A stretch of 64,000 bases of DNA from Deltaproteobacteria bacterium (lineage in GTDB: Bacteria > Desulfobacterota > Deferrimicrobia > Deferrimicrobiales > Deferrimicrobiaceae), in the NCBI GenBank assembly GCA_037439645.1, contig JBBIVQ010000005.1, positions 10,368 to 74,367 of the forward strand, read 5' to 3'. This document shows, in pieces, positions 1 to 64,000 of the stretch. The notes beneath the pieces are model-generated. The model saw only the letters and a program-made list of their open reading frames with translations. It made no database searches and had not been told where the DNA came from. A program made the position numbers and the translations under genes. Position 1 is the first letter of the stretch. Each line of letters begins with the position of its first letter.

Positions 1-1
1 C

Positions 2-301
2 GCGTGGGCCGCCGAAGGATACGACGGCGTCTACTTCCTCGCCGAGGCGATCCGGAAGGCCGGCTCGCTCGACACCGACAAGGTGATCGCGGCTCTCGAA
101 GGCCTGACGATCGATGCGCCTCGAGGGAAAGCGACCTTGCGGAAGGAAGACCACCAGCTCTCCAGCGATTTCATGGTCGGCGAAACCGTGTTCGACAAGG
201 CGTATCCGTTCGCCATCGTCGGAAAGACCGAGGTGTTCCACGCGGACAAGGTGCTCTACTCGATCGCCGATTGGAAGAAGGCGCAGGCGGGAAACAGGTA
301 A
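2..301 (+). CDS. Branched-chain amino acid ABC transporter substrate-binding protein (LivJ/LivK-like), C-terminal fragment; 5' end lies outside the window
   Basis: The in-frame translation from nt 2 (AWAAEGYDGVYFLAEAIRKAGSLDTDKVIAALEGLTIDAPRGKATL...) resembles the C-terminus of Leu/Ile/Val-binding proteins. It lies directly upstream of the permease and ATPase genes. Confidence 0.6.
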   Translation, partial: AWAAEGYDGVYFLAEAIRKAGSLDTDKVIAALEGLTIDAPRGKATLRKEDHQLSSDFMVGETVFDKAYPFAIVGKTEVFHADKVLYSIADWKKAQAGNR

Positions 302-372
302 TCAACGGGTAAGGAACTCCGGGGGCCCGCCGCGAAGGCGGGCCCCCATTTCAATCGCCGGCGGCGGAGTCC

Positions 373-2304
373 ATGGACCTCTCCTTCTTGACCGTACAGG
401 TGTTGAGCGCCCTTCGGCAGGCGGCGTTCCTCTTCCTGATCTCCTCGGGGCTCACGCTGATCTTCGGCGTGCTGAACATCCTCAACTTCGCCCACGGCGC
501 GCTCTACATGCTCGGAGCCTACTTCGTCTACGCCCTGACGCTGCACCTGACGGGCCCGGCCGGGTTCCTGGCCGCGGTCCTGGCGGCGCCCCTCGGGGTC
601 GCGCTGATCGCCACCGTGATCGAGACCGGCCTGCTGCGCCGCATCTACGCGCAGGAGGAGATCTACCAGTTGCTCCTGACGTACGCGTTGGTGCTCATCA
701 TCGACGACCTGGCCAAGATCGTCTTCGGTCCGGAGTTCAAGTCGATCCCCAAGCCCGAGATGCTCTCCGGGTCGGTCGCCCTCTTCGGCGGGACCGTCCC
801 CGTTTACACCCTCCTCGTCGTCGTCCTGGCTCCGGCCGTGGCGCTCCTGCTCTGGTACCTGTTATACAAGACGAAGACGGGGAAAGTGGTTCGGGCGACC
901 TCTTCCGACCGGGAGATGGCGGACGCCCTCGGGATCAACATGTCGGCGCTGTTCACGCTGGTCTTCGCCTTCGGCGCGGTCCTGGCGGGGCTCGGCGGCG
1001 CGCTGGCCGGACCGGCGCGGACCGTGTTCCCCGGCGTGGGGACCGAGGTCATCATCGAGTCGTTCGTCGTGGTGGTGATCGGGGGGCTTGGGAACCTGTG
1101 GGGCGCCCTCATCGGGTCGGTCCTCATCGGCTCCCTCGAGACGATCGGGATCATCGTGTTCCCCGAATTCGAGATGTCCCTCATCTACCTGCTGATGGTG
1201 GTCGTGCTCGTCGTCCGTCCGTGGGGGCTGTTCGGACGCCCTTACAAGGTGAAGGCGCTCTCCGGGAAGAACCTGGCGATGGAAGCGCAGGAGATCTCGC
1301 CGGTCCATTTCTCCGTCCACCCGCTGCTCCGATGGGCGCCGGTTCTCCTGCTGCTCCTCGTCCCCCTCTTCGCGGGCCGGTTCTACCAGTACCTTCTGAC
1401 CCAGATCTTCATCGCCTCCCTGATGGCGATCGCGTTCAACCTGCTCCTCGGGACGACGGGGCTGCTCTCGTTCGGCCAGGCCGCGTTTTTCGGTGTCGGC
1501 GCCTACACGGTGGGGCTTCTCCTCACCAAGGGCGGGTTCGCGACGCTTCCCGCCCTCCTTCTGGCGCCGGTCGCCGCGGCCGCGGCGGCGGGCGTCATCG
1601 GGTTTTTCTGCATTCGCCTGTCGGGGGTGCACTTCGCCATGCTGACCCTGGCGTTTGGCCAGCTCATTTTCACGGTCGCCTACAAATGGTACGGCCTGAC
1701 GGGCGGCGACAACGGCATCCAGGGGATCCCCGTGACGCCGATCCCGCTCGGGGGCCTGGGCGCCCTCGACCTCGGCTCCACGCATGCGATGTACTACTTC
1801 GTGTTCGCGGTCGTGGCGGTGTCCGTCGAAATTCTCCGCCGGATACGCTCCTCGCCCTTCGGCGCGACGCTCAAGGCGATCCGGGAGAACGGCCAACGTG
1901 CCTCCTTCCTCGGCGTCAACGTCCACATCTACCGGTGGTCCGCGTTCGTCGTCGCGGGGGCCTTCACGGGGCTGGCCGGTGGGCTGTTCGCGATGATGGA
2001 GAAGGCGATCTCCCCGGAGATCATCCACTGGAGCAAGTCCTCCGAGCCGGTGTTCATGGCCATCATCGGCGGGATCTACTCCTTCGCGGGACCCGCGGTG
2101 GGGGCGGTCGTCTACGTCATCCTCAACTCGTACCTGGTCGCCTGGACCGAAAAATGGGCGCTGGTGCTCGGCCTGGTCCTGCTGACGCTGGTGCTGATCC
2201 TCCCGGGCGGTGTCGTGGGATTCGTGAACGAAAAGGGGCGTCACTTCCTCGGAAAGTTCGGGTGCCTGCGCAAATGGGCCTTCTCGAAGTCCGCAACGTC
2301 GTAA
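373..2304 (+). CDS. Fused LivH/LivM-type branched-chain amino acid ABC transporter permease (two permease domains in one 643-aa protein)
   Basis: The 643-aa hydrophobic ORF has two successive permease-like halves. Its end overlaps the start of the downstream ATPase gene. Confidence 0.85.
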   Translation: MDLSFLTVQVLSALRQAAFLFLISSGLTLIFGVLNILNFAHGALYMLGAYFVYALTLHLTGPAGFLAAVLAAPLGVALIATVIETGLLRRIYAQEEIYQLLLTYALVLIIDDLAKIVFGPEFKSIPKPEMLSGSVALFGGTVPVYTLLVVVLAPAVALLLWYLLYKTKTGKVVRATSSDREMADALGINMSALFTLVFAFGAVLAGLGGALAGPARTVFPGVGTEVIIESFVVVVIGGLGNLWGALIGSVLIGSLETIGIIVFPEFEMSLIYLLMVVVLVVRPWGLFGRPYKVKALSGKNLAMEAQEISPVHFSVHPLLRWAPVLLLLLVPLFAGRFYQYLLTQIFIASLMAIAFNLLLGTTGLLSFGQAAFFGVGAYTVGLLLTKGGFATLPALLLAPVAAAAAAGVIGFFCIRLSGVHFAMLTLAFGQLIFTVAYKWYGLTGGDNGIQGIPVTPIPLGGLGALDLGSTHAMYYFVFAVVAVSVEILRRIRSSPFGATLKAIRENGQRASFLGVNVHIYRWSAFVVAGAFTGLAGGLFAMMEKAISPEIIHWSKSSEPVFMAIIGGIYSFAGPAVGAVVYVILNSYLVAWTEKWALVLGLVLLTLVLILPGGVVGFVNEKGRHFLGKFGCLRKWAFSKSATS

Positions 2305-3032
2305 AGTCGTTCGGAGGCCTTCGGGCGCTCCAGGACGTCACCCTTTCCGTGGCGCAGGGCGAGATCCGCGCGGTCATCGGTCCGAACGGGGCGGGCAAGT
2401 CGACGTTTTTCAACGTCATGACGGGACTGCTCCGTCCCGACTCGGGGACCGTCCTGTTCGAGGGAAAACCGATCACGGGGATGCCGCCCCACCGGATCAT
2501 CCGGAAGGGGATCGGCCGCTCCTTCCAGATCACCAACATCTTTCCGCGGATGTCGGTCTTCGAGAACGTCCAGGTGGCCCTTTTTTCGCATCACGGGACG
2601 GGCGGCAATCCTTTCTCGCCGGCGCGGAAATTCACGCACGTCGCCGGGGAGGCGCTGACCCTCCTCGACCAGGTGGGGCTGGCGGAGAAACCCGACGCGT
2701 CGGCCTCTCTCCTCTCGCACGGGGACCAGAAGCGGCTGGAGATCGCCATCTCCCTCGCGTCCCGCCCCAAACTTCTGATGCTCGACGAGCCCACCGCGGG
2801 AATGTCCCGGTTCGAGAGCCGGGAGACGGTCGCACTCCTGCGGAAAATATCGCGGGAGCAGGGGCTGACGCTCGTCTTTACCGAACACGACATGGACATC
2901 GTCTTCGCGATCTCGGAAAGGATCATGGTCCTCCAGCAGGGAACCGTGATCGCCGACGGGTCGCCGGCGGAGATCAAGGCGAACCCCGAAGTGCGCAAGG
3001 CGTACCTCGGGGAGGAAATCGCGGGGAGCTGA
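2274..3032 (+). CDS. livG: ABC transporter ATP-binding protein, LivG-like
   Basis: Starts MGLLEVRNVVKSFGG. Walker A GPNGAGKST, signature LSHGDQKRLEIA and Walker B LLMLDEP are all present. The long N-terminal extension of ORF 114..3032 is a shadow ORF. Confidence 0.85.
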   Translation: MGLLEVRNVVKSFGGLRALQDVTLSVAQGEIRAVIGPNGAGKSTFFNVMTGLLRPDSGTVLFEGKPITGMPPHRIIRKGIGRSFQITNIFPRMSVFENVQVALFSHHGTGGNPFSPARKFTHVAGEALTLLDQVGLAEKPDASASLLSHGDQKRLEIAISLASRPKLLMLDEPTAGMSRFESRETVALLRKISREQGLTLVFTEHDMDIVFAISERIMVLQQGTVIADGSPAEIKANPEVRKAYLGEEIAGS

Positions 3033-3036
3033 TCCC

Positions 3037-3744
3037 ATGGCATTTCTCGATCTGAAGTCGATCAACACCTATTACGGCCGAAGCCACATCCTCTTCGACG
3101 TCTCCCTTTCGGTCGAAAAGGGGGAGGTGGTGAGCCTGATCGGCCGCAACGGAGCGGGGAAGAGCACCACGTTCCGCTCGATCATCGGGCTCACGCCGCC
3201 GCAGGACGGCGAGGTCCTCTTCAAGGGGGAGAGGATCTCCGGCCTGCGGGCCTTCCGGATCTGCCGGAAGGGGGTCGGCTTCGTCCCCGAGGACCGCCGA
3301 TGCTTTCCGGACCTGACGGTCCGTGACAACCTGGAGGTCGCCGCCAGGAGGGAGAAGGAGACCGTTTCGCCCTGGACCGTCGACCGGATCTACGCCCTTT
3401 TCCCGCGGCTGCGGGAGCGGGAGAAGAACCTCGGGAGCCAGCTGTCCGGCGGCGAGCAGCAGATGCTGACCATCGCCCGCACGCTGATGACGAACCCCGA
3501 GGTGCTCCTGCTCGACGAACCGTCGGAAGGGCTGGCGCCCCTGGTCGTATCCCTCCTCGCCGACATGATTCTGCGGATCCGCGAAGAGGGGGTGACGGTC
3601 CTCCTCGCGGAGCAGAACCTCCACTTCTGCGCCAAGGTCTCGGACCGCGCCTTCGTGATCGACAAGGGATCGGTCAAGTACGAGGGGACGATGAAGGAAC
3701 TTCTGGCCGACGACGGGATCAAGGAGAAGTACCTTGCCGTCTGA
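3037..3744 (+). CDS. livF: ABC transporter ATP-binding protein, LivF-like
   Basis: Walker A GRNGAGKST, signature LSGGEQQMLTIA and Walker B LLLDEP. Its end overlaps the start of the downstream gene. Confidence 0.85.
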   Translation: MAFLDLKSINTYYGRSHILFDVSLSVEKGEVVSLIGRNGAGKSTTFRSIIGLTPPQDGEVLFKGERISGLRAFRICRKGVGFVPEDRRCFPDLTVRDNLEVAARREKETVSPWTVDRIYALFPRLREREKNLGSQLSGGEQQMLTIARTLMTNPEVLLLDEPSEGLAPLVVSLLADMILRIREEGVTVLLAEQNLHFCAKVSDRAFVIDKGSVKYEGTMKELLADDGIKEKYLAV

Positions 3745-5017
3745 CCCGGGGGGATTCCGGGCGTTCGCGGAACGGGCATTCGATCCCGCGGCGATTCCGG
3801 GGAAGCCCGAGGCGCTGGCCGGGGTGCGTGTCCTCGAGGTCGCGACGCGGATCTTCGGGCCGGCCACCGCGGACTACCTCGGTCTCTTCGGCGCCGAGGT
3901 GATCAAGGTCGAGATGCCGCCCCGCGGCGACTTGATGCGGTACGTGGCCCCCGAGGGATTCTTCTGGAAGGAGGTGTCGCCCGCCTTCCTCCCGCTGAAC
4001 CGGAACAAGTACCACGTCGGGCTCGACCTGCACCCGGCCGAGGGGAAGGAGATCTTCCTGCGGCTCGCGGAGCGGTCCGACGTCGTCGTGGAAAACCTTC
4101 GCGCCGGCACGATGGACCGGTGGGGTGTCGGATACCTTCAGCTTCGTGAGCGGAACCGCCGGATCGTTTACGCCGCCAACTCGGGGTTCGGGCAGTGGGG
4201 ACCGTTCTCCGAAGGGCGGGCGTCGTACGACGCCACCGCGCAGGCCGTATCCGGCTTCTCCGCCGTCACGGGGTTTCCGGACCAGCCGCCGATGAAGGCC
4301 GGGTTCTGGGTCGGCGACTACACGGCGGCGTTGATGTCCGCCACCGCCATCCTCGCCGCGCTCGCCGCACGGCGGAAGACCGGGGAAGGGCAGATGATCG
4401 ACCTTTCCCAGGCGGAGGCGATGATCCGGACGCTGGACTGGACGTGGCCGTACGCCGGGGTGACGGGGAAGGACCGCGAACGGAACGGGAACGTCGATCC
4501 ATCGTACCCTCCTTCCGGCATCTACCGGTGCCGGGACGGGTTCGTGGCGGTTTCCGCCCGGGACGCGGACGAGCGGGCATGTCTCGCCCGCACGGTCGGC
4601 GCGCCAGAACCTCCGGAATTCCCGTTCCCGGCGCCGGAGCGGGTTGCGCGGTACTGCGCTTCCCGGACGGTCGACGAGATCGTTCGCGTCGCGGAAGAGG
4701 GCGGGTTTTCCGCGGCGCCGGTGCGCGGAGGGCGGGAACATTATCACGATCCGCATTTGCGGGCCCGGGGGACGGTCTGTTCGGTGGAAGATCCCCTCTA
4801 CGGCCGCGTCGACGAGTACGGTCCGGCGCCGAAGTTGTCCGAGAGCCCCGGAAGGGTCAAGGAATGCGCGAAACCCGTGGGGTGGCACAACGAGAAGGTC
4901 TTCGGGGAGATGCTCGGGATCACCGGGGAAGAGATGGAGGCGCTCGCACGAAAGAAGGTCATCGGGAAGTGGGCCGACCTTCCCGGCGCGCGGCCGCCGG
5001 GCGGAAGCGCTCCATGA
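3734..5017 (+). CDS. CoA-transferase family III (CaiB/BaiF/Frc-like) protein 1
   Basis: TTG start with an AAGGAG Shine-Dalgarno. The N-terminal GVRVLEVATRIFGPATADYLGLFGAEVIKVE and the later GRASYDATAQAVSGF are typical family III motifs. Confidence 0.8.
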   Translation: MPSDPGGFRAFAERAFDPAAIPGKPEALAGVRVLEVATRIFGPATADYLGLFGAEVIKVEMPPRGDLMRYVAPEGFFWKEVSPAFLPLNRNKYHVGLDLHPAEGKEIFLRLAERSDVVVENLRAGTMDRWGVGYLQLRERNRRIVYAANSGFGQWGPFSEGRASYDATAQAVSGFSAVTGFPDQPPMKAGFWVGDYTAALMSATAILAALAARRKTGEGQMIDLSQAEAMIRTLDWTWPYAGVTGKDRERNGNVDPSYPPSGIYRCRDGFVAVSARDADERACLARTVGAPEPPEFPFPAPERVARYCASRTVDEIVRVAEEGGFSAAPVRGGREHYHDPHLRARGTVCSVEDPLYGRVDEYGPAPKLSESPGRVKECAKPVGWHNEKVFGEMLGITGEEMEALARKKVIGKWADLPGARPPGGSAP

Positions 5018-6333
5018 GCGGTTTCGCCGGGTGGGTGCGGGAGGCGACGGAGCCTTCGGCCGCGGCGGGGAAGCCCGAGGCGCTGGAGGGGATCCGGGTC
5101 TTCGAATTCTGCCCCGGGCACTTCGGCGGGATGGTGGCCGCCTCGGTCCTGGCGGAGTTCGGCGCCGAGGTGGTGAAGGTGGAGCCTCCCGGCGGCGACC
5201 CGCTCCGCCTCGTCGCGCCCGAGGGAATCCGGGTGGCGGGGACCGGGCTCCCCTTCCTCTCCGAGGCGCGCAACCGCCGCTTCGTCACCCTCGATGCCGG
5301 CGCCGCCGCCGGGCGGGACGTATTCCGGCGCCTTGCGCTCTCCGCGGACGTGATCGTCACGACGGAGCCGCCGGAGCGGATGGAGGCGATGGGGTGCGAT
5401 CACCCCTCCCTGCGGAGAGAACGGCCCGGGATCATCTCCCTCTCCCTCTCCACCTACGGCGCGTTCGGCCCCGACGCTTCGCGTCCTGTCCGTGACAGCG
5501 ACATCCTCTGCCAGTCGCTCTCCGGGGGGCCGCACATCGTCGGTGAACCGGAGCCTGAAGGCGGTGCCCCGCTACCGCACCAGGCTCCGACCCGTCTCGG
5601 GAACTGGCACGGCTCCTTCGTCCAGGGGCTGTGGGGAGCGTACGGAGTGCTCGCCGCGCTTCACTTCCGCGCGGAGACCGGGATGGGGCAGGCCGTGGAC
5701 GTATCGGGCGCCGAGTCGCTGATGATGTTCGCGGATTACAACATCACCTGGATGCACACGGGGGGGAAGGCGCGCGAGCGGGTCGGGAACTTCGACCCCG
5801 CCGTCTTTCCATACACGTACATCCGCTGCCGGGACGGCTACACCTTCATCGCCGCCTACAACGACGAGGCGTTCGACTCGCTGATGCACATTATCGGCCG
5901 CCCCGAATTGTCCCGGGATCCCCGCTTCTCCACGCCGAAGAACCGCGTGGCCCTCGGGAACGAGCGGGCGCTTCTTTCGATCATCGAGGAGTGGTCCGGA
6001 GACCGCACGGCCGACGAGATCCTTCGAGCCGTCGAGGAGTACACCTCGAAGCGCGGCGGCCCCGGGGCCGCCGTCGTGACGGGGCGGGTGAACCGGCCTC
6101 TCGAGACGCTGGCCGAGGACCACTGGCGGGAGCGGGGGTGCTTTCTGCGCGCGCGGGACCCCGTCTACGGCGAACTGCTGCTCGCCGCACCGCCGTGGAA
6201 GATGAGCGGGACCCCCGCCCGGTGGAAGTCGGGGTGCCGGCCCCCGGGATCGGACAACCGGGACGTGTACATCGGCATCCTCGGGATGACGGAAGGGGAG
6301 TATCGGCGGCTGGCGGACGCGGGAACGTTCTGA
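5014..6333 (+). CDS. CoA-transferase family III protein 2 (paralogue); possible two-subunit enzyme with the preceding gene
   Basis: ATG at 5014 overlaps the upstream stop (ATGA). GIRVFEFCPGHFGGMVAASVLAEFGAEVVKVEPP is a family III motif. The N-terminal extension of ORF 4195..6333 was rejected. Confidence 0.8.
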   Translation: MSGFAGWVREATEPSAAAGKPEALEGIRVFEFCPGHFGGMVAASVLAEFGAEVVKVEPPGGDPLRLVAPEGIRVAGTGLPFLSEARNRRFVTLDAGAAAGRDVFRRLALSADVIVTTEPPERMEAMGCDHPSLRRERPGIISLSLSTYGAFGPDASRPVRDSDILCQSLSGGPHIVGEPEPEGGAPLPHQAPTRLGNWHGSFVQGLWGAYGVLAALHFRAETGMGQAVDVSGAESLMMFADYNITWMHTGGKARERVGNFDPAVFPYTYIRCRDGYTFIAAYNDEAFDSLMHIIGRPELSRDPRFSTPKNRVALGNERALLSIIEEWSGDRTADEILRAVEEYTSKRGGPGAAVVTGRVNRPLETLAEDHWRERGCFLRARDPVYGELLLAAPPWKMSGTPARWKSGCRPPGSDNRDVYIGILGMTEGEYRRLADAGTF

Positions 6334-6356
6334 CGCGACGGGCCGGGGAAGGCAAG

Positions 6357-6388
6357 TCCCCCGGGGCGCAGGCAGGGACCCCGGGGGA
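6357..6388 (+). terminator. GC-rich hairpin downstream of the CoA-transferase gene (putative intrinsic terminator, no clear U-tract)
   Basis: tcccccgggg-N12-ccccggggga forms a perfect 10-bp stem. A second 12-bp palindrome ctccccggggag follows. Confidence 0.4.
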
Positions 6389-6579
6389 CCGTTCGAGTCG
6401 CCCGCGAACCGTTGGAGGGCGTGCGGGCAGTTGCCTCCCCGGGGAGGGGAGGCAGGCGTTGCCGTTGCTCTGTATTCATTCTTCGGAATTCCTTCGGAAG
6501 AACTTCAGGGAAATTTTCCCCGCCCGGCATGGACCGGTTCGCATCGCGTACCGCCGGCTGGTAGACTGATCCCGGCACC

Positions 6580-8595
6580 TTGCCTCCGGGAGATCCGTTG
6601 ACCGACCTGCCCCTGGTCCTTCGCGACCTTTCCATCGTCCTGGCGATCGCCACGGCGGTCGCGCTGCTGTTCGGGCGTCTCCATCTGTCCGTCGTCGCGG
6701 CGTTCCTGGTCGCCGGGGCCATCCTCGGGCCGACCGGGGCGGGGCTGGTGGCCGAGTCCGGGATGGTGGACGCCCTCGCCGAGATCGGCGTCGCCCTCCT
6801 TCTGTTCACCGTCGGCCTGGAGATCTCCCTCGCCAACCTGGGGAAGATGCGCCGGCAGATCGTGCAGAGCGGGGGGATCCAGCTCTTCGCCACGATCCTG
6901 CTCACCATGGCCGTCCTGTCCCTTGCGGGATTCCCCCTTGCGGAAGCGATCTTCACCGGGTTCGTCCTGTCCCTTTCGAGCACCGCGATCGTGCTGAAGG
7001 TGTACGCCGACCGGATGGAGATCGACAGCGGCCACGGGAAGATCTCCATCGGCATCCTGCTGTTCCAGGACATGGCCGTGATCCCGATGATGCTGCTCAT
7101 CCCGTCGTTCCGGCAGTGGGAGACGGCGCAATTCTCCGCCGTGGCGTTCACGCTGGCCAAGGCGGGCGTGGGCGTCGCCGTCATCCTGCTGGCGTCGCGC
7201 TTCGTGATCCCGCTCCTCCTGAAGGAAGTCATCCGGCTGAACAGCCGGGAGATCCTGGCGATGACGGTGATGTGCCTCATCCTCGGGACGGCGTGGATCG
7301 CCCGGTGGTGGGGGCTCTCCCTGGCGATGGGGGCGTTCCTCGCCGGATTGGTGATCTCCGAGTCGGAATACGTCCACGAGATCGCCGCCCAGATCTTCCC
7401 CTTCCGGGACGTCTTCAACGGCGTGTTCTTCATCTCCGTCGGGATGCTGCTCGACCTTCCGTTTCTCGCGCGCCACCTGCCGATGATCCTCCTCGTATCC
7501 GTCGCCGTCGTGGCGGCGAAGGGGATCTGCGCGGGCGCCGCGATCCGGGTCCTCCGTTACCCGTGGCGCATATCGGTGATCGGGGCGATCGGGCTCGCGC
7601 AGGTCGGGGAGTTCTCGTTCCTCCTGATGTCCGAGGGATTCCGGGACGCCCTGGTGGGCGCCGAGACCTACCAGTATCTGCTCGCAACGGCGATCCTGAC
7701 GATGGTGGCAACGCCGTTCCTGATGCGGGCGGCCCCGTCGGCCGCGAGATTCTTCGTCCGCCGCCTGGTCCGGAGCCCGGAACCCGACGACGCCGCGGAG
7801 GAACCGTCCGCGGCGGCGCGGGTCGAGAACCACGTGATCGTCTCCGGGTACGGGATGAACGGGAAGAACCTCGCCCGCGTGCTGCGCTCGACGCACGTCC
7901 CCTACGTCGTCGTCGACCTGAACGACGCGATGGTGCGGGAGGGCCGGGAAGCGAGGGAGCCGATCTTCTACGGGGACGTGAACAACCCGGAGATCCTCGA
8001 CCGGGTGGGGGTGGACCGCGCCCGGATGCTGGTGCTGGCCATCTCCGATCCGATGGCGACCCGTCGCGCCGTGGCGGTTGCCCGGAGGGCGAATCCGCGC
8101 CTCGTGATCCTGGTGCGGACGAGGTACGTGGCGGACGTGGACGACCTGATCGCACTGGGGGCGAACGCGGTCATCCCCGAGGAGTTCGAGACGTCGGTCG
8201 AGATCTTCTCCCGGGTCCTGCGGGAGTATCACGTTCCCGACCACATCATCGAGCAGCAGGAGGAACTGATCCGCAGCGGGACGTACCGGATCCTGCGGGA
8301 ACGGGTTCCGGCCAGGGGAGAGGCGCTCCTGGCGGAGTTTGAGACGTTCCTTCGTCAGAAGGTGATCGAGGTCTTCTTCGTCTCCCCGGACTCGCGGTGG
8401 GCGGGTCGTCCCCTGGGAGATCTTCCCGCCGGGAACGGCGCCGGGATCGTCCTCCTCGCCGTCCTCCGGCAGGACCGCGCGATCGTGCAGCCGTCCCCGG
8501 AGGAGACGATCCTGGCGGGCGACAAACTCGTCTTTTTCGGGGGTCACGGTCCTCTTGCGGCCGCACTCGAGGAACTGGCAAAGGGATCGCGGTAA
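6580..8595 (+). CDS. CPA2-family monovalent cation:proton antiporter (KefB/KefC-like) with C-terminal TrkA-N and TrkA-C domains
   Basis: A multi-transmembrane N-terminus is followed by a Rossmann motif VIVSGYGMNGKNLARVL and an RCK C-terminal domain. TTG start is assumed; an in-frame TTG at 6598 is an alternative. Confidence 0.8.
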   Translation: MPPGDPLTDLPLVLRDLSIVLAIATAVALLFGRLHLSVVAAFLVAGAILGPTGAGLVAESGMVDALAEIGVALLLFTVGLEISLANLGKMRRQIVQSGGIQLFATILLTMAVLSLAGFPLAEAIFTGFVLSLSSTAIVLKVYADRMEIDSGHGKISIGILLFQDMAVIPMMLLIPSFRQWETAQFSAVAFTLAKAGVGVAVILLASRFVIPLLLKEVIRLNSREILAMTVMCLILGTAWIARWWGLSLAMGAFLAGLVISESEYVHEIAAQIFPFRDVFNGVFFISVGMLLDLPFLARHLPMILLVSVAVVAAKGICAGAAIRVLRYPWRISVIGAIGLAQVGEFSFLLMSEGFRDALVGAETYQYLLATAILTMVATPFLMRAAPSAARFFVRRLVRSPEPDDAAEEPSAAARVENHVIVSGYGMNGKNLARVLRSTHVPYVVVDLNDAMVREGREAREPIFYGDVNNPEILDRVGVDRARMLVLAISDPMATRRAVAVARRANPRLVILVRTRYVADVDDLIALGANAVIPEEFETSVEIFSRVLREYHVPDHIIEQQEELIRSGTYRILRERVPARGEALLAEFETFLRQKVIEVFFVSPDSRWAGRPLGDLPAGNGAGIVLLAVLRQDRAIVQPSPEETILAGDKLVFFGGHGPLAAALEELAKGSR

Positions 8596-8657
8596 AAATA
8601 AGGCACGGCCGGTGATAAGATCAGGATGTTCCCACTCCATCGGCCGGGAGGGCAACG

Positions 8658-9722
8658 ATGTCTTCTTCCCACTCCGCTCTTCGGACGTACGAGCGCGCCC
8701 TGAACCGCTACTTCGAAATCCCCGCCGCCGAACGGAAGTCCGGGGATCGGGAGAAGATCCTCAAGGCCCTCGGGATCCCGAACCCGCAGGAGTTCCTCGG
8801 CATGCACATCCCGCTCTGGGAAGCGAAGATCGACGAACTCCTCGACCCGACGAGCACGGACATGCTCCCGATCAGCATCGCCCACTCCTACGTCAACTGG
8901 GTGCGCGGCGCGATCCGGATGGTGCCGGCGGAGGCGCGGGTGAAGATCTTCACCTCGAAGTTCAAGGCGACCGGGCTGAAAAAGGCGATCTTGACGCTGC
9001 TCCAGGAGACGACGGGGGATTCGCCCCGGGACTTCGACGTCACCGAGGTCCTGCTGATCGAGAAAGTCCACAAGGACACGCTCTTCACGGCGCGTACGCC
9101 GGACGGAACGGAGCACGACATCTACCTGTCCCGCTTCGGCTGCATGGGGGAATACATCTACAGCGGCCTGCCGATCCTGGTGGGGCTGCCCGCCCTGCCG
9201 GCCGTTTACCACGTGACGCCGCAGGGGGAGGAGGTGCTCCTCAAACCGAAGGAGGAGGGGACCAACATCTACCACGACGAAGCGGTGACCCTCGCCCGGA
9301 TCAACCGCGACGGCGGGTGGTGGACGGCGGGCGCCGCCCGGCAGGACGCCCTGGGGGACTGCATCGGAACGGCGCTTCGGTACGGGCACTACGTCGCCAC
9401 CCCCAGGAAGGAAGTGGTGATGATCGACAACATCGAGCTGTTCCACCTGGAGGAGACCGACGTCCGGATCTTCGAACCGATCTACGAGTTCCTTCCGAAA
9501 AAGGCGTACCCGGATGACCGGGGAAAGCGGGAGCGGCTCCAGGAAAAATTGCGGCAGGAGTACGATGCGGCCTACGCCGGGCAGCGGGCGGTTATCCGGA
9601 AAGCGTGGCCCGAAATCGAACGGTACCTGGTCGAGAGGCGCCGTAATATCCACGCGTATGCCGGCGAGGTGTTCGAAACGGTGATGACCCGCGTCAAGGC
9701 CCAGGTGTTTCCCGGGGAGTAG
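8658..9722 (+). CDS. Hypothetical protein (354 aa), no family recognised
   Basis: GGGAGGG Shine-Dalgarno lies directly before the ATG. Codon usage is coding-like. The opposite-strand ORF 8544..9653 was rejected. Confidence 0.6.
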   Translation: MSSSHSALRTYERALNRYFEIPAAERKSGDREKILKALGIPNPQEFLGMHIPLWEAKIDELLDPTSTDMLPISIAHSYVNWVRGAIRMVPAEARVKIFTSKFKATGLKKAILTLLQETTGDSPRDFDVTEVLLIEKVHKDTLFTARTPDGTEHDIYLSRFGCMGEYIYSGLPILVGLPALPAVYHVTPQGEEVLLKPKEEGTNIYHDEAVTLARINRDGGWWTAGAARQDALGDCIGTALRYGHYVATPRKEVVMIDNIELFHLEETDVRIFEPIYEFLPKKAYPDDRGKRERLQEKLRQEYDAAYAGQRAVIRKAWPEIERYLVERRRNIHAYAGEVFETVMTRVKAQVFPGE

Positions 9723-10017
9723 CGCGGCTCCATGCGATGAACGCGCGCTCGACCAGGTAGAACCCCGCGGGCAACGCGGAGGCCATGACGATCGCCTTCA
9801 CGCCGAGCCGCACGGCCGGCGAAGCGACGCCCAGCAGCTCCAGAGCGAAGTCCGCGAGCACGGCTCCCGCGGAAACCGCACCCAACGATCCGAGCACGAG
9901 CGCAACCCCCAGCAGCAGGCGCGAACCAGGTCGTTTCCGCCGCCCTCCCGTCATTCTTCCATGGTCCTCCATCGCGGGCACATCCGATGTTTTCTCCGTG
10001 AGTCTGGGATTATACAT
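9694..10017 (-). CDS. Small hypothetical membrane protein (possible shorter start at 9972)
   Basis: The ORF has one or two hydrophobic helices and runs divergent from sufB. The Shine-Dalgarno is weak, so this is a low-confidence call. Confidence 0.3.
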   Translation of the reverse strand: MYNPRLTEKTSDVPAMEDHGRMTGGRRKRPGSRLLLGVALVLGSLGAVSAGAVLADFALELLGVASPAVRLGVKAIVMASALPAGFYLVERAFIAWSRATPRETPGP

Positions 10018-10046
10018 GCCCTCCCGGGGAAATCTTCCTCCGCTCC

Positions 10047-10087
10047 TTGACGGCGAGCTGTAATCATGACTAATTTAGTAATGTATG
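10047..10087 (+). promoter_or_regulatory. Putative sufB promoter (TTGACG -35) overlapping an AT-rich Fur-box-like element (TAATCATGACTAATTTAGTAATG)
   Basis: This AT-rich patch sits in a GC-rich genome about 25-60 nt upstream of sufB. The TAATCAT motif resembles Fur-box half-sites. Confidence 0.35.
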
Positions 10088-10109
10088 CCTCGAGGGGAAC
10101 GGAGCGACC

Positions 10110-11558
10110 ATGGAAGACGCCGCGGGCCAGGTCAAAGGGTGGGTGGAACGGGAGTACCGCTGGGGGTTCGTCTCGGAGGTCGAGGCGGACACCGTCCCCA
10201 AGGGACTCAGCGAGGAGATCATCCGGGAGATCTCCGCGCGGAAGCAGGAGCCCGAATTCCTCCTCGAACGCCGCCTCAAGGCGTATCGCCACTGGCTTAC
10301 CATGGTCGAGCCGAAATGGTCCACGGTCTGCTATCACCCCATCGATTTCCAGGAGATCGCCTATTACTCGGCCCCGCGGGGGATGAAAGGGCGACCGAAA
10401 AACCTGGGCGAGGTGGACCCGGAGCTGCTTCGGACGTATGAGCGCCTGGGGATCCCTCTGCGGGAGCAGGAGGTCCTCGCGGGGGTCGCCGTGGATGCCG
10501 TCTTCGACAGCGTCTCCGTGGCCACGACGTACCAGGCGGAGCTGGCGAAGGTGGGGATCCTGTTCTGCTCCTTCTCCGAGGCGGTGCGGAAGTACCCCCG
10601 CCTCGTGGAGCGATACCTCGGGACCGTCGTCCCGTACAACGACAACTTCTTCGCCTCCCTCAACTCGGCCGTCTTCACCGACGGTTCGTTCTGCTACGTT
10701 CCGCCGGGGACGCGGTGCCCGGTGGAGCTGTCGACGTATTTCCGGATAAACGCGGAGAACACGGGACAGTTCGAGCGGACCCTCGTCATCGCGGACGCGG
10801 GCTCCTACGTGAGCTACCTCGAGGGGTGCACCGCGCCGCGCCGCGACACGAACCAGCTCCACGCGGCGGTGGTCGAACTGATCGCCCTCGATGATGCCGA
10901 GATCCGGTACGCCACGGTCCAGAACTGGTACCCGGGCGACAAGGAGGGGAAAGGCGGGATCTACAATTTCGTGACGAAACGGGGATTGTGCGCCGGGAAC
11001 AACTCCCGGATCTCCTGGACGCAGGTGGAGACCGGCTCGGCGATCACGTGGAAATATCCGAGCGTCATCCTCAAGGGGGACAACGCGGTCGGCCAATTCC
11101 ATGGGGTTGCGCTCACGAACAACTTCCAGCAGGCCGACACCGGCACGAAGATGACGCACATCGGGAAGAACACCCGGAGCACGATCGTGAACAAGGGGAT
11201 CTCCGCGGGCCGGGGGCAGAACACGTACCGGGGGCTGGTGAAGGTCCTCAAGACGGCGGAGAACGCACGCAACTTCACCCAGTGCGACTCGCTCCTCCTC
11301 GGGGACCGGTGCGGGGCGCACACGTTTCCGTACATCGAGGTGAAGAACCCGACCGCCCGGGTGGAGCACGAGGCGTCGACGTCGAAGATCGGGGAAGATC
11401 AGCTCTTCTATTGCCGGCAGCGCGGCCTTTCCCGGGAGGACGCGGTTTCGATGATCGTCAACGGATTCTGCCGCGAGGTGATCCGGAACCTTCCCATGGA
11501 GTTCGCGGTGGAGGCTCAAAAACTTCTCGAAATCAGCCTCGAAGGGAGCGTCGGATGA
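10110..11558 (+). CDS. sufB: Fe-S cluster assembly protein SufB
   Basis: The 482-aa protein carries the characteristic SufB sequence throughout, including the C-terminal [29 protein letters not shown]. Confidence 0.95.
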
Positions 11559-11572
11559 GGAACGGGAACCCC

Positions 11573-12346
11573 ATGCTGTCCATCGAAGGCCTGCACGCCG
11601 CGATCGGGGAGAAGGCGATCCTGCGCGGGGTGGACCTCGAAGTCCACGCGGGAGAAGTCCACGCCGTCATGGGCCCGAACGGATCGGGAAAGAGCACGCT
11701 GGCCAACGTCGTCGCGGGGCGCGAGGAGTACCGGGTGACGGCCGGTTCGATCCGTTACCAAGGGGTGGATCTCCTCGCGATGCCCCCGGAGGAGCGGGCA
11801 AGGGAAGGGATCTTCCTCGCCTTCCAGAACCCCGTGGAGATTCCCGGGGTGAGCAACCTCTACTTCCTGAAAGCGGCTTTGAACGCGGTGAGAAAGCACA
11901 GGGGGCTCCAGGAGCTCGACGTCGTGGAGTTCCGCGAGACGGTCCTCGATCGGCTTCACCGGGTCGGGATGGACGAAGACCTGTTGCGGCGGTCGGTGAA
12001 CGACGGGTTTTCGGGGGGGGAGAAGAAGCGGAACGAGATCCTTCAGCTGACGGTGCTCGATCCGAAGCTCGCGATCCTCGACGAGACGGACTCGGGCCTG
12101 GACATCGACGCACTGAAGGTCGTCGCCGCCGGCGTGAACGCCTCCCGCGATCCGGAACGGGCGATCGTCGTCGTGACCCATTACCAGCGGTTGCTGAACT
12201 ACATCGTGCCCGATTTCGTGCACGTCCTCGTCGAGGGAAGGATCGTGCGGTCCGGCGGCAGGGACCTTGCGTTCGAGCTCGAGGAGCGCGGGTACGGTTG
12301 GGTTCAACCGACGGCCGCCGGGAGCGGGGGGGAGGCACGCCCGTGA
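11573..12346 (+). CDS. sufC: Fe-S cluster assembly ATPase SufC
   Basis: MLSIEGLHAAIGEKAILRGVDLEVHAGEVHAVMGPNGSGKST matches the SufC N-terminus. A GAGGA Shine-Dalgarno precedes the ATG at 11573. An alternative ATG at 11555 would overlap the sufB stop (ATGA). Confidence 0.92.
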   Translation: MLSIEGLHAAIGEKAILRGVDLEVHAGEVHAVMGPNGSGKSTLANVVAGREEYRVTAGSIRYQGVDLLAMPPEERAREGIFLAFQNPVEIPGVSNLYFLKAALNAVRKHRGLQELDVVEFRETVLDRLHRVGMDEDLLRRSVNDGFSGGEKKRNEILQLTVLDPKLAILDETDSGLDIDALKVVAAGVNASRDPERAIVVVTHYQRLLNYIVPDFVHVLVEGRIVRSGGRDLAFELEERGYGWVQPTAAGSGGEARP

Positions 12347-13680
12347 CCTTGCCCGCCGGAGCGAAGGACCGTTACCTCGCTGCGTTCGAACGGGCGGCGG
12401 ACGGGAAGGGAAGGCCCGCCTGGTTGCGACGTCTCCGGGGGGAGGCGAAGGACCGGTTCCTGTCGTCCGGTTTCCCGGGCGTGAAGGACGAGGATTGGAA
12501 ATACACGAGCGTGGCGGAGATCGAAGAACGGGAATTCGATATCGCGCCGCGCGGCGGCCGGCTGACCGCGTCGGATGTCGCGGCGTTTCTCCCGGCGGAT
12601 GCGTCCGGGAACGTCCTCGTGTTCGAGAACGGCCGATATCGGCCGGACCTTTCCGTGCGGCGGTCCCTCCCCCACGGTGCGCATCTCGGGGGGATGTCCG
12701 AAGCGCTGTCCGGCGGGGGAGACGGGCTCGTCCCGTACTTTCCCCGGACCCCCACGGACCCCTTCGGCGACCTGAACACGATGCTGATGGAGGACGGCGC
12801 GTTCCTGCACGTCGGGAAGAGGGTGGAGATCCCGGAGCCGATCCATCTCCTGTTCCTCACCCTCGGATCCGAACGACCGTTCATGGTGCACCCCCGGAAC
12901 GTCATCGTCGCGGGAGAAGGCTCCCGGGTGACGGTCGTCGAGCGATACGCCGCGGTTGCAGATGCCGGGTGCCTCGTGAACACCGTGACCGGCATCGATG
13001 CCGCCGACGGCGCCACCGTGGTCCACTACCGGCTCCAGGAGGAAGGGAGCGACGCGTACCACGTGGCGTCGCTGCGCGCCCGGCAGGGAACGGGTAGCCG
13101 CTTCGCCGCCCATTCCGTCGCCCTCGGGGCGCGCATCTCCCGGAGCGGCGTCCACGTCCTGCTCGACGGCGAGGGCGCGGCGTGCCTGCTCAACGGGCTC
13201 TATATGGGGAACGGGGAGCGGCACGTCGACCATTTCACGACGATCGACCACGCGAAACCGGAAGGGACGAGCCGGGAATATTACCGCGGCATCCTCGACG
13301 ACCGATCCCGCGGCGTGTTTCGCGGACGGGTGATCGTGAGGAAAGACGCGCAGAAGACGGACGCCCGCCAGGCGAACCGGAACCTGCTGCTGTCGAGGGA
13401 GGCCGAGGCGGACAGCCGCCCGCAGCTCGAGATCCACGCCGACGACGTGAAGTGCACCCACGGCGCCACGGTGGGTCCGCTCGACGAAGAGAAGGTCTTC
13501 TACATGCGGTCGCGGGGGATCGACGAATCTTCGGCGCGGGGCCTGCTCGCCTGCGCGTTCGCCGGCGATATTCTCCGTAGATTCGATCTTCCCGGCGTCC
13601 GTCGGACCTTCGAGGAGAAGGTGCTCGCCCGGCTGCCCGAGGCGGACCGGATCCGGGGGTTCTTCCATGACCAGGGTTAG
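12298..13680 (+). CDS. sufD: Fe-S cluster assembly protein SufD
   Basis: SufD-like beta-helix protein. An alternative GTG start at 12343 would overlap the sufC stop (GTGA). Confidence 0.85.
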   Translation: MGSTDGRRERGGGTPVTLPAGAKDRYLAAFERAADGKGRPAWLRRLRGEAKDRFLSSGFPGVKDEDWKYTSVAEIEEREFDIAPRGGRLTASDVAAFLPADASGNVLVFENGRYRPDLSVRRSLPHGAHLGGMSEALSGGGDGLVPYFPRTPTDPFGDLNTMLMEDGAFLHVGKRVEIPEPIHLLFLTLGSERPFMVHPRNVIVAGEGSRVTVVERYAAVADAGCLVNTVTGIDAADGATVVHYRLQEEGSDAYHVASLRARQGTGSRFAAHSVALGARISRSGVHVLLDGEGAACLLNGLYMGNGERHVDHFTTIDHAKPEGTSREYYRGILDDRSRGVFRGRVIVRKDAQKTDARQANRNLLLSREAEADSRPQLEIHADDVKCTHGATVGPLDEEKVFYMRSRGIDESSARGLLACAFAGDILRRFDLPGVRRTFEEKVLARLPEADRIRGFFHDQG

Positions 13681-14929
13681 CGTTCTCCGGGAAGAACCGG
13701 CGATCCCGGGCGTATTCGACGTGTCGCGGGTGCGGGATGATTTCCCGATCCTGTCGAGAAGGGTCCACGGGAAGCCGTTGGTCTATCTCGACAACGCCGC
13801 CACCACGCAGAAGCCCCGGGAGGTGATCGCGGCGATCCGCAGGTACTACGCAACCGCGAACGCCAACGTGCACCGCGGCGTCCACGCGCTCTCCGAACGG
13901 GCCACGCAGGCGTACGAGGATGCGCGGGCGAGGGTGGCGCGGTTCCTGAACGCCGGCGAGGTCCGGGAAATCGTTTTCGTACGGGGGGCGACCGAGGCGG
14001 TCAACCTGGTGGCGCAAACGTACGGGCGCGTCCACCTCCACGAGGGGGACGAGGTCCTCATCACGGGAATGGAGCACCATGCCAACATCGTTCCCTGGCA
14101 GATGGCGTGCGAACGGGCGGGAGCGCGGCTCAAGGTCGCGCCCATCCTCGAATCGGGGGAACTCGATCTCGCGGCGTACGAACGGATGCTCTCCCCACGG
14201 ACGCAGGTGGTCGCCGCGGCCCACGTGTCGAACGCGCTCGGAACGGTGAACCCGGTCGGCGAAATGGTCCGGATGGCGCACGCGCGGGGCATCCCCGTCC
14301 TTGTGGACGGGGCCCAGGCGGTTCCCCACCTCCCCGTGGACGTCCGCGCCCTCGGCTGCGACTTCTACGTTTTTTCCGGGCACAAGGTGTACGGCCCGAC
14401 CGGGATCGGCGTCCTCTACGGGAAGGCGGAACATCTCGACGGGATGCCGCCGTACCAGGGCGGGGGGGACATGATCCTGCGCGTCACCTTCGAAAAGACC
14501 ACCTACAATGCGATCCCGTGGAAGTTCGAGGCCGGCACTCCCGACATCGCAGGCGCGGTCGGGTTGCGCGCCGCCATCGACTACATCGACGCGATCGGGC
14601 TCGCGTCGATATCGGCGCACGAAAGGGAACTGCTCGCGTACGCGGCGGAAGAGGTGGGCAGGATCCCGGGGGTGCGCATCGTGGGGACCGCGGAGGAGAA
14701 AGCGGCAATCCTTTCGTTCGTCGTCGACGGCGTGCACCCCCATGACATCGGAACGATCCTCGATCGCGAAGGGGTCGCCATCCGGACCGGGCACCATTGC
14801 GCCATGCCGCTCATGGACCGTCTCGGGCTGCCGGCGACCGCCCGCGCCTCGTTCGGCCTCTACAATACGGCGGCCGAGGCGGACACCCTCTCCGCCGGGA
14901 TCCGGAAGGCGCGCGAGGTCTTCCGGTGA
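13667..14929 (+). CDS. sufS: Cysteine desulfurase SufS (class V aminotransferase, PLP-dependent)
   Basis: The PLP-lysine context SGHKVYGPTGIGVLYGK and the active-site cysteine region RTGHHCAMPLM are both present. Confidence 0.93.
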   Translation: MTRVSVLREEPAIPGVFDVSRVRDDFPILSRRVHGKPLVYLDNAATTQKPREVIAAIRRYYATANANVHRGVHALSERATQAYEDARARVARFLNAGEVREIVFVRGATEAVNLVAQTYGRVHLHEGDEVLITGMEHHANIVPWQMACERAGARLKVAPILESGELDLAAYERMLSPRTQVVAAAHVSNALGTVNPVGEMVRMAHARGIPVLVDGAQAVPHLPVDVRALGCDFYVFSGHKVYGPTGIGVLYGKAEHLDGMPPYQGGGDMILRVTFEKTTYNAIPWKFEAGTPDIAGAVGLRAAIDYIDAIGLASISAHERELLAYAAEEVGRIPGVRIVGTAEEKAAILSFVVDGVHPHDIGTILDREGVAIRTGHHCAMPLMDRLGLPATARASFGLYNTAAEADTLSAGIRKAREVFR

Positions 14930-15375
14930 CATCCGACATCCAATCCCTTTACCGGGAGATCATCGTCGATCACAACCGGCGCCCGAGGAACTTCCGCGAG
15001 ATCCCCGACGCCGACCGGACAGCGAACGGCGACAACCCGCTCTGCGGGGATCGGCTGACCGTGTACGTGAACGTGCGGGAGGGCGTGATCCGGGAGATCG
15101 GGTTCGTGGGGAACGGTTGCGCGATCTCCACGGCCTCCGCATCCCTCATGACGGAGGCGCTTCTCGGCAAGACCGAGCAGGAGGCGGACGACCTGTTCGA
15201 GAGATTCCACGAACTGGTCGCCGGGACCGGACACGGGGCGCGCGGATCCCTCGGGAAACTGCAAGCGTTCGCCGGGGTTCGCGAATTCCCCGTGCGCGTA
15301 AAATGCGCAACGCTCCCATGGCACACGGTTCGGACCGCGTTGAACACGCCGGGCCGTACCGCCTCGACGGAGTGA
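14926..15375 (+). CDS. sufU: SUF-system NifU-family Fe-S assembly scaffold SufU
   Basis: GTG start overlaps the sufS stop (GTGA). SLYREIIVDHNRRPRNF...NPLCGD...GNGCAIS matches SufU. The longer ORF 14797..15375 was rejected as an N-terminal extension. Confidence 0.85.
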   Translation: MTSDIQSLYREIIVDHNRRPRNFREIPDADRTANGDNPLCGDRLTVYVNVREGVIREIGFVGNGCAISTASASLMTEALLGKTEQEADDLFERFHELVAGTGHGARGSLGKLQAFAGVREFPVRVKCATLPWHTVRTALNTPGRTASTE

Positions 15376-15395
15376 CCCGGACTCTCCGCACGCCT

Positions 15396-15869
15396 CTACT
15401 TTTTCTTCCGCTCCCGCCGGGCGATCGCCCTCCGACCGGCCTCGAGGTTTCTGCGGCGGTCCTCGTCGGTCTCCAGCAGCAGCCTCGGCACCTCGGCCGG
15501 CCTTCCCTCGTCGTCCAGCGCGACCATCAGGAAATAGGAGGAATTCGTATGGGTCTTCTTCCCCGTCCGCGGTTCCTCCGCCTCGACGCGGACCCCGACC
15601 TCCATCGAGGTGCGCCCCACGTAATTCACGGAAGCGTGAAACGTGACGAGGTTGCCGATGAAGACGGGGGCGTGGAACTCGAAATGATCCACGGCGGCGG
15701 TGACGCAGTTTCTCCCGGAGTGCCGGATGGCCACGACGCCGGCGGCGGAATCCGCCAGTTTCATGATGTTTCCCCCGTGGACGTTCCCCGCGGGGTTCGC
15801 GTCCTGGGGCGTCATCTCCTGCGCCATCACCAGCCGGGTCGCCGACACCGGCTTCGCGTCCGCGGACAT
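15396..15869 (-). CDS. Acyl-CoA thioesterase (hotdog fold, YciA-like)
   Basis: LVMAQEMTPQDANPAGNVHGGNIMKLADSAAGV is a hotdog thioesterase motif. Confidence 0.8.
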   Translation of the reverse strand: MSADAKPVSATRLVMAQEMTPQDANPAGNVHGGNIMKLADSAAGVVAIRHSGRNCVTAAVDHFEFHAPVFIGNLVTFHASVNYVGRTSMEVGVRVEAEEPRTGKKTHTNSSYFLMVALDDEGRPAEVPRLLLETDEDRRRNLEAGRRAIARRERKKK

Positions 15870-15983
15870 CGCGTCCTCCTATTCGAGGGATGGTATCCCT
15901 ATGGATTGTACCCGGAAACGATATGGTCCCGGATGCCGTCCCCCACTTTATTCCGCGGGCAGATACGGGTATCATTCGAACCA

Positions 15984-18149
15984 ATGTCCACGCTGAAACG
16001 GGAATTCCCCGTCCGCATCGCCATCTACGCCCTCATTGTGCTGTCCTTCGCCAACCTCAATGCGATCGTCGACATGGTGCTCCACCCGGAGATTCCGTAT
16101 TTCGATGAGGAACATCTGCTCGTAGGCGGGATCGCCGCCGTCGCGTTGGCCTCCGTTCTCGGCGTGCTCGAAACGTACCTGGCCCGGCGAAGGAAGTCCG
16201 AAGCGAACGTCCGGGAGAGCGAGGAACGGTACCGAACCCTGTTCCAAACGTCCAGCGACGGGATATTTCTTCTCTCCTTCGACGGGCAACTTCTCGACGT
16301 GAACGATTCGTACGCCCGGATGCACGGATACCGGGCGGAAGAGATGGTCGGGATGAATTTGCGGGATTTCGACACGGCCCGGACCACGCAAATGGTCCCT
16401 GACCGGATGAGGCGGATCCTGACGGGGGAGTCGTTGATCTTCGAAGTGGAACACCACCACAGGGACGGGCACGTGTTCCCGCTCGAGGTGTCCGCGCACA
16501 AGGTCACTTTCGGTGGGAAATCCTGCATCCAGTCCATTCACCGCGACATCACCGGCCGCAAGCGGATCGAAAAGGAGTTGGAGGAGAGCCGGGGACGGCT
16601 GATCGAGGCGCAAAAAGTCGCGCACCTCGGTTACTACGCCCTGGATGTGGCGTCGGGGATCTGGACCAGCTCGGAGATCCTCGACGTCGTGTTCGGCATC
16701 GGTCCCGATTACCGGAGGGACGTCGATGGATGGGCGCTGCTCGTTCACCCGGAAGATCGCCGGGGGATGGTGGAGTACTTCCGCAACGAGGTCCTCTCGG
16801 AAAAGGGGTCGTTCGATCGCGAGTACCGGATCGTCAGGAAATCGGACAACTGCGTCCGGTGGGTCCACGGATTGGGCAAGGTGGAGCGCGACTCCGCAGG
16901 CCGTCCCGTCCGGATGCACGGGACGATCCAGGACGTCACGGAGCGGAAGCGGGCGGAGACGGAGAAACTGGACCTGGAGCTGCAGATCCAGCAGGCGCAG
17001 AAACTCGAAAGCCTCGGCGTGCTCGCCGGGGGGATCGCCCACGATTTCAATAACCTCCTGATGGTCGTGCTGGGACACTCCGACCTGGCCTTGAAGGAGA
17101 TCTCCCCGATGTCGGCCGCCCGGGGGAGCATCACCGAGATTTCGACCGCGGCGCACCGCGCCGCCGACCTGTGCCGGCAGATGCTTGCGTACGCGGGCAA
17201 GTCCTCGTTCGCCCTGGAGCGGACGGACTTGAGGGAACTGGTCGATGAGATGGCGCACCTGCTCAAGACCGCGATCTCGAAGAAGGTGATCCTCAACCTG
17301 AACCTCGAACGGGGGCTGCCTCCCATCCAGGCGGACCCGAGCCAGCTGCGGCAGGTCGCGATGAACCTGATCCTCAACGCGTCGGAGGCGATCGGGGACC
17401 GGAGCGGGGCGATCACCGTGGCGGTAGGCGCCACGCGATGCGACGAGGAGTACCTTCGGAAAACGGAGTTGAAGGAGGACCTGGCCCCGGGTCTGTACGT
17501 GCACCTGGAAGTGACGGACACCGGGATCGGAATGGACGCGAAGACCCGGTCGCGGATCTTCGAGCCGTTTTTCACCACGAAGTTCACGGGCCGCGGGCTT
17601 GGACTGGCCGCCGTGCTCGGGATCGTCCGCGCGCACAAGGGGGCGTTGAAGGTGTACAGCGAACCCGGCAAGGGAACGACGTTCAAGATCCTCTTCCCGG
17701 CCCGGCCCGAGGGAAGCGAAGCCGACACGCAGGCCGGGGGCTCCCCTCCGGTCGATTGGCGCGGGAAAGGGACGATCCTGCTGGTGGACGACGAGGAAAG
17801 CCTGATCGCACTGGGCGCGAGAATGCTGGAAGCCCTCGGGTTCACCGTGCTGACGGCGCCGGACGGTGCGCGGGCGGTGGAGCTCTACCGCGCGCGGGGA
17901 AAAGAGATCGACCTCGTCCTGATGGACCTGACGATGCCGCACATGGACGGCGCGGAAGCGTTCGGGGAACTGCGTCGGCTGAACCCCGACGTCCGTGTCG
18001 TCCTCGCCAGCGGGTACAGCCACGAGGACATCGCGGCGCGATTCGCGGGGAAGGGCCTTTCCGGGGTATTGCAGAAGCCGTACACCCTTGCGAAATTGCG
18101 GGAGTCCCTTTCCGTGCTCACGGCGGAAGGTTCCGGCGGGAAAAGGTGA
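15984..18149 (+). CDS. Hybrid sensor histidine kinase (two N-terminal TM helices, two PAS domains, HisKA, HATPase_c, C-terminal receiver domain)
   Basis: Contains the PAS motif ERYRTLFQTSSDGIFLL, the H-box GGIAHDFNNLL, the G-boxes DTGIGM and GLGLAAV, and a receiver domain (LLVDDE...LMDLTMP). ATG at 15984 lies inside the long ORF 14508..18149, whose upstream part was rejected. Confidence 0.9.
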   Translation: MSTLKREFPVRIAIYALIVLSFANLNAIVDMVLHPEIPYFDEEHLLVGGIAAVALASVLGVLETYLARRRKSEANVRESEERYRTLFQTSSDGIFLLSFDGQLLDVNDSYARMHGYRAEEMVGMNLRDFDTARTTQMVPDRMRRILTGESLIFEVEHHHRDGHVFPLEVSAHKVTFGGKSCIQSIHRDITGRKRIEKELEESRGRLIEAQKVAHLGYYALDVASGIWTSSEILDVVFGIGPDYRRDVDGWALLVHPEDRRGMVEYFRNEVLSEKGSFDREYRIVRKSDNCVRWVHGLGKVERDSAGRPVRMHGTIQDVTERKRAETEKLDLELQIQQAQKLESLGVLAGGIAHDFNNLLMVVLGHSDLALKEISPMSAARGSITEISTAAHRAADLCRQMLAYAGKSSFALERTDLRELVDEMAHLLKTAISKKVILNLNLERGLPPIQADPSQLRQVAMNLILNASEAIGDRSGAITVAVGATRCDEEYLRKTELKEDLAPGLYVHLEVTDTGIGMDAKTRSRIFEPFFTTKFTGRGLGLAAVLGIVRAHKGALKVYSEPGKGTTFKILFPARPEGSEADTQAGGSPPVDWRGKGTILLVDDEESLIALGARMLEALGFTVLTAPDGARAVELYRARGKEIDLVLMDLTMPHMDGAEAFGELRRLNPDVRVVLASGYSHEDIAARFAGKGLSGVLQKPYTLAKLRESLSVLTAEGSGGKR

Positions 18150-18154
18150 CGCCT

Positions 18155-18168
18155 CCGCCGGACGGCGG
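18155..18168. terminator. Short GC hairpin between convergent genes (possible bidirectional terminator)
   Basis: ccgcc-ggac-ggcgg lies between the histidine kinase stop and the VIT transporter stop. Confidence 0.3.
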
Positions 18169-18186
18169 GGGGTGTCCCGTGGTCGT

Positions 18187-18882
18187 CTACCCGATCCATC
18201 GCGCGATGCCGAATGCGGCGGTCGCGGCGATGCCCCCGATCCCGACGGTCTGTAGCCCGCCGATCAGCGGCCGGATCCCCGTGAGCCGCCCCTTGACGGC
18301 TCCGAACACGAAGAGGGCGAGCAGCGTGACCGCCGCGGAGATCGCAAGGCCCATGAGCACGTTGTCCGTCGTCATGTACGGTGCCAGGGGCACCAGTCCA
18401 CCGACGACGTAGGACAAGCCGATCGTCAAGGCGCTCCTCACGGCCCTTTTCGGATCGGGCAATTCGAGTCCCAGCTCGTATCGCATCATGAAATCCACCC
18501 AGCGGTCGGGGTCGGCGCAGATGGCGGAGACCACCGGGGCGGCCTGCTCGTCTTCCAGGCCGTAACCGCGGAAGACGGTGGCGACCTCCAGCCTCTCGGC
18601 GGCCGGCATCTCCCGGATTTCCCGGAACTCCCGCGCGCGTTCGGAGGCGTAGTGCTCCCGGTCCGTCCGTGCCGCCAGGTATCCCCCCAGCCCCATCGCG
18701 ATCGAACCCGCGGCGATTTCGGCCAATCCGGCGACCACGATCACGCCGGTGGAACTCACGGCCCCCGACAATCCGGCCGCCAGCGCGAACGGAACGGTCA
18801 GCCCGTCCGCCATCCCGATGACGATGTCGCGAACGGACGCCGATGAAGTGAAGTGATTCTCCGCGTGGATGGTGCCCCGCAT
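18187..18882 (-). CDS. VIT1/CCC1-family iron/manganese transporter
   Basis: ENHFTSSASVRDIVIGMADGLTVPFALAAGLSG is the VIT-family signature. Start was chosen at the internal M (MRGTIHAENHF), so the longer ORF to 19050 was trimmed. Confidence 0.8.
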   Translation of the reverse strand: MRGTIHAENHFTSSASVRDIVIGMADGLTVPFALAAGLSGAVSSTGVIVVAGLAEIAAGSIAMGLGGYLAARTDREHYASERAREFREIREMPAAERLEVATVFRGYGLEDEQAAPVVSAICADPDRWVDFMMRYELGLELPDPKRAVRSALTIGLSYVVGGLVPLAPYMTTDNVLMGLAISAAVTLLALFVFGAVKGRLTGIRPLIGGLQTVGIGGIAATAAFGIARWIG

Positions 18883-19244
18883 GGTCACACCTTCCCTTCC
18901 CCCATCCGCCACCCGACGATCCGTGCCGCCGCGACGACCGCCCCGAACGCGTGGACGGTGACCGGGCCGAACAGGTGGAGCTCGGGTTGCGGGAAATACG
19001 GGATCATATCCTCTCCTGCATTGGACGGGTTCAAGCCGGGGAAGGTTCAACGCATGCGAGGATCTCTCCTCCCGCCGCGGAATCTAATATAGATTGAATA
19101 CACCTGCCGCTTGAAGGAAAACGGATAGATGCGATGAGATCGCCAATCAAGGAGTGGACGGGCTTCGCCCGAAGGAACCGTGGCGCGGCCCGCGGGGGTG
19201 GAACGTCGTTGAGGAAGGTGGAGGGAAACCCCGGTGACTTCGGG

Positions 19245-20471
19245 ATGCCGAATCGGATGAGCCGCGACATCGTCACCCTTTTCGCCGCGCGCATCATCCG
19301 GCTCTTCTGCTACGGGTTCCTCTCGGTCGTCCTCGCGCTCTATCTCGCGCGGATCGGCCTTTCCGAGCGGCAAATCGGCCTTCTCTTCACCCTCACCCTC
19401 GCGGGCGATGCGGGAATTTCTCTCCGGCTCACCACCACCGCGGACCGTTTCGGACGCAAGCGCACGCTGATCATCGGCGCGCTGCTGATGTCGGGCGCGG
19501 GCGTCGTTTTCATCGTCACCCGGGACGTTCTCTTCCTGCTCGCGGCCGCGATCGTCGGAGTCATCAGCCCGAGCGGGAATGAGATCGGTCCATTCCTGTC
19601 CGTCGAACAGGCCGCCTTGACGCAACTCCTGCCGGGCGAAAAACGCACGCATACGTTCGCATGGTACAACCTCGTCGGATCCTTCGCGACCGCGCTGGGC
19701 GCACTGTCGGGCGGCTGGCTGGCCCGGGCGCTGCAGCTCCGCGGGATGTCCGAGCTGGATGCGTATCGCGGTGTCCTGGCGGGATACGCGTTGGGCGGAT
19801 TCGTCCTCGTCATCCTTTTCCTTCAACTCTCGCGGGACGTTGAAGTGAAAACGGCTTCCCGGGCCGAGCCCGCCCGACGGGTGCTCGGCCTCCATCGCTC
19901 CCGCAACGTGGTGATCCGGCTCAGCGCGCTGTTCGCATTGGACGCCTTCGCGGGCGGGTTGATCGTGCAGGCCATGATCGCTTACTGGTTCCACGTTAAA
20001 TTCGGAATCGACGCGGGCGTCATCGGGACGATCTTCTTCGGGGCGAATCTGTTGGCGGGGATCTCGGCATTGATGGCGGCGAGGCTTGCCGCCCGGATCG
20101 GCTTGATCAACACGATGGTCTTCACGCACGTCCCGTCGAATGTCTTGCTGATCCTTGTTCCCCTCATGCCGACGCTTTCATTGGCGATCACCGTTTTGCT
20201 GCTGCGATTCAGCATCTCGCAGATGGACGTGCCGACGCGGCAATCGTATACGATGGCGGTGGTATCGCCCGATGAACGTTCCGCCGCTTCGGGCGTCACC
20301 AGCATTGCGCGATCCGTCGGCGCGTCGATATCCCCCTCCCTTACAGGGTTATTGTTCGCCGTTCCGGCGTTGCTGAGCGCCCCCTTTTACCTGGCCGGCG
20401 GATTGAAAATCGTCTACGACATCCTCCTCTATCGTGGTTTCCGCACGATGAAAGCCCCCGAGGAGAAATGA
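19245..20471 (+). CDS. MFS transporter
   Basis: 12-TM profile, with an MFS-like motif between TM2 and TM3 (DRFGRKRTLIIG). A GGAGGG Shine-Dalgarno lies upstream. An alternative GTG start exists at 19233. Confidence 0.8.
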   Translation: MPNRMSRDIVTLFAARIIRLFCYGFLSVVLALYLARIGLSERQIGLLFTLTLAGDAGISLRLTTTADRFGRKRTLIIGALLMSGAGVVFIVTRDVLFLLAAAIVGVISPSGNEIGPFLSVEQAALTQLLPGEKRTHTFAWYNLVGSFATALGALSGGWLARALQLRGMSELDAYRGVLAGYALGGFVLVILFLQLSRDVEVKTASRAEPARRVLGLHRSRNVVIRLSALFALDAFAGGLIVQAMIAYWFHVKFGIDAGVIGTIFFGANLLAGISALMAARLAARIGLINTMVFTHVPSNVLLILVPLMPTLSLAITVLLLRFSISQMDVPTRQSYTMAVVSPDERSAASGVTSIARSVGASISPSLTGLLFAVPALLSAPFYLAGGLKIVYDILLYRGFRTMKAPEEK

Positions 20472-20571
20472 ACCGCGTCCTGCGATGGCCGATGAGAAGG
20501 AACCGGCGCGGCCGATTCCGCATCGTACCGGGAGCGAACAGCAGCCCGCAGGATGAGAGGAGGCGACTGCA

Positions 20572-21273
20572 TTGAAAAGGGTGAAAGGTGCGGTCATGTT
20601 CGGCGCGATCGTCATGCTTTCCGTGGCGATGCAGGCGCCGATCGTATCGGCGAAAGGGGATGAGGCGGTACGGGTCAAGACGGCCGCCGAGGTGATGGAA
20701 AAAATCATGGAGATCCCGGAGAAGGCGGTCCCTCCCGCGCTGCTGGCGGACGCCCACGGGATCGCGATCATCCCGGGAGTCGTGAAGGTCGGGTTCGTGT
20801 TGGGGGGCCAGTTCGGGCGCGGGGTTCTCCTCGTCAGGGGAAAGGGCGGGTCCTGGAGCGATCCCGTGTTCGTCACCCTGATGAGCGGGAGCGTCGGGTG
20901 GCAGATCGGGGCGGAGTCCACCGACTTCGTCGTCGTGTTCAAGACGCCGAGGAGCGTCGATGGGATATTGAAGGGGAAATACACCCTCGGGGCGGATGCG
21001 GGGGTGGCGGCCGGTCCGGTGGGGCGATTGGCGAAAGCGTCTACCGACGTCGAGTTGAAGGCGGAGATCTACTCCTATTCGAGAAGCCGGGGCCTCTTCG
21101 CCGGGGTATCCCTGGAGGGATCCTCCCTGCAAGTGGACGACAAGGGCAACGCCGCGTTCTACGGAACCGAGGAGATTCGTCCCTCCGCGATCGTGACGGG
21201 CAAGGGGATCAAAACGCCTCCCGGAGCGGAGATGCTGAAGAAGGTGGTGGGGAAGTACGCGCCGCCGGAATGA
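20572..21273 (+). CDS. SYLF/Ysc84 (DUF500) lipid-binding domain protein with signal peptide
   Basis: Signal peptide is followed by the SYLF motifs HGIAIIPGVVKVGFVLGGQFGRGVLLVRG and GWQIGAESTDFVVVF. TTG start with a GAGAGGAGG Shine-Dalgarno. Confidence 0.75.
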   Translation: MKRVKGAVMFGAIVMLSVAMQAPIVSAKGDEAVRVKTAAEVMEKIMEIPEKAVPPALLADAHGIAIIPGVVKVGFVLGGQFGRGVLLVRGKGGSWSDPVFVTLMSGSVGWQIGAESTDFVVVFKTPRSVDGILKGKYTLGADAGVAAGPVGRLAKASTDVELKAEIYSYSRSRGLFAGVSLEGSSLQVDDKGNAAFYGTEEIRPSAIVTGKGIKTPPGAEMLKKVVGKYAPPE

Positions 21274-21285
21274 TCCGTGCCGTGC

Positions 21286-21312
21286 GGGAGGCGGGGGAGC
21301 GCCCTGCCTCCC
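21286..21312. terminator. Hairpin (gggaggc...gcctccc) between convergent SYLF and DJ-1 genes
   Basis: 7-bp GC stem with a 13-nt loop in the 45-nt convergent gap. Confidence 0.3.
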
Positions 21313-21318
21313 CCGTCG

Positions 21319-21846
21319 CTATTCGCTTTCGCCGGACAGCGCCTGGAGGATCGTGCGGCAGAAGGCCGGCAGATCCTCCGGCTTCCGGGACGTGACCAGG
21401 TTGCCGTCCCGGACGACTTCGCGGTCTTCGTAGATCGCACCCGCGTTCACCAGGTCGTCCTTGATGGCGAAAAAGCAGGTCGCCTTCCGTCCTCGCAGCA
21501 CGTCCGCCGAAACCAGCATCCACCCGCCGTGGCAGATCGCCGCCGCCACCTTTCCTCTCGCGAACACGCCGCGGACCAGGTCCACCATCGCCTTGTGACG
21601 CCGCATCCGGTCGGGCGCGTAGCCCCCGGGGACGATCACCGCGTCGAAGTCGGAGGCATTCACTTTCCCGGCCACCGCATCGGGAGTGACCGGGTATCCG
21701 TGCTTGGAGACGTACCCCGCCGCGCCACCCCCCACGATGGTCACCTTCGCGCCCGCTTCGCGGAACCGGTACACGGGGTACCACAACTCGAGATCCTCGT
21801 AGAGATCTTCCGCCAGTACGGCGATGTGTTTCGATTTCAGGTTCAT
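21319..21846 (-). CDS. DJ-1/PfpI family protein (type 1 glutamine amidotransferase-like; intracellular protease/deglycase family)
   Basis: IAVLAEDLYEDLEL...AICHGGWML includes the nucleophile-elbow cysteine. Confidence 0.85.
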   Translation of the reverse strand: MNLKSKHIAVLAEDLYEDLELWYPVYRFREAGAKVTIVGGGAAGYVSKHGYPVTPDAVAGKVNASDFDAVIVPGGYAPDRMRRHKAMVDLVRGVFARGKVAAAICHGGWMLVSADVLRGRKATCFFAIKDDLVNAGAIYEDREVVRDGNLVTSRKPEDLPAFCRTILQALSGESE

Positions 21847-21972
21847 CGTTTTCCTCCTCCGGACCGGGTCAGGCGGTTTTTTCCGAGTAATCCATCATCC
21901 CCTGGAAATCGACGAGGACGACCGTAACGTTGGATGCCGGAACGGTTCGCAAGGTGGCGATCTCCGAACGGA

Positions 21973-23085
21973 TCATACCCGGCCGGTCCGTGTGCCGGAT
22001 GGGGCCGGTTCCACCACCGCTCCATCGGGGGTGTCCCTCACCCACCACCCGGAAGCGAGGATCCGTCGACGAAGGGCGTCCGCCATGGCCCACTCTTTCC
22101 GCGCCCGTGCTTCCTCCCTTTCCCCGATGAGGCGGAGCGTTTCGGGGGGCACCTCGGAATTCCCGGGAAAGCCACGCGCGTCGGGTACCGGGTTGGAGAG
22201 GGCCGCCGCCGCGGCCTCCCATACGTCGGCAGCCACATCGCCCCTCCCTGAAGCCCGCCGGAAGGGGCCCAATTCCGGGAGGGGAAAGGTTTGCGGGGCG
22301 ATGTAAACCGACTCCCGCCCGGAGCGGATCAATGTTACGCTTCCCGCCCCGAAGACCTCCGCCCGATCCGCCGACGGGTCGATCACCAGGGCCGTGTTCT
22401 CGTCAACCCCGACGATCGTCCGATCCCCTTCGATGAGGCCGCGCAAAACTTCGAACCGTTCCCGCCCCATGTAGCACCGGCTCGTATCGAGTTCCCTTCC
22501 TCCGTCGGCGTTGTTCCAATGGGGGACGAGGACGAGGGAGAGACCGTGCCGACCCATCAGGTCGAGACCGGGTTCCCAGCGCGCGTCCTCTCCGACCTTG
22601 AAGATCTCGTACACGGGAAGCGCCAGCGCCCCCGCGGCGATCATCGCCGCGCTGGCGAGGATGGTCGTGCCGCCGAGCAGGTGCCGCGCCGTCACGCCGT
22701 GCCAGGCCAGGCTTCCGCGGAGCTGGCGTACGGCGTAGGTGGGACTTCCCGGTCCGAGAAACACAAGGTCCGACCGCAGCACCCTTTCCAGCAGCGCGGG
22801 ATCGTCGGGGCTGAAGGCGGTCCCCCGCCGGCGAGCGGGAAGCGATTCGACGACGGGTGAATACGCTGCCAGGCTTCGACGGAGGAATTCGACGACCCGA
22901 CCCGCTACCCGCGCAGAGTTCGGCTCGAAACCCGCCGGGGTCTCCAGCACGGCGACTCGCGGTGAAACCGGCCGCCCCATCCGGCGCACAAGCGTTTCGT
23001 AGACGCGGCCTCCCACCGGCGATATCTCGCCCGAGCCGAAGAGAACCACCGGACCCGGACCCGGGCGGTTCGACAAGGTTTTCAT
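21973..23085 (-). CDS. Hypothetical protein: peptidase S51/cyanophycinase-like domain with a C-terminal cysteinyl-tRNA-synthetase-like tail
   Basis: N-terminus VVLFGSGEIS...LVFLGPGSPTY...GTTILASAAMIAAG is S51-like. C-terminus REEARARKEWAMADALRRRILASGWWVRDTPDGAVV resembles the CysRS C-terminal region. Confidence 0.55.
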   Translation of the reverse strand: MKTLSNRPGPGPVVLFGSGEISPVGGRVYETLVRRMGRPVSPRVAVLETPAGFEPNSARVAGRVVEFLRRSLAAYSPVVESLPARRRGTAFSPDDPALLERVLRSDLVFLGPGSPTYAVRQLRGSLAWHGVTARHLLGGTTILASAAMIAAGALALPVYEIFKVGEDARWEPGLDLMGRHGLSLVLVPHWNNADGGRELDTSRCYMGRERFEVLRGLIEGDRTIVGVDENTALVIDPSADRAEVFGAGSVTLIRSGRESVYIAPQTFPLPELGPFRRASGRGDVAADVWEAAAAALSNPVPDARGFPGNSEVPPETLRLIGEREEARARKEWAMADALRRRILASGWWVRDTPDGAVVEPAPSGTRTGRV

Positions 23086-23154
23086 CCGGCATCCTTCCGC
23101 TTCGGTCGAATCGCGGGAATCGGACCGGTTCGTCCCTGCGGGATGACGTGGAAC

Positions 23155-23667
23155 TCAGAGCTTGCGCAGTGCCGCTTCCCGTTTCCGGTCCTTCTTCTTC
23201 GCCTTGTGTCCCTCCCCTTTTTTCGCCCCGTGCCGTGCCGACGGATCCTCGTCGGTGGATCCTTTTACGGATTCGTACAGGAACCCGAAGATCCGGTCAC
23301 CGAAGTCGTCGCACGAGACCACGGTTACGGAGCGGGAGGAGAGCGTTCCTGCAAGGCCCCGGTCGGAGGTGACGACCACCGTGCCGGACGGTGCGTTTCC
23401 GGCCATTTCGCGGATCACGTCGTCGGCCGATTCGAAGGCGCGGGAGAAGAGAGCCGTTCCCCCCTTGAACGCGGACCGGTTCCGTTCCCGCGCTCCTGCT
23501 CCCTGCCCGTCGAAGATGACGGTCAGGTGGAACCCCTTTTTCCCGGCATAGTCCGCAAGGATCGCGCACATCTCCTTCCGCCCGGCGTCCGACACGGGAT
23601 CTTCCTCGAGCGGAAGCGCGCCGGAACGGGCGAGGTTGTACCCGTCGACGAGAAGGTGAGCGCCCAT
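23155..23667 (-). CDS. NYN-domain (YacP-like) predicted RNA-binding nuclease
   Basis: HLLVDGYNLARS...LTVIFDGQ is the YacP/NYN motif. The tail is lysine-rich. Confidence 0.8.
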   Translation of the reverse strand: MGAHLLVDGYNLARSGALPLEEDPVSDAGRKEMCAILADYAGKKGFHLTVIFDGQGAGARERNRSAFKGGTALFSRAFESADDVIREMAGNAPSGTVVVTSDRGLAGTLSSRSVTVVSCDDFGDRIFGFLYESVKGSTDEDPSARHGAKKGEGHKAKKKDRKREAALRKL

Positions 23668-23955
23668 TCAACCCCCCATGCCTTCTTCCACTTCCCGCCA
23701 TGCATCTCAGAGTATCTTACATTGCAGTGTGTCGTGTTCCGACATGTTCTTCATGGAATGGTTCCTGTCGGGACGAACCTCCTTTCCGTCGGGATCCGGT
23801 GCCGTTCCCTTCGTGCGTGCACCTTGTTCCTCATGACGGATGAAGTCTCCCCCGGACTGTTTTCGAGGGAATGCCGACTCTCGGGAGTTTCCACCCACCG
23901 TTTCTCCGGAGCATTCACCCGGGGGACCCGTCACATGGGTGTGTCGGGGAGGAGG

Positions 23956-23984
23956 TTGACGCCGGAAACCCCTTGCAGTAGGAT
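23956..23984 (+). promoter_or_regulatory. Sigma-70-like promoter for the tRNA gene (TTGACG-N17-TAGGAT)
   Basis: The -35 and -10 boxes have 17-nt spacing and sit about 15 nt upstream of the tRNA 5' end, in an AT-richer patch. Confidence 0.5.
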
Positions 23985-24000
23985 ACTTTTCCTCACGGAC

Positions 24001-24077
24001 GCGCCCTAGGGCGCGTCCGATAGAGCACTTGACTACGAATCAAGTGGCCAGAGGTTCGAATCCTCTAGGGCGCGCCA
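24001..24077 (+). tRNA. tRNA-Arg (anticodon ACG) with encoded CCA; D-arm is non-canonical (possible pseudo or atypical tRNA)
   Basis: Folded by hand: acceptor gcgccct/agggcgc, anticodon stem cttga/tcaag with loop cTACGaa (anticodon ACG), T-arm agagg-ttcgaat-cctct, discriminator G then CCA. The 5' end sits inside a perfect 22-bp palindrome, and there is an extra nucleotide before a weak D-stem. Confidence 0.6.
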
Positions 24078-24218
24078 TTCTCCCGTTTCCGCGGCATTGC
24101 GAGGATTCGAAGCGAGCCCGCCGCCGACCGATGAGGGAGGAAAAGCCGGCATGGATGCCGGCGTCAGGCGGGGGAGGGGAGGCTACGCAGCCGGAGCCAG
24201 GATGGCGGAGGCGTAGTA

Positions 24219-24240
24219 GCCGAATCCTCTAGGCGCGCCA
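24219..24240 (+). repeat. Direct repeat of the tRNA-Arg 3' end (20/21 nt identical to 24056-24077); att-like remnant
   Basis: gccgaatcctctaggcgcgcca matches ttcgaatcctctagggcgcgcca with one G deletion. It lies 143 bp downstream of the tRNA. Confidence 0.6.
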
Positions 24241-24355
24241 CTTTTTCCTTTTATAATCAACATCTTAGGTAGCGCCATTTTGGCGCTCCGCCCTTGGCGA
24301 TCTGTCCGGTTGCGCGGGGGTTGCGGTTTTTGCCGAACTTTTTTCCCGATCCAGA

Positions 24356-25747
24356 TCATCGGTGTGTGCTCTCTCCCTCCGCAAGGACCACCTTTTCCCG
24401 TTTCGCCAGGTCGAGCATCGCGGGGGTGAAGCCGCTGCGGCTGAACAGGACGAACCGTTCGTTTCTCTTGCCGGCGTGCCAATCCACCAGTTCCGATTTC
24501 CTGCGAAGGTCCTGGTATACGTCCGTTCCGACCTTTCTGTTGCTCCACTTGCACTCCCCGAACCAGATGGCGCGGGATTCCTCGTCGAGCGCAACCAGAT
24601 CGATCTCTTCGTTCTTCGCCCACCAGCGGCCGAGGGAGGTGACCGGTACGTTCTCCCGTCTGGCCATGTCAAGGAAGATCTCCCGGGAGATCGATTCGTA
24701 AGCATTGCCTACGTGCTGGTCGAATGTGGCCTCGATTTGCTTGAGGACGTAACCCTCGTTGCCGAGTTCCAATCTTCCCCGGTTCGGGAGGACGTACTTG
24801 AACCAAAAAGCGAAGAAGCGGTCGTGCAGTCGGTACAGGCCGAGTCGGCTCTTGTCGGGAGACTTCTCGGTGACGGGAACCTCCTTCTCGACAAACCCCA
24901 GACTCCTCAGAATGTCGAGGTAACGGGAGAGGTGTGCCTTGTCGAATCCCGTGTCGTTCATGATCTCGGAGAGCTTTCTCTTTCCTTGGGAGATGGCCCG
25001 GAGGATGACATAGTAATCCCGTGGTTCACGGAGTTCCTCACGCAGAAGGAATTCCACCTCGTTGTAGAGGAAGGTGTTCCGGGCAAGGATCAGCTCGGAG
25101 ATGTTTCGGAAGACGCTCTCGTGCGGCCGGACCTGCTCCAGGTAGGCCGGGACGGACCCGAAGGAGGAGTAGATGGCCGCGCGTTTTTTCAGGTCCGCCT
25201 CGGGGAAGAATTCCTTCAAGGCGCTGAATTTGAGCTCCTCGACCTTCAGGGAACCGGTCCGGCGGCCGTAAAGGGGAGCTTTCGAGAACAGGACTTCGCG
25301 CTCCATCATCCCGACGCTTGACCCGAGCAGTATCAGGAACAGCTTTGTGTCCTTCAGGTGCGTGTCGATTCCTTTTTGGAAAATGGAAGAGATTGCCCGG
25401 GCGGCACTCACAAGGTAGGGGAATTCATCGATGACGAGTACCAGGCGGGCCTTCGCGCTCTTTTCCCGGATGTAGCGGAAGAACTGCTCCCAGTCCCGGA
25501 AGCCCCCTTCGATCAGGATCCTGTCCTTGAAATATTCCCCGACGCATCTACCGAGGTTTTTCAGTTGCTCCACCTCGGCGACGGTATCCGCAAGGAAATA
25601 GGCGGCCGGCTTGTTCTGGATGAACTCACGGACGAGCCGGGTTTTGCCCACCCGGCGCCTGCCGTAGAGGGGGATGAACCGGAAAGACGGCTGTTCGAAT
25701 TCCCGCTCCAGGAACCCGAGTTCCTCCTGTCTGTCGACGAACCGCAT
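24356..25747 (-). CDS. ATP-binding protein of the 'archaeal-type ATPase' family (AAA+ P-loop N-terminal domain with a DUF234-like C-terminal domain)
   Basis: Walker A GRRRVGKT and Walker B LVLVIDEFPYL. Start was chosen at the internal MRFVDRQEELGFL. The upstream region is AT-rich with TATAAT-like boxes. Confidence 0.75.
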   Translation of the reverse strand: MRFVDRQEELGFLEREFEQPSFRFIPLYGRRRVGKTRLVREFIQNKPAAYFLADTVAEVEQLKNLGRCVGEYFKDRILIEGGFRDWEQFFRYIREKSAKARLVLVIDEFPYLVSAARAISSIFQKGIDTHLKDTKLFLILLGSSVGMMEREVLFSKAPLYGRRTGSLKVEELKFSALKEFFPEADLKKRAAIYSSFGSVPAYLEQVRPHESVFRNISELILARNTFLYNEVEFLLREELREPRDYYVILRAISQGKRKLSEIMNDTGFDKAHLSRYLDILRSLGFVEKEVPVTEKSPDKSRLGLYRLHDRFFAFWFKYVLPNRGRLELGNEGYVLKQIEATFDQHVGNAYESISREIFLDMARRENVPVTSLGRWWAKNEEIDLVALDEESRAIWFGECKWSNRKVGTDVYQDLRRKSELVDWHAGKRNERFVLFSRSGFTPAMLDLAKREKVVLAEGESTHR

Positions 25748-25918
25748 GGCTTCCTCCGATAAGGTGTCGATATGGATTGCGGTATGTATAATCCTGTTTA
25801 GTCTAAACATGATTATACTGATCCAGCGCGATCCTGCAATGGGTTGTTCGGGGTGAATTGCGCATGGTATGGCATAAGTTCGACAATATCGAACTATTAC
25901 CATGTATTGTCTATTTTG

Positions 25919-26119
25919 TTATTGGGCGGGGATGGCTATTTCTCTATTGGTATCAATGGCTTCCACATTGTGGGCGTCCACGTTCCACCCCGGGTCGTCG
26001 AGGGCGTTGACCGCCTTCCGGTTCGCGCCGGGGATCAGGTGTCCGTAGGTGTCCACGGTGATCTGGATGGAGTGGTGCCCGAGCTGCTCCTTGACGTAGA
26101 CCAGGGATTCTCCGTGGAA
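25919..26119 (-). pseudogene. Tyrosine recombinase/integrase C-terminal fragment (about 65 aa, catalytic-Tyr region only)
   Basis: The minus-strand translation GKTFHGESLVYVKEQLGHHSIQITVDTYGHLIPGANRKAVNALDD ends at the stop at 25919-25921. No N-terminal or core-binding domain is present upstream. Confidence 0.7.
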
Positions 26120-26370
26120 CGTTTTTCCGAAACGTACTCCTGTCGTTTTTGTTCGGCGAGCTGGGCTGCCTCATAATTGGCAACGGGTTTTCCCTTTTCA
26201 GCAAGTTCCTTCGCGATGATATCGGCGTTTACGAACGGCAAACCGCTTGGCGCAATGAACAGTTCATGAAACGTGGTCTTGCCGGCGCCGTTCGGCCCAG
26301 CCAGCACGACCAGAACGGGTTTTTTGTCCGATCCGGATGTCAGGAGTTTGCGCAGGGCCGGGACGATCAT
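26120..26370 (-). pseudogene. Zeta-toxin-like / P-loop kinase N-terminal fragment (about 83 aa), broken at the junction with the integrase fragment
   Basis: MIVPALRKLLTSGSDKKPVLVVLAGPNGAGKTTFHELF... matches a zeta-toxin-like start. After EYVSEKR the frame becomes low-complexity nonsense. The integrase homology starts in another frame at the same point. Confidence 0.55.
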
Positions 26371-26798
26371 CGAGCGGCACGAACCGGAGTTGGGGCGAAC
26401 ACTCCGTCCTTGACCCGTCCGGAAGCCCTGGTTCCGTCAGGCATTATACGGATCACCTTCCCTGGATGGGCCGGGTCGGCTTCGTACACGGGGACGCCGG
26501 GGGCGAGGATCTTTGCTTTCACTGCATCGCGGTCCGGGGTCAGCATGATCTGCGTCACCGTGGAGACGATTTTTGACTCGACACTTTGGGCGCTGACCTG
26601 CTTGAGAAAGAACGGAAGATTTTCCTTGAGAACCTTGACCTCTGCGTTCCCGAGGATTGCTTCCGCGGCCTGTCCGATCTTTACCCAATGCTCGACTTGG
26701 CCCGCCATGGACCGGTCCGATACCTGCGCCTCGCTCCTTACGTCACGGATGACCACCTGATCGGAAAGCTTTACCACCATCTGTTTTCCCGTCTGCAT
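26367..26798 (-). CDS. Hypothetical protein coupled to the zeta-like gene (ATGA overlap); possible antitoxin partner
   Basis: ATG at 26798 follows a GGGGGG Shine-Dalgarno. The stop overlaps the start of the zeta-like fragment. No recognisable DNA-binding motif. Confidence 0.5.
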   Translation of the reverse strand: MQTGKQMVVKLSDQVVIRDVRSEAQVSDRSMAGQVEHWVKIGQAAEAILGNAEVKVLKENLPFFLKQVSAQSVESKIVSTVTQIMLTPDRDAVKAKILAPGVPVYEADPAHPGKVIRIMPDGTRASGRVKDGVFAPTPVRAAR

Positions 26799-27027
26799 GA
26801 CACCCCCCCATGGGCGAGATTCGATTGAGCATCGAAGGTAACTAAATGCTACCATGCATTCTCAGTCGCAGCAAGGGGGGAGGAGCAGAAATGTACCCAG
26901 ACGGCAGGATTGGTCCAAATCGTAAACGATAAAAAGCCTCCTTTTGAACTTGTATTCAGCAGGGATTCCCGGAAGGTGGAGTTATCGGGCGACAGGAACT
27001 GTCGCATCGGTCCCGTATGCTCTTCAC

Positions 27028-27264
27028 ATGAAGACGGGTGACCAAGTGGTTATCACCCTGGTGTGCTTGGGGTGCCGCACGGAGCGGAGCATGCGGATCC
27101 CCCGCGAGCGTGGGATCACGCCCGGCAAGTACCTCTGGGAATGCTTCGCGTGGCAGGAGAAGCGGTACGGGGTATTGGGCAGCGGCTGTAAGAGGGATCC
27201 CGGAGTGGATCGGGCGCGTCCCGGCGGCCACGGGCAACCGGAAAACGGACAGGAGGAAGGATGA
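27028..27264 (+). CDS. Small Cys-containing hypothetical protein (about 78 aa)
   Basis: MKTGDQVVITLVCLGCRTERSMRIPRERGITPGKYLWECFAWQEKRYG. Its stop overlaps the start of the next gene (ATGA). The Shine-Dalgarno is weak. A TTG-start extension to 26944 is possible. Confidence 0.35.
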   Translation: MKTGDQVVITLVCLGCRTERSMRIPRERGITPGKYLWECFAWQEKRYGVLGSGCKRDPGVDRARPGGHGQPENGQEEG

Positions 27265-28205
27265 CCACGGAAAATCGCATGACCACGCTGGCGGACCTTA
27301 CGATCGGCAACCCGAAGACGGTTCTGAACCTGACGGCGGTCCCTCTCTCGGGGAATCCTGCCTCCACGCTCGACTACCTGCTGATCGACGAGGCCCTCGA
27401 GACGAAGAAGGTGATCGTCGAGGAGGTGAGCGAGGGCGGGTCGGTCCCGGAGCTGCGGATGACGAACTTCGCGAACCGGTGCGTCCTGATCGTCGACGGC
27501 ACGGAGCTGGTCGGCGCCAAGCAGAACCGGATCGTCAACGCGTCGTTCCTCATCCCGCAGGAGTCGGTCACGAGGATCCCCGTCTCCTGCGTGGAGCAGG
27601 GGCGATGGGGGTACAAGGGGCGGGAGTTCGGCGCGAGCAAGCACTTCTCGCCGCACAGGATCCGGCGGGACAACGCCGAGTTCCACAAGACCACCCTCAA
27701 GCAGAATCGCGGCTACGCCACCGAGCAGGGGAAGGTCTGGGAGCACGTGGCGAACATGTCCCACGAGATGGCAGCGCCCACGATGACCGGCGCAATGAAC
27801 GACGTCCTCGAGCAGCGGGAGGGCTCCATCGAGGAGTACCGGAAGGGGATCTCCCTGGACGGGGCCGGGACCGGGGCAGCCTTCTTCGTCAACGGGATCT
27901 TCCAGGGGATCGAGCTGTTCGACCGGGAGGCGACGTTCGCGAAGATGTTCCCCAAGCTCCTCTCCGGGGTCGCCGTGGAGGCGATGATGGCGCAGGGGCA
28001 AAAGCTTTCCGCCCGCCGGGCCAAGACCCCGGAAGAAACCATGAAGTACGTAAGTCGGATCCTGGCCGAGGTGTCGAAGTCGCTCTTCGAGAAGTTCGAG
28101 CCGGTGGGGATGGGCGAGGATTGGCGGTACGACGGGAAGCGATCGTTCGGGAAGGCGCTTCACTACGGCGCGGACCTCATTCACTTCTCTGCGTTCGGGA
28201 AATAA
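27261..28205 (+). CDS. Hypothetical protein (314 aa), no family confidently recognised
   Basis: A long ORF with coding-like composition, coupled to the upstream small ORF and followed by a strong terminator hairpin. The N-terminal region reads TVLNLTAVPLSG...LLIDEALETKKVIVEEVSEGGSVPEL. Confidence 0.65.
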   Translation: MTTENRMTTLADLTIGNPKTVLNLTAVPLSGNPASTLDYLLIDEALETKKVIVEEVSEGGSVPELRMTNFANRCVLIVDGTELVGAKQNRIVNASFLIPQESVTRIPVSCVEQGRWGYKGREFGASKHFSPHRIRRDNAEFHKTTLKQNRGYATEQGKVWEHVANMSHEMAAPTMTGAMNDVLEQREGSIEEYRKGISLDGAGTGAAFFVNGIFQGIELFDREATFAKMFPKLLSGVAVEAMMAQGQKLSARRAKTPEETMKYVSRILAEVSKSLFEKFEPVGMGEDWRYDGKRSFGKALHYGADLIHFSAFGK

Positions 28206-28220
28206 TCAGAGGGAAACAGG

Positions 28221-28249
28221 GGAGTGGGCCGTGAAATCGGCCCACTCCC
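28221..28249 (+). terminator. Intrinsic terminator hairpin (10-bp stem)
   Basis: ggagtgggcc-gtgaaatc-ggcccactcc followed by cggTTgaTT. Confidence 0.6.
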
Positions 28250-28319
28250 GGTTGATTCGGAAATAGAATGGGGGTCTACGGCTTCCGGGGGCCGAAGTCT
28301 CGCGCCATGGAGGAACAGG

Positions 28320-29270
28320 ATGGCGAAGGGGATTCCTCGTCCGATGAACAAGCCCGCCATGATGGATTGGGCGCTGCGGCTTCTGCGGTTGCTCAACGAA
28401 AAGAAAGTCCTCACCTCCCGGGTCGTGGCGGAGGCGTTCGACGTCAACATCCGCACCGCGCAGCGATACCTCCTGTACCTCTCCGACCTGCCGTGCGTGG
28501 TGGTCGACGAGGAGAAGCACACCTACACGCTCACCTCGGACTACATCATCACCGACAAGATCCTGAACACCTCCGAGATGGCCCTGGTGTGCGCCCTGAT
28601 CGACTACGCCACCCACATCTTCGGAAAGGAGCACTCGAAGTTCCTGGCGGGGCTGAAAAACAGGATCTTCCGGATGCCGGACGTCTACCAGATCGTCAAG
28701 GACGATGCGATCGACATGGAGAAGGTGGCCGGCGTCCAGTTGGCGCTGGAGCGGCACATCAAGAGCCGGGAGGTGATCTCCTTCCTCTACCGGCGTTCCG
28801 GGAAGCGGTACACGGTGGAGCCGTGCAAGATTCTCTACCACGGCGGGTTCTGGTACGTGGTGGCGATGCACGACGGGATCGTGAAGAAGTTCCTCCTCGA
28901 CGTCATCGAGGGAATCCGCGCCACGGGGCGGGCTTGCGGGGAGATCCCGGAGTCCGTCCGGAAGACGTTGTCGGATGCACAGAGTATCTGGTTCCAGGAC
29001 AAGGCGCCGGACCGGGTGACGGTGGAGTTCGACGCGGAGGTTGCCCACTTCTTCGAACGGAAGAGCATTTTCCCCCGCCAGGAGATCGTACGGAAAGGGA
29101 AGGACGGGAAGATCGTCGTCTCCTTCGACGTCCACAACGACATGGACTTCCGGGAGCACATCGCCCGCTGGATGCCGTATTTCAGGGTACAATCCCCCGA
29201 TTTTTACCGAGAATATTTCTGTAGGGTAACCCGTGAGGCTCTAGACAAGAACGTTTCAAGGGTAAATTGA
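28320..29270 (+). CDS. WYL-domain transcriptional regulator with N-terminal HTH
   Basis: HTH region MMDWALRLLRLLNEKKVLTSRVVAEAFDVNIRTAQRYLLYL and WYL core GGFWYVVAMHDGIVKKFLLDVIEG. A GGAGGA Shine-Dalgarno precedes the ATG at 28320. The upstream part of ORF 28224 was rejected. Confidence 0.8.
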   Translation: MAKGIPRPMNKPAMMDWALRLLRLLNEKKVLTSRVVAEAFDVNIRTAQRYLLYLSDLPCVVVDEEKHTYTLTSDYIITDKILNTSEMALVCALIDYATHIFGKEHSKFLAGLKNRIFRMPDVYQIVKDDAIDMEKVAGVQLALERHIKSREVISFLYRRSGKRYTVEPCKILYHGGFWYVVAMHDGIVKKFLLDVIEGIRATGRACGEIPESVRKTLSDAQSIWFQDKAPDRVTVEFDAEVAHFFERKSIFPRQEIVRKGKDGKIVVSFDVHNDMDFREHIARWMPYFRVQSPDFYREYFCRVTREALDKNVSRVN

Positions 29271-29342
29271 GAATATAGGTTTGTCGCCGAGGGCCCATGA
29301 TCCTCACCATTCATCGCGGATCGAAGCAGATCGGAGGGCATC

Positions 29343-29921
29343 GTGAGGAGAAGCGTCGAGGTGCCGGTGGGATTCCAGCTCCGGATCGAATTGAGGGAGG
29401 TCCTGCCGCCGGTCTGGCGGCGCTTCCTGGTCCCCGGGTCGATCACCCTCCCCGGCCTCCATCGCGTGATACAGGATGTCATGGGGTGGGAAAACAGCCA
29501 TCTCCACCTCTTCCGATTCGGAAAGAAGGAGTACGGGATTCCCGATCCCGAGTACCCCTCGGAGATGCGGAACGAACGGGGCAGGCGCCTGCGGGAATTT
29601 CTCCGCGACGAGGGGGAGACGTTCGGGTACCAGTACGACTTCGGCGACAACTGGGAGCATGACGTCGTTGTCGAGCGGATCGTGACCGGCGCCGAGGTGA
29701 CGGAGGCTACGTGCTTGGAGGGGGAGAGGGCTTGCCCGCCGGAGGATGTCGGAAGTCCCTCCGGGTACATGGAGTATCTGGAAGCCTTGAAGGATCCTTC
29801 CCATCCGGACCACCAGCAGATGGTGGAGTGGAGGGGTCCCTCGTTCGACCCCGAGCGGTTCGACCCGGGAAGGATCAACCGGCGGTTGTCCCTATTGTCC
29901 CGAAGGCGTCGGCGGGCGTAG
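29343..29921 (+). CDS. pRiA4b ORF-3-like (PRiA4_ORF3 / IS1096-TnpR-passenger family) protein
   Basis: FQLRIELREVLPPVWRRFLVPGSITLPGLHRVIQDVMGWENSHLHLF is a family motif. GTG start with a GGAGGG Shine-Dalgarno. Confidence 0.75.
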   Translation: MRRSVEVPVGFQLRIELREVLPPVWRRFLVPGSITLPGLHRVIQDVMGWENSHLHLFRFGKKEYGIPDPEYPSEMRNERGRRLREFLRDEGETFGYQYDFGDNWEHDVVVERIVTGAEVTEATCLEGERACPPEDVGSPSGYMEYLEALKDPSHPDHQQMVEWRGPSFDPERFDPGRINRRLSLLSRRRRRA

Positions 29922-30050
29922 ATGCCGGGCTACATGACAATAACGTCAAGTAAGGGAATTTAGTTAAGTTACCCATTCGATATCCCGCCTACTGTCAACG
30001 AAATGTCAACTAATGTCAAATGGCATTTAGAGAGTCTGAAAAGATATCGG

Positions 30051-30883
30051 TTATTCTTTTTTCGTCGCTGGAGGCAGATCTAACTTCTGAGCAACATCTG
30101 GCACGGCTACGAAATAGTAACGCCTGTTCATTTTTTTCTTGTTTAGATACCCCCTTTCCGCAAGGTCGAGTAAATCTGCGCTTGCCGTCGCCCGAACGAC
30201 GTTGTGAGAGTTTTTGTGGGATTCAATCGTGTACACCGCGTCCGCGTGTTTCACCGCATGCTGGAGAAGGGCAATTTGCCTGTAGTTCAGGTTGGGAACA
30301 TTGCGCAGCATGGCGATCGCTTTCCGCATTTCATCCTGTTTCCGTGCCAGATAATGGTGCAGCTCCTCAAGTGCCAAATGGATGGCCTTCAGGTGGTAAA
30401 CGAGGAAATACGTGACATCCCGGCCGTCAGTCTCCGCGTACAGATAAGCCTTGGCGTATTGCAGGACGGATTTCAGGATGATCCTGGAGATGCTCGAGTA
30501 CTCAAACATCCAGTAGTTGTGGGAAAGCATGTACCAATAGAAGACAGCCCGGGTCGTTCTCCCGTTCCCGTCCACATACGGATGTTCATAAGCAAGCCAG
30601 AAGTGGAGCAGGATGGCGCGGATCACCGGATGGATGAACGGCTCGTTGTCTTTGTCATTGGTCAGGGGACAAAGACGAAAGGGATATTTCGCGGCCGTTC
30701 AAGCCGGGATTGCGCGCGACTACACACCGATGGAGAAGATCTTTACCGTCGTGATCCGGAGGACTTTCCGAAAACGTGCTTGATCATCGGCTTGGTCTCA
30801 CCTTGGAGGAGTTCGATTTCCTCCTTGGAGAGGTGTATTCCTTCGATGGCCGCGGAGGACGTGACCGTCGTCACTACTCGCAT
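30051..30883 (-). pseudogene. Fic/Doc family protein, frameshifted
   Basis: The Fic motif HPYVDGNGRTTR is in one reading frame. The N-terminal Fic motif SSAAIEGIHLSKEEIELL is in a different reading frame. The first part stops at 30743, and the second opens just after a TGA near 30709. Confidence 0.7.
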
Positions 30884-31078
30884 GCAAGACTGACCGAACT
30901 TCTCGAGGAATTCGGTCTCGAACTCCGCATGCCGCATTCCCGGGCGATGGGACAGGGGCTTTTCGAGCTGCGACCGAGAGGGCGGGAAGGAATCGCAAGA
31001 GTTTTCTACTGCACGAGAGTCGGACGGAGGATCGTCATCCTTCACTCGTTCGTGAAGAGAACGGACAAGACGCCGTAG
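30884..31078 (+). pseudogene. Gp49/HigB-like (RelE/ParE superfamily) toxin, N-terminally truncated
   Basis: LTELLEEFGLELRMPHSRAMGQGLFELRPRGREGIARVFYCTRVGRRIVILHSFVKRTDKTP matches the C-terminal two-thirds of this toxin family. Homology starts exactly where the opposite-strand Fic N-terminal fragment ends. The listed ORF start at 30776 would give a non-homologous N-terminus. Confidence 0.6.
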
Positions 31079-31114
31079 GGAACTCGACATCGCCCGGGCT
31101 CGGCAAAAAGAGGT

Positions 31115-31312
31115 ATGCAGGCCATGAAGAGACAAGCACCGACCAGGACGCACCGTCAGATGGTCGCAGCGTGGAAAAAGGATCCCGAATTCCAGGTGGC
31201 GTACGACGAGCTTGATACGGAGTTCGCCCTGCTGCGCCAGTTGCTCGCCGCGAGGATGAGAGCCATTATGTTCTTGCTCTTGGATTACGAATATCGTAAT
31301 GTGCTTGCGTAG
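31115..31312 (+). pseudogene. HigA-like HTH antitoxin, N-terminal fragment truncated by the downstream AbiE insertion
   Basis: RQMVAAWKKDPEFQVAYDELDTEFALLRQLLAARMRA matches the HigA N-terminus. The HTH core is missing. A 17-bp palindrome attacgaatatcgtaat sits at the break. Confidence 0.45.
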
Positions 31313-31996
31313 ATGCAGAGCCTTACTGAGAAAGTACTCAAGCTGGCGCCTCCTGGCGGGTTGTTCGATGAGACGGTCATCCACAACCTGTTTCCGGACA
31401 TCGGTATCGGCGCGCGCGGCCTGTTGGTGCATCGGGCATGTAAAGCGGGTGAAATCCTGCGCCTGAAACCCGGGCTATTCGTGCTCGGCCAGCCGTATCG
31501 GAGGTCCGAGCCGCACCCTTTCGTGGTGGCGGCCATGCTGCACGCCCCGTCCCACATCAGCCTGGAATCCGCCTTGGCGTATCACGGTCTGATCCCCGAG
31601 GCGGTCTACCAGGTGAGCAGCGTCACGGTCGGGCGCAGCAGGGAGTTCTCCACGCCGCTGGGGGTGTTCAACTTCCGCAGGGTGCCGGCGCGCGCGCCGC
31701 GTGCGGGGGTCGAGGCGGTGGCGGTCACGCGCAGCGCCTGGGCGTTTGTCGCCTCGCCCCTGCGCGCCATCGCCGACAAGGTCTATCTCAACAAGGAGAT
31801 CACCTGGAATCGCAACGGTCCCGGTTACCTGACGGAGTCGCTACGCATCGAGGAGGACGATCTGCGGTCGCTCTCCTTCGAAGCGCTGGACGAGATTCTG
31901 GACAGCATCCGCAGCCGGCGCGTGCAGGCATACCTCGCGGGGTTGAAAGGAGCGGTCGGCAATGCTGGAGAGGGTGTTGAGCGCAAGAATCCGTGA
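31313..31996 (+). CDS. abiEi: AbiEi antitoxin (type IV TA / abortive infection system, N-terminal wHTH)
   Basis: The domain pattern matches AbiEi. The gene lies directly upstream of, and overlapping, the AbiEii gene. Confidence 0.8.
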   Translation: MQSLTEKVLKLAPPGGLFDETVIHNLFPDIGIGARGLLVHRACKAGEILRLKPGLFVLGQPYRRSEPHPFVVAAMLHAPSHISLESALAYHGLIPEAVYQVSSVTVGRSREFSTPLGVFNFRRVPARAPRAGVEAVAVTRSAWAFVASPLRAIADKVYLNKEITWNRNGPGYLTESLRIEEDDLRSLSFEALDEILDSIRSRRVQAYLAGLKGAVGNAGEGVERKNP

Positions 31997-32828
31997 CTAC
32001 GCGCCGACGAACAGCGTGGAGCAGGAAAATGTGCTGCAGGAAATCATGCAACACTACGTATTGTCCAGCCTCTCGCGTGCGGGCCTGTTCGCGGAGGCCA
32101 TGTTTCACGGAGGCACTTGCCTGCGCATCGTTTACGGGATGAACCGGTTCTCGGAAGACCTGGATTTCCTTCTCAAACGGCCCGATCCGGATTTCCGCTG
32201 GCAGGGCTACCTGGAGTCTGTTCGAAAGGACTGCGAGGGGGAAGGCATCCCTTTCGAGGTGCAGGACAAGTCCCAGGCCGGAACGGCCGTTCAGAAGGCG
32301 TTCCTGAAGACCGACTCCATCGGCAAGATTCTGGAGTTGGACCTGCCGTTCGAGCGGCATCAAGCCCGGAAGATACGCATCAAGTTGGAGATCGACATCG
32401 ATCCTCCCGCCGGCTCGACGTTTACGACCAGCTACATCACGTTCCCCGTGACGGCGCCGATGACGACGCAGTCCCTCGAATCGGGTTTCGCCCTGAAACT
32501 GCACGCCTTGCTCTGCCGTTCCTACGTCAAAGGACGGGACTGGTTCGACTTCGTGTGGTATGTCGCCCGCAAGACCGCGCCCGATCCGGATCTGCTGAGC
32601 CAGGCATTGCGCCAGCAGGGGCCTTGGGCCGGACAACCGATAGCTGTGACCGGGCAATGGGTGCGGGATAACATGGAGGCGACGATCCGGCGCATTGATT
32701 GGTCCGCGGCTCGAGACGACGTTCAGCGCTTTCTGCCCCTGCGCGAGCAGGAGGGACTTCGCGCGTGGAGTGCCGACTTTTTCCTTCACCACCTCGAGCG
32801 CATGAACGACATTTCCCTCCCGAAATGA
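31962..32828 (+). CDS. abiEii: AbiEii/AbiGii-family nucleotidyltransferase toxin
   Basis: MFHGGTCLRIVYGMNRFSEDLDFL is the nucleotidyltransferase motif. Starts inside the 3' end of abiEi. Confidence 0.85.
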   Translation: MLERVLSARIRDYAPTNSVEQENVLQEIMQHYVLSSLSRAGLFAEAMFHGGTCLRIVYGMNRFSEDLDFLLKRPDPDFRWQGYLESVRKDCEGEGIPFEVQDKSQAGTAVQKAFLKTDSIGKILELDLPFERHQARKIRIKLEIDIDPPAGSTFTTSYITFPVTAPMTTQSLESGFALKLHALLCRSYVKGRDWFDFVWYVARKTAPDPDLLSQALRQQGPWAGQPIAVTGQWVRDNMEATIRRIDWSAARDDVQRFLPLREQEGLRAWSADFFLHHLERMNDISLPK

Positions 32829-33094
32829 TTTCGGCCGGACCCGACAGGAATTCCCTTTTTCTGCTCGTCGCGGCCGGGGGGAGGACGATCCTTCCGGCCG
32901 TCGTCTTTTCGAAGTCCGGTCGCCGAACAGGCTTCCCGAGCCGATCCGTTCACCGCGACCCGGCTCGTCGATTCCCCGGACCATGTAAAGCCCCAGGCGC
33001 AACGCATCCGACGAACGCTTCGGAAGAAACTTCCCCGAGCCCTTCCCGCTTGGCGCCGGTACCGGATGCGTGACTGGGGGAAGTGAGTGGAACG

Positions 33095-33300
33095 ATGAGG
33101 AGAACGAATTTCGACCGGTATCTGGAAGAGCAACTGCGGGATCCCTCGTTTGCCGCCCGTTTCGAGCGCGCCGGCGAGGCGTGGGATGTGGCGATGCATA
33201 TCGCCGCTCTTCGGCGGCGGGCCGGGCTCTCACAGAAAGACCTCGCGAAGCTTCTCAAGACCTCCCAGCAGCAGATCAGCCGCTTGGAGTCCCCCGGCGC
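33095..33300 (+). pseudogene. HTH-XRE (HigA-like) antitoxin fragment; HTH is present but the C-terminus is replaced
   Basis: FDRYLEEQLRDPSFAARFERAGEAWDVAMHIAALRRRAGLSQKDLAKLLKTSQQQISRLE. Beyond this the ORF continues only as the reverse strand of the next gene. The full 239-aa ORF 33083..33802 was rejected. Confidence 0.45.
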
Positions 33301-33337
33301 TTCGGGGAATGGAATACCCGTCAGCGGTCACATGCCT

Positions 33338-33705
33338 TCAACGCTTCGCGGCCTGCAGGGCGACCATCCCCTTGATCGCCTCGATGGCCTCTTCCGTGGT
33401 CTTGTTCCGGATGTCGAGGGAGGCCAGGCGCGACCGGTCGAACCCGGCTGCGTCGAGCGCGTCCCGGAGCATCTTCGCCTGCATCTGCGGGTCGCACGCG
33501 GCGATGTACAGAGTGTCCGTATCCCTCCCCGCGAGCAGGACCTTGAGGAATTCCTCCCCGTCCCCTACGCAGAGCTGCGGGTGCAGGCACACGTAGTCGA
33601 AGATCTTCTCCCGGCGGACGTCGGCGAGCACGTTGAAGATGTCCATCTTCTTGAAGCTCGGGCAGGTTCCCTGGCAGTTGCAGAGAATGAATCCTTTTTC
33701 CCCAT
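33338..33705 (-). pseudogene. MvhD/FlpD-like (hydrogenase delta-subunit family) small Fe-S protein; the ATG with a perfect AAGGAG SD is in one reading frame and the conserved Cys-rich body is in another, switching at an A5 run
   Basis: ATG at 33705 with AAGGAG at a 6-nt spacing gives MGKK, then the A5 run at 33695-33699. The conserved protein GFILCNCQGTCPSF-KKMDIFNVLADV...LYIAACDPQ...RSRLASLDIRNKTTEE aligns by eye to MvhD (ILCNWCAYAGADLAG ... GCHIGDCHY ... RLRLEWVSASE). Confidence 0.5.
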
Positions 33706-33875
33706 GGCGAACTCCTTTCCATTAATCGTTACATCTACATATATAGATATTATGCCCGGGAAAGCGGAAAAGATCAACGATAATTTCGACACGGATTATT
33801 AGCGACGAGCGCACAAGGTTAGACGGAGGATCGGGAGGAATAAGCGTTTGAGAGGATTGGAGGAGTATCGCCCTG

Positions 33876-34346
33876 TTATATTTCCTTCCCGTGGCCGAAG
33901 AGGACCTTCAGGCGGCGGAGGAGTTCGTCGCGAACGGATCGGAACGCATCGAGGCGGGTTTCCTCCGTGCCGGTGATGGCCGCCGGGTCGGGAAGCGCCC
34001 AGTGGGCACGGTGCGCCTTCCCGAGGAATACGGGGCAGACCTCCTCGGCGCAGAGGGTGATCACGGCGTCGACGGACCCGGCGTCGATGGAATCCAGCCC
34101 TTTGGATCGGTGATCGGAGATATCGAAGCCGATCTCCTTGAGGACCCGGATCGCCTCCGGGCGGACGGAGGAGGGGGCAGACCCGGCGGAACTGATGTGT
34201 AAGCCTTCCGGAGCGAGAAAACGTGCGATCCCTTCGGCCATCTGACTGCGGGCTGAGTTCGCGACGCAAAGGAACAAAATGTGCCTCGGGCGCTTCGCCC
34301 GCAGGGCCTCCGCCTCGGCCCTCCACTCTTCCTGTCGAGCACTCAC
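33876..34346 (-). CDS. arsC: Arsenate reductase ArsC (LMW-PTP/thioredoxin-coupled type)
   Basis: HILFLCVANSARSQMAEG is the CX5R P-loop. GTG start at 34346 overlaps the arsR stop (GTGA). The long N-terminal extension of ORF 33876..34760 was rejected. Confidence 0.8.
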   Translation of the reverse strand: MSARQEEWRAEAEALRAKRPRHILFLCVANSARSQMAEGIARFLAPEGLHISSAGSAPSSVRPEAIRVLKEIGFDISDHRSKGLDSIDAGSVDAVITLCAEEVCPVFLGKAHRAHWALPDPAAITGTEETRLDAFRSVRDELLRRLKVLFGHGKEI

Positions 34347-34744
34347 CGCTTCGCCGCCCTGCGCTGCCTTCCGGTAAGGGTCATGTTCCTCTCGCAGATC
34401 CCGATGGGGCCGATCGACCTCGCCAGGACCGACCGTTCGCGGTCCTTGGCGATCACGGGATCGTCGTTCAGCCATCCCTGGAGATTTCGCAGCATCCGGC
34501 CCGCGAACGGAGAGTCGGTCCTGCGGTCCAGCGAATAGTAGACCCATTTCCGGTCCCGCCGGTCCTTGATGAGTCCCGCCCCCCGGAGGAGGAAGAGGTG
34601 CTTCGAAACGGTGGACTGTCCGAGGGAGAGGATCGCGATCACCTGGCATACGCACATCTCCCCGCCTTCGAGGATCTTGAGGATCCGTACACGGGTTGGA
34701 TCCGCGGCGGCCTTCAGCACGGTCTCGTAATCGCGCAGCCCCAT
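34343..34744 (-). CDS. arsR: ArsR/SmtB-family arsenite-responsive repressor
   Basis: LKAAADPTRVRILKIL...GEMCVCQVIAIL contains the metal-binding Cys pair in the HTH. Confidence 0.85.
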   Translation of the reverse strand: MGLRDYETVLKAAADPTRVRILKILEGGEMCVCQVIAILSLGQSTVSKHLFLLRGAGLIKDRRDRKWVYYSLDRRTDSPFAGRMLRNLQGWLNDDPVIAKDRERSVLARSIGPIGICERNMTLTGRQRRAAKR

Positions 34745-34763
34745 GTGTGCCTTCCACCATATC

Positions 34764-34781
34764 GTCAATTAACGAATTGAC
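34764..34781. promoter_or_regulatory. Perfect inverted repeat GTCAATT-AACG-AATTGAC upstream of arsR (candidate ArsR operator); a second palindrome CCCGGA-ATA-TCCGGG sits at 34829-34843 nearer arsD
   Basis: Both palindromes lie in the 120-bp divergent arsR/arsD intergenic region. Confidence 0.4.
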
Positions 34782-34866
34782 ATTCCGTACCCGTGAAGCG
34801 ATAATGCGACAGGTACATATTACACGTTCCCGGAATATCCGGGCAAGGAGGCGGATCTTGAGAAAG

Positions 34867-35157
34867 ATGGAAATCTACGAGCCGCCGCTGTGCTGTCCGA
34901 CCGGGGTGTGCGGCCCAGCGCCCGATCCCGCCCTGGCGAAGCTCCAGGAGGACATCCTCCGGTGGAAAAAGGTGGGAGTCGCGGTGGAGCGGCTCGCGAT
35001 CAACCAGGTGCCGCAGCGGTTCATGTCCAATCCGACGGTGGTCGACCTGCTGACCCGGGAGGGACAGGAGGTCCTTCCGGTCGCGCTGCTCGACGGGAAG
35101 GTTGTCTGCAAGGGGAAATACCCGACGTACGACCAGGTCACCCGGGAGGGTATGTAA
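34867..35157 (+). CDS. arsD: Arsenical resistance metallochaperone/repressor ArsD
   Basis: MEIYEPPLCCPTGVCGP matches the ArsD N-terminal Cys motif. An AAGGAGG Shine-Dalgarno lies upstream. Confidence 0.85.
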   Translation: MEIYEPPLCCPTGVCGPAPDPALAKLQEDILRWKKVGVAVERLAINQVPQRFMSNPTVVDLLTREGQEVLPVALLDGKVVCKGKYPTYDQVTREGM

Positions 35158-35222
35158 GTGCACCCTCTCGAAATAATATCGACGTTCCCGGTGCTTCAAT
35201 CGATTTGCGAGAGGGTACACTG

Positions 35223-35405
35223 ATGCCTACGTACGCCTACCTGTGCCGCGCCTGCGGCCGACCGTTCGAGATCAACATGTCCATTCGGGAGAAAGAAACG
35301 TGGAAACCCCGCTGCCCGGTGTGCGGCAGCGCGAAGGTCGAACAGCATCTGTTCGGATTCTCTTTCGGGGGGACCGGTGGCGGGCAACCCGCCCCCGGCG
35401 GGTGA
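35223..35405 (+). CDS. FmdB-family zinc-ribbon protein (60 aa) embedded between arsD and arsA
   Basis: MPTYAYLCRACGRPFEINMSI...PRCPVCGSAKVEQ has two CxxC pairs typical of FmdB. Confidence 0.6.
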   Translation: MPTYAYLCRACGRPFEINMSIREKETWKPRCPVCGSAKVEQHLFGFSFGGTGGGQPAPGG

Positions 35406-35488
35406 TGCCCCCCCGGCCGCGGCGGTCGCTGCGGGTGAGATGGGCAATACCGAAACGACGAATCCCGAAAAATGAGGGGTTGCCGACC

Positions 35489-37413
35489 ATGCACAAATAC
35501 ACGTTCTTTTCCGGCAAGGGGGGGGTGGGAAAGACCACCCTTGCGGCGGCCACGGCCTTGCGTACCGCGGCGTCGGGGAAGCGGACCCTGATCGTCTCCA
35601 CCGACCCGGCCAGCAACCTGGCCGACGTCTTCGAGCGCCCCATCGGGAACCGGGTCACGGAGATCGCTCCGAACCTGTTCGCGCTCGAGATCGATCCGGA
35701 TTCCGCCACGAAGGAGTATAGGGAGCGCGCGCTGGCGCCTTTGCGCGCCATCCTTCCGCCGGACGCCATGAAGGTTCTCGAGGAGCAGTTCCGGAGCGCC
35801 TGCACCGTCGAGATCGCCTCGTTCGACCGGTTCACCGATTTCCTCGGGGACACGGCGTTCGACCACGTCGTCTTCGACACCGCGCCCACGGGCCACACGC
35901 TTCGCCTGCTCGAGTTGCCGGTGGACTGGTCCCGCCACATAGAAGAAGCCGCGCGGGGGAACGGCCAGACGTGCATCGGCCCGGTCGCCTCCCTGCAGGG
36001 GGCCAAGGCGAAGTACGACCACGCCATCGCCGCGCTTCGGGATCCCGGGGAGACGGAGTTCACGCTGGTCTGCCGTCCGGAACGGACCTCCGTGGACGAG
36101 CTGCTCCGGGCCCGGGAAGAGCTCCGGACGCTCGGGATCGGAAATTTCCGCATCGTGCTGAACGGGGTGATCCCGGCCGGGGCGGGGGGGCCGTTCGCGA
36201 CCCTGTCCACGTCCCAGCGGGAGCAGGACCGCCGTCTTTCCGCGAAGCTCGACCGGCCCTGCATCGAGGTGCCCCTTCAGGGAGGGGAAGTGAAGGGGCT
36301 TTCCGCGATAGGGAGGTTCGCGGCGATCGCGTTCGACGGGAAGAGGGATTTTCTCCACGGCGGGTTCACGGGCACCCGTCCTTTCACGGGGTTCTCTACC
36401 CCGCACATCCTGAGGGAAATGGTGACCTCCGGCGATGGCCATGGACGGCCAAGTGCCGAGGCGGGCAGGGATGCCCCCGGTTCGGTGGTAGCCTCGGCCA
36501 GCCGGACGGTCGTCCTGACCGGCAAGGGAGGGGTCGGGAAAACCGTCACGGCGTGCGCGCTTGCGGCGCGTCTCGCGCGGGAGGGGAAACGGGTCCTCCT
36601 GGCGACCACCGACCCGGCGGCGCACATCGGGTCGGTCCTTTCGGCGGAGGTATCGAGCCGGGTTCGCCCCGTCCCGGGCTACTCCGGGCTCTTCGCCGTC
36701 CGGATCGACCAGAAGGAAAGCGTCGAAGCGTACAAGGCGAAGATCCTCTCCCAGGCGGCCGCGTCCGGCCACACCGGAGAGATGCTCGCCGTGGTCAAGG
36801 AGGAGCTGGAATCCCCCTGCACGGAGGAGATGGCGGTCTTCGAGGAGTTCTCGGGCCTGGTGGAGCGGGACGATTTCGACGCAGTGATCCTCGACACCGC
36901 CCCCACGGGGCACACGTTGCGCCTCCTCGAGCTGCCGTACGACTACGCCCGCCAGGTCGAGATGATGGTGGCCGTCCGGAAGGACGACGCCGGGGCGTCC
37001 GGCGCCAGGGGGAAGCTCGACGCGCTCGTCCGGCGCCTGAAGGATCCGGAGGCAACGACGTTTCTCCTCGTGATCTACCCGGAGTACACCCCGATCTTCG
37101 AGGCGAAACGGGCCGCGGAAGACCTGAAGGAATCCGGCATCGAGGTCCAGGGCGTCATCGCCAATTTCCTCCTCGACGAGGACGACTGCTCGTCTCCCTT
37201 CTCCCTGTCGCGGTACTTCATGCAGCAGCACTATCTCAAGGTGGCCGAGGAGACGTTCCGGCTGCCGATCTTCAAGGTGCCCATGCTGCCGTCGGAGCCC
37301 GCGGGCGCGGAGGCTCTGTGCACGGTGGGCAGGAAGTTGCTCGGTGAGCCGATGGCGAACATGATCTCCGTGATGGGGATGATGATGGGGGGCAGGGGCG
37401 GGGGCTGCTGCGG

Positions 37414-37417
<4 letters not shown>
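35489..37417 (+). CDS. arsA: Arsenite-translocating ATPase ArsA (two tandem ATPase halves) with a Cys-rich C-terminal tail
   Basis: Two P-loops (FFSGKGGVGKTT and LTGKGGVGKT), two DTAPTGHTLRLLELP signature motifs, and a C-terminal GGRGGGCCG. Confidence 0.93.
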
Positions 37418-38514
<1,097 letters not shown>

Positions 38515-38689
38515 CCCATAAAGATATCGAACATGGAATAAGGTGGGGGGAGATCCGGTTGCGCCGGGGCTGCGGCGGTTGCGGAAATCATGGCGCATTC
38601 CGGGCATGTCCTGGATAGACAACTGGGTCGCGCTCATTTGGTACCTTGAAATTCCCCCACCTGCCGGCGAGGATTCGTCCGGACCTTCC

Positions 38690-39327
38690 TTGAACGGGAT
38701 ATCCCCCGGCTCGGAATCCGGGTTCCTTCGGCAACGCTTCGCCGGTTCTGGGCCATGCTGGGCCACGCCCACGGCCAGGTCTGGAACGCCGCGGAGTTCG
38801 CGCGTTCGTTCGGGGTCGGCGAGTCGACGGTGCGCCGATACCTGGACCTTCTGGCCGGGACCTTCGTCGTCCGCCAGCTCACGCCCTGGCACGAAAACCT
38901 GCGGAAGCGGCAGGGGAAGTCGCCGAAGATCTACTTTACCGACAGCGGGTTACTGCACACCCTGATGCAGACGGAAACGAGGGCGGCCATCCTTGAGCAC
39001 CCGAGGCTGGGCGCATCCTGGGAGGGGTTCGCCCTGCAGGAGGTCATCGCCCGATTCGGGGCCCGGCCAGAGGAGTGTTTCTTCCGGGCGACCCACGGCG
39101 GGGCGGAGCTCGATCTTCTGATCGTGAGGGGAAAGACGCGCCTGGGGTTCGAGTTCAAGAGAACGGATGCGCCTCGCATGACGCCGTCCATGAGATCCGC
39201 CCTGTCGGATCTCCGCCTCGATACCTTGCATGTGGTCCACGCCGGCGAGCACCTGTTCTCGTTGGGGGAAAGGACCCGGGCGGTCCCTATCGGGGGACTG
39301 TTCGATGAGATCCGGCGGCTGAAATAG
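38690..39327 (+). pseudogene. DUF4143-domain C-terminal fragment of an AAA-family ATPase (N-terminal ATPase domain missing)
   Basis: RRFWAMLGHAHGQVWNAAEFARSFGVGESTVRRYLDLLAGTFVVRQLTPWHENLRKRQGKSPKIYFTDSGLLH matches DUF4143. Upstream remnants are scattered across frames. Confidence 0.6.
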
Positions 39328-39371
39328 ATCATTATTCCACCCCGGTTCGGTTCGAGCGGTCGGCGGTTCGC

Positions 39372-41891
39372 CTATCGGCGGCCCGCCGCCTTCGCATCCG
39401 CCACGCCCGAGATAAAATCCCCGAGCGCCGAGAGCAGGTTCGTGACCACTTTCCCTTCGGGAAGTGGAATCTTGAGGCACGTCCTCCCGTCCTTTTCATC
39501 GCGGTCGACCAACGATTTCAGCAGGCCGTCGAGCGGGTTCCCGCCGGACTGGGTGGGTGCCAGCAGGGCGTGCCCGAGGGCCGCGAAGAATCGACGGCCC
39601 GCGGCGGCGACGAGATCGCCCTGTGCCTGACGGCCGTCCCCTCCTTCCTCGCCGTCGGCGGCCGCGACTCCGCCCCCTTCGATGCACGGGTCTTCTTCCG
39701 ACGAAGCGTCTTCCGCCGGCGCCGCCGCCGGGTCCGTCTCCTGCGGCTGCTCCCCGGGCGGGATGTTCTTTTCGAGACCCGACGTGATCGTCTCCACGGA
39801 CTGCATGAATCGTTTCAGCATGGAGCCGCCGAGCAGGACGACGTCTTCGCCCTCCCGGTCCAGCGCCCCCGCGAAGAGAGATCTCTTGAATTTGAGGAGG
39901 TCGAGGATCCGCTCTTCGATGGAGGATTCCGTGACGAAGTTGACGATGCGGACCGGGCGGCGCTGTCCGAGCCGGTGCACCCTGCCGACCCGCTGTTCGA
40001 GGACCGCGGGATTCCACGGGATGTCCATGTTGATCACGACCGAACCGCTCTGAAGGTTCAGCCCGACGCCGCCGGCGTCGGTGGACAGGAAGACCCTGCA
40101 CGACGGGTCGTTCCTGAAGCGCGACGTCAAATCCTTTCTCCTGGGCGACGGCACCCCGCCGTGAAGGAAGGCGCAACCGATGCCGTTGCGCTCGAGCACC
40201 CCTTCCACGAGCTCCGCCATCCGGATCCACTGGGTGAAGATGACGACCTTTTCCGTTCCTTCGAGTACGATTTCCTTCAACAGGATATCGAGCTCGTCGA
40301 TCTTCGGCCCGTGCACCGTTTTTTTGTCCACCAGGTAGGTGTTGTCCGCCGCCATCCGCATGTAGTTCAGGGCGATCCGGAGCCGTCGCTGGTCGGCTTC
40401 GCCAAGAAACCGGTACCGGCGCCACTTCGCCGCCAGCCGGGCGACGATTCCCAGGTGCTCGTCGTGGATCTCCCGCTGTTCCTTCGTCATGGGAACGAAG
40501 AAGTTCTTGTCGATCCGTTCCGGAAGCTGGCGAAGGACCTCCTCCTTCTTCCTCCGGATCATGATCGGTGCGAGGGATTTCCGGATGGACTGGAGGTCCT
40601 TGTATCCGGTCACCTTGCCGTCTCCGTCGACCACCCGGTGGTTGTCGACAAACCGGAACAGGGGTCCCAGGCGCCACCGGTCGATGAATTCAACGATCGA
40701 GTGAAGCTCCTCGATCCGGTTCTCCAGGGGCGTCCCGGTCAGCACGATGGCGAAGGGGGACTCGAGCTGTTTCACCGATTTCGCGGTCCGCGTCTTCCAG
40801 TTCTTGATCCTCTGGGCCTCGTCGAGAATGATGAGATCGGGGGACCATCGCCGGATCAGGTCCAGGTCCCGGTGGACCAGCTCGTAGTTGATCAGTTTGA
40901 AGAAGCTCTCCTGTCCGTACATCTCTTCGCGCCGGTGATGGAGTCCCTCGATCACCTGCGCCGGCCGTCGGGTAAACGCCTCGATTTCCGAGCGCCACTG
41001 GTGTTTCAGGGAGGTCGGGGAAACGATGAGCACTTTCCGGACGTGGAACAGGTCCGCCATCAGCTCGGCGGCGGCCAAGGCCTGGACGGTCTTTCCCAGG
41101 CCCATATCGTCCCCGATGAGGCACCGCCCGGCATGTACCGCGAACAAGGCGCCTTCGCGTTGATATGGATACAGGTCCGTCTTCAGAAGATTCCTGAACG
41201 CCGGACTGTCGATCCCTTCCTTCAACCGGAAGCGGACGACCCCGCGCCGGTGCTCGGCGTCCTCGAGTTCGGCGGCATATTCGAGGACGTCGTCGTAGCA
41301 ACGCACCTCGTGGCCGTTGCCTCCGTGAATCGCGTGCAGGAACCGGCCGAGATCGGGCATCCTCTCGTCCTTGAGCATCCCGGCTCCGTCGAAGAACTCC
41401 CCGGCAAGCGCAAGAAGCCGCGCCGGCGCGCCCGTTCCGGGCCGGAACGACACCTGTCGCCGAAGGCCGTAACGCAGGTAGACTTCGGAACAGGAAGGAA
41501 CGTATCCCTCCCGGAACGCCTTCCCGGCCCCTTTGCGCTTCATCAACCGGGAAAGTGTGAATTCGATGTGCTTGCACGTCCCCAGGCCCGAGACGGCGTA
41601 GTCCGGGCAGGAGCAGTAGTTGTCCAGGGGATCTTTTCCACGAACGGCGATCCTGTACGTCTTCCCCGATTCCGGGTTATGGAGCCGGAATTCCGAGAAG
41701 ACGGGATGGTCGCCCACGTTTTCGAGCCGATACCTCTGTTCGGCGCCGTACTGTTTCCGCAGAAGCCTCTGCCACTCCTCGAGGCCGAGGTGGTCCGGCT
41801 TGTGCGTCCTCGATATCTTCGGGCCGACGCGAACCTTTTCCTGCGAAAGAGAAGTTTTCTCGGAATCCGACTTCGTCTGCCCGGTGTTCAT
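39372..41891 (-). CDS. SNF2-family helicase with N-terminal SWIM zinc finger
   Basis: SWIM motif CSCPDYAVSGLGTCKHIEF, helicase motif I DDMGLGKTVQALAAA, DEAQRIKN, and motif VI QRVGRVHRLGQ. Start was chosen at MNTGQTK (41891) inside ORF 39372..42182. Confidence 0.85.
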   Translation of the reverse strand: MNTGQTKSDSEKTSLSQEKVRVGPKISRTHKPDHLGLEEWQRLLRKQYGAEQRYRLENVGDHPVFSEFRLHNPESGKTYRIAVRGKDPLDNYCSCPDYAVSGLGTCKHIEFTLSRLMKRKGAGKAFREGYVPSCSEVYLRYGLRRQVSFRPGTGAPARLLALAGEFFDGAGMLKDERMPDLGRFLHAIHGGNGHEVRCYDDVLEYAAELEDAEHRRGVVRFRLKEGIDSPAFRNLLKTDLYPYQREGALFAVHAGRCLIGDDMGLGKTVQALAAAELMADLFHVRKVLIVSPTSLKHQWRSEIEAFTRRPAQVIEGLHHRREEMYGQESFFKLINYELVHRDLDLIRRWSPDLIILDEAQRIKNWKTRTAKSVKQLESPFAIVLTGTPLENRIEELHSIVEFIDRWRLGPLFRFVDNHRVVDGDGKVTGYKDLQSIRKSLAPIMIRRKKEEVLRQLPERIDKNFFVPMTKEQREIHDEHLGIVARLAAKWRRYRFLGEADQRRLRIALNYMRMAADNTYLVDKKTVHGPKIDELDILLKEIVLEGTEKVVIFTQWIRMAELVEGVLERNGIGCAFLHGGVPSPRRKDLTSRFRNDPSCRVFLSTDAGGVGLNLQSGSVVINMDIPWNPAVLEQRVGRVHRLGQRRPVRIVNFVTESSIEERILDLLKFKRSLFAGALDREGEDVVLLGGSMLKRFMQSVETITSGLEKNIPPGEQPQETDPAAAPAEDASSEEDPCIEGGGVAAADGEEGGDGRQAQGDLVAAAGRRFFAALGHALLAPTQSGGNPLDGLLKSLVDRDEKDGRTCLKIPLPEGKVVTNLLSALGDFISGVADAKAAGRR

Positions 41892-42203
41892 CGCAGCGAT
41901 CCTCTTGGTTTTTTTTGCCCGCCCGCTGGGTTGAGCTGTCCCGCCCGGGGTCGGCTGGAAGAGTTCCGGAAAGCGAACCAGGAGAATCTCGCCATCGACG
42001 CCGAGGGGAACCTGACGTACCTGGCCGCCGGCGAATGGCGGTTGCAGTTCGTCATGGAGAAGTGGCCGCAGATCGCTTTTCTGAAGACCCGCGAACACGA
42101 CCGAATCCCGTTTCCCCTGTTTCCCTTCCTCTCCGGTTTCTTGATTGTTCCCGTGATTATGAAGGAGTGTACCTCGTAACACGCAGGCGCCGAAAGGAGA
42201 GGA

Positions 42204-42836
42204 TCATGGCGCCGTTCGACGCGAAGACGATCCTCGTCGAAAGGGCGAAGAAGCCGGCGGGCAACCTGCCCGGAACTCCTCCGAAAGCCAGGCGCCGAGC
42301 GCTCCGAGCACTCCTCCCCAGAGCGGGTGGGCCTTCTTCCGTGCCACCCGCTCGGCCTCGGGCAGCCACGACAGAAGATGGCGCTCGAGAAAGTCCGCCC
42401 TCGCGGAGCGGGCCGCCCGAACCGAATCCGCAGGGCCCCCGGGCCGTTCCTCAAGCCAGCAGAGGATCAGCAGGAAGCCGAGCTGGTTCCGCAGGTGGTC
42501 GGGGTTGTCGGCCGCGCCGTTCGACAGGTCGCATCCGAACGCCTTGTAATAGAGGATATTCTCGTGGAGGACCTCCGGCACGCTCTCCTCCTTCCGGTAA
42601 TGGGTCTCGAAGAGGGGAACCGGTGGCGCCGGGAAGCCGACGTCGAAGGTCGACAGGACGAACGACTCCCATTCCCCCGGATCCCGGGGAAGGTCCTCCC
42701 GGAGTGCATGGGGGCTCCCTGGACCGAGCCAACCGCGCGAGGCGAGATCCTCGAGCCAGTCGGAGGAGAGGATCAGCTCCTGCTGCTCCTTCCCCGGTCG
42801 GCCGAAGGCCAGGAGGAAGGAACGTGCCATCGCCAT
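42204..42836 (-). CDS. TorD/NarJ-family redox-enzyme maturation chaperone (delta subunit)
   Basis: NPDHLRNQLGFLLILCWLEE matches the TorD-family E(P)DHL motif. The gene lies downstream of the molybdoenzyme genes. Confidence 0.7.
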   Translation of the reverse strand: MAMARSFLLAFGRPGKEQQELILSSDWLEDLASRGWLGPGSPHALREDLPRDPGEWESFVLSTFDVGFPAPPVPLFETHYRKEESVPEVLHENILYYKAFGCDLSNGAADNPDHLRNQLGFLLILCWLEERPGGPADSVRAARSARADFLERHLLSWLPEAERVARKKAHPLWGGVLGALGAWLSEEFRAGCPPASSPFRRGSSSRRTAP

Positions 42837-42880
42837 CCGGTCGCCCCCCGGACGGGACCCTGTCCGACCCTTCTCCTGCG

Positions 42881-43552
42881 TCACCTCGCGAACCGATACC
42901 ACGGGGTGTACCACTTGTAGCCGTTCCGGTCCCCCGTCCCTCCGTCCCAGACGGCGAACGCCATCGGTACCGCCGGGTCGAAGTCGCGGACGATGAAGGT
43001 CACGCTCCTGCGGATTCCCGCACGCGACGGTTCGGCCGTCATCCCGGTCTCCTCCGGCGTCTTTTCGACCGTCCCGCGGCCCCGTGCGTGGAGCGTTTCC
43101 ACCTTTGAACCGGCCCGCCACAAGACCATTCGCACCTCCCGGTCGCGATCCCCCATCATGATCCCCGGGTTTCTTGCTCCCGGCTTCCGGGGAAGCATCA
43201 GCGCCGCGGCGTCTCCGAAGGCGTCCGTCCGCCCGGTGGGCTTCCGGTAGATGGAATCGTCTCCGTAGGCGGCCCGCTTGGCTCCAGCCACGGCATCTTC
43301 CGTCGGGTCGTCCCAGGAGAGGGTCACCCGCAGCACCTTCCCCTCGATCCGTGCCATGGCGCGCGCATGAAGGTCCCGGTTCAAAACGGCCCGGTCCGTG
43401 GCGAACATCGGGGGAGTCCGATTGAGCAGAAGCGGCGTCTCTTTGCCTTGCGCCAACGTGAATCCCGCGAACGCCGGGGCCGACCCGAGAAGAACGGCCG
43501 CCGCGACGAGCGAAACGATCGGTTGCCGCATCGGGAAATCCCTCCGGATCAT
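42881..43552 (-). CDS. Heme-b gamma subunit of a type II DMSO-reductase-family enzyme (EbdC/DdhC/SerC-like EB_dh domain), signal peptide
   Basis: Signal peptide MRQPIVSLVAAAVLLGSAPAFA. Size and position after the beta subunit fit. The start overlaps the beta subunit stop. Confidence 0.65.
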   Translation of the reverse strand: MIRRDFPMRQPIVSLVAAAVLLGSAPAFAGFTLAQGKETPLLLNRTPPMFATDRAVLNRDLHARAMARIEGKVLRVTLSWDDPTEDAVAGAKRAAYGDDSIYRKPTGRTDAFGDAAALMLPRKPGARNPGIMMGDRDREVRMVLWRAGSKVETLHARGRGTVEKTPEETGMTAEPSRAGIRRSVTFIVRDFDPAVPMAFAVWDGGTGDRNGYKWYTPWYRFAR

Positions 43553-44547
43553 CCGGTTGCCCCCTTCCCGGCGGGAATCCGGTACCGAACCTTGTCATCC
43601 CGACCGATCAGCAACTGGAGCACATCGCTCTTCCCCCCCGACTGGGCGATTTCCAACTCCGCGGCCAGCCGGGACGCCACCTCCTTGACCCGCGGACCGA
43701 ACAGCGCTTCCAGGGATTTCCACGGGATCCTCGGGTCGTGCAGGATCCCTTTCCCGTACGCGCCCCGGCGGGGAGGGTTGAAGGGGGGAACGTAGTAGAC
43801 GTTGGGACCGGTCCCCTTGCCCGGAAGAAGCGGCAGCGCCACCTTGTGGACCCGGACCAGCTGGTGGACCGGGGAGAGCGGGTCGCCCAGCATCCCCACG
43901 AACCGGAGCCGCCCCGGGCACTGTTTCGCGCAGGCGTTGGGGGTTCCCTTGGCCAGTCTCGGGTAGCAGAAGATGCATTTCTGCGAGACACCGGCCACCT
44001 CGTTCATGTAGATCTTCTTGTAGGGGCAGGCGCGGACGCACTGTCGGTACCCGCGGCACCGTTCCTGGTCGATCAGGACGATCCCGTCCTCATCCCGTTT
44101 GTAGATCGCCTTGCGGGGACAGGCTTCGAGGCAGGCCGGGTGCGTGCAGTGGTTGCAGATCCGCGGCAGGTAGAAGAAGTGGGTCTCCCCCCGGTCGGTG
44201 TCCCCCACGTCCTCTCCCCAGTTCGGCCCGTTGGTCGGGTCGACGTGGGGCATCACCGGCTTCCCCTTTCCTTCGAAGAGACGCTGGGAATAGTCGTACT
44301 CGAAGGGAACTCCGTACTTCCCGATCGGAGGGATCTCCCCCGGGGCCACCCGCCCGTCGCGAAACCCGCCTCCCGCCTCCGACCATCCGGCCGGGTATCC
44401 CGCCCCGGGGCGGGTCTCGACGTTGTTCCAGTACATGTAGCCCATCCCGTCCCGGTCGGTCCACAGCTTCTTGCAGGCGACGGTGCAGGTCTGGCACCCG
44501 AGGCACTTGTTCAGGTCCATCACCATGGCGTACTGCATCTTCGACAT
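43549..44547 (-). CDS. Fe-S beta subunit (NarH/NxrB/EbdB-like, four Cys clusters)
   Basis: MSKMQYAMVMDLNKCLGCQTCTVACK..., CNHCTHPACLEACP, CRGYRQCVRACP and CIFCYPRL. The upstream part of ORF 43549..45798 was rejected. Confidence 0.85.
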   Translation of the reverse strand: MSKMQYAMVMDLNKCLGCQTCTVACKKLWTDRDGMGYMYWNNVETRPGAGYPAGWSEAGGGFRDGRVAPGEIPPIGKYGVPFEYDYSQRLFEGKGKPVMPHVDPTNGPNWGEDVGDTDRGETHFFYLPRICNHCTHPACLEACPRKAIYKRDEDGIVLIDQERCRGYRQCVRACPYKKIYMNEVAGVSQKCIFCYPRLAKGTPNACAKQCPGRLRFVGMLGDPLSPVHQLVRVHKVALPLLPGKGTGPNVYYVPPFNPPRRGAYGKGILHDPRIPWKSLEALFGPRVKEVASRLAAELEIAQSGGKSDVLQLLIGRDDKVRYRIPAGKGATG

Positions 44548-44567
44548 CGCGGGCTCCTCGGAGGAAC

Positions 44568-47330
44568 TTACGTCCGGACCTTCTCCACTTCGACCTTCAC
44601 GTCCCGGTTGTTTCCCGTAGGCCCCCAGTAGTTGAGGCGGAAGTTGACATGCCCGTACTTTCCGACCAGCTGGGTCGGCTTGATCTTGATGTACGTGAGC
44701 GACTGCCATCCCCCGTGCCGGAAACCGAGGAACTTCTCCCAACCGTGGTACATCGTCACCCGCCCCCGCCGCTCGCCGGGCAGGATCTTCGCGCGGACGA
44801 CGCAGAAGCCGATGTGATTGCGGATCCGGATCCAGTCGTTGTCCCGGATTCCGCGGGCGGCGGCGTCCGCCGGGTTCAGGTACGCGATCGGCATTCCCCG
44901 CTGAAGACGGAGCATGTAGCGGTTGTCCCTCCACGTGGAGTGGATCGACCAGCGGCCGTGGGGCGTGTTCCAGTACAGCGGGTACGGGTCGGTCACCTGC
45001 TCCTTCGACACCGGGAGCTCCTCCCCGAGATCCAGGAACCAGGGGTGGTCGATGTAGAACTGCTGCCGGCCGACGAGCGTCCGCCACGGCCGCTTCTTGT
45101 ACACCTGGTGCTTGAAGGGCGTGTAGGCGACCCCTTCCTCGACGTCCGAGTTCCAGGAGACGGGATCGGTCCGCACGAACCGGCGAGGCCGCTCCTTGAG
45201 GCCGGCGTAGGTCATCCCCTTCGTCTCCTCCGCGTTCGCCAGGATGAAGTTCGCCGCTTCTTCGTCGGTCGAGATCTTCCCGCCTCCCGACCAGAGCGCG
45301 TGCACCTTCGTGAAGTCGCGCTCCCAGCCGAACTGACCGTCGCGGTAGGGGGGGAGCCCGCGGCGGACGGCGACCTCCCCGATCTTCTTCGCCAGCGCGG
45401 AGAAGATGTCCCAGTCGGTGCGGCTCTCGAAGAGCGGGTCGAGCACCTTCGAGAAGGGGTGGATGTAGGAATGGCAGTCGGTGGTGTTCAGGTCGGTCTT
45501 CTCGTAGTAGCTGGCCGCCGGGAGGACGATGTCGGAGTAGAGGGCGGTCGTGTCCATCCGGTAGTTGACGTTCACGATCAGGTCGAGATCGTTCCACAGG
45601 GAAGGGAGGATCTTTTCGTTCCCCTTCGCCTGGTTCAGGTAGTTCGCCCTCCAGACGATCAACGACCGGGGCTTCTGCTTCCGGTTCTTCGGGTAGAGCG
45701 GCATCCACCCGTTCGCCACGCTCTCCTCGATATACTTCTCGATCTTTTTCCCGTTGTAGGTGTGCTCGTCCTTGTTGGCGGAGTGGACGTAGGTCCAAAG
45801 CGTCGTGTTCTGGAATCGCTGCTTCTTTCCCCCTTCCGGGAAGGCGAGCTTCTTGAAGCCTTCCTCCGGCCAGACCCGCTCCTGTCCCACGTAATGGTTG
45901 AACCCGCCGCCGTTCTTCCCGGTGTTGCCGGTCAGGGCGACCAACAGGATCATCGACCGGTTGATCAGGTCGTTGTGGAACCAGTGGTTCGTCCCCGCCC
46001 CGTGGATGATCATCGCCGGCTTGCGCGTCCCCATCATCCGGGCGAACGCGACGATGTCCCGGCGGTCCAGCCCGGTCGTGCGGGCCACCTTGTCGAGCGT
46101 GTAGCCGCGAAGAACCTTTCGCAGCCGCTCGAAGACCGGGACGACCGCCATCTTCTCCCCCGTCTTGCCTGTCACCTCGTACCGGCCGGTCAGGGCGGGC
46201 ACGGCCCCCGCCAACCCGATCGACTTCACCGGGGACCCCATGGAGCCCGGCGCCTTCTTCACTTTCCCGTCCCTTTCATCGACGAAGTAGAAGACTTCGT
46301 CGCTCCCTTTCGCCTCCAGGTCCGACTCCCGCAGGAAGCGGCGGGTCCTCTCCACGACCAGGAGCGGCATGTCGGTCTGCTCCCGGACGTAGGAGGGGTC
46401 GAACAGTTTTTCCTCGACAAGGATGCGCGCCACGCCCATGGCGAGGTCGGCGTCGGTCCCCGGCGCGATTCCGAGGAAGAGGTCCGCGTGGGTGCAGCTC
46501 GAATTGAAGTCGGGAGAGATCCCGACCACCTTCGCTCCGTTGTACCGGGCCTCGAAGGCGAAGTGGGCGTCGGGGATCCGGGTCTGGGTGACGTTGGCCC
46601 CCCAGAAGACGATCAGTTTCGCGTTGAACCAGTCGGCGCACTCGCACGCCTCGGTCTGCACACCCCACGTAAGCGGTTCCCCCGGGGGCAGGTCGCAATA
46701 CCAGTCGTAGAAGGAACAGACGACCCCTCCGATGTAATGAGCCAGCCGCGATCCTGCGCAGAAGGAGACCGGGCTCATCGCGGGGATCACGCTGAAGAAG
46801 GTGTTCGTGTCCGGACCGTAGCGGTAGACGTTGTCCAGCAGTTTTCCGGCGATCGACTCCAGGGCCTCGTCCCATGTGGCGCGCCGCCACTTCCCCTCCC
46901 CCCGCTTCCCCGTCCGGATGAGCGGAAAACGGAGCCGCTGCGCTCCGTAGACGTACTCGACGAAGCAGGCCCCTTTCTGGCAGCCGCGGGGGTTGTAGTC
47001 GGGCAGGTCCTCGCTGATCCGGGGATAGTCGGAGGCCTGCTCCTCCCGAAGCATCACCCCGTCCTTGACGTAGACCTTCCAGGAGCAGGAACCCGTGCAG
47101 TTCGCCGAGTGGGTCGACCGGGCCACCTTGTCCCAGCTCCACTGTTTCGCGTAGAGCGACTCCCATCCGCGGTACGGGTAGCTCCGCATCGGGTCGTAGT
47201 CGAACCGGAATCCCGGGACCTCCGGCGGGGACTCCTTGCCGGCCCCTGCGGCGCCGGCCAGGAGCCCCGCGGCCGAGAGGGAGGAGATCCAGAGAAACCT
47301 CCTGCGGCTGATCTTCCCGTCGGACATCAT
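44568..47330 (-). CDS. Molybdopterin alpha subunit, type II DMSO reductase family (NarG/NxrA/EbdA/PcrA-like), Tat-exported
   Basis: Tat motif SRRRFLWISSLSAAGLL, the FS0 motif STHSANCTGSCSWKVYVKDG (H-x3-C-x3-C), about 920 aa. An AGGAGG Shine-Dalgarno precedes the start, which overlaps the cytochrome c stop (ATGA). Confidence 0.9.
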   Translation of the reverse strand: MMSDGKISRRRFLWISSLSAAGLLAGAAGAGKESPPEVPGFRFDYDPMRSYPYRGWESLYAKQWSWDKVARSTHSANCTGSCSWKVYVKDGVMLREEQASDYPRISEDLPDYNPRGCQKGACFVEYVYGAQRLRFPLIRTGKRGEGKWRRATWDEALESIAGKLLDNVYRYGPDTNTFFSVIPAMSPVSFCAGSRLAHYIGGVVCSFYDWYCDLPPGEPLTWGVQTEACECADWFNAKLIVFWGANVTQTRIPDAHFAFEARYNGAKVVGISPDFNSSCTHADLFLGIAPGTDADLAMGVARILVEEKLFDPSYVREQTDMPLLVVERTRRFLRESDLEAKGSDEVFYFVDERDGKVKKAPGSMGSPVKSIGLAGAVPALTGRYEVTGKTGEKMAVVPVFERLRKVLRGYTLDKVARTTGLDRRDIVAFARMMGTRKPAMIIHGAGTNHWFHNDLINRSMILLVALTGNTGKNGGGFNHYVGQERVWPEEGFKKLAFPEGGKKQRFQNTTLWTYVHSANKDEHTYNGKKIEKYIEESVANGWMPLYPKNRKQKPRSLIVWRANYLNQAKGNEKILPSLWNDLDLIVNVNYRMDTTALYSDIVLPAASYYEKTDLNTTDCHSYIHPFSKVLDPLFESRTDWDIFSALAKKIGEVAVRRGLPPYRDGQFGWERDFTKVHALWSGGGKISTDEEAANFILANAEETKGMTYAGLKERPRRFVRTDPVSWNSDVEEGVAYTPFKHQVYKKRPWRTLVGRQQFYIDHPWFLDLGEELPVSKEQVTDPYPLYWNTPHGRWSIHSTWRDNRYMLRLQRGMPIAYLNPADAAARGIRDNDWIRIRNHIGFCVVRAKILPGERRGRVTMYHGWEKFLGFRHGGWQSLTYIKIKPTQLVGKYGHVNFRLNYWGPTGNNRDVKVEVEKVRT

Positions 47331-48736
47331 TTCCTCCTTGCGGACAGGGTGCGCAGGTACGACAGCAGGTCCGCCACTTCCCCCCCGTCGAGCCCGGTTC
47401 CCCCCGGCCCCGTGAAAGCCACCATCGCGGTACCGGGACGCCCGTTTGCGATCGTCTTCAGGATCATCGCGTCGCTCCCCTTTTCCTGGAGGGGACGCGA
47501 GGAAAGCGTCGGCGCCACCTGTCCCTTCGCCGGGTCGTGGCATCCGGCGCACTGCTCGAGGAAGATCCGTTTCCCCTGTTCCGGGTTCCCGGGGGGAGGC
47601 TTCGCCGCGGTTTCGACCCGACGCTCGGGAACGTTTCCGGGTCCCGCGAGGTAGTCGAGCAACCTCCCGAGGTCCGCGTCGTTCATCCCTCCCTCGAAAC
47701 CGGCCATCAGGGTCCCCGGACGGCCCCCGACGATGTTGGCCCGCAGGAATTCCCGGTCGGTCGTCCGGAGAAAGGCGGGGTTGCGGATCGCGGGGACGAA
47801 GCGGCCGAGGAACCTGTCGAAAATGCCGAATGTGCCGTCTCCGTGGCAGACCCGGCAGAGCCGGTCGTACAGCGTTTTCCCGTCCCGCTCCCCGAAGTCG
47901 TGCTCCCGCGAAAGAAACCGGTGCCGGTCGCGGGCGACCAGCCGGTCGGGCAGTTCCCGGCCCGCCTGCAGCGAAAGCATGTAGACGGTCAGCGCGTACG
48001 CATCGTCGTCGGTAGGGTAGCCAGGCATCATGAGGCTGTTCGGAACGATCCCCTGCGGGTCCTTGAAATGGAGGTCGAGCCACCGGTAGGCGGTTTTTTC
48101 CCCCGGCAGGTTCGCCATGACCAGCTGATGCTTCGTCTTCCGTCCGACCGAGTCCAGCTCGGCCCCGAGCGATCCACCCAACCCCCCAAGACGATGGCAG
48201 CCGTGACACCCCATCTCCTCGAAGAGCCGCGCACCCCGGGACAGGACCGGTGCACCGCGCGATTCGACCGCCGCCGGGTCGTGGCAGATCCCGCAGGACG
48301 ATTCCACCAGCTCCTTCGGAAGGAGGGGATAGTCCCAGTGCGCTTCCACGGCCTTGGCCTCCCGGAAGCTCACGGCCGCTCCCATTCCCCGGTGGCAGAT
48401 CGTGCAGCCGAACTTCTCCGGCGGATGGGCCTTCAGGATATCGCCGGGGTGCGGCGCGAACGGGTTGGCGGCCCCGGCCATCCGCGGGTCCTCCATCCCG
48501 AGGTGGCAGGTCACGCACCGGTCGACGACTCCCAGGTCCGGCACGACGACCTGCCGCAATTCCACGGGCATCGCCAAGGCTTCCTTTTTCTCCGCGGGCG
48601 TCCGGGCGCGCTGCGCGAGCAGCCGCGCGTACTCCTTCTGGTACCCTTTCCATGAAACGAAGACGTTTTCCGACAGGCTCGAAGCGAGGAGGAACCCGAG
48701 GGCGGCCAGGCTCGAGACCAGGAGAAGTTTCTTCAT
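47327..48736 (-). CDS. Hexaheme c-type cytochrome with signal peptide
   Basis: Six CxxCH motifs (CVTCH, CTICH, CGICH, CHGCH, CRVCH, CAGCH) and the signal peptide MKKLLLVSSLAALGFLLA. Confidence 0.8.
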   Translation of the reverse strand: MKKLLLVSSLAALGFLLASSLSENVFVSWKGYQKEYARLLAQRARTPAEKKEALAMPVELRQVVVPDLGVVDRCVTCHLGMEDPRMAGAANPFAPHPGDILKAHPPEKFGCTICHRGMGAAVSFREAKAVEAHWDYPLLPKELVESSCGICHDPAAVESRGAPVLSRGARLFEEMGCHGCHRLGGLGGSLGAELDSVGRKTKHQLVMANLPGEKTAYRWLDLHFKDPQGIVPNSLMMPGYPTDDDAYALTVYMLSLQAGRELPDRLVARDRHRFLSREHDFGERDGKTLYDRLCRVCHGDGTFGIFDRFLGRFVPAIRNPAFLRTTDREFLRANIVGGRPGTLMAGFEGGMNDADLGRLLDYLAGPGNVPERRVETAAKPPPGNPEQGKRIFLEQCAGCHDPAKGQVAPTLSSRPLQEKGSDAMILKTIANGRPGTAMVAFTGPGGTGLDGGEVADLLSYLRTLSARRK

Positions 48737-48738
48737 CG

Positions 48739-50274
48739 TCAGTGCACCGGCCAATCCGAGGGGCTCCAGTAGAAGCCCCAGTTCGGTCCACGGAAATATG
48801 TTCCGATCAGCGTCAGGACGAGAAACCCGGCGAGGAAGCAGGTGAAGATCGCGATCCCCCCCATCCGGGTGCTGTTTTCCCGCCGGATGATATGGACGGA
48901 GAACGCGACGTAGAGAAAGGTGAGGAGCGTCCCCGGGTTGAGGAAGGTGATCACGATCTGCGGGATTTCCGGGACCCAGTTCCGAAGCCAACCGACGCGG
49001 ACGGCGAACGCCTCGATCCCGATCACCGCGCCCAGGCCGAAGGCGGCCGATTCGAGAAAGACCCGCTTGGGACGCTCCCCCTTCCCAAGCCAGTGCCCGA
49101 CCCCGCCCGGCTCACGGTCCAGGTAGGGGATCAGTCCCAGCCCGAGCAGTGTGATCATCGGCAGGAGCACTCCGCCCGCAAAGGCCGAGAAGGAGACGAT
49201 CTCCTGCAGGCCGAGGAAGTACCAGGGAGCCTTGGCCGGGTTTTCCGGGATCAGCGGGTTCGCCATCTCCTTGAGCGGCGCGTCGAAGAACCAGGAGAGG
49301 GCGACGGTGACCGCAAGGGTGAGCATGAACACGGCCGCCTCCGCGGTCATCAGGTGGGGCCAGGCGGGGACCGTGTTCTCGGGGCCTCTCCCGACGCTCG
49401 GGCTCGTCCCGCGAACCACCGCCATCAATCCGTAACTCTTCTTCGGCGCCTGCGTGAAGACCGGAAGGACCTCCTCTCCGGCCGGACCGAGGCGTTCGTC
49501 CGCGTCCTCCGGCCGGGAGAGCCCCCCGTCCTTCCGGATCCTCCAGAAGTGGAGCCCGAGGAAGAGGAGCATCAGCAACGGCAGGACCATGACGTGGAGG
49601 ACGTAGAACCGGATCAGCGCCTCTTCCCCCACGGAGCGGGATCCGAGCAGCAGCGTCTTCTGGACCCCTCCGGGGTCGAAGTACCGGGTGACGCCGGCCG
49701 CGTCGGTCAGTTCCTTCGGCGACTGCGCGATGTTCGCGCCGATCGTGGTCGCCCAGTAGGCGAGCTGGTCCCAGGGCAGGAGGTACCCGCTGAAGGAAAG
49801 GCCCAGCGTCAGAACGAGGAGCACCAGCCCGAACACCCAGTTCATCTCCCGCGGCGTCTTGTAGGAAGAGGTGTAGAAGACCCGCGCCATGTGGAAGATC
49901 ACCGCGATCACCATCAGGTGCGCTCCCCAACGGTGGATGTTCCGGATGAACCGGCCGGAAGGGACGACGAAATGGATGTCCTGGATCGACTGGTAGGCCA
50001 GCAAGGTGGACGGCTTGTAGTAGAACATCAACAACACCCCGGTCGCCACCAGCAGGACGAACGATGCGGCGCAGATCAGCCCCAGGCCGAGGGTGGAGGA
50101 CCACCGCAGGCTCCACCGGTGCACACGCGTCGGGTGGATGTGCAGGAACAGGTTCTGGAACACCGCTTCCATCCGGGACCGGTCGGTCACCGGCGCCCCG
50201 TGCCGGACCAGGCTGTCCCACACGGAGCGCGGGACCGCCTTCACGCCGGCGACATATTCCTTCCATGCTTCCAC
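48739..50274 (-). CDS. Cytochrome b (bc-complex cytochrome b, fused N- and C-terminal domains)
   Basis: The cytochrome b N-terminal region with His ligands (HRWGAHLMVIAVIFHMARVFY ... LLPWDQLAYWATTIG) and multiple TM helices. GTG start with an AAGGAGGG Shine-Dalgarno. Confidence 0.85.
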   Translation of the reverse strand: MEAWKEYVAGVKAVPRSVWDSLVRHGAPVTDRSRMEAVFQNLFLHIHPTRVHRWSLRWSSTLGLGLICAASFVLLVATGVLLMFYYKPSTLLAYQSIQDIHFVVPSGRFIRNIHRWGAHLMVIAVIFHMARVFYTSSYKTPREMNWVFGLVLLVLTLGLSFSGYLLPWDQLAYWATTIGANIAQSPKELTDAAGVTRYFDPGGVQKTLLLGSRSVGEEALIRFYVLHVMVLPLLMLLFLGLHFWRIRKDGGLSRPEDADERLGPAGEEVLPVFTQAPKKSYGLMAVVRGTSPSVGRGPENTVPAWPHLMTAEAAVFMLTLAVTVALSWFFDAPLKEMANPLIPENPAKAPWYFLGLQEIVSFSAFAGGVLLPMITLLGLGLIPYLDREPGGVGHWLGKGERPKRVFLESAAFGLGAVIGIEAFAVRVGWLRNWVPEIPQIVITFLNPGTLLTFLYVAFSVHIIRRENSTRMGGIAIFTCFLAGFLVLTLIGTYFRGPNWGFYWSPSDWPVH

Positions 50275-50299
50275 CCGCGTTCCCTCCTTTCCCGAAGCG

Positions 50300-50767
50300 T
50301 CAGGCCTTCCAGCAGGTTCCCGGCGGGACCGTTTCGCCCTCGTCCACCATCAGCTGCCCGTCGGGCGCCTTCGCCACCTTGAGCCAGTCGAGCGCGCGCG
50401 GGGCCGGCCCTCCGACGACCCTTCCCATCGCATCGAAGCGGGATCCGTGGCAGGGGCAGTCGAATCCGGTGGGGGAGGGGGCCACGATGCACCCGAGGTG
50501 GGTGCACACCGCGGAGATCGCGAAGACCCCCTGTTCCCCGCGGGAGACGAAGATGTTCCGCCCCGGCACCTTCCGGTATTCCCCTTCGGGGATCGACCCG
50601 GGAAGACCCACCTTCCCTTTCAGGGAGGGTTCCGGCAGGACGGAGGGCTTGGGCAGGCGGAAGACGCCGACCAGCGCCGCCGCCAGCGCGGCGCAAAAGG
50701 CGCCCCATGCCCCCCATGTCAGGAAATCCCTTCGTCCGGACTGCGCTACCCGGTCGTCTGCGGACAT
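50300..50767 (-). CDS. Rieske [2Fe-2S] iron-sulfur protein, Tat signal
   Basis: Tat motif SGRRDFLTWGAWGAF and Rieske boxes CTHLGCIV and CPCHGSRF. Confidence 0.85.
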   Translation of the reverse strand: MSADDRVAQSGRRDFLTWGAWGAFCAALAAALVGVFRLPKPSVLPEPSLKGKVGLPGSIPEGEYRKVPGRNIFVSRGEQGVFAISAVCTHLGCIVAPSPTGFDCPCHGSRFDAMGRVVGGPAPRALDWLKVAKAPDGQLMVDEGETVPPGTCWKA

Positions 50768-52644
50768 CGCCATTCCTCCCGGAAGTGATACCGTTCCATC
50801 GTGATGGCCCCGACGGGGCACCGCTTCTCGCAGTTCGCACACCGGATACAACGATCCTCGTCCTTGATGATCGCCGACCAGGCCTCGCCGGGCCCGCCCG
50901 GGGCGAGCCCGGCACGGGTCGAACGATCCAGCGCCAATGCGTCGAGGGGGACGAGTTTCAGGCACAGGGTCGGGCAGACGTCGGCGCACCCGCCGCAAAG
51001 GATGCAACGGTCCGAATCGAAGATCGTGTTCACGCCGCAATCGAGGCATCGACCCGCCTCCGCGGCCGCCTCCTCCGGTCCGTACCCGGTTTCCACCTGG
51101 AGATCGATCCGCAGCTTCCGCGTGTCCACCGGCGCCGCCGGCACCGGAGTCCGGGGGACCGCCTCGTACCGCTTCTCCCTCCCGAACCGATCGAGAACCC
51201 GGTGGATCTCCACCCGCTCCGGGGAGATCTTCCGCCCGGTGAGCTCCCGGTAGATCGAGCGGGCCGCCTTCTTGCCGCTGGCGATCGCGTCGATCATCAG
51301 GCGAGTCCCGTGGGCGGCGTCGCCGGCGGCGAACACCTTCGGGTTCGTCGTGGACAGGGTCTCGGGATCCACCCGCAGCAGCCCGCGCTCGGTCAGGGCG
51401 ACCCCGTCACGCTCCGAAGAGAGGAAGGAAAGGTCCATCGCCTGCCCGATCGCGAGGATCACGGTGTCGGCCGGAAGAACGGTTCGTTCCCCGGGATCGT
51501 ACCGGGGGGCGAACCGCCCCCTGTCGTCGAACACCGAGAGGACCTTCTGGAAGACCACCTCCCGGACCTTCCCCGCCTCATCGAGGCGGATCTCGAGGGG
51601 ACCCACCCGGTTGAGACGGCGGATCCCCTCTTCCTCCCCCTCGCGGACCTCCACCGGGTCGGCCGGCATCTCGTCGAACGACTCCATGCAGCAGAGGGAA
51701 ACGTCCCGCACCCCCTCCTGGCGCAGCGCGGTCCGGGAAACGTCGAGATCCTCGTGGCGCAGCGCGGTCCGGGAAACGTCGTAGGCGACGGAACCGCCGC
51801 CGATCACCACGACGCGCCGGCCCAGCGGCACCGTCTCTCCCAGCGAAACGCTCCGCAGGAAATCGACCCCCCCGTGGACCCCGGTCCCGTCCGCGCCGGG
51901 GATCGGCAGGCCCCGGGAGCGCTTCGCCCCCACGGCGATCAGGACCGCGGCGTGGTCCCGCAGCAGGTCGTCGAACCCGACATCCCGTCCAACCTTCACC
52001 CCGCACCGGATGGTGACACCCAGCGCCTCGATGACGGCGATCTCCGCGCGGATCAGGTCCCGGGGAAGACGGTACTGCGGCACCCCGAGGTAGAGCATGC
52101 CGGCGGGGACCGGTTCCCATTCGAACACGACGGGGGAAAATCCCATCAACGCCAGGTCGTGCGCGGCGGACAGGCCGGACGGTCCGGATCCGACGATCGC
52201 CACCGGCTCCCCGTTCGCCGGGATGAAGTTTCCACGGACTCCCTCCCGGATCAGGGCGGCGAACTCCTCGGCCCCTCCGCATTCGAGGTAGGCGGCGTTG
52301 CGGAGCGCTTCGAACAGGTCTTCCCGGGGAAATTCCGCCGACTCCGGGCCGAATCGGCGGCAGGCATACCCTTTCAACGCCCGGATCGCCACGGGGGCGT
52401 CGATCTTCCCCCTGCGGCAGGCCGCTTCGCAGGGGGCGCCGCAGACCCGTCCGCACATAGAGGCCAGCGGGTTCGGTCCCCGGGCGATCAGGTAAGCCCG
52501 CAGCGCGTCCCCGGCGGCGATCGCGCGAATGTACCCCCGGGCGTCGGTTCCCACGGGGCAGGCGAACTGGCAACAGATCTGCTCCTTCCAGTATTCCCGG
52601 TCGGGAACCCGGACGTCGAAGGGGACCACTCCGGGGTGCGCCAC
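50746..52644 (-). CDS. NAD(P)H-dependent Fe-S flavoprotein oxidoreductase (GltD/NfnB-like with C-terminal 2x[4Fe-4S] ferredoxin domain)
   Basis: N-terminal Cys cluster CCQFACP...CGRVCGAPCEAAC, dinucleotide-binding GSGPSGLSAAHDL and VVVIGGGSVAYD, and C-terminal CLDCGVN...CILCGGCADVCP and CIRCANCEKRCP. GTG start. Contains an in-frame tandem duplication. Confidence 0.8.
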   Translation of the reverse strand: MAHPGVVPFDVRVPDREYWKEQICCQFACPVGTDARGYIRAIAAGDALRAYLIARGPNPLASMCGRVCGAPCEAACRRGKIDAPVAIRALKGYACRRFGPESAEFPREDLFEALRNAAYLECGGAEEFAALIREGVRGNFIPANGEPVAIVGSGPSGLSAAHDLALMGFSPVVFEWEPVPAGMLYLGVPQYRLPRDLIRAEIAVIEALGVTIRCGVKVGRDVGFDDLLRDHAAVLIAVGAKRSRGLPIPGADGTGVHGGVDFLRSVSLGETVPLGRRVVVIGGGSVAYDVSRTALRHEDLDVSRTALRQEGVRDVSLCCMESFDEMPADPVEVREGEEEGIRRLNRVGPLEIRLDEAGKVREVVFQKVLSVFDDRGRFAPRYDPGERTVLPADTVILAIGQAMDLSFLSSERDGVALTERGLLRVDPETLSTTNPKVFAAGDAAHGTRLMIDAIASGKKAARSIYRELTGRKISPERVEIHRVLDRFGREKRYEAVPRTPVPAAPVDTRKLRIDLQVETGYGPEEAAAEAGRCLDCGVNTIFDSDRCILCGGCADVCPTLCLKLVPLDALALDRSTRAGLAPGGPGEAWSAIIKDEDRCIRCANCEKRCPVGAITMERYHFREEWRCPQTTG

Positions 52645-52648
52645 GCCG

Positions 52649-53068
52649 CTATCCGTCCCTTCCGGGCGATCCCGCCGAAAGCGCGATATCGGCGATCGTG
52701 GTCCGCTCCATCAGTTCGACGAAGGATCGCTGCAGATCATTCCAGTTCCCGTGTTTGGAACAGCGCCTTCCGGGACACTCGGGATTGCCGACGATGCAGA
52801 GATGCCCCATCGTTTCCGGCTCGAACGTTTCGAGAACCGACTTCAGCGGGATCCGGGTTGCCCCTTCCTTCAGGCGATAGCCGCCGGTGCGACCCCGAAC
52901 CGATTCGACGAGCCCGTTGCGGGAGAGATGGAACAGGACCTTGGCGAGATATGGCGCGGGGATCCCCAGACGGCGCGCAAGCCCCCGGGCATGGAAAAAG
53001 GATCCCCGGGATTCCCCGGCGAGCAGCGCCAGGACCCAGATCGCATACCGGGACGTCTTGGAGATCAT
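52649..53068 (-). CDS. Rrf2-family transcriptional regulator (IscR/NsrR-like, Cys-containing)
   Basis: MISKTSRYAIWVLALLA is Rrf2-like, and there is a Cys cluster CIVGNPECPGRRC. Confidence 0.8.
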   Translation of the reverse strand: MISKTSRYAIWVLALLAGESRGSFFHARGLARRLGIPAPYLAKVLFHLSRNGLVESVRGRTGGYRLKEGATRIPLKSVLETFEPETMGHLCIVGNPECPGRRCSKHGNWNDLQRSFVELMERTTIADIALSAGSPGRDG

Positions 53069-53234
53069 GCGGCAATCCCCGGGTAATTAGGATATTAAGG
53101 TATGAATATCATGTGAGTGGAAAATGTCAAGAAAATCCGCCGCCCGTGAAGGGCGACCCTTTCCGGCGCCGTGAGAACCGGAGCATCGGACGAGGGGACG
53201 GGGCCAGCCCGTCCCCTCGTCCGTCGAAACAAGG

Positions 53235-56200
53235 TTATGCCTTGACCAGGTTCACCATCGTATCGTAGAAGGAAGCGCTTCCTCCGATCGGGTCGGTCAT
53301 GCACGTGTTCTTGAGGACCGGATCGATCTTCATCGCCGCGTTCGGGCACAGGCCGGCTGCGCGCCGCTTCTCGCCCTTGACCGTCCGCCCGTCCACGGTC
53401 GCATCGGACGCGCCGTACCCCCAGTGCCCGAACGACCAGGAGACGGCGACGACTCCCGGCGCCATTCCCTCGACCGCCTTGATCTTTCCGACCATGTCGA
53501 CCGGCTCGCGGTTCGGCAGGTGCCACTTCCCGTCCGCGTTCGACTTCGAGACGATCCGCGCCTTCTCCCCGTCCTTGAAGCCGAGATTCTTCGCCGTGCC
53601 GGCGTTGACGAGGAGGAAATTCTCGGGAAGGATCGCGCTCATCCAGTAGTTGTTCGGCAAGGTGCGGGACTGCCCTCCGAAGATCTCCTTGTAGGTGATG
53701 AGATGCAGCGGCATGTCCATGTCGACCGCCATGTTCCCCTTTGCGTCCTCGGGCTGCGTGAAGCAGCCGGTGCCGCGAAAACGTTTCCCCGTCAAGGAGT
53801 GTTTCGCCTTCGCCACATTCTCGCAGTAGAGGTTGAACTGTTTTCCGTACTTCTTCACGAGCTTCCCGTCGGGATTCGCGACCTCGGGGTTCCAGTCACC
53901 CCAGCGGCCCCCGCGGTTGAGGACGGTGACGGTCTTTTTCCACTTGTCGGGCCCGACCGCCTTCTCCCACCGCTTCTCGCTGAACACGGCGGCTTTGAGA
54001 TGCTTTCGCGCCTCGAGGAACGTTTTCATCTCGTCGAAGGAGGCGTCCGGCACCGCGTCGCCGTCCTTGTCCCCGACGGCCATGTTCGCGGCGAGCTTCA
54101 GGTACCAGTCCACCGGGGAGGTCAGATCCAACCCGGGGGTGAACCCGTCCTTGCCGAACCCCGGGAGCTGAAGTTTCTCGGCGAATGCCAGCGCCAGCGC
54201 CTCGAAAGAGCAGTGCATCTTCTCTCCGAACACCGTGACCGTTTCGGTCAGGGGGGTGATGGTGGGCTGGCGGAACTTGGACACCGCGTACGGGACGTCC
54301 GGGGAAGCGTGGGGCGTACCGAACCGCTCCCAGATGGCGGTGTCGGGGAACACATAGTCGGCATACATGCTGGTCTCGCCCAGTACGATGTCCGTCGCGA
54401 AGAACAGGGGGATCTTCTCCGTGTCGGCGAGGATCGAAAGGGCCGTCTGCCCCGCCGGCACCGCAAGGCCGGGGGTGCCCATGTGGAGCCAGACCGCCTG
54501 GGCCGCGTACGGGTATCCGTCGGCGGAGGAGGGCAACGCCTCCTGGTAAACGTTGCTGGTGAACGGGAGCCACGGCCGTTTCGCCGGGTATCCCTGGAAC
54601 AAGGTCGACTTCTCGTAGTGGGACCCCTCCCGCGTGATCTTGTGGCCGAAGGGGGACATCTTCCCCGGGTGCAGCTTGTTCACGTCGAACTGGGCTTTCG
54701 ACTTGTCTCCGAATTCGTGCCAGTGCCCACCGCCGACGGACAGGCCTCCTTTGTGGTCCGCGTTACCGATCAGGATGTTCAGGGCGATGAGGGCCTGGGC
54801 GTTGTAGTAGCCGTTGGTGTGCTGGACCGGCCCGCGGTAGAATTCGACCCCCGCCTTCTTGCCGTGGGAGGTCAACTCCTTCGCGACGGTTTCGATGTCC
54901 GCCACCGGGATGCCGCAGATCTTCGACCACTCCGTCATCGTCTTCGAGAACGCCTCTTCCTTGAGGATGGTGAAGGCGGTCTTTACGGGCACCCCGTTGA
55001 CCTCCCCGCTGAAGTCGAGGGTTCCGGTCACCGCGTTCTTGTCGTCGTCCGCCTTCACGGCGGCCGGCGCGCCCCCGGCCATGACGACGAAGTGGTCCTT
55101 GTCGCCGGTCCCGATGTCGGAGGCCCGAAGCAGGGCGCCGGGGCCGTCCTTCTCGATCTTCACCAGGTGGGTCGAATTCGACCACGTGGTCTCCCCCGCC
55201 GCCTTGGCCGCGGCCTTGTTGGCGGCGGCAAGGTATTTTTCGTCATGCCGCTTGTTCTCGATGATCCAGCGGATCATGGCCAGGGCGAGGGCGGCGTCGG
55301 TCGAAGGCTTGACCGGCAGCCACTTCCATGCGCGCGAGGCGGACTTGCTCATCCGCGGGTCGACCACCGCGACCTTCAGACGGCCGGACGAGATCCCTTC
55401 GGTGACCTTCGGGCACATGGCCGGGGGGCCGAAGTTCGCCTCCACGAACCCCGTGCCGAAATAGACGATGAACTCGGCGTTGAACGAATCGGGCTTCATG
55501 TGGGTGATGCCGCCCGCCCATTTCCCGTCCGCGTACTGCTTGGTTGCTTCATTGTAGGCGATGTGGTGCGACTGTTCGCAGATCGTGGTGTGCTCGATGA
55601 TGTTCGCGGAGCCGAAACCGCCGTTCATGAACCGCTTGCCGAACTCGATCCGGCCGTGCTCGATCCGGCCCCACATCCCGACGAACCGGTTGTTCTTCGG
55701 GCCGAGGTCGGGATGATCCGGGTCGATCAGCCGGTCGAGGTTCGTGGCGTGCTTCGCCTTGAACTCCGCGACTTTCATCTTTCCTTCCGCGACCGCCTTC
55801 GCGTCCTTCCCCATCTCGGCCGAGAGCTTCGCGTCGGTCAGCGCGCGCAACTCCTTGAGCCCCGGGACGTGCCGGGATTCCCCGATCCCCGCGAACAGGG
55901 TCCCGCCGCTGACGATCTCGCTGACGGCCTTGTCGAAGGAGATGACCTCCCATCGGTTGGAGCCGCGGGGCCCATTTCGCTTCAGGACCTTTACGATCCG
56001 GTACGGGTCGTAAAGCGACTGGATCCCGGACTGCCCCTTGGGGCACACCAGGGCGTCGATCTTCGCCGCCTTCCCCAGGGCCGTTCCGTACGGCAGGTTC
56101 GGGATCAGGTTCTCGCTGTACGGGTTGCCGTCGATCTTGACCGCGACGCCGTCCAGGATCTTCACCTTGATCGGGCAGGCGGTGTGGCACTGGAGGCAGA

Positions 56201-56426
56201 CGGAGTAGATCACACTCGTCGCCTTCGACAGCGGGTAGCTCCCCGAGCGTTCCCCGGCCGCCTCGGCGGTTCCCAGAAGGTGGAACGCGTTTTCCATCCG
56301 GCTCATCAGAAGGGCGGAGCCGCCGAGGAACGCCCCGGATTTCAGCAGGGTCCGGCGGGACACGCTCGCCAGGGGCCATCGATCGACGGTTTCCTTCAGC
56401 TTGCAAGGTTTCTCGTTGGAAGACAT
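53235..56426 (-). CDS. Tat-exported molybdopterin oxidoreductase catalytic subunit, tetrathionate-reductase (TtrA)-like / PsrA-like
   Basis: Tat motif SRRTLLKSGAFLGGSAL, N-terminal Fe-S motif CLQCHTACP, TtrA-like blocks LALAMIRWIIENKRHDEKYLA and LAFAEKLQLPGFGKD, 1063 aa. A GGAGGAGG Shine-Dalgarno precedes the ATG. Confidence 0.85.
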   Translation of the reverse strand: MSSNEKPCKLKETVDRWPLASVSRRTLLKSGAFLGGSALLMSRMENAFHLLGTAEAAGERSGSYPLSKATSVIYSVCLQCHTACPIKVKILDGVAVKIDGNPYSENLIPNLPYGTALGKAAKIDALVCPKGQSGIQSLYDPYRIVKVLKRNGPRGSNRWEVISFDKAVSEIVSGGTLFAGIGESRHVPGLKELRALTDAKLSAEMGKDAKAVAEGKMKVAEFKAKHATNLDRLIDPDHPDLGPKNNRFVGMWGRIEHGRIEFGKRFMNGGFGSANIIEHTTICEQSHHIAYNEATKQYADGKWAGGITHMKPDSFNAEFIVYFGTGFVEANFGPPAMCPKVTEGISSGRLKVAVVDPRMSKSASRAWKWLPVKPSTDAALALAMIRWIIENKRHDEKYLAAANKAAAKAAGETTWSNSTHLVKIEKDGPGALLRASDIGTGDKDHFVVMAGGAPAAVKADDDKNAVTGTLDFSGEVNGVPVKTAFTILKEEAFSKTMTEWSKICGIPVADIETVAKELTSHGKKAGVEFYRGPVQHTNGYYNAQALIALNILIGNADHKGGLSVGGGHWHEFGDKSKAQFDVNKLHPGKMSPFGHKITREGSHYEKSTLFQGYPAKRPWLPFTSNVYQEALPSSADGYPYAAQAVWLHMGTPGLAVPAGQTALSILADTEKIPLFFATDIVLGETSMYADYVFPDTAIWERFGTPHASPDVPYAVSKFRQPTITPLTETVTVFGEKMHCSFEALALAFAEKLQLPGFGKDGFTPGLDLTSPVDWYLKLAANMAVGDKDGDAVPDASFDEMKTFLEARKHLKAAVFSEKRWEKAVGPDKWKKTVTVLNRGGRWGDWNPEVANPDGKLVKKYGKQFNLYCENVAKAKHSLTGKRFRGTGCFTQPEDAKGNMAVDMDMPLHLITYKEIFGGQSRTLPNNYWMSAILPENFLLVNAGTAKNLGFKDGEKARIVSKSNADGKWHLPNREPVDMVGKIKAVEGMAPGVVAVSWSFGHWGYGASDATVDGRTVKGEKRRAAGLCPNAAMKIDPVLKNTCMTDPIGGSASFYDTMVNLVKA

Positions 56427-56441
56427 TCGTTTACCTCCTCC

Positions 56442-57200
56442 TCACACGTGGCATTCGAGGCACGTAACCGGCGTGCCGACCTGGATCTTCGAGCGCTCTT
56501 CGTAGCCGATGTAGTAGACCCGCGGCTTCGTGCCGAGCTTTGAAAGGTTCTGCCAGACCGTCTCTTTCTTCAGGATCTCGGAAACGAGGCTCTTCGGATC
56601 CGAGGCGTCCCCGAAGTACATCGCCCTGCCGATGCAGGTGGAAACGCAGGCGGGAATCATGCCGCTTTCGAGTCGATGCGGGCAGAAGGTGCATTTCCGG
56701 ATGGCGCCGTTCAGGGCGTTCTTCTCCCGTGTGAACTTCCCGCCGTACTCGTAGAAATCCCGTGTTTCGTACGGTTCAAGCACGGGCGTTCCGTCGGTGT
56801 TATGGCCGCCGTGGTCCTCGATGATCGCGTAATAGGGGCACGACTTCTTCGCCGCTTCGGCCGCCTTCGGATTTTTTGCAAGCACCTTGTAGTCGAACTC
56901 GACGATGCCGTCCTCCCGCTTTACGATGGCGTTCCTGGACACCTTGTTCGCCGCTTTCATGCACGGGGCATTGTCGCACTGCTGGCAGTTCGCGGGCATG
57001 AAGAACCGGTCCAGATCGGGGAACTCCCTGTGCTCCGTTTCGAACACCTTCCGGTAGGAGCTGCCGGGTGGAGTGACGTTTTCGGCCATGCAGGACACGG
57101 CACAGGCATGGCACCCCACGCATTTTCGAACGTCGATGACCATCTTCCAGGATCGTTCCTTCTTCGGGCGGCCGAGCGCCCTCTCGAGATCTTCGTGCAT
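56442..57200 (-). CDS. 4Fe-4S ferredoxin-type electron-transfer subunit (TtrB/PsrB/DmsB-like)
   Basis: KMVIDVRKCVGCHACAVSC, CQQCDNAPCMKA and CTFCPHRLESGMIPACVSTC. The start is uncertain; 57143 is an alternative. Confidence 0.75.
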   Translation of the reverse strand: MHEDLERALGRPKKERSWKMVIDVRKCVGCHACAVSCMAENVTPPGSSYRKVFETEHREFPDLDRFFMPANCQQCDNAPCMKAANKVSRNAIVKREDGIVEFDYKVLAKNPKAAEAAKKSCPYYAIIEDHGGHNTDGTPVLEPYETRDFYEYGGKFTREKNALNGAIRKCTFCPHRLESGMIPACVSTCIGRAMYFGDASDPKSLVSEILKKETVWQNLSKLGTKPRVYYIGYEERSKIQVGTPVTCLECHV

Positions 57201-57341
57201 CCGAACGATTTCACCTGTTGCCACGGCGGAACCCTCCTTCCGCGAACGGGATGTTTCGAATCTGAATCCGTTACAAGGTCCGGAGCGCATCGATGAGGCC
57301 CAGCACCGGAAAGGAATGTCGAGAACAGTCGAATATTCGTA

Positions 57342-57357
57342 CGCAATTTCCGAGCCA
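57342..57357 (-). promoter_or_regulatory. Sigma-54 (-24/-12) promoter TGGCTCG-GAAA-TTGCG directing transcription toward the TtrB/TtrA-like genes
   Basis: The reverse complement of 57342-57357 matches the TGGCACG-N4-TTGCW consensus at 14 of 15 key positions. It sits about 140 nt upstream of the ttrB-like start, and an NtrC-family activator gene is adjacent. Confidence 0.55.
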
Positions 57358-57399
57358 TTTATAATTTATTGATAATGTTGGCGTTTTCCGGGAGGGAGC

Positions 57400-57504
57400 G
57401 TTACCTCAAGGTAACACTTCGTGACGTTCTCAAGCGCAACGATTCGATAGGAAACGGGAAATGGCCGTTACCACGAGGTGGAGCCGATGTTACTTTATCG
57501 TAAC
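57400..57504. promoter_or_regulatory. Putative enhancer (UAS) sites: two GTTAC-N6-GTAAC palindromes (57400-57415, 57489-57504) plus a half-site between them
   Basis: The two palindromes share the same architecture, are about 89 bp apart, and lie 45-160 bp upstream of the sigma-54 promoter and just downstream of the activator gene. Confidence 0.4.
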
Positions 57505-57538
57505 GTGAAGGGAATGACGTGTTTCCTGCCGCCGATGG

Positions 57539-58876
57539 TCACCGGATTCCGTATGTGTTCATCTTCTCCCATAAGGTTTTCCGGCTGATCCCGAGCAGCT
57601 CCGCGGCCTTGCTTTTCACTCCTCCGGTGGCCTTCAGTATGCCGAGGATGTGGTTCTTCTCCGCGTCGGCGGCGATCCGCGACAGCAGGAGGATCTCTTC
57701 CTTCTCCCGTCCCCCCGTGATCTTGGCCGGCAGGTCCTCCGGGCCGATCAACTCCGTCGAGGCCAACGTGACGCACCGCTCGATCAGGTTTTCGAGTTCC
57801 CGGACGTTTCCGGGGTAGTCGTACCGGAGCAGCATCTCCACCGCCGCCGGAGACAGCCGGACGCTCCTTGAAAATTTTCTGCCGTACCTCTCCAGGAAGA
57901 ACTCGATGAGGCCGGGGATATCCTCCTTGCGCTCTCTCAACGGGGGAATGACGATCGGTACAACGTTGAGCCTGTAGAACAGGTCTTCCCTGAACCGGCC
58001 GTCCGCCACGCACTCTTCCAGGTTCCTGTTCGTGGCCGCGACGACCCGCACATCGACCGTCAGCGTTGCGGTTCCGCCGATCCGCTCGAACTGCCTCTCC
58101 TGGAGGACCCTGAGGATCTTCGCTTGCGTCGCGAGCCGCAGATCCCCGATCTCGTCCAGGAAAATGGTGCCTCCGTCCGCGAGTTCGAATCGCCCCGGTT
58201 TCCTTCGGATCGCCCCGGTGAACGCCCCCTTCTCGTGTCCGAAAAGCTCGCTTTCGATCAGCCCTTCCGGCAGCGTCGAGCAGTTCACTTTGATCAGCGG
58301 TTTGTCCTTCCGGGTGCTTCGATAGTGAACGGTGGTCGCGACGAGTTCCTTGCCGGTTCCGGTTTCCCCCAGGAGGAGCACCGTGGAGGTCGACGCCGAA
58401 ACCTTCGCGGCGAGGGAAAGAACCCTCTTCATCGGTGCGCTCTCGCCGATGATGGCGGGCGCCCGACGGCACGCGTCGAGGTCCTTTTGCAGGCGAAGGT
58501 TTTCCTCCTCCAGTCGCTTCATTTCCATCGCACGTTCCACGATCATCAGGAATTCGTCCAGGGCGAACGGCTTGGTGATGTAATCGAAGGCGCCCAGCTT
58601 CATCGCCTCCACGGCATCCTTGATGGTGCCGTAGGCGGTCATGACGATGACCTTCGGGGTTTCCAGTTTCGCGATTTCCCTGACGATGTCGAACCCGTCG
58701 GCGTCGGGAAGCCGCACGTCGGTCACGGCGACATCGAACGATGCGGTCCGGATGGCCTGCACCCCGCCGGCGCCGGTTTCGAACGGCATGACCTCGTACC
58801 CCGCGCCCTTGAGCGCGTCTTCCATGGTCACCCGCATGATCTTCTCGTCCTCGATGAGAAGGACCGTCCCTTTCAT
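57539..58876 (-). CDS. Sigma-54-dependent response regulator (NtrC/Fis family: REC, AAA+ sigma-54 activator, C-terminal HTH)
   Basis: Receiver domain (LLIEDE...VTDVRLPD), P-loop GETGTGKE, GAFTGA motif, and C-terminal ELLGISRKTLWEKM. ATG at 58876 overlaps the histidine kinase stop. Confidence 0.9.
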   Translation of the reverse strand: MKGTVLLIEDEKIMRVTMEDALKGAGYEVMPFETGAGGVQAIRTASFDVAVTDVRLPDADGFDIVREIAKLETPKVIVMTAYGTIKDAVEAMKLGAFDYITKPFALDEFLMIVERAMEMKRLEEENLRLQKDLDACRRAPAIIGESAPMKRVLSLAAKVSASTSTVLLLGETGTGKELVATTVHYRSTRKDKPLIKVNCSTLPEGLIESELFGHEKGAFTGAIRRKPGRFELADGGTIFLDEIGDLRLATQAKILRVLQERQFERIGGTATLTVDVRVVAATNRNLEECVADGRFREDLFYRLNVVPIVIPPLRERKEDIPGLIEFFLERYGRKFSRSVRLSPAAVEMLLRYDYPGNVRELENLIERCVTLASTELIGPEDLPAKITGGREKEEILLLSRIAADAEKNHILGILKATGGVKSKAAELLGISRKTLWEKMNTYGIR

Positions 58877-60366
58877 TGCGCCCGCTCCACGGGAAACCGC
58901 ATGATGAAGCGGCTTCCCATTCCCGCCTTGCTGTCGACGGAGATCTCGCCATCGTAGTTCCGGACGATTTCGTAGGTCAACCAGAGGCCCAGCCCCGTCC
59001 CCTCTCCGGGCGGCTTCGTGGTGAAAAACGGGTCGAAGATCCGTTTGACGTCCTCGGGGGCGATCCCGCACCCGGTATCCGAGACCTCGACGACGACCGC
59101 GGCGTCGCGTGCGGCGGCGCTCACGGTCAGGACGCCGCCCGGTTCCATGGCGTCGATGGCGTTGATGTAAAGGTTCAGCAGCATCTGCTGCAGATCATGC
59201 ATGTCCATGCGGATGCGAAGGTCCCCGGGTACTTCGTCGGCGAACGAGATGCGCCGCTTCCCGAACCGGTAATTCAGGAAGAGATGGACCTTCTCCGCCG
59301 CCTCGCGCAGATTCAGGTCCGCGGGCAGGTGATCGGCCTTCCGCGCCATCCAGAGGAGCTTGCTAACGGTGGATTCGATCCGGTCCATCCCCTCCTTGAC
59401 GAGGCCGAGGTATTTATTCCGCAAGGCCGGATCATCGCTGTCCTGCTGCAGCATCCGGAGGCAGTTGAAGATCCCTCCCAGGGGGTTGTTGATTTCGTGG
59501 GCGACCCCCGCGGCGAGAACCCCGATGGAGGCGAGCTTTTCCGACTGGACCATCTTCTCGTGGGTCTTCCTGATCTCCTCCTTCGCCTGGCGGATCCGGT
59601 CGATCATGCCGTTGAACCGCTCCGCGAGGACCGCAAGCTCGTCGCTTCCCCGTACGGGGACTTTCAGGTCGAGGGAGTCCCCGTGCGCCTTTTCCATCGT
59701 GTTCGCCAACTGGGTGATCGGACCGATAAACCTCCTGCTCAGGAGAAGGACGATCGCGAACCCGGCAACGAGCAGGACGAGCGTCAGCAGGACGATCTTT
59801 TCCACGGTGGCGAAGATCCGGTGATCGGCTTTTTCAAGTGAGATTCCGAACTTCAAGGTCCCCCATCGTTTCTTCCCGGTGGAAAGGGGGACGCCGACAT
59901 CCAGCGCGTCATGTTCTCCCCGCGAATAACGCTGCACGACCGTCCGATCGCCCTTCAGCACCTTCCGCGTCAAGGAGTCCGAGTAGGTTTTCCCGTATTC
60001 GGTGATGTCGTTGTGGGAGACGACCCGCCCGTTTTCGTCCAGGATCGCCATGTAGAGCAGGTCCAGGTCCTGCCGCGAAAAGATCTCCAGGATATAGTTG
60101 TCGAGCAGGCCGCCTTCCTCCACCAGCCCGAGTTTCTCGTAGATCAGGTCGTTGATGATCGGGATGGCGAGGGTCTCCCCGAGCAGGCGCCCCTGCTTCT
60201 CCACCTCCTCGTACAACAGGCTTTTTTCCCGATGGACCGCCAGGTAACCGAGGATGCTCATCCCGGCGACGATGGCGCACATCGTGATGACGATGAACCT
60301 GACCTGGAGGCCCTTCCGGATCGACAATCGCGGGGGACGATCTACCATTGGATCTTCGGGTGGCAT
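58873..60366 (-). CDS. Sensor histidine kinase (periplasmic sensing domain, HAMP, HisKA, HATPase_c)
   Basis: Two TM helices flank a roughly 150-aa periplasmic segment. H-box GVAHEINNPLGGI, and G-boxes DTGCGI and GTGLGL. Confidence 0.85.
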   Translation of the reverse strand: MPPEDPMVDRPPRLSIRKGLQVRFIVITMCAIVAGMSILGYLAVHREKSLLYEEVEKQGRLLGETLAIPIINDLIYEKLGLVEEGGLLDNYILEIFSRQDLDLLYMAILDENGRVVSHNDITEYGKTYSDSLTRKVLKGDRTVVQRYSRGEHDALDVGVPLSTGKKRWGTLKFGISLEKADHRIFATVEKIVLLTLVLLVAGFAIVLLLSRRFIGPITQLANTMEKAHGDSLDLKVPVRGSDELAVLAERFNGMIDRIRQAKEEIRKTHEKMVQSEKLASIGVLAAGVAHEINNPLGGIFNCLRMLQQDSDDPALRNKYLGLVKEGMDRIESTVSKLLWMARKADHLPADLNLREAAEKVHLFLNYRFGKRRISFADEVPGDLRIRMDMHDLQQMLLNLYINAIDAMEPGGVLTVSAAARDAAVVVEVSDTGCGIAPEDVKRIFDPFFTTKPPGEGTGLGLWLTYEIVRNYDGEISVDSKAGMGSRFIMRFPVERAQ

Positions 60367-62072
60367 CCTTTTCCGCAGGATTGCGGAACGGCGTTGAACA
60401 TCGTGCGGATGCCCGCGTAGTCCCCGTCCGACGCCTCGGTGAACCCTTGCCGGAGATCCTCGTCGAGGCGGCCCAGGATCGTTTTCCCCCGATCATCCGA
60501 AGGAGTGAGCGCGAGGAGGGCCTTGCGGATGTTTTCCATGACAAGGTACGGAATTCCCGGGCCGGCCACCAGCGGTCCGGTGGGGATGTCCCTGGACTCT
60601 GCCACCGTTTCGATGCCGAGCTTCGCGTATTTCCTGGCCACGGAGTCCTGGACCGCCCCCGCGTCGTACTGTCCTTTCAGGACGGCCTTGACCACCGAAT
60701 CGTGGTAATCGAAATTGGCGTACCCCTTCAAGTCGTTCAAGTGAATCCCCGAGGTCGCCAGGAGATACCGGGGGATCAGGTTGCCGGATGTCGACTTGGA
60801 GGCGGCGAAGGCGATCGTCTTCCCCTTGAGGTCGGAAAGAGGCTTTCGCGGATTGCCCGCTTTCCGGATGACCACGCTCTTGTACCGCGACGTGCCATCC
60901 GCTCCCCTGGGCTTCAGGATGCAGAGGACCCCGTACCGCGCATGGGCCTCCAGGTAGGTCAGCGGTCCCAGCAGGGCGATGTCGGTTTCCCCGGTCGCCA
61001 GGGCCGTCACCGTCTCCTCGTAGTTCTTCTTCAGCACGAGTTCGTAGGCGTAGGGGGTTTTCACGGAGAGGTAATCGAGAAGCGGCTGGTACTTCTCGTA
61101 CAGGATCCTCGGATTGTCTCTCGGGATGACGCCGACGTACACGGTGTTCCGGTCCCTCGTGGCCCGGGGTGCCGCCGAAGCGCGCGCGACCGCGCGTTCC
61201 ATCTTGCGGATGCCGTCGTAGTTGGCGTCCGGGACGTCGACGAACCCGTCGATCATCATGGCCTGGAGGATCGCCTTTCCCTTCAGCGAGTCCGAAATGG
61301 ACAGGAAGGCTTCCTTGACCTTCCGGCGGAGCTCGGGATCGATATCCCGGACCACGACCACGGGGGGTATCCCGAAAGGAGGGGAGCGCTTGACGATCTT
61401 CGTCTGGCGCGTGTACGGCGAGCCGGACTTCCGCATGTATTCGTAGACGAGGCTTTCCACCGCCGCTCCGTCCACGATCTTCTTCGCGACCATCTCGATG
61501 GACTTGTTGTGACTGTAGCTGTAAAGCACTCTCCCGAAGAACCGCTCCGGGTCGAGCCCCATCGTCTTCAGCAGGTAGGCGGGATAGATCTTGCCGGTGT
61601 TGGACTTCGGGTCCGTGAACGCGAAGCTCTTCCCCTTCAGGTCGGCGAACGTCCTCACGGAGCTGTCGTTGTGCGCGATGATGTAGGACCGATACGTGGG
61701 ACTTCCGCCCACCTTCGGTGCGACCAGGATTTCCACGCCGAACTTCTCCCGGTTCTTCACGTAGGGGGCGGAGCAGATGAACGCGATCTTGACCTCGCCG
61801 CGTTCGAGTAGCTCGTCCATCTCCTCGTACGTCCGGCGTTGGACCATCTGAACGGGGCGGTGGATCCGTTCACCGATGTAGGCGATGATCTCCTGGTAAT
61901 ACTTGACGGTGTCCACGGGCGTGACCATGGACGCCACGCCGATCCGGATCGGATCCTGCCGCGACCAGGACGGAAGGGGGGCGAGAAGCAGGGCGACGGC
62001 GACGAGTGCAGCCGTCACGGCGACCCTTCCCGGCGGCTGGGGAATACAGGCTGTCCCGGGCGATCTTCCCAT
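60342..62072 (-). CDS. Periplasmic solute-binding protein with two tandem PhnD/SsuA-like domains (likely co-sensor for the adjacent kinase)
   Basis: A signal peptide is followed by two repeats of roughly 270 aa, each with ...FAFTDPKSNTG.../...IAFAASKSTSGNL... motifs. Its stop overlaps the histidine kinase start. Confidence 0.75.
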   Translation of the reverse strand: MGRSPGTACIPQPPGRVAVTAALVAVALLLAPLPSWSRQDPIRIGVASMVTPVDTVKYYQEIIAYIGERIHRPVQMVQRRTYEEMDELLERGEVKIAFICSAPYVKNREKFGVEILVAPKVGGSPTYRSYIIAHNDSSVRTFADLKGKSFAFTDPKSNTGKIYPAYLLKTMGLDPERFFGRVLYSYSHNKSIEMVAKKIVDGAAVESLVYEYMRKSGSPYTRQTKIVKRSPPFGIPPVVVVRDIDPELRRKVKEAFLSISDSLKGKAILQAMMIDGFVDVPDANYDGIRKMERAVARASAAPRATRDRNTVYVGVIPRDNPRILYEKYQPLLDYLSVKTPYAYELVLKKNYEETVTALATGETDIALLGPLTYLEAHARYGVLCILKPRGADGTSRYKSVVIRKAGNPRKPLSDLKGKTIAFAASKSTSGNLIPRYLLATSGIHLNDLKGYANFDYHDSVVKAVLKGQYDAGAVQDSVARKYAKLGIETVAESRDIPTGPLVAGPGIPYLVMENIRKALLALTPSDDRGKTILGRLDEDLRQGFTEASDGDYAGIRTMFNAVPQSCGKGCHPKIQW

Positions 62073-62234
62073 ACGAGGATTCGATTGTACCCGCTTGACC
62101 CCGTCAAATCATTCGTTTTTCCGGACGATCCCTTTGACCATGACCGCTGCCGCCTTTTATCCTGCTTACACAAGGTCGTCATGCTGCATGCCCGACCTCG
62201 CATTCGGCGATGACCCGCCCCTGATGTCATTTTT

Positions 62235-62250
62235 CCCCACAAATGTGGGG
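62235..62250. promoter_or_regulatory. Perfect palindrome CCCCACA-AA-TGTGGGG immediately upstream of the LexA/Crp-fusion regulator gene (candidate auto-operator)
   Basis: 16-bp inverted repeat about 15 nt upstream of the ATG. The TGTG/CACA half-sites resemble CRP/FNR-type sites. Confidence 0.4.
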
Positions 62251-62264
62251 AGTATCATGCGTCC

Positions 62265-63206
62265 ATGGCCCGGCCCCCTTTCTCCGACCCGACTCCGCCC
62301 CAGCGGAGGATTCTTGACCATCTCCTGAAACGGGAATCCGAAGAAGGTACACCTCCGACCTACCGGGAGATCGCCGCCGCCCTGGGGTGGCGCGCGCCGG
62401 GGACGGTCCGGGACCACGTTCGGGCCCTTTCCCGCAAGGGGTTGCTCGTTCCATCCCGCCTGGCCCGCGGACTGCGCTTGACCGATGCGGGGAGGGAAGC
62501 GGCCAGCCGGGGCGACCGCCCCGTGCCGCTCCGGCGAGAAGCGCTCCCATCCTTCTCCGGCGAGGCCGGGGAAGCGCTCGCGGTTCTGGATCCGTATTTC
62601 CGGTCGCGCCGGTTTTCCGCCGGAACGATCCTTTGGCGCACCGGCGGCACCCCCTCCATGGTCGTTGCGATCGGGACGGGACACATCAAGGTCTACCGGA
62701 CGCTGCCGGGAGGAACCGTCGCCGCCCTGTACCTCTTCGGCCCGGGAGACCTCTTCGGGTTTCTTCCTTTCCTTGATGGCCGACCGTACCCGGCCACGGC
62801 CGAGGCGATCGACGATGTCTGCGCACGGACGATATCCCGGGAGGGACTCCTCCGGGGGCTCCGGGAAGATCCGGCCGTGGCGTTGCCGCTGTTCTCCTTC
62901 CTCGGGCGGCGCCTGCGGGAGGCGTTCGACCGGATCGAGCTCCTGTCGGCCCGCGGAGCGCTTCCCCGCGTGGCGGCGGCCCTGGCCGCCCTGCTGCAGG
63001 AGGGGAACTTGGGAACCACGACGATCGTATCTCTCCCGGCCTCTTCCGGGGAGTTCGCCCGGGTCCTCGGAATCACCCCGGAAAGTTTCTCCCGCGCCGT
63101 CACCGACCTTGCGGAAGCGGGCGTGATCCACCGCCTCGGACGGGGCCGGTTCCAGGTTCTCGACCCGGAATCCCTGCGCAACGCATCCTCCTCCACCGGC
63201 CTGTAA
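62265..63206 (+). CDS. Fusion transcription factor: LexA-type N-terminal wHTH DNA-binding domain + Crp/Fnr cNMP-binding domain + C-terminal Crp-type HTH
   Basis: N-terminus RRILDHLLKRESEEGTPPTYREIAAALGWRAPGTVRDHVRALSRKGLL is LexA-like. The middle region has a Crp beta-roll (GTILWRTGGTP...FGPGDLFGF). The C-terminus RVAAALAALLQ...SGEFARVLGITPESFSRAVTDL is Crp-type. Confidence 0.7.
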   Translation: MARPPFSDPTPPQRRILDHLLKRESEEGTPPTYREIAAALGWRAPGTVRDHVRALSRKGLLVPSRLARGLRLTDAGREAASRGDRPVPLRREALPSFSGEAGEALAVLDPYFRSRRFSAGTILWRTGGTPSMVVAIGTGHIKVYRTLPGGTVAALYLFGPGDLFGFLPFLDGRPYPATAEAIDDVCARTISREGLLRGLREDPAVALPLFSFLGRRLREAFDRIELLSARGALPRVAAALAALLQEGNLGTTTIVSLPASSGEFARVLGITPESFSRAVTDLAEAGVIHRLGRGRFQVLDPESLRNASSSTGL

Positions 63207-63304
63207 TTTTTTCCCGATAATCGACCGGTTCTTGCGTCCGATCAATGCGCGGCCGGGCCGGGATATATATTCTGATACAGGAATACGATGCCAAGGAGGA
63301 CGCC

Positions 63305-63628
63305 ATGCTTTACGCGGAACTGTTGACGTTGGGCCTCAAGTTTCACGGGCACAAGTGCCCCGCCATGCCGATGGGATTGCGTGCGGGGGTGGCCGCCATG
63401 CGTGCCTTGGGAGTCGAGCGGTCCCGGGACAAGGAACTGTACGCGGTCAGCGAAACCGGGGAAGGGCACGCGGCTGGGTCCTTCCTGGATGGGGTCATGA
63501 CCTCGACCGGGTGCACGTTCGGGAAGGGGAACATCGAGAAGCTGCGTTACCACAAGATGGCCTTCACCCTGATCGACGTCCGCAGGCAGAAGGCGGTGCG
63601 AACGTGCGGAGCGCGTTTCTGCACGTGA
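63305..63628 (+). CDS. FmdE-family (formylmethanofuran dehydrogenase subunit E-like) domain protein, apparently C-terminally truncated
   Basis: [28 protein letters not shown] matches the FmdE N-terminus. An AAGGAGG Shine-Dalgarno lies upstream. The ORF ends where CDF-transporter homology begins in another frame. Confidence 0.55.
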
Positions 63629-64000
63629 TCGGGGACACACTCTCCTCGGTCGGGGTCGTCGTCGGGGCGGTCGTGATGGCGTGGACCGGGTGGTACCGCG
63701 CGGACGCCGTGATCTCCGCGGGGATCGGCCTCCTGGTCCTGTGGGGGACGGGGCGGATCCTGCGGGAGGCTCTCCGCATGCTCCTCGAGGGGACGCCCCC
63801 GGGGCTCGACGCAGGCAAGGTCTCGGAAACGATCCGCGCCATCGAGGGGGTGGATCGCGTCCACCGGCTGCACCTGTGGAGCCTCTGTTCCCACATCCCC
63901 GTTCTGTCGGCCCACGTGGAAATCTCCCCATCGCACGTATGGCGGCGAGGGGAGGTGCTGGAAGCGATCCGCGCGGCCTTGCGGACGGAGTACCACATCG
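63613..64000 (+). pseudogene. Cation diffusion facilitator (CzcD/ZitB-like) C-terminal fragment lacking the N-terminal TM domain; continues past the window end
   Basis: [35 protein letters not shown]...LLEGTPPGLD...VHRLHLWSLCSHIPVLSAHVEI matches the CDF C-terminal half. There is no CDF-like sequence upstream. Confidence 0.55.

Follow-up and report, generated by a model that had tools for sequence, protein, structure and literature searches.

A conserved gene cluster linking a Rieske/cytochrome b complex and a GltD-like flavoprotein to a probable periplasmic nitrate reductase

Nine adjacent genes on the minus strand of the window (the whole 64,000-nucleotide stretch of DNA that was analyzed) place a Rieske/cytochrome b complex, a hexahaem cytochrome c, and a GltD-like flavoprotein beside a molybdoenzyme with a NarG-type active site. 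Our leading, though still tentative, reading is that they form one operon for a respiratory supercomplex, or two tightly coupled complexes, that would reduce nitrate and yield NAD(P)H by bifurcation. Both halves were known before separately, one from haloarchaea and the other from anammox bacteria; their union appears to be an undescribed combination, and no description of the combined nine-gene operon was found in the searchable literature. If the reading is true, carriers of this union might be able to generate NAD(P)H during nitrate respiration.

Organization, control region, and conservation of the cluster

The inventory of nine tightly coupled genes given by the first-pass annotation was borne out by the gene models (Table 1). 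The genes occupy positions 42204-53068 and each lies at most 44 nt from the next or overlaps it, with intergenic distances of 4, -28, 25, 2, -4 (or -1), 20, -4, and 44 nt in the order of transcription. The start of the alpha gene overlaps the stop of the cytochrome c gene at ...GGAGGAAATGATG...

Table 1. Features of the cluster and its upstream region (positions in the window)
Feature	Positions	Strand	Details
Rrf2-family transcriptional regulator	52649-53068	-	139 aa; PF02082 90 bits; TIGR00738 97 bits (cutoff 73)
GltD/NfnB-like Fe-S flavoprotein	50746-52644	-	632 aa; Fer4_20, Pyr_redox_2, two C-terminal 4Fe-4S motifs
Rieske 2Fe-2S protein	50300-50773	-	157 aa; twin-arginine RRDFL/TM N-terminus; CTHLGC...CPCHGS
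Fused cytochrome b6/subunit IV	48739-50274	-	511 aa; ~nine transmembrane helices
Hexahaem cytochrome c	47327-48736	-	469 aa; one N-terminal transmembrane helix; six CxxCH
Alpha, Mo-bisPGD catalytic subunit	44568-47330 (or start 47327)	-	920/919 aa; SRRRF Tat motif; FS0
Beta, Fe-S subunit	43549-44547	-	332 aa; TIGR03478 456 bits (cutoff 481); PF13247 match
Gamma, EB_dh-type haem-b subunit	42881-43552	-	223 aa; Sec signal peptide
Delta, TorD/NarJ-type assembly chaperone	42204-42836	-	210 aa; PF02613 and TIGR03482 match
Promoter-like site upstream of rrf2	53103-53130	-	TTGACA 53130-53125, 16-nt spacer, TATTCA 53108-53103; read from sequence
Long GC-rich hairpin	53187-53224	-	directly after stop of upstream TtrA-like gene
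Second hairpin, terminator-like	53139-53157	-	scan match

The TTGACA/TATTCA site upstream of rrf2 may function as a promoter; a consensus scan missed it, the last base of the -10 hexamer being A, and a comparable TTGACC-N17-TAATTC lies upstream of rrf2 in locus L001. The two hairpins probably mark the border between two transcription units, although the evidence for termination is weak, since the total of terminator-like hairpins in the scan was not above that in shuffled sequence. The neighborhood also contains a second oxyanion-type reductase and arsenic-resistance genes. The Rrf2 protein has three cysteines (C91, C98, and C103) and is probably of the Fe-S cluster-binding type, with scores far under the cutoffs of the specific NCBIfam equivalogs IscR, NsrR, and RirA. 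Its gene also adjoins the cluster in L001, L002, L003, L101, and L176, and the protein would probably control the operon upon a redox or N-oxide signal.

The arrangement is not a product of chance: its order is repeated in six independent full-length loci and four further partial or metagenomic ones. An eight-gene core is found in identical order in L001, L002, L003, L005, L012, and L013, and L103 likewise holds all eight core genes in order. In L104, truncated inside cytochrome b, the genes from cytochrome b through delta are visible. The seven genes that begin with the Rieske protein are present in L094 (Zixibacteria) and L095 (Armatimonadetes), reaching to the contig ends. In every syntenic locus the gene for the delta chaperone stands where it does in the window. 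Carriers of the eight-gene core are MAGs labelled Deltaproteobacteria/Deferrimicrobiaceae, Acidobacteriota, and unclassified bacteria, and all carriers seen are uncultured, known as MAGs or metagenome contigs. The subunits have diverged together, with identities of ~70% for alpha, ~60% for cytochrome b, ~55% for the GltD-like protein, and ~41% for cytochrome c.

Redox subunits and active site

The Rieske box, CPCHGSRF, is of the 'S..F' type and is kept in all 14 of the Nar/Nxr-linked loci examined; its serine is the residue associated with higher potential. The closest solved structures are 9rk4 (Kuste4569) and 9rk3 (Kustd1480). The fused cytochrome b contains the haem-b ligands H114, H128, H227, and H242, an invariant N-terminal His45, the Qo motif APWY, and an SUIV-like part of five helices. 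Cytochromes b from clusters with Nar and from clusters with NXR fall into a single clade (86/100), within which the partner is either the periplasmic Nar type of the window or a Kuenenia-type NXR (873 bits versus 7b04); NXR-type enzymes lie beside the same bc module in L098, L099, L101, L102, L176, and L177. Pairing of this module with a Kuenenia-type NXR elsewhere points to the nitrate/nitrite couple. The flavoprotein is cytoplasmic and lacks transmembrane helices. It has a pair of clusters (Fer4_20) at the N-terminus, an FAD/NAD(P) domain, and a pair of 4Fe-4S motifs at the C-terminus; it is 43% identical to its counterpart in the Terriglobia locus L093. Its presence in the operon had been considered unusual, but two of the Rieske/cytochrome b complexes of Kuenenia contain a homologous NAD(P) oxidoreductase subunit (PMC12954380). 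The membrane-anchored cytochrome c comprises four N-terminal haems followed by two class-I cytochrome c domains, and its CxxCH motifs, at residues 74, 111, 148, 177, 294, and 396, are kept in position in six orthologues.

The alpha subunit scores 1146 bits against TIGR03479 (cutoff 985), in agreement with its earlier assignment to the type II DMSO-reductase family, and 634 bits against TIGR01580, under the cutoff of 1084. It has the FS0 motif H74-x3-C78-x3-C82, the Mo ligand Asp213, the gate residue Glu484, and the signature FYDWYCDLPP...GQE[RK], which is that of Escherichia coli NarG and is invariant in 48/48 homologues. Fourteen of the 16 FS0/active-site positions of E. coli NarG are identical in alpha, among them the Asp, the Glu, and His546. 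Trp461, the gate residue that defines PcrA, is Glu in each of the 48 homologues, and Glu is the NarG counterpart of this Trp (PMC8301774). Identity is 46.8% to the annotated narG product of Haloferax mediterranei, whose nitrate-reductase enzyme is discussed in the same study (PMC8301774), 48% to PcrA, and 36% to ClrA, the active-site motif of which differs from that of alpha. The highest score against a solved structure is with PcrA (931 bits), compared with 214 bits for Kuenenia NxrA (7b04), and identity to NXR-type alphas is ~26%. The phylogenetic placement proposed as a check put alpha in a clade of its own, separate from PcrA, in neighbor-joining trees with a limited reference set that left out SerA, DdhA, Pyrobaculum pNar, and EbdA. 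In a tree of 50% representatives the motifs have diverged in the other clades, whereas the clade of the window alpha has the E. coli NarG motif.

The beta subunit shares 53% identity with Haloferax NarH and contains four groups of Cys; the three cysteines of the third imply a 3Fe-4S cluster. The gamma subunit scores below the curated cutoffs of its families (EB_dh, 30 bits versus 33; TIGR03477, 70 bits versus 170), so its identification as an EB_dh-type protein depends on these matches together with an alignment with ClrC and the Haloferax EB_dh protein (Orf7), in which Met-Gly and Gly-x-Lys are invariant. Met133 and Lys213 are the candidate axial ligands.

The first-pass annotation had likened the cluster to those of nitrite oxidoreductases and regarded the substrate as unreadable from sequence. 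The scores above place alpha outside the Nitrospira/anammox NXR lineage, and nitrate/nitrite is indicated as the substrate because alpha carries the NarG active site and is only 36% identical to ClrA, no chlorite dismutase (cld) gene was found in the window or in six loci, and the bc module also pairs with NXR. Most likely the enzyme is a nitrate reductase of the periplasm, supplied by its own quinol-oxidizing bc-type complex, the low-potential arm of which would connect to NAD(P). Reduction and oxidation are not distinguished by an active site of the NarG type; Nitrobacter NXR resembles NarG, and chlorate too is a substrate of NarG enzymes.

Proposed electron path and alternatives

In the mechanism that we propose, alpha, beta, and the haem-b gamma subunit would form a soluble NarG-type enzyme at the membrane's outer face, matured by delta and converting nitrate to nitrite. 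Electrons would come from a dedicated Rieske/cytochrome b complex that oxidizes menaquinol. The first quinol electron would pass from the Rieske protein through the hexahaem cytochrome c, the gamma haem b, and the beta Fe-S chain to Mo, the step from cytochrome c to gamma being suggested by gene adjacency. The second would go to the pair of b haems in the fused cytochrome b, onto the cytoplasmic face of which the flavoprotein, with its four Fe-S clusters, FAD, and NAD(P) site, may dock; it would probably be reached via an extra haem held between the His45 residues of two cytochrome b monomers. Gly63 of the window cytochrome b stands where Kuenenia has the Cys ligand of haem cN, a Cys that is missing in the whole clade, and Arg511 of Kuste4570 is likewise replaced by Gly in the window, so the proposed wire may differ. 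The first-pass annotation, whose observations are confirmed and whose interpretation is partly supported, rightly saw a periplasmic Nar-like enzyme coupled to both a multihaem cytochrome and a complex of bc type, and rightly took the flavoprotein to imply an NAD(P)-linked route. For the NAD(P) arm we prefer the direction from quinol to NAD(P)+, by analogy with the homologous anammox complexes, for which NAD(P)H formation is itself a proposal (PMC12954380). Downhill transfer to nitrate (~+430 mV) would pull the second electron uphill to NAD(P)+ (~-320 mV), and NAD(P)H would be gained directly from quinol during nitrate respiration. Gene content, synteny, subunit homologies, and active-site residues are shown by the sequences; the substrate and the electron path are inferred from them, and this direction is what we infer with the greatest reserve.

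The same hardware could run with the NAD(P) arm reversed, as an NAD(P)H:nitrate oxidoreductase that conserves energy and circumvents complex I, a direction already suggested in the first-pass annotation. NAD(P)H would then reduce quinone on the N-side via the Fe-S chain and the extra haem, and quinol would be oxidized on the P-side towards nitrate. Every step from -320 mV to +430 mV would be downhill with no special tuning, GltD/NfnB-type modules are reversible in other enzymes, and the missing haem cN Cys leaves N-side chemistry free. The Ser-type Rieske box, however, shared with Kustd1480 (measured at >+300 mV), suits bifurcation better in menaquinone organisms, and complex I already does this task in most bacteria. 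The sequence gives direct evidence for neither direction, and we consider reversal a real but rather unlikely alternative.

The remaining alternatives concern the molybdoenzyme and its link to the other genes. Its operation as a nitrite oxidoreductase, delivering nitrite electrons to the c haems while the bc module and flavoprotein drive reverse flow to quinone and NAD(P)+, would accord with the genuine Kuenenia/Nitrospira-type NXR homologues found beside the same module in other loci and with the interconvertibility of Nar/Nxr active sites. We judge it improbable: alpha falls outside every known NXR lineage, and a path from +430 mV to quinone and on to NAD(P)+ demands energy beyond the module's own supply. 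A nrfA-like gene (PF02335) lies ~10 kb from the NXR-type locus L176, so reduction of nitrate to ammonium fits better there, and the carrier lineages Acidobacteriota, Deferrimicrobiota, and Zixibacteria are not known as nitrifiers. Perchlorate, chlorate, selenate, dimethyl sulfide, or a hydrocarbon as the substrate is more doubtful again. The functional diversity of the family, the proximity to PcrA, and the adjoining oxyanion-type reductase and arsenic-resistance genes speak for such a substrate; the uniform replacement of the PcrA gate Trp by Glu, the lack of a nearby cld, the distance and different motif of ClrA, and a clade motif that has stayed that of E. coli NarG while others diverged speak against it. 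Finally, since the physical complex is a prediction from the genes, the bc-type and molybdoenzyme genes could be mere neighbors and the flavoprotein could have a separate cytoplasmic role, but order and coupling persist in different phyla, and stop codons overlap start codons. Among metagenome loci with enough flanking sequence, a cytochrome b at least 55% identical to that of the window was accompanied by a Nar/Nxr enzyme in 6/6 cases and by the flavoprotein in 4/4, whereas none of 26 loci with a more distant cytochrome b had a Mo enzyme. We therefore give mere proximity very little credence.

Relation to known systems

A Rieske/cytochrome b pair beside a periplasmic Nar is already known from haloarchaea. 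The narB-narC-narG-narH-orf7-narJ cluster of Haloferax mediterranei and Haloarcula marismortui shares with the window the order Rieske, cytochrome b, alpha, beta, EB_dh gamma, and TorD chaperone, and likewise encodes a Tat-exported NarG with the Asp ligand and Glu gate. The route proposed for it, in which electrons leave a bc-type complex and reach NarH and NarG by way of a haem b in the periplasm (PMC3509893), resembles that proposed for the window. The haloarchaeal cluster has neither the GltD-like flavoprotein nor the hexahaem cytochrome c. Its cytochrome b, of the Actinobacteria/Thermus-type lineage (PMC3509893), is only ~30% identical to that of the window, its Rieske box is of the low-potential type (CPCHFGKF), its gamma has a C-terminal membrane anchor that the window gamma lacks, and its NarG has an Asp where alpha retains the His546 of E. 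coli NarG.

Among other type II enzymes, E. coli NarGHI has the same active-site signature as the window alpha, but its NarG is cytoplasmic and 1247 aa long, compared with a periplasmic subunit of ~920 aa; the window cluster contains no NarI, and the Rieske/cytochrome b complex would supply electrons instead. PcrAB of Azospira (PDB 4ydd) is periplasmic like the window enzyme and shares its FS0, Asp ligand, and Phe-Tyr pair, but has a DHPT motif where the window alpha has DLPP. The NXR of Kuenenia and Nitrospira is also a periplasmic type II enzyme that has a gamma of the EB_dh type and a TorD chaperone, although its alpha is only distant kin.

The closest counterparts of the electron-transfer half are Kuenenia Kuste4569-4574 and Kustd1480-1485, which also comprise a Rieske protein, a cytochrome b of the b6 type, an SUIV with five helices, a hexahaem cytochrome c anchored in the membrane, and a GltD-like protein with four Fe-S clusters. 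Identities to the Kuenenia R/b-3 locus (L092) are 41% for Rieske, 46% for cytochrome b, 46% for SUIV, 26% for cytochrome c (N-terminus only), and 35% for the GltD-like protein over its full length. His45 aligns with His43 of Kuste4571, a proposed ligand of a novel inter-monomer haem b, and Arg247 is conserved too. Cytochrome b and SUIV are fused in the window and unfused in Kuenenia, the gene order differs, the flavoprotein gene preceding that of the Rieske protein in the window, the haem cN Cys of Kuenenia is missing from the window protein, and the window cytochrome c has two additional class-I domains. The high-potential partner is a HAO-like octahaem protein in Kuenenia and a Nar-type molybdoenzyme in the window.

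Composition of the cluster and affiliation of the molybdoenzyme

The nine genes were defined from the ORF listing and inspection of start sites, and the gaps between them in transcription order are 4, -28, 25, 2, -4, 20, -4, and 44 nt, with the alpha start overlapping the cytochrome c stop within GGAGGAAATGATG. The first-pass annotation had described a regulator, a flavoprotein, a Rieske/cytochrome b pair, a multihaem cytochrome c, and a four-gene type II DMSO-reductase-family set, and this description is accurate, because ORF inspection, the Pfam and NCBIfam models, and the helix, haem, and twin-arginine features agree; the models back each assignment, in the case of gamma with scores below the cutoffs. 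The regulator has three cysteines and passes no model other than that of the Rrf2 superfamily, and its scores give no support to an identity as NsrR (33.9 against a cutoff of 182) or IscR (58.5 against 207). A promoter-like TTGACA-N16-TATTCA is located 5' of rrf2, with a similar site in a 'Deltaproteobacteria' MAG (L001), and hairpins are found 3' of the upstream TtrA-like gene, hinting that the transcription unit starts at rrf2; these elements were read by hand, and the matches of a consensus promoter/terminator scan were no more numerous than in shuffled sequence.

Positions of the cluster genes and of neighbouring features in the window
Feature	Position	Strand	Remarks
Low-G+C stretch	~24000-34000		G+C 57-61% vs ~65%
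ArsR	34343-34768	minus	arsenic resistance
Double ArsA ATPase	35243-37417		arsenic resistance
Acr3/SBF-family transporter	37414-38514		arsenic resistance
DUF4143 protein	38755-39327		beyond the SNF2-family helicase
SNF2-family helicase, 936 aa	39372-42182	minus	directly downstream of delta
delta	42204-42836	minus	PF02613
gamma	42881-43552	minus	EB_dh and TIGR03477, both below cutoff
beta	43549-44547	minus	TIGR03478 slightly below cutoff, PF13247
alpha	44568-47330, or start at 47327	minus	twin-arginine motif, TIGR03479
Cytochrome c, 469 aa	47327-48736	minus	one N-terminal membrane helix, six CxxCH motifs
Cytochrome b, 511 aa	48739-50274	minus	~9 helices
Rieske protein	50300-50773	minus	twin-arginine motif
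GltD-like Fe-S flavoprotein, 632 aa	50746-52644	minus	Pfam/NCBIfam; without transmembrane helix
rrf2	52649-53068	minus	Rrf2 superfamily model passed
Second Tat-type molybdoenzyme gene set	53235-62072	minus	directly upstream of the cluster
TtrB/ArrB-like Fe-S subunit	56442-57290	minus	
485-aa ORF	57495-58952	minus	no family match
sCache/HAMP histidine kinase	58873-60366	minus	
Protein with two PhnD-like solute-binding domains	60342-62072	minus	

The second molybdoenzyme gene set includes a 1063-aa TtrA-like subunit that scores 447 bits, far under the TtrA cutoff of 1750, and its adjacency to the cluster is not conserved in other loci. On the other flank, neither the SNF2-family helicase nor the DUF4143 protein is conserved in the syntenic loci. 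Genes of defence or mobile type, encoding a DUF234/ATPase_2 protein, ARPP-1, a WYL-domain protein, a pRiA4 ORF3-like protein, and an AbiEii toxin, populate the low-G+C stretch, a finding that points to a possible variable genomic island close to the respiratory genes.

The alpha subunit passes the type II DMSO reductase alpha model TIGR03479 with 1145.9 bits (cutoff 984.75) and carries the Tat motif SRRRF, of which R9 and R10 are invariant. The beta subunit matches PF13247 and reaches 456 bits with TIGR03478 (cutoff 480.7), and delta matches PF02613. For gamma the scores are 30.3 with PF09459 (EB_dh; cutoff 33.3) and 70 with TIGR03477 (cutoff 170). Alignment of gamma with Ideonella ClrC and the EB_dh protein Orf7 of Haloferax shows Met133-Gly and Gly-x-Lys213 to be invariant, making Met133 and Lys213 candidate ligands if, as we presume from EbdC, the haem is held by a Met/Lys pair. 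Among solved structures, alpha is matched best by the perchlorate reductase PcrA (931 bits), followed by E. coli NarG (550 bits), ethylbenzene dehydrogenase (417 bits), and, over part of its length, Kuenenia NxrA (PDB ID 7b04; 214 bits). A plasmid search found no alpha of the window clade among annotated plasmids and yielded Haloferax NarG, Ideonella ClrA, and a cld-linked Clr-like enzyme as references, to which E. coli K-12 was added. Identity to alpha is 48.0% for PcrA, 36% for ClrA, 31% for the Clr-like enzyme, and 46.8% for the Haloferax mediterranei NarG, an enzyme discussed previously (PMC8301774). Neighbour-joining, the only tree method applied, recovers the window clade as monophyletic in 100 of 100 bootstraps and unites it with PcrA in eight and with Haloferax pNarG in none. 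Among the 1.84 billion 50%-identity representatives searched, a single one was more than 45% identical to alpha, and in the tree that includes these representatives the window clade is nearest to the cytoplasmic NarG group.

Three established affiliations can be weighed against these data. Membership of the characterised archaeal pNarG clade is contradicted by an identity of 46.8% and by the absence of any bootstrap grouping with Haloferax pNarG (0/100). A conventional NarGHI enzyme is disfavoured by a score of 633.9 bits with the equivalog model TIGR01580 (cutoff 1084), by the Tat signal, and by the absence of a NarI gene from the cluster. The first-pass annotation had pointed to nitrite oxidoreductase gene clusters; its coupling of a bc complex and a multihaem cytochrome c to a periplasmic Nar-like enzyme holds, but the likeness to NXR does not, with the window alpha giving only the partial 214-bit match to 7b04 and a genuine relative of the ~1150-aa Nitrospira/anammox NxrA, the alpha of locus L101, giving 873 bits over its full length. 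We conclude from these comparisons that alpha is a predicted periplasmic NarG-type enzyme belonging to a distinct bacterial clade.

The active site is of NarG type. The Mo ligand Asp213 is positioned within FYDWYCD, and the FS0 residues H74, C78, and C82, together with the aligned equivalent of C92, are kept in 48 of 48 homologues, as are the motifs FYDWYCDLPP and GQE[RK], which are those of E. coli NarG. Fourteen of the 16 FS0 and active-site positions of the E. coli enzyme are identical in alpha, including ten active-site residues without exception (N52, Y220, D222, H546, V578, G579, E581, H1092, H1098, and H1163); the only deviations, R94K and S719N, are common to all periplasmic relatives, and His546, lost in haloarchaea, is kept. 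Perchlorate or chlorate had to be considered as substrate since PcrA is the best solved-structure match. PcrA, however, has a DHPT motif and the diagnostic gate residue Trp461 (GQWK), and the motifs of the other clades have diverged, whereas the gate position is Glu484 in the window alpha and Glu in all 48 homologues, the state of bacterial and haloarchaeal NarG (PMC8301774). In addition, tblastn with two Cld sequences found no chlorite dismutase in the 64-kb window and six syntenic loci, the sole match (E = 0.05) lying inside an alpha gene. Gate residue, motif, and cld absence thus argue against (per)chlorate, and the most probable redox couple of alpha, judged from these residues, is nitrate/nitrite.

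The Rieske/cytochrome b/flavoprotein half

Among solved structures, those most similar to the Rieske protein are PDB IDs 9rk4 and 9rk3, the Rieske subunits Kuste4569 and Kustd1480 of two unusual Rieske/cytochrome b complexes of Kuenenia stuttgartiensis. These two complexes comprise a b6-like cytochrome b, a five-helix subunit-IV-like protein, a hexa- or octahaem cytochrome c that replaces cytochrome f, and, facing the cytoplasm, a putative NAD(P) oxidoreductase, and their Rieske potentials have been measured at ~+300 mV or higher (PMC12954380). A search with the 9rk4 sequence recovered a locus of this type from Kuenenia sp. (L092), which encodes a Rieske protein, a 581-aa NAD(P) oxidoreductase, cytochrome b, the subunit-IV-like protein (SUIV), a hexahaem cytochrome c, and a HAO-like octahaem protein. 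Identity of the window proteins to their counterparts in this locus is 35% over the full length for the flavoprotein, 41% for the Rieske protein, 46% for cytochrome b, and likewise 46% for the SUIV part; for the hexahaem cytochrome c the match is weak (26%) and restricted to the N-terminus. Cytochrome b and SUIV are one fused protein in the window, in contrast to the separate proteins of L092. In the fused protein, H114, H128, H227, and H242 align with the b6 haem ligands, and five hydrophobic segments within residues 308-490 make up the SUIV-like part. The GltD-like subunit has FAD and NAD(P) domains and motifs for four Fe-S clusters and is present wherever the upstream sequence suffices, and the cytochrome c, with one transmembrane helix and six CxxCH motifs, stands in place of cytochrome c1/f.

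AlphaFold3 models of the Kuenenia complexes suggest an extra haem b bound by the His43 residues of paired cytochrome b monomers and connecting to four Fe-S clusters and FAD (PMC12954380). His45 of the window cytochrome b aligns with His43 of Kuste4571 and is invariant in nine sequences, and it is proposed as a ligand of this novel dimer-interface haem b by analogy with the models. Arg247 is also conserved with Kuenenia. Arg511 of Kuste4570, a proposed contact of the extra haem, is Gly in the window and is unconserved. At the site of the haem cN cysteine, both the Kuenenia Cys and Cys35 of b6 align with Gly63, and helix A of the cytochrome b clade holds no conserved Cys. A separate cysteine, Cys479 (motif FTCFL) in the last transmembrane helix, is invariant in nine of nine aligned sequences. 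The Rieske box CPCHGS-x-F, found in 14 of 14 Nar/Nxr-linked loci, is of the same type as in Kustd1480 and differs from the box of haloarchaeal NarB, CPCHFGKF, which is of the low-potential type (classes according to PMC3509893). Cytochrome b also resembles the ExtP/ExtQ 'selenite/tellurite operon' models, with scores below cutoff (240 bits against 290) that were taken as general b6-family similarity.

Conservation of the cluster and exchange of the molybdoenzyme

Homologues of alpha number in the thousands, and the best 120, from many metagenomes and MAGs, are 65-90% identical. The order flavoprotein, Rieske, cytochrome b, hexahaem c, alpha, beta, gamma, delta is kept in every full locus looked up: the 'Deltaproteobacteria' MAG, a Terriglobia MAG (L002), an unclassified bacterium (L003/L004), a Bryobacteraceae MAG (L005), an Acidobacteriota chromosome-scale MAG (L012), and an uncultured bacterium (L013). 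The last two were the only relevant ones among the matches listed in a genome-collection scan with the alpha alignment, which selected patterns (FYDWYCD and NCTGSCSW) that cytoplasmic NarG also contains. Loci from Zixibacteria (L094) and Armatimonadetes (L095) match from the Rieske gene on, where their contigs end, and an rrf2 gene borders the cluster in the window as well as in L001, L002, and L003. In the cytochrome c orthologues all six haem motifs are found at constant positions, and the stop codon overlaps or abuts the alpha start. Identity across loci falls stepwise from alpha (~70%) and beta (~68%) through cytochrome b (~60%), flavoprotein (~55%), and Rieske (~49%) to cytochrome c (~41%) and gamma/delta (~35%), the pattern expected for parts that evolve together. 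The cluster is a conserved unit and no chance neighbourhood. The 90% cluster of the closest alpha includes a member labelled Candidatus Deferrimicrobiaceae, and the window therefore probably belongs to the MBNT15/Deferrimicrobiota lineage. For nine genomes of this phylum, its genome paper notes only a 'NarGHI-type nitrate reductase'.

For two alpha homologues (P0042 and P0063), the 90%-identity clusters also include c-type cytochromes and beta subunits, probably because overlapping gene junctions led to gene calls that were fused or mis-split, and their member counts of 918 and 541 exceed the true number of alpha sequences.

A metagenome scan with the cytochrome b alignment returned 80 loci. 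Where cytochrome b was at least 55% identical and enough flanking sequence was available, a type II molybdoenzyme followed downstream in six of six loci and the flavoprotein preceded in four of four; next to more distant cytochromes b a molybdoenzyme was present in none of 26 loci, and many of these keep the flavoprotein and a multihaem c. The molybdoenzyme was of the window-like pNar type in two of the six (L103 and L104). The other four (L098, L099, L101, and L102) carry an NXR-type alpha of ~1150 aa that is ~25% identical to the window alpha and, as the L101 match to 7b04 indicates, a full-length homologue of Kuenenia NxrA; the protein search added two further loci of this kind (L176 and L177). 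In the NXR-type loci, genes for the flavoprotein, the Rieske protein, a fused cytochrome b, and a multihaem c are followed by those for alpha, beta, an EB_dh gamma, and a chaperone. The NXR-linked sequences form a monophyletic group (100/100) in the cytochrome b tree that lies nested within the pNar-linked ones, and the two sets together make up a clade in 86 of 100 bootstraps. Tree and loci together indicate that a single bc subfamily has partners from two very different molybdoenzyme lineages, and the bc/flavoprotein/cytochrome c set is a portable module. Because characterised members of both partner lineages act on nitrate or nitrite, this exchange is also the strongest argument for a nitrate/nitrite substrate apart from the residues themselves.

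Several of the loci recovered have features of their own. The cytochrome c of L101 has seven haem motifs, an nrfA-like gene (PF02335) lies ~10 kb upstream in L176, and a Crp/Fnr-type regulator and a hemerythrin adjoin the cluster in L177. The NAD(P)-linked Rieske/cytochrome b family has a more distant representative, with a split cytochrome b, in a Terriglobia MAG (L093, 5243-16186). This locus also encodes an octahaem and another cytochrome c, a cupredoxin-like protein, and two proteins without family match, is preceded by an Rrf2 gene, and has no molybdoenzyme. L139, L143, and L150 are akin to it and contain cupredoxins, and in L145, L152, L165, and L175 a cupredoxin-like match was found and no flavoprotein was detected. 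In a MAG labelled Syntrophus aciditrophicus (L017, 2934-10419), a type II alpha 38% identical to the window alpha is located downstream of Rieske and cytochrome b genes, with ~2.7 kb between, and bc-type coupling of type II DMSO-reductase enzymes may therefore be more widespread.

Proposed electron flow and relation to known systems

We infer that quinol would be oxidised at the Qo site, with one electron passing through the Rieske cluster, the hexahaem c, the gamma haem b, and the beta clusters to Mo for periplasmic nitrate reduction, and the other passing through the b haems toward the flavoprotein. The transfer from menaquinol (~-70 mV) to nitrate (~+430 mV) would yield more than the step to NAD(P)+ (~-320 mV) would cost, and a matching thermodynamic argument has been made for nitrite in Kuenenia (PMC12954380). 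Quinol bifurcation with NAD(P)+ reduction was put forward for the Kuenenia complexes by Kartal et al., as a proposal only (PMC12954380). The arm could also run in reverse, with NAD(P)H as electron donor, and this direction would likewise be downhill; reduction of NAD(P)+ is preferred because the anammox complexes are homologous and because the Rieske box is of the Ser type. Oxidation of nitrite by the window alpha clade is the less likely direction at the molybdoenzyme, and it is comparatively more open for the NXR-type relatives.

With nitrate and NAD(P)+ as the two acceptors, we suggest tentatively, and with more doubt than confidence, that the cluster may encode a menaquinol-bifurcating nitrate reductase supercomplex. 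Such a complex would represent a third mode of respiratory nitrate reduction, in which for each external nitrate two electrons would be driven uphill through the b haems and flavoprotein onto NAD(P)+, so that the cell would draw low-potential reductant directly on its quinone pool with no need for reverse electron flow; the module would work with a Nar- or an NXR-type enzyme and be widespread in uncultured Acidobacteriota, Deferrimicrobiota, Zixibacteria, and relatives. NAD(P)H-generating bifurcation by Rieske/cytochrome b complexes has been proposed since 2013 and never shown, so far for anammox bacteria only and with an uncertain high-potential partner. On the present reading the partner is encoded in the operon and is chemically simple (nitrate/nitrite), so the hypothesis would become directly testable, and the main value of the combination is a defined system for testing NAD(P)H production by such complexes. 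If the reading is correct, the supercomplex would be a more tractable, non-anammox counterpart of these long-hypothesised complexes, abundant soil and sediment phyla would possess a nitrate-reducing route that is distinct and energy-relevant, and the exchange of a Nar- for an NXR-type enzyme on a common bc scaffold would be a clean example of modular respiratory-chain evolution. In current annotation pipelines the genes appear as 'NarGHI', 'Nxr' or 'selenate/chlorate reductase', which would then bear on the nitrogen-cycle potential inferred from metagenomes.

Full-text searches of the literature yielded two precedents and no description of the combined cluster, which subscription papers may mention. 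The parts are of known kinds. What appears to be undescribed is the way they are combined, the conservation of this arrangement across phyla, and the use of one bc scaffold by both Nar and NXR enzymes. Bacterial Nar was previously known as a cytoplasmic enzyme that bypasses the bc complex, and the haloarchaeal cluster has been read as a Rieske/cytochrome b complex feeding a periplasmic Nar through a periplasmic haem b (PMC3509893). The layout of the archaeal type, a Tat-exported NarG clustered with Rieske, cytochrome b, EB_dh gamma, and NarJ, is found in the window. The nar genes on pHME322 of Haloferax mediterranei are ordered Rieske, cytochrome b, small ORF, narG, narH, EB_dh protein, and TorD-like protein, and the window order is this order with a flavoprotein and a hexahaem c added. 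The window cluster thus unites the haloarchaeal-style bc-to-pNar arrangement with the anammox-style NAD(P)-linked bc complex.

What the first reader, a model, noticed from the sequence alone, without database searches (positions are those of the whole stretch)
53235..62072. Sigma-54/two-component controlled TtrB/TtrA-like molybdoenzyme pair without a membrane anchor
A Tat-exported TtrA-like catalytic subunit and a TtrB-like ferredoxin subunit lie downstream of a near-consensus sigma-54 promoter (TGGCTCG-N4-TTGCG at 57342-57357). Two GTTAC-N6-GTAAC palindromes lie 45-160 bp further upstream. The adjacent NtrC-family regulator, histidine kinase and tandem-PhnD-like periplasmic binding protein form a plausible signal chain: ligand to binding protein to kinase to regulator to sigma-54 promoter. 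No NrfD/TtrC-type quinol-oxidising membrane subunit is encoded next to the pair. The enzyme may therefore take electrons from the neighbouring bc complex and cytochrome c cluster instead. The substrate is unknown (tetrathionate, polysulfide, thiosulfate or arsenate-like oxyanions are all candidates).
Basis: partly seen in the sequence, partly recalled or inferred. Interest (0 to 1): 0.55.

Follow-up and report, generated by a model that had tools for sequence, protein, structure and literature searches.

The report
Arsenic-sensing operon for anchorless Ttr-like molybdoenzyme
This is an arsenic-responsive operon for a soluble periplasmic molybdenum enzyme, most likely a non-Arr arsenate reductase, whose iron-sulfur subunit has swapped its last cluster and membrane anchor for a C-terminal haem-type CxxCH tail.

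Summary

The substrate can now be narrowed to arsenic.
- The binding protein's first domain is closest to ArrX, AioX and ArxX and keeps their pocket, including the diagnostic Cys.
- The palindromes fit the published AioR site GTT-N10-AAC and recur in seven related loci.
- The catalytic subunit has the Gly-Arg motif of arsenic enzymes, which true TtrA lacks.
- ars genes lie 15 kb away in the window and next to at least 14 related loci.

The enzyme scores far below the TtrA cut-off. It resembles the published "Ttr-like arsenate reductases".

One new point emerged. In 78 related loci, NrfD absence coincides exactly (39 of 39 against 0 of 39) with an iron-sulfur subunit that has lost the four Cys of the distal cluster and gained an invariant C-terminal CxxCH. 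I read this as a haem c tail replacing cluster FS4 and the quinol anchor.

Reaction direction and haem attachment are both untested.

The parts
60342..62072 (-). Periplasmic sensor binding protein with two PhnD-fold domains. Domain 1 is of the AioX/ArrX/ArxX type. Domain 2 is PhnD-like.
   Evidence: - Pfam finds Phosphonate-bd twice.
- Domain 1 scores against solved structures: ArrX 169 bits, AioX 135-140, PtxB 88, PhnD 59.
- Domain 1 is 34% identical to Sulfuricella ArxX and 29% to NT-26 AioX.
- The pocket reads Y-C-Y-S-N-T-H-E against AioX Y-C-Y-S-N-S-H-D.
- Domain 2 has Gly where domain 1 has the Cys.
- A signal-peptide-like hydrophobic stretch covers residues 17-37.
58873..60366 (-). Sensor histidine kinase of the AioS/ArxS type.
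   Evidence: - Domains: sCache_3_2, HAMP, HisKA, HATPase_c.
- Two hydrophobic helices at residues 24-40 and 191-210 flank the periplasmic domain.
- 30% identical to ArxS over 452 aa.
57539..58876 (-). Sigma-54-dependent response regulator of the AioR/ArxR type.
   Evidence: - Domains: Response_reg, Sigma54_activat, AAA_lid_14, HTH_8.
- 39% identical to Sulfuricella ArxR and 38% to NT-26 AioR over the full length.
57489..57504 (.). Distal activator-binding palindrome, GTTACGATAAAGTAAC on the minus strand.
   Evidence: - It is an exact GTTAC-N6-GTAAC.
- It fits the AioR consensus GTT-N10-AAC and 15 of 16 positions of the extended AioR motif in PMC5335332.
- It is conserved in 7 related loci.
57400..57415 (.). 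Proximal activator-binding palindrome, GTTACCTTGAGGTAAC on the minus strand.
   Evidence: It lies 43 bp upstream of the -24 element.
57342..57357 (-). Sigma-54 -24/-12 promoter, TGGCTCGGAAATTGCG.
   Evidence: - One search shows the sequence.
- Equivalent elements occur in L001, L003, L010, L012, L038, L052, L053, L057 and L058.
56442..57224 (-). Three-cluster FeS subunit, 260 aa, with no signal peptide of its own.
   Evidence: - Fer4_11 domain; NCBIfam hits to TtrB and ArrB.
- It has 14 Cys.
- The group II fourth Cys and group III Cys 1-3 are replaced by Ala, Leu, Ala and Ala.
- The AlphaFold2 model has mean pLDDT 88.6, and its best structural match is ArrB 6cz7_B.
56448..56462 (-). Codons for the C-terminal C255-L-E-C258-H259 motif (CxxCH) of the FeS subunit, one residue before the stop.
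   Evidence: - The motif is present in 39 of 39 NrfD-less loci and 0 of 39 NrfD-containing loci.
- It is present in 119 of the 120 best homologues.
53235..56426 (-). Tat-exported molybdopterin catalytic subunit of a Ttr-like clade linked to arsenic.
   Evidence: - NCBIfam: TtrA 446 bits against a cut-off of 1750, PhsA 164, ArrA 118.
- G253-R254, H279, T280 and C283 align with ArrA G164-R165, H189, S190 and C193.
- The signature GRIEHGR...EHTTICEQSHHIA is invariant in the family.
53139..53157 (-). Terminator-like hairpin followed by a T-rich tail, after the Mo gene.
   Evidence: This is a consensus match only.
33897..38514 (.). ars resistance cluster in the same window: ArsC (LMWP type) and ArsR on the minus strand, ArsD, ArsA and Acr3 on the plus strand.
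   Evidence: tblastn and Pfam.

Best explanation
The locus is a self-contained arsenic module.

Sensing and transcription:
- A periplasmic binding protein of the AioX/ArrX/ArxX family senses an arsenic oxyanion. Its second, PhnD-like domain may add a second oxyanion input.
- It signals to the two-helix sCache/HAMP kinase, which phosphorylates an AioR/ArxR-like sigma-54 activator.
- The activator binds the two GTTAC-N6-GTAAC sites and opens the sigma-54 promoter of a two-gene operon.

Enzyme:
- The products are exported together by Tat. The FeS subunit hitch-hikes on the Mo subunit's signal peptide.
- They form a soluble periplasmic heterodimer of the Ttr-like, non-Arr clade.
- This heterodimer most likely reduces arsenate to arsenite at a Cys-ligated Mo-bisPGD site.

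Electron entry:
- In place of a quinol-oxidising NrfD subunit, electrons enter through the FeS subunit.
- That subunit has lost the distal cluster FS4 and carries a C-terminal CxxCH.
- I infer a covalently bound haem c there, possibly with His259 and Met76 as axial ligands, sitting beside FS3.
- The enzyme would then be fed by periplasmic or membrane-bound c-type cytochromes, as CymA feeds the anchorless ArrAB of Shewanella.

Shown by sequence and comparison: the gene content, regulatory sites, pocket and active-site motifs, ars linkage, and the anti-correlation between NrfD and CxxCH.

Inferred: the identity of the ligand, the direction of the reaction, haem attachment, and the electron donor.
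For: Sensor:
- Best solved relatives are ArrX (169 bits) and AioX (135-140 bits), well above PtxB and PhnD.
- The AioX pocket residues Tyr88, Cys106, Tyr131, Ser161, Ser163, His192 and Asp210 (PMC5908839) read Y, C, Y, S, T, H, E in the window protein.
- They read Y-C-Y-S-x-S/T-H-D/E in most of the binding proteins found beside related loci. The rest are the PhnD-like second type, with Gly in place of the Cys. TtrS does not share the pocket.

Regulator sites:
- The palindromes match the AioR consensus GTT-N10-AAC (PMC5335332).
- The NT-26 aioB promoter shows the same layout of site plus TGGCACAACGATTGCA.
- The sites are conserved in 7 loci against a background of 0.004 per 510 bp.

Enzyme:
- The Gly-Arg motif aligned to ArrA R165 is invariant in the family and in the ars-linked enzyme of Citrobacter arsenatis.
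- It is absent from true TtrA. PMC12949373 reports the same distinction.

Context:
- ars genes lie in the window.
- They also lie next to the homologue in Deferrisoma camini and in at least 14 of about 90 loci, some directly adjacent.
- Melioribacter roseus has the same arrangement of ars genes, ArrTSR and ttr, and its ttrA transcript rose on arsenate, though not to statistical significance (PMC5492636).
- Other Ttr-like enzymes are tied to As(V) respiration in Anaeromyxobacter PSR-1, Pyrobaculum, Limisphaera and paddy soils.

Electron entry:
- The dichotomy is perfect at 39/39 against 0/39, and 119 of 120 homologues carry the tail.
- Exactly the four FS4 ligands are lost, and a Met is invariant only in the anchorless group, 37 of 37.
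- No compensating changes appear in the Mo subunit.
Against: - No experiment exists on this clade. I could not obtain the PSR-1, OR-1, M. roseus, Pyrobaculum or SrdA sequences, so membership of the published As(V)-reductase clades is inferred rather than shown.
- AioXSR and ArxXSR, the sigma-54 versions of this system, control arsenite oxidases. ArrR of Chrysiogenes is not a sigma-54 activator. The regulation therefore does not fix the direction.
- ArrA residues Tyr166 and Lys198 are Ile and His here.
- Longer relatives of the FeS subunit carry their own twin-arginine signals. The protein is exported folded, and haem c attachment to a Tat substrate is, to my knowledge, unusual.
- The tail is short and modelled with only moderate confidence, pLDDT 62-72.
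- Ttr homologues without TtrC have also been discussed in sulfur disproportionators, with sulfite as a suggested substrate.
Confidence: 0.5

Rival explanations
1. Same module, opposite direction. The enzyme is an anaerobic arsenite oxidase, working like Arx. It passes electrons through the CxxCH tail to c-type cytochromes. In this organism those would be the neighbouring hexahaem cytochrome, the Rieske/cytochrome b complex and the periplasmic type II DMSO-reductase-family enzyme.
For: - The sigma-54 activator and GTT-N10-AAC sites are the hallmark of the arsenite-oxidase regulators AioR and ArxR.
- The binding protein is as close to ArxX (169 bits by BLAST) as to ArrX (169 bits by phmmer).
- A cytochrome-c-type exit suits an oxidase. 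AioBA in NT-26 is followed by a cytochrome c gene.
- A bc complex with an NAD(P)H-type flavoprotein and a terminal reductase lies directly downstream.
Against: - All published physiology for Ttr-like arsenic enzymes concerns As(V) reduction.
- The signalling loop of domain 1 aligns without gaps to the short polar ArrX loop, not to the longer hydrophobic AioX loop.
- The relatives come from anaerobic reducers such as Deferrisoma, Desulfuromusa, Geothrix and Thermodesulfovibrionales.
- The bc/DMSOR neighbourhood is not conserved.
Confidence: 0.2
2. A sulfur-oxyanion enzyme acting on tetrathionate, thiosulfate or sulfite, as the TtrA-like annotation and the first reader's list suggest.
For: - TtrA is the best NCBIfam hit.
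- Ttr homologues with or without TtrC are abundant in the proteomes of sulfur disproportionators.
- In a 98% identical contig (L011), TauE and TusA genes lie a few kb beyond the sensor genes, outside the window.
Against: - The score of 446 bits is far below the TtrA cut-off of 1750.
- There is no TtrC and no TtrSR. The TtrS model scores 28 bits, and the TtrS pocket is not shared.
- The Gly-Arg motif absent from true Ttr is present here.
- AioX, ArxX and ArrX did not bind tetrathionate, thiosulfate or sulfate in ITC (PMC5908839).
- ars genes are strongly enriched around the family.
Confidence: 0.1
3. The CxxCH tail does not carry haem. It binds another metal or cluster, or is structural. Electrons reach the exposed FS3 directly from a soluble partner, possibly the neighbouring bc complex and cytochrome.
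For: - The protein is a Tat passenger or Tat substrate.
- The tail has at most 8-10 residues after the His and modest model confidence.
- Soluble three-cluster beta subunits without haem are known, for example the periplasmic W/Mo formate dehydrogenases of Desulfovibrio and pyrogallol transhydroxylase. Both appear among the structural matches.
Against: - Two Cys and one His cannot rebuild a [4Fe-4S] cluster.
- No Cys, His or Met in the Mo subunit co-varies with the tail.
- The spacer before the motif varies freely while C-x-x-C-H is invariant. A Met next to the FS3 ligands is invariant only in tail-bearing proteins.
- The host makes multihaem cytochromes c.
- The bc cluster is not conserved next to other anchorless loci.
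Confidence: 0.35
4. A reductase for another metalloid oxyanion such as selenate (SrdA-like), selenite, antimonate or tellurate.
For: - The TtrA/SrdA/archaeal-Arr lineage contains a selenate reductase (PMC7331816).
- The cytochrome b and c genes nearby hit the ExtP, ExtQ and ExtS models of a selenite/tellurite reduction operon.
- Antimony and arsenic chemistry overlap.
Against: - AioX and ArxX bound only arsenite. ArrX bound only arsenate and, weakly, phosphate, among the oxyanions tested, which included antimonite and selenate.
- The neighbouring resistance genes are ars genes.
- The Ext-like genes belong to the separate downstream array.
Confidence: 0.07

Closest known systems
Ttr-like (non-Arr) respiratory arsenate reductases: Anaeromyxobacter sp. 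PSR-1 TtrA homologue, Melioribacter roseus Mros1074-1076 with 'ArrTSR' and ars genes, Pyrobaculum aerophilum PAE1265, Limisphaera
   Same: - The catalytic subunit falls in the TtrA/SrdA/archaeal-Arr lineage.
- It has the Gly-Arg motif.
- Neighbours are a PhnD-like binding protein, a kinase, a regulator and ars genes.
- Loci L078 and L084 reproduce the M. roseus order ArsR, Acr3, binding protein, regulator, B, C, A.
   Different: - M. roseus and many relatives have the NrfD subunit (BCA). The window has only B and A, with a three-cluster B ending in CxxCH.
- Sequence relationship to the published proteins could not be measured here.
Tetrathionate reductase TtrBCA with TtrSR (Salmonella; Citrobacter freundii plasmid copy L016)
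   Same: - B-before-A gene order, Tat export and a Cys-ligated Mo site.
- Overall length and architecture of the A subunit.
   Different: - 28.5% identity, and 446 bits against a 1750-bit cut-off.
- No TtrC.
- Gly-Arg is present.
- The active-site segment is EHTTICEQSHH, against AHGAYCGLAYR in TtrA.
- The sensor is a separate AioX-type protein with a sigma-54 activator, not TtrS with a NarL-type TtrR.
ArrAB of Shewanella sp. ANA-3 and ArrXSR of Chrysiogenes arsenatis
   Same: - A soluble periplasmic AB heterodimer without an anchor. From my own knowledge of the field, it is fed by a membrane cytochrome, CymA.
- ArrB is the best structural match of the FeS model.
- ArrX is the best solved match of the sensor.
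- ArrA residues R165, H189 and C193 have equivalents here.
   Different: - ArrA is only distantly related, at 89-118 bits.
- ArrB keeps its third Cys group and has no CxxCH tail.
- ArrR is not a sigma-54 activator.
AioXSR / ArxXSR three-component control of arsenite oxidases (Rhizobium NT-26, Agrobacterium GW4, Alkalilimnicola, Sulfuricella)
   Same: - A binding protein, a kinase and a sigma-54 activator.
- GTT-N10-AAC-type sites upstream of a -24/-12 promoter.
- The same pocket residues.
   Different: - The controlled enzyme is neither AioBA nor ArxAB.
- The binding protein here is a tandem of two domains.
- The ligand, As(III) or As(V), is unknown.
Soluble periplasmic DMSOR-family enzymes wired to cytochromes c: Desulfovibrio FdhAB (three-cluster beta subunit) and SerABC/PcrAB
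   Same: - No quinol-oxidising subunit.
- Electron exchange with the periplasmic cytochrome pool.
- The FdhB small subunit has three clusters. The cluster count and partners are from my own knowledge of the field.
   Different: - Those enzymes use separate cytochrome subunits or partners.
- Here a CxxCH motif is fused to the end of the FeS subunit itself.

Membership tests
Bona fide tetrathionate reductase TtrABC/TtrSR | The catalytic subunit reaches the curated TtrA equivalog score. | tested here: not met
   446.6 bits against a cut-off of 1750. 28.5% identity to an annotated TtrA.
Bona fide tetrathionate reductase TtrABC/TtrSR | ttrBCA operon with the NrfD-type TtrC between B and A. | tested here: not met
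   A 15-bp gap separates B and A. There is no NrfD-like ORF in the 64 kb.
Bona fide tetrathionate reductase TtrABC/TtrSR | TtrS (kinase with fused binding domain) and a NarL-type TtrR. | tested here: not met
   The TtrS model scores 28 bits. The pocket is not shared. The regulator is a sigma-54 activator.
Bona fide tetrathionate reductase TtrABC/TtrSR | Substrate-site pattern without the Gly-Arg of arsenic enzymes (PMC12949373). | tested here: not met
   G253-R254 are present and invariant in the family. They are absent in C. freundii and Pseudomonas TtrA.
Ttr-like (non-Arr) arsenate reductases | Catalytic subunit in the TtrA/SrdA/archaeal-Arr lineage, outside true Ttr and true Arr. | tested here: met
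   - TtrA is the best family but falls below its cut-off. ArrA scores 118 bits and PhsA 164.
- A neighbour-joining tree separates the family from true TtrA (no support values).
Ttr-like (non-Arr) arsenate reductases | Gly-Arg motif at the position of ArrA R165, and a Cys Mo ligand. | tested here: met
Ttr-like (non-Arr) arsenate reductases | Genomic linkage to ars genes and to an ArrX/AioX-type sensor system. | tested here: met
Ttr-like (non-Arr) arsenate reductases | Clusters with the experimentally implicated proteins: PSR-1 WP_059435911.1, OR-1 WP_041969781.1, Mros1076, PAE1265. | not tested
   - The sequences were not obtainable.
- They did not appear among the 120 best hits of two searches. 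Any relationship to the window protein is therefore below about 56% identity.
- The key paper is not held.
Ttr-like (non-Arr) arsenate reductases | Arsenate reductase activity, or induction by arsenic. | not testable with these tools
   Needs enzyme assays or transcriptomics.
AioXSR/ArxXSR/ArrXSR arsenic-sensing systems | Binding protein of the AioX subfamily with the pocket Tyr, Cys, Tyr, Ser, Ser, His, Asp. | tested here: met
   Five of seven residues are identical, with Ser to Thr and Asp to Glu in the other two. The Cys that PhnD lacks is present.
AioXSR/ArxXSR/ArrXSR arsenic-sensing systems | Adjacent membrane kinase and, in the Aio/Arx type, an AtoC-family sigma-54 activator. | tested here: met
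AioXSR/ArxXSR/ArrXSR arsenic-sensing systems | RpoN promoter and GTT-N10-AAC activator site upstream of the structural genes. | tested here: met
AioXSR/ArxXSR/ArrXSR arsenic-sensing systems | Binding of arsenite or arsenate by the binding protein. | not testable with these tools
   Needs ITC or a similar method.
Four-cluster FeS subunit of complex iron-sulfur molybdoenzymes (TtrB/PsrB/ArrB type) | Sixteen Cys in four groups, ligating four clusters. | tested here: not met
   - There are 14 Cys. The group II fourth Cys and group III Cys 1-3 are missing.
- Assigning these four Cys to the distal cluster FS4 follows the established NarH/DmsB scheme, which I take from my own knowledge of the field.
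c-type cytochromes | CxxCH motif on a protein located outside the cytoplasm. | tested here: met
   C255-x-x-C258-H259. The protein is a periplasmic Tat passenger.
c-type cytochromes | Export in the unfolded state (Sec) and covalent haem attachment. | tested here: inconclusive
   There is no Sec signal, and relatives carry Tat signals. Attachment after export to a flexible tail is conceivable but untested.

The most novel reading that the evidence does not exclude
The invariant C-terminal CxxCH carries a covalently bound haem c on a Tat-exported, three-cluster FeS subunit. The haem would take the place of the distal cluster FS4 and the NrfD quinol site. This would define a previously undescribed way of wiring a DMSO-reductase-family enzyme, here an arsenic oxidoreductase, to the periplasmic cytochrome c pool. 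It would also be an unusual case of haem c maturation on a Tat substrate.
Probability: 0.4. Interest if true: 0.78.

Novelty: new variant of a known kind. Interest (0 to 1): 0.62.

Why it matters
Environmental relevance:
- Ttr-like genes, not arrA, dominated the transcripts of respiratory arsenate reductase genes in flooded paddy soils (PMC11462812).
- The enzymes behind them control arsenic release into water and rice.
- This locus supplies practical sequence markers for the arsenic-linked clade against true tetrathionate reductases: the Gly-Arg and EHTxICExSHH signatures, the AioX-type sensor and the AioR-type sites.

Two wiring forms:
- The family comes in a quinol-coupled BCA form and a soluble BA form with a CxxCH tail.
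- The two should differ in energy yield and in electron donors. That bears on how arsenic respiration is modelled.

Biochemistry:
- If the tail carries haem, it is a compact natural example of a cluster being replaced by a haem.
- It would also be haem attachment to a protein that is exported folded.

Tried and rejected
1. Linking the family directly to the published PSR-1, OR-1 and M. roseus proteins.
   - Two homologue searches and one cluster look-up returned only uncultured relatives plus Deferrisoma camini and Desulfuromusa kysingii.
   - Muramatsu et al. 2020 and the paddy-soil supplement are not held.
   - I looked for Rieske, cytochrome b, cytochrome c or GltD-like genes near 35 other anchorless loci and found none conserved.
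   - Apart from the two subunits themselves, the only recurrent real neighbours were FmdE-like and molybdenum-cofactor genes.
3. Residues in the Mo subunit that co-vary with loss of the anchor, as a possible second haem ligand or cluster ligand. None were found.
4. Measuring the distance from the tail to FS3 in the AlphaFold2 model. Coordinates are not exposed to scripts.
5. A TtrS-like sensor. Rejected.
6. A sigma-70 promoter for the operon. None was found.
7. Using the regulators to decide between As(III) and As(V). ArrX and ArxX score equally, and the regulator is about equally distant from AioR and ArxR.
8. Prior description of the CxxCH tail. Two full-text searches found nothing relevant. 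The library is incomplete, so this is weak evidence of novelty.
9. The genome-collection scan with a single protein gave only 8 loci. The metagenome scan with an alignment gave the 80 loci used for the statistics.

Full report
**What is there**

The window has high G+C, and codon-position G+C gives clear gene calls. On the minus strand, in transcription order, lie:
- a binding protein with two Phosphonate-bd domains, 60342-62072;
- an sCache/HAMP histidine kinase with two hydrophobic helices, 58873-60366;
- a sigma-54 response regulator, 57539-58876;
- a 314-bp intergenic region;
- an FeS subunit, 56442-57224;
- a 1063-aa Tat-signal molybdopterin subunit, 53235-56426, starting 15 bp after the FeS stop.

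These calls rest. The FeS gene most likely starts at the GTG behind GGAAGGAGGG. That agrees with a 260-aa database protein identical over the full query length.

A contig from another assembly is 98% identical at the protein level and has the same gene order.

TGGCTCGGAAATTGCG lies at 57357-57342. The bare pattern is not significant in 64 kb, with 2 found against 1.27 expected.

The two GTTAC-N6-GTAAC palindromes, at 57400-57415 and 57489-57504, are the only exact copies in the window. The expectation is 0.29 even with one mismatch allowed.

Comparison settles both. Two or three such palindromes, followed by a -24/-12 element 60-250 bp downstream, precede the FeS gene in L001, L003, L010 (Deferrisoma camini), L038, L052, L053 and L057. 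The background in the same loci is 0.004 per 510 bp.

No NrfD-type gene lies between the FeS and Mo genes or anywhere in the window. A terminator-like hairpin follows the Mo gene.

**The sensor points to arsenic**

Domain 1 of the binding protein matches the solved arsenate sensor ArrX (169 bits) and the arsenite sensor AioX (135-140 bits). That is far better than phosphite or phosphonate binders.

Badilla et al. (PMC5908839) define the AioX pocket as Tyr88, Cys106, Tyr131, Ser161, Ser163, His192 and Asp210. It is conserved in AioX, ArxX and ArrX, and the Cys is absent from PhnD. The window protein reads Y, C, Y, S, T, H, E.

Most of the binding proteins I found next to related loci read Y-C-Y-S-x-S/T-H-D/E. 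The rest are the second type described below. The periplasmic part of true TtrS shares none of this.

Those authors also report that AioX and ArxX bind only arsenite. ArrX binds arsenate and, weakly, phosphate. None of the three bound tetrathionate, thiosulfate, sulfate or selenate.

Domain 2 is PhnD-like, with Gly in place of the Cys and Gln or Arg in place of the Asp. The same tandem occurs in L038, L052, L053 and L057. Deferrisoma and L001 have only this second type. Its ligand is open.

**The regulator sites fit AioR**

The documented AioR consensus is GTT-N10-AAC. [quoted passage not shown] Both window palindromes fit the short form, and the distal one fits 15 of 16 positions of the long form.

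In the NT-26 aioB promoter, which I fetched, GTTCGAGAATGCGAAC lies about 50 bp upstream of TGGCACAACGATTGCA. The window regulator is 38-39% identical to AioR and ArxR over its full length.

**The enzyme is not a tetrathionate reductase**

It scores 446 bits on the TtrA equivalog model, whose cut-off is 1750. It is 28.5% identical to an annotated TtrA.

Aligned to ArrA of Shewanella ANA-3, residues G253-R254, H279, T280 and C283 correspond to G164-R165, H189, S190 and the Mo ligand C193. ArrA Y166 and K198 are Ile and His here.

A 2026 study of Shewanella Ttr (PMC12949373) reports that this Gly-Arg is present in Arr, Arx and Ttr-like arsenate reductases and absent from true Ttr. My alignment reproduces that:
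- The whole family reads xGRIEHGR...EHTxICEQSHHIA.
- A Ttr-like enzyme beside arsRDABC on a Citrobacter arsenatis plasmid reads SGRIVKTR...EHTNICELSHHIA.
- C. freundii and Pseudomonas TtrA lack the motif.

**Genomic context**

The window itself carries ArsC, ArsR, ArsD, ArsA and Acr3 at 33.9-38.5 kb.

In Deferrisoma camini the homologue, at 60% identity, follows ArsC, Acr3, ArsD, ArsA and ArsM-like genes and the same sensor triad.

About 90 family loci came from genomes and metagenomes. At least 14 of them have specific ars genes within the available flanks, several directly adjacent. The three true-Ttr-type reference loci have none.

The arrangement matches that described for Melioribacter roseus: ars genes, 'ArrTSR', then ttrBCA. 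Its ttrA transcript rose on arsenate, though only the psr/phsA induction reached significance (PMC5492636 and PMC3534657).

Ttr-like enzymes are also implicated in As(V) respiration in Anaeromyxobacter PSR-1, Pyrobaculum and Limisphaera. ttrA transcripts exceeded arrA transcripts in paddy soils.

I could not obtain those sequences. Membership of the same clade is therefore inferred from shared features.

**The missing anchor and what replaces it**

The family exists in two forms. In 39 non-redundant loci an NrfD gene sits between the FeS and Mo genes. In 39 others the two genes abut.

The FeS subunits differ in exactly one respect.
- Anchored forms have 16 Cys and end near ...GTxPxVYYL.
- Anchorless forms typically have 14 Cys. 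They have lost the fourth Cys of group II and the first three Cys of group III.
- Anchorless forms have also gained an extension of about 20 residues. Its sequence varies freely except for an invariant C-x-x-C-H within 0-10 residues of the end.

The correspondence is 39 of 39 against 0 of 39. Of the 120 best database homologues of the window FeS subunit, 119 end this way, down to 47% identity. Among representatives clustered at 50% identity, the tail is confined to the closest relatives, apart from one weaker hit that I did not examine.

By the established NarH/DmsB scheme, which I take from my own knowledge of the field, the four lost Cys ligate FS4. That is the cluster next to the quinol-binding membrane subunit.

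A Met four residues before the first FS3 ligand (FFMPANC) is invariant in tail-bearing proteins, 37 of 37, and is T, L or I in anchored ones. Nothing in the Mo subunit co-varies.

The Deferrisoma type is intermediate. It has the tail and no NrfD but keeps some FS4 Cys, and it branches with the anchored FeS subunits in a neighbour-joining tree.

The simplest reading is that a haem c, with His259 and perhaps Met76 as axial ligands, has taken the place of FS4 and NrfD. Electrons would then come from c-type cytochromes rather than directly from quinol.

The main objection concerns export. These proteins are Tat passengers, or carry their own twin-arginine signals. Haem would therefore have to be attached to the flexible tail after export of the folded protein.

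The AlphaFold2 model is confident overall, with mean pLDDT 88.6 and ArrB and PsrB as best structural matches. The tail is modelled less well, at pLDDT 62-72.

I found no description of this tail in two full-text searches. Loss of TtrC in some 'TtrAB' clusters has been noted before (PMC9751629).

**The neighbouring bc complex**

Downstream of the hairpin lies a tight array:
- an Rrf2 regulator;
- a GltD-like FAD/FeS protein;
- a Rieske protein;
- cytochrome b;
- a six-CxxCH cytochrome c;
- the alpha, beta, gamma and delta genes of a Tat-exported type II DMSO-reductase-family enzyme.

These calls rest. The array has higher G+C than the sensor and enzyme module. It accompanies the pair only in this lineage.

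It may well exchange electrons with the enzyme in this organism. There is no comparative support for a dedicated link.

**Direction of the reaction**

This remains open. The sigma-54 version of the sensor system is known from arsenite oxidases, and a cytochrome c exit would suit an oxidase. Against that, the sensor loop is ArrX-like, the published physiology of Ttr-like enzymes is reductive, and the hosts are mostly anaerobic reducers.

I put arsenate reduction at roughly 55% and arsenite oxidation at roughly 20%, with the remainder for other substrates.

**Verdict**

The locus is a new variant of a known kind. It is an AioXSR/ArxXSR-type, sigma-54-controlled operon for a Ttr-like arsenic oxidoreductase. 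It is in the soluble form, whose FeS subunit has traded the distal cluster and the membrane anchor for a CxxCH tail.

Noticed in passing
window 42204-47327 (-): A complete type II DMSO-reductase-family enzyme of unknown substrate. It could act on nitrate, chlorate, perchlorate, selenate or something else.
- The Tat-signal alpha subunit scores 1146 bits on TIGR03479, above the cut-off.
- The beta, haem-b gamma and chaperone delta subunits hit the matching type II models, but below their cut-offs.
   Followed up: partly
window 47327-52644 (-): A Rieske/cytochrome b complex is encoded together with a GltD-like NAD(P)H-type FAD/FeS protein and a membrane-anchored cytochrome c with six CxxCH motifs.
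- The cytochrome b and c genes hit the ExtP, ExtQ and ExtS models of a selenite/tellurite reduction operon.
- The combination recalls the Rieske/b complexes with NAD(P) oxidoreductase subunits of anammox bacteria. That comparison is from memory and was not tested.
   Followed up: partly
window 33897-38514: An ars resistance cluster: ArsC (LMWP type), ArsR, ArsD, ArsA and Acr3. Nearby lie AbiEii, DUF4143 and SNF2-helicase genes and a lower-G+C stretch (24-34 kb, 0.57-0.61). This suggests an acquired island.
   Followed up: partly
window 63245-63628 (+); also directly downstream of the Mo gene in 9 related loci: An FmdE-family gene is a recurrent neighbour of anchorless family members. It may be a maturation factor.
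   Followed up: no
window 62265-63206 (+): A Crp/Fnr-type regulator (cNMP_binding plus HTH_Crp_2) carries an extra N-terminal LexA-like winged-helix domain. It is transcribed divergently from the sensor genes.
   Followed up: no
window 57362-57374 (-): TATCAATAAATTA, immediately upstream of the -24 element, fits the IHF consensus WATCAANNNNTTR. L001 has AATCAATAAGTTA at the same place. I matched these by eye and made no statistical test.
   Followed up: no
L001, L002, L038, L041 (FeS subunits): In several anchorless relatives the second Cys of the first cluster motif is Asp (CVGDHAC, against CVGCHAC in the window). This suggests an Asp-ligated proximal cluster.
   Followed up: no
L010 (Deferrisoma camini), L052: These are intermediate FeS subunits. 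They have the CxxCH tail and no NrfD, but part of the FS4 Cys set is retained (15-18 Cys). They group with anchored subunits in the FeS tree. They may represent a transitional state or a second origin.
   Followed up: partly
L015 (Citrobacter arsenatis plasmid NZ_CP037863) and about 60 E. coli plasmids: A more distant Ttr-like BCA cluster (33.6% identity) sits divergently next to arsRDABC on conjugative enterobacterial plasmids. It shares the GR...EHTNICELSHHIA signature.
   Followed up: partly
window 16911-18089 (+) and 9771-9785 (-): A second kinase/regulator pair and the only other TGGC-N7-TTGC match in the window. I did not examine either.
   Followed up: no
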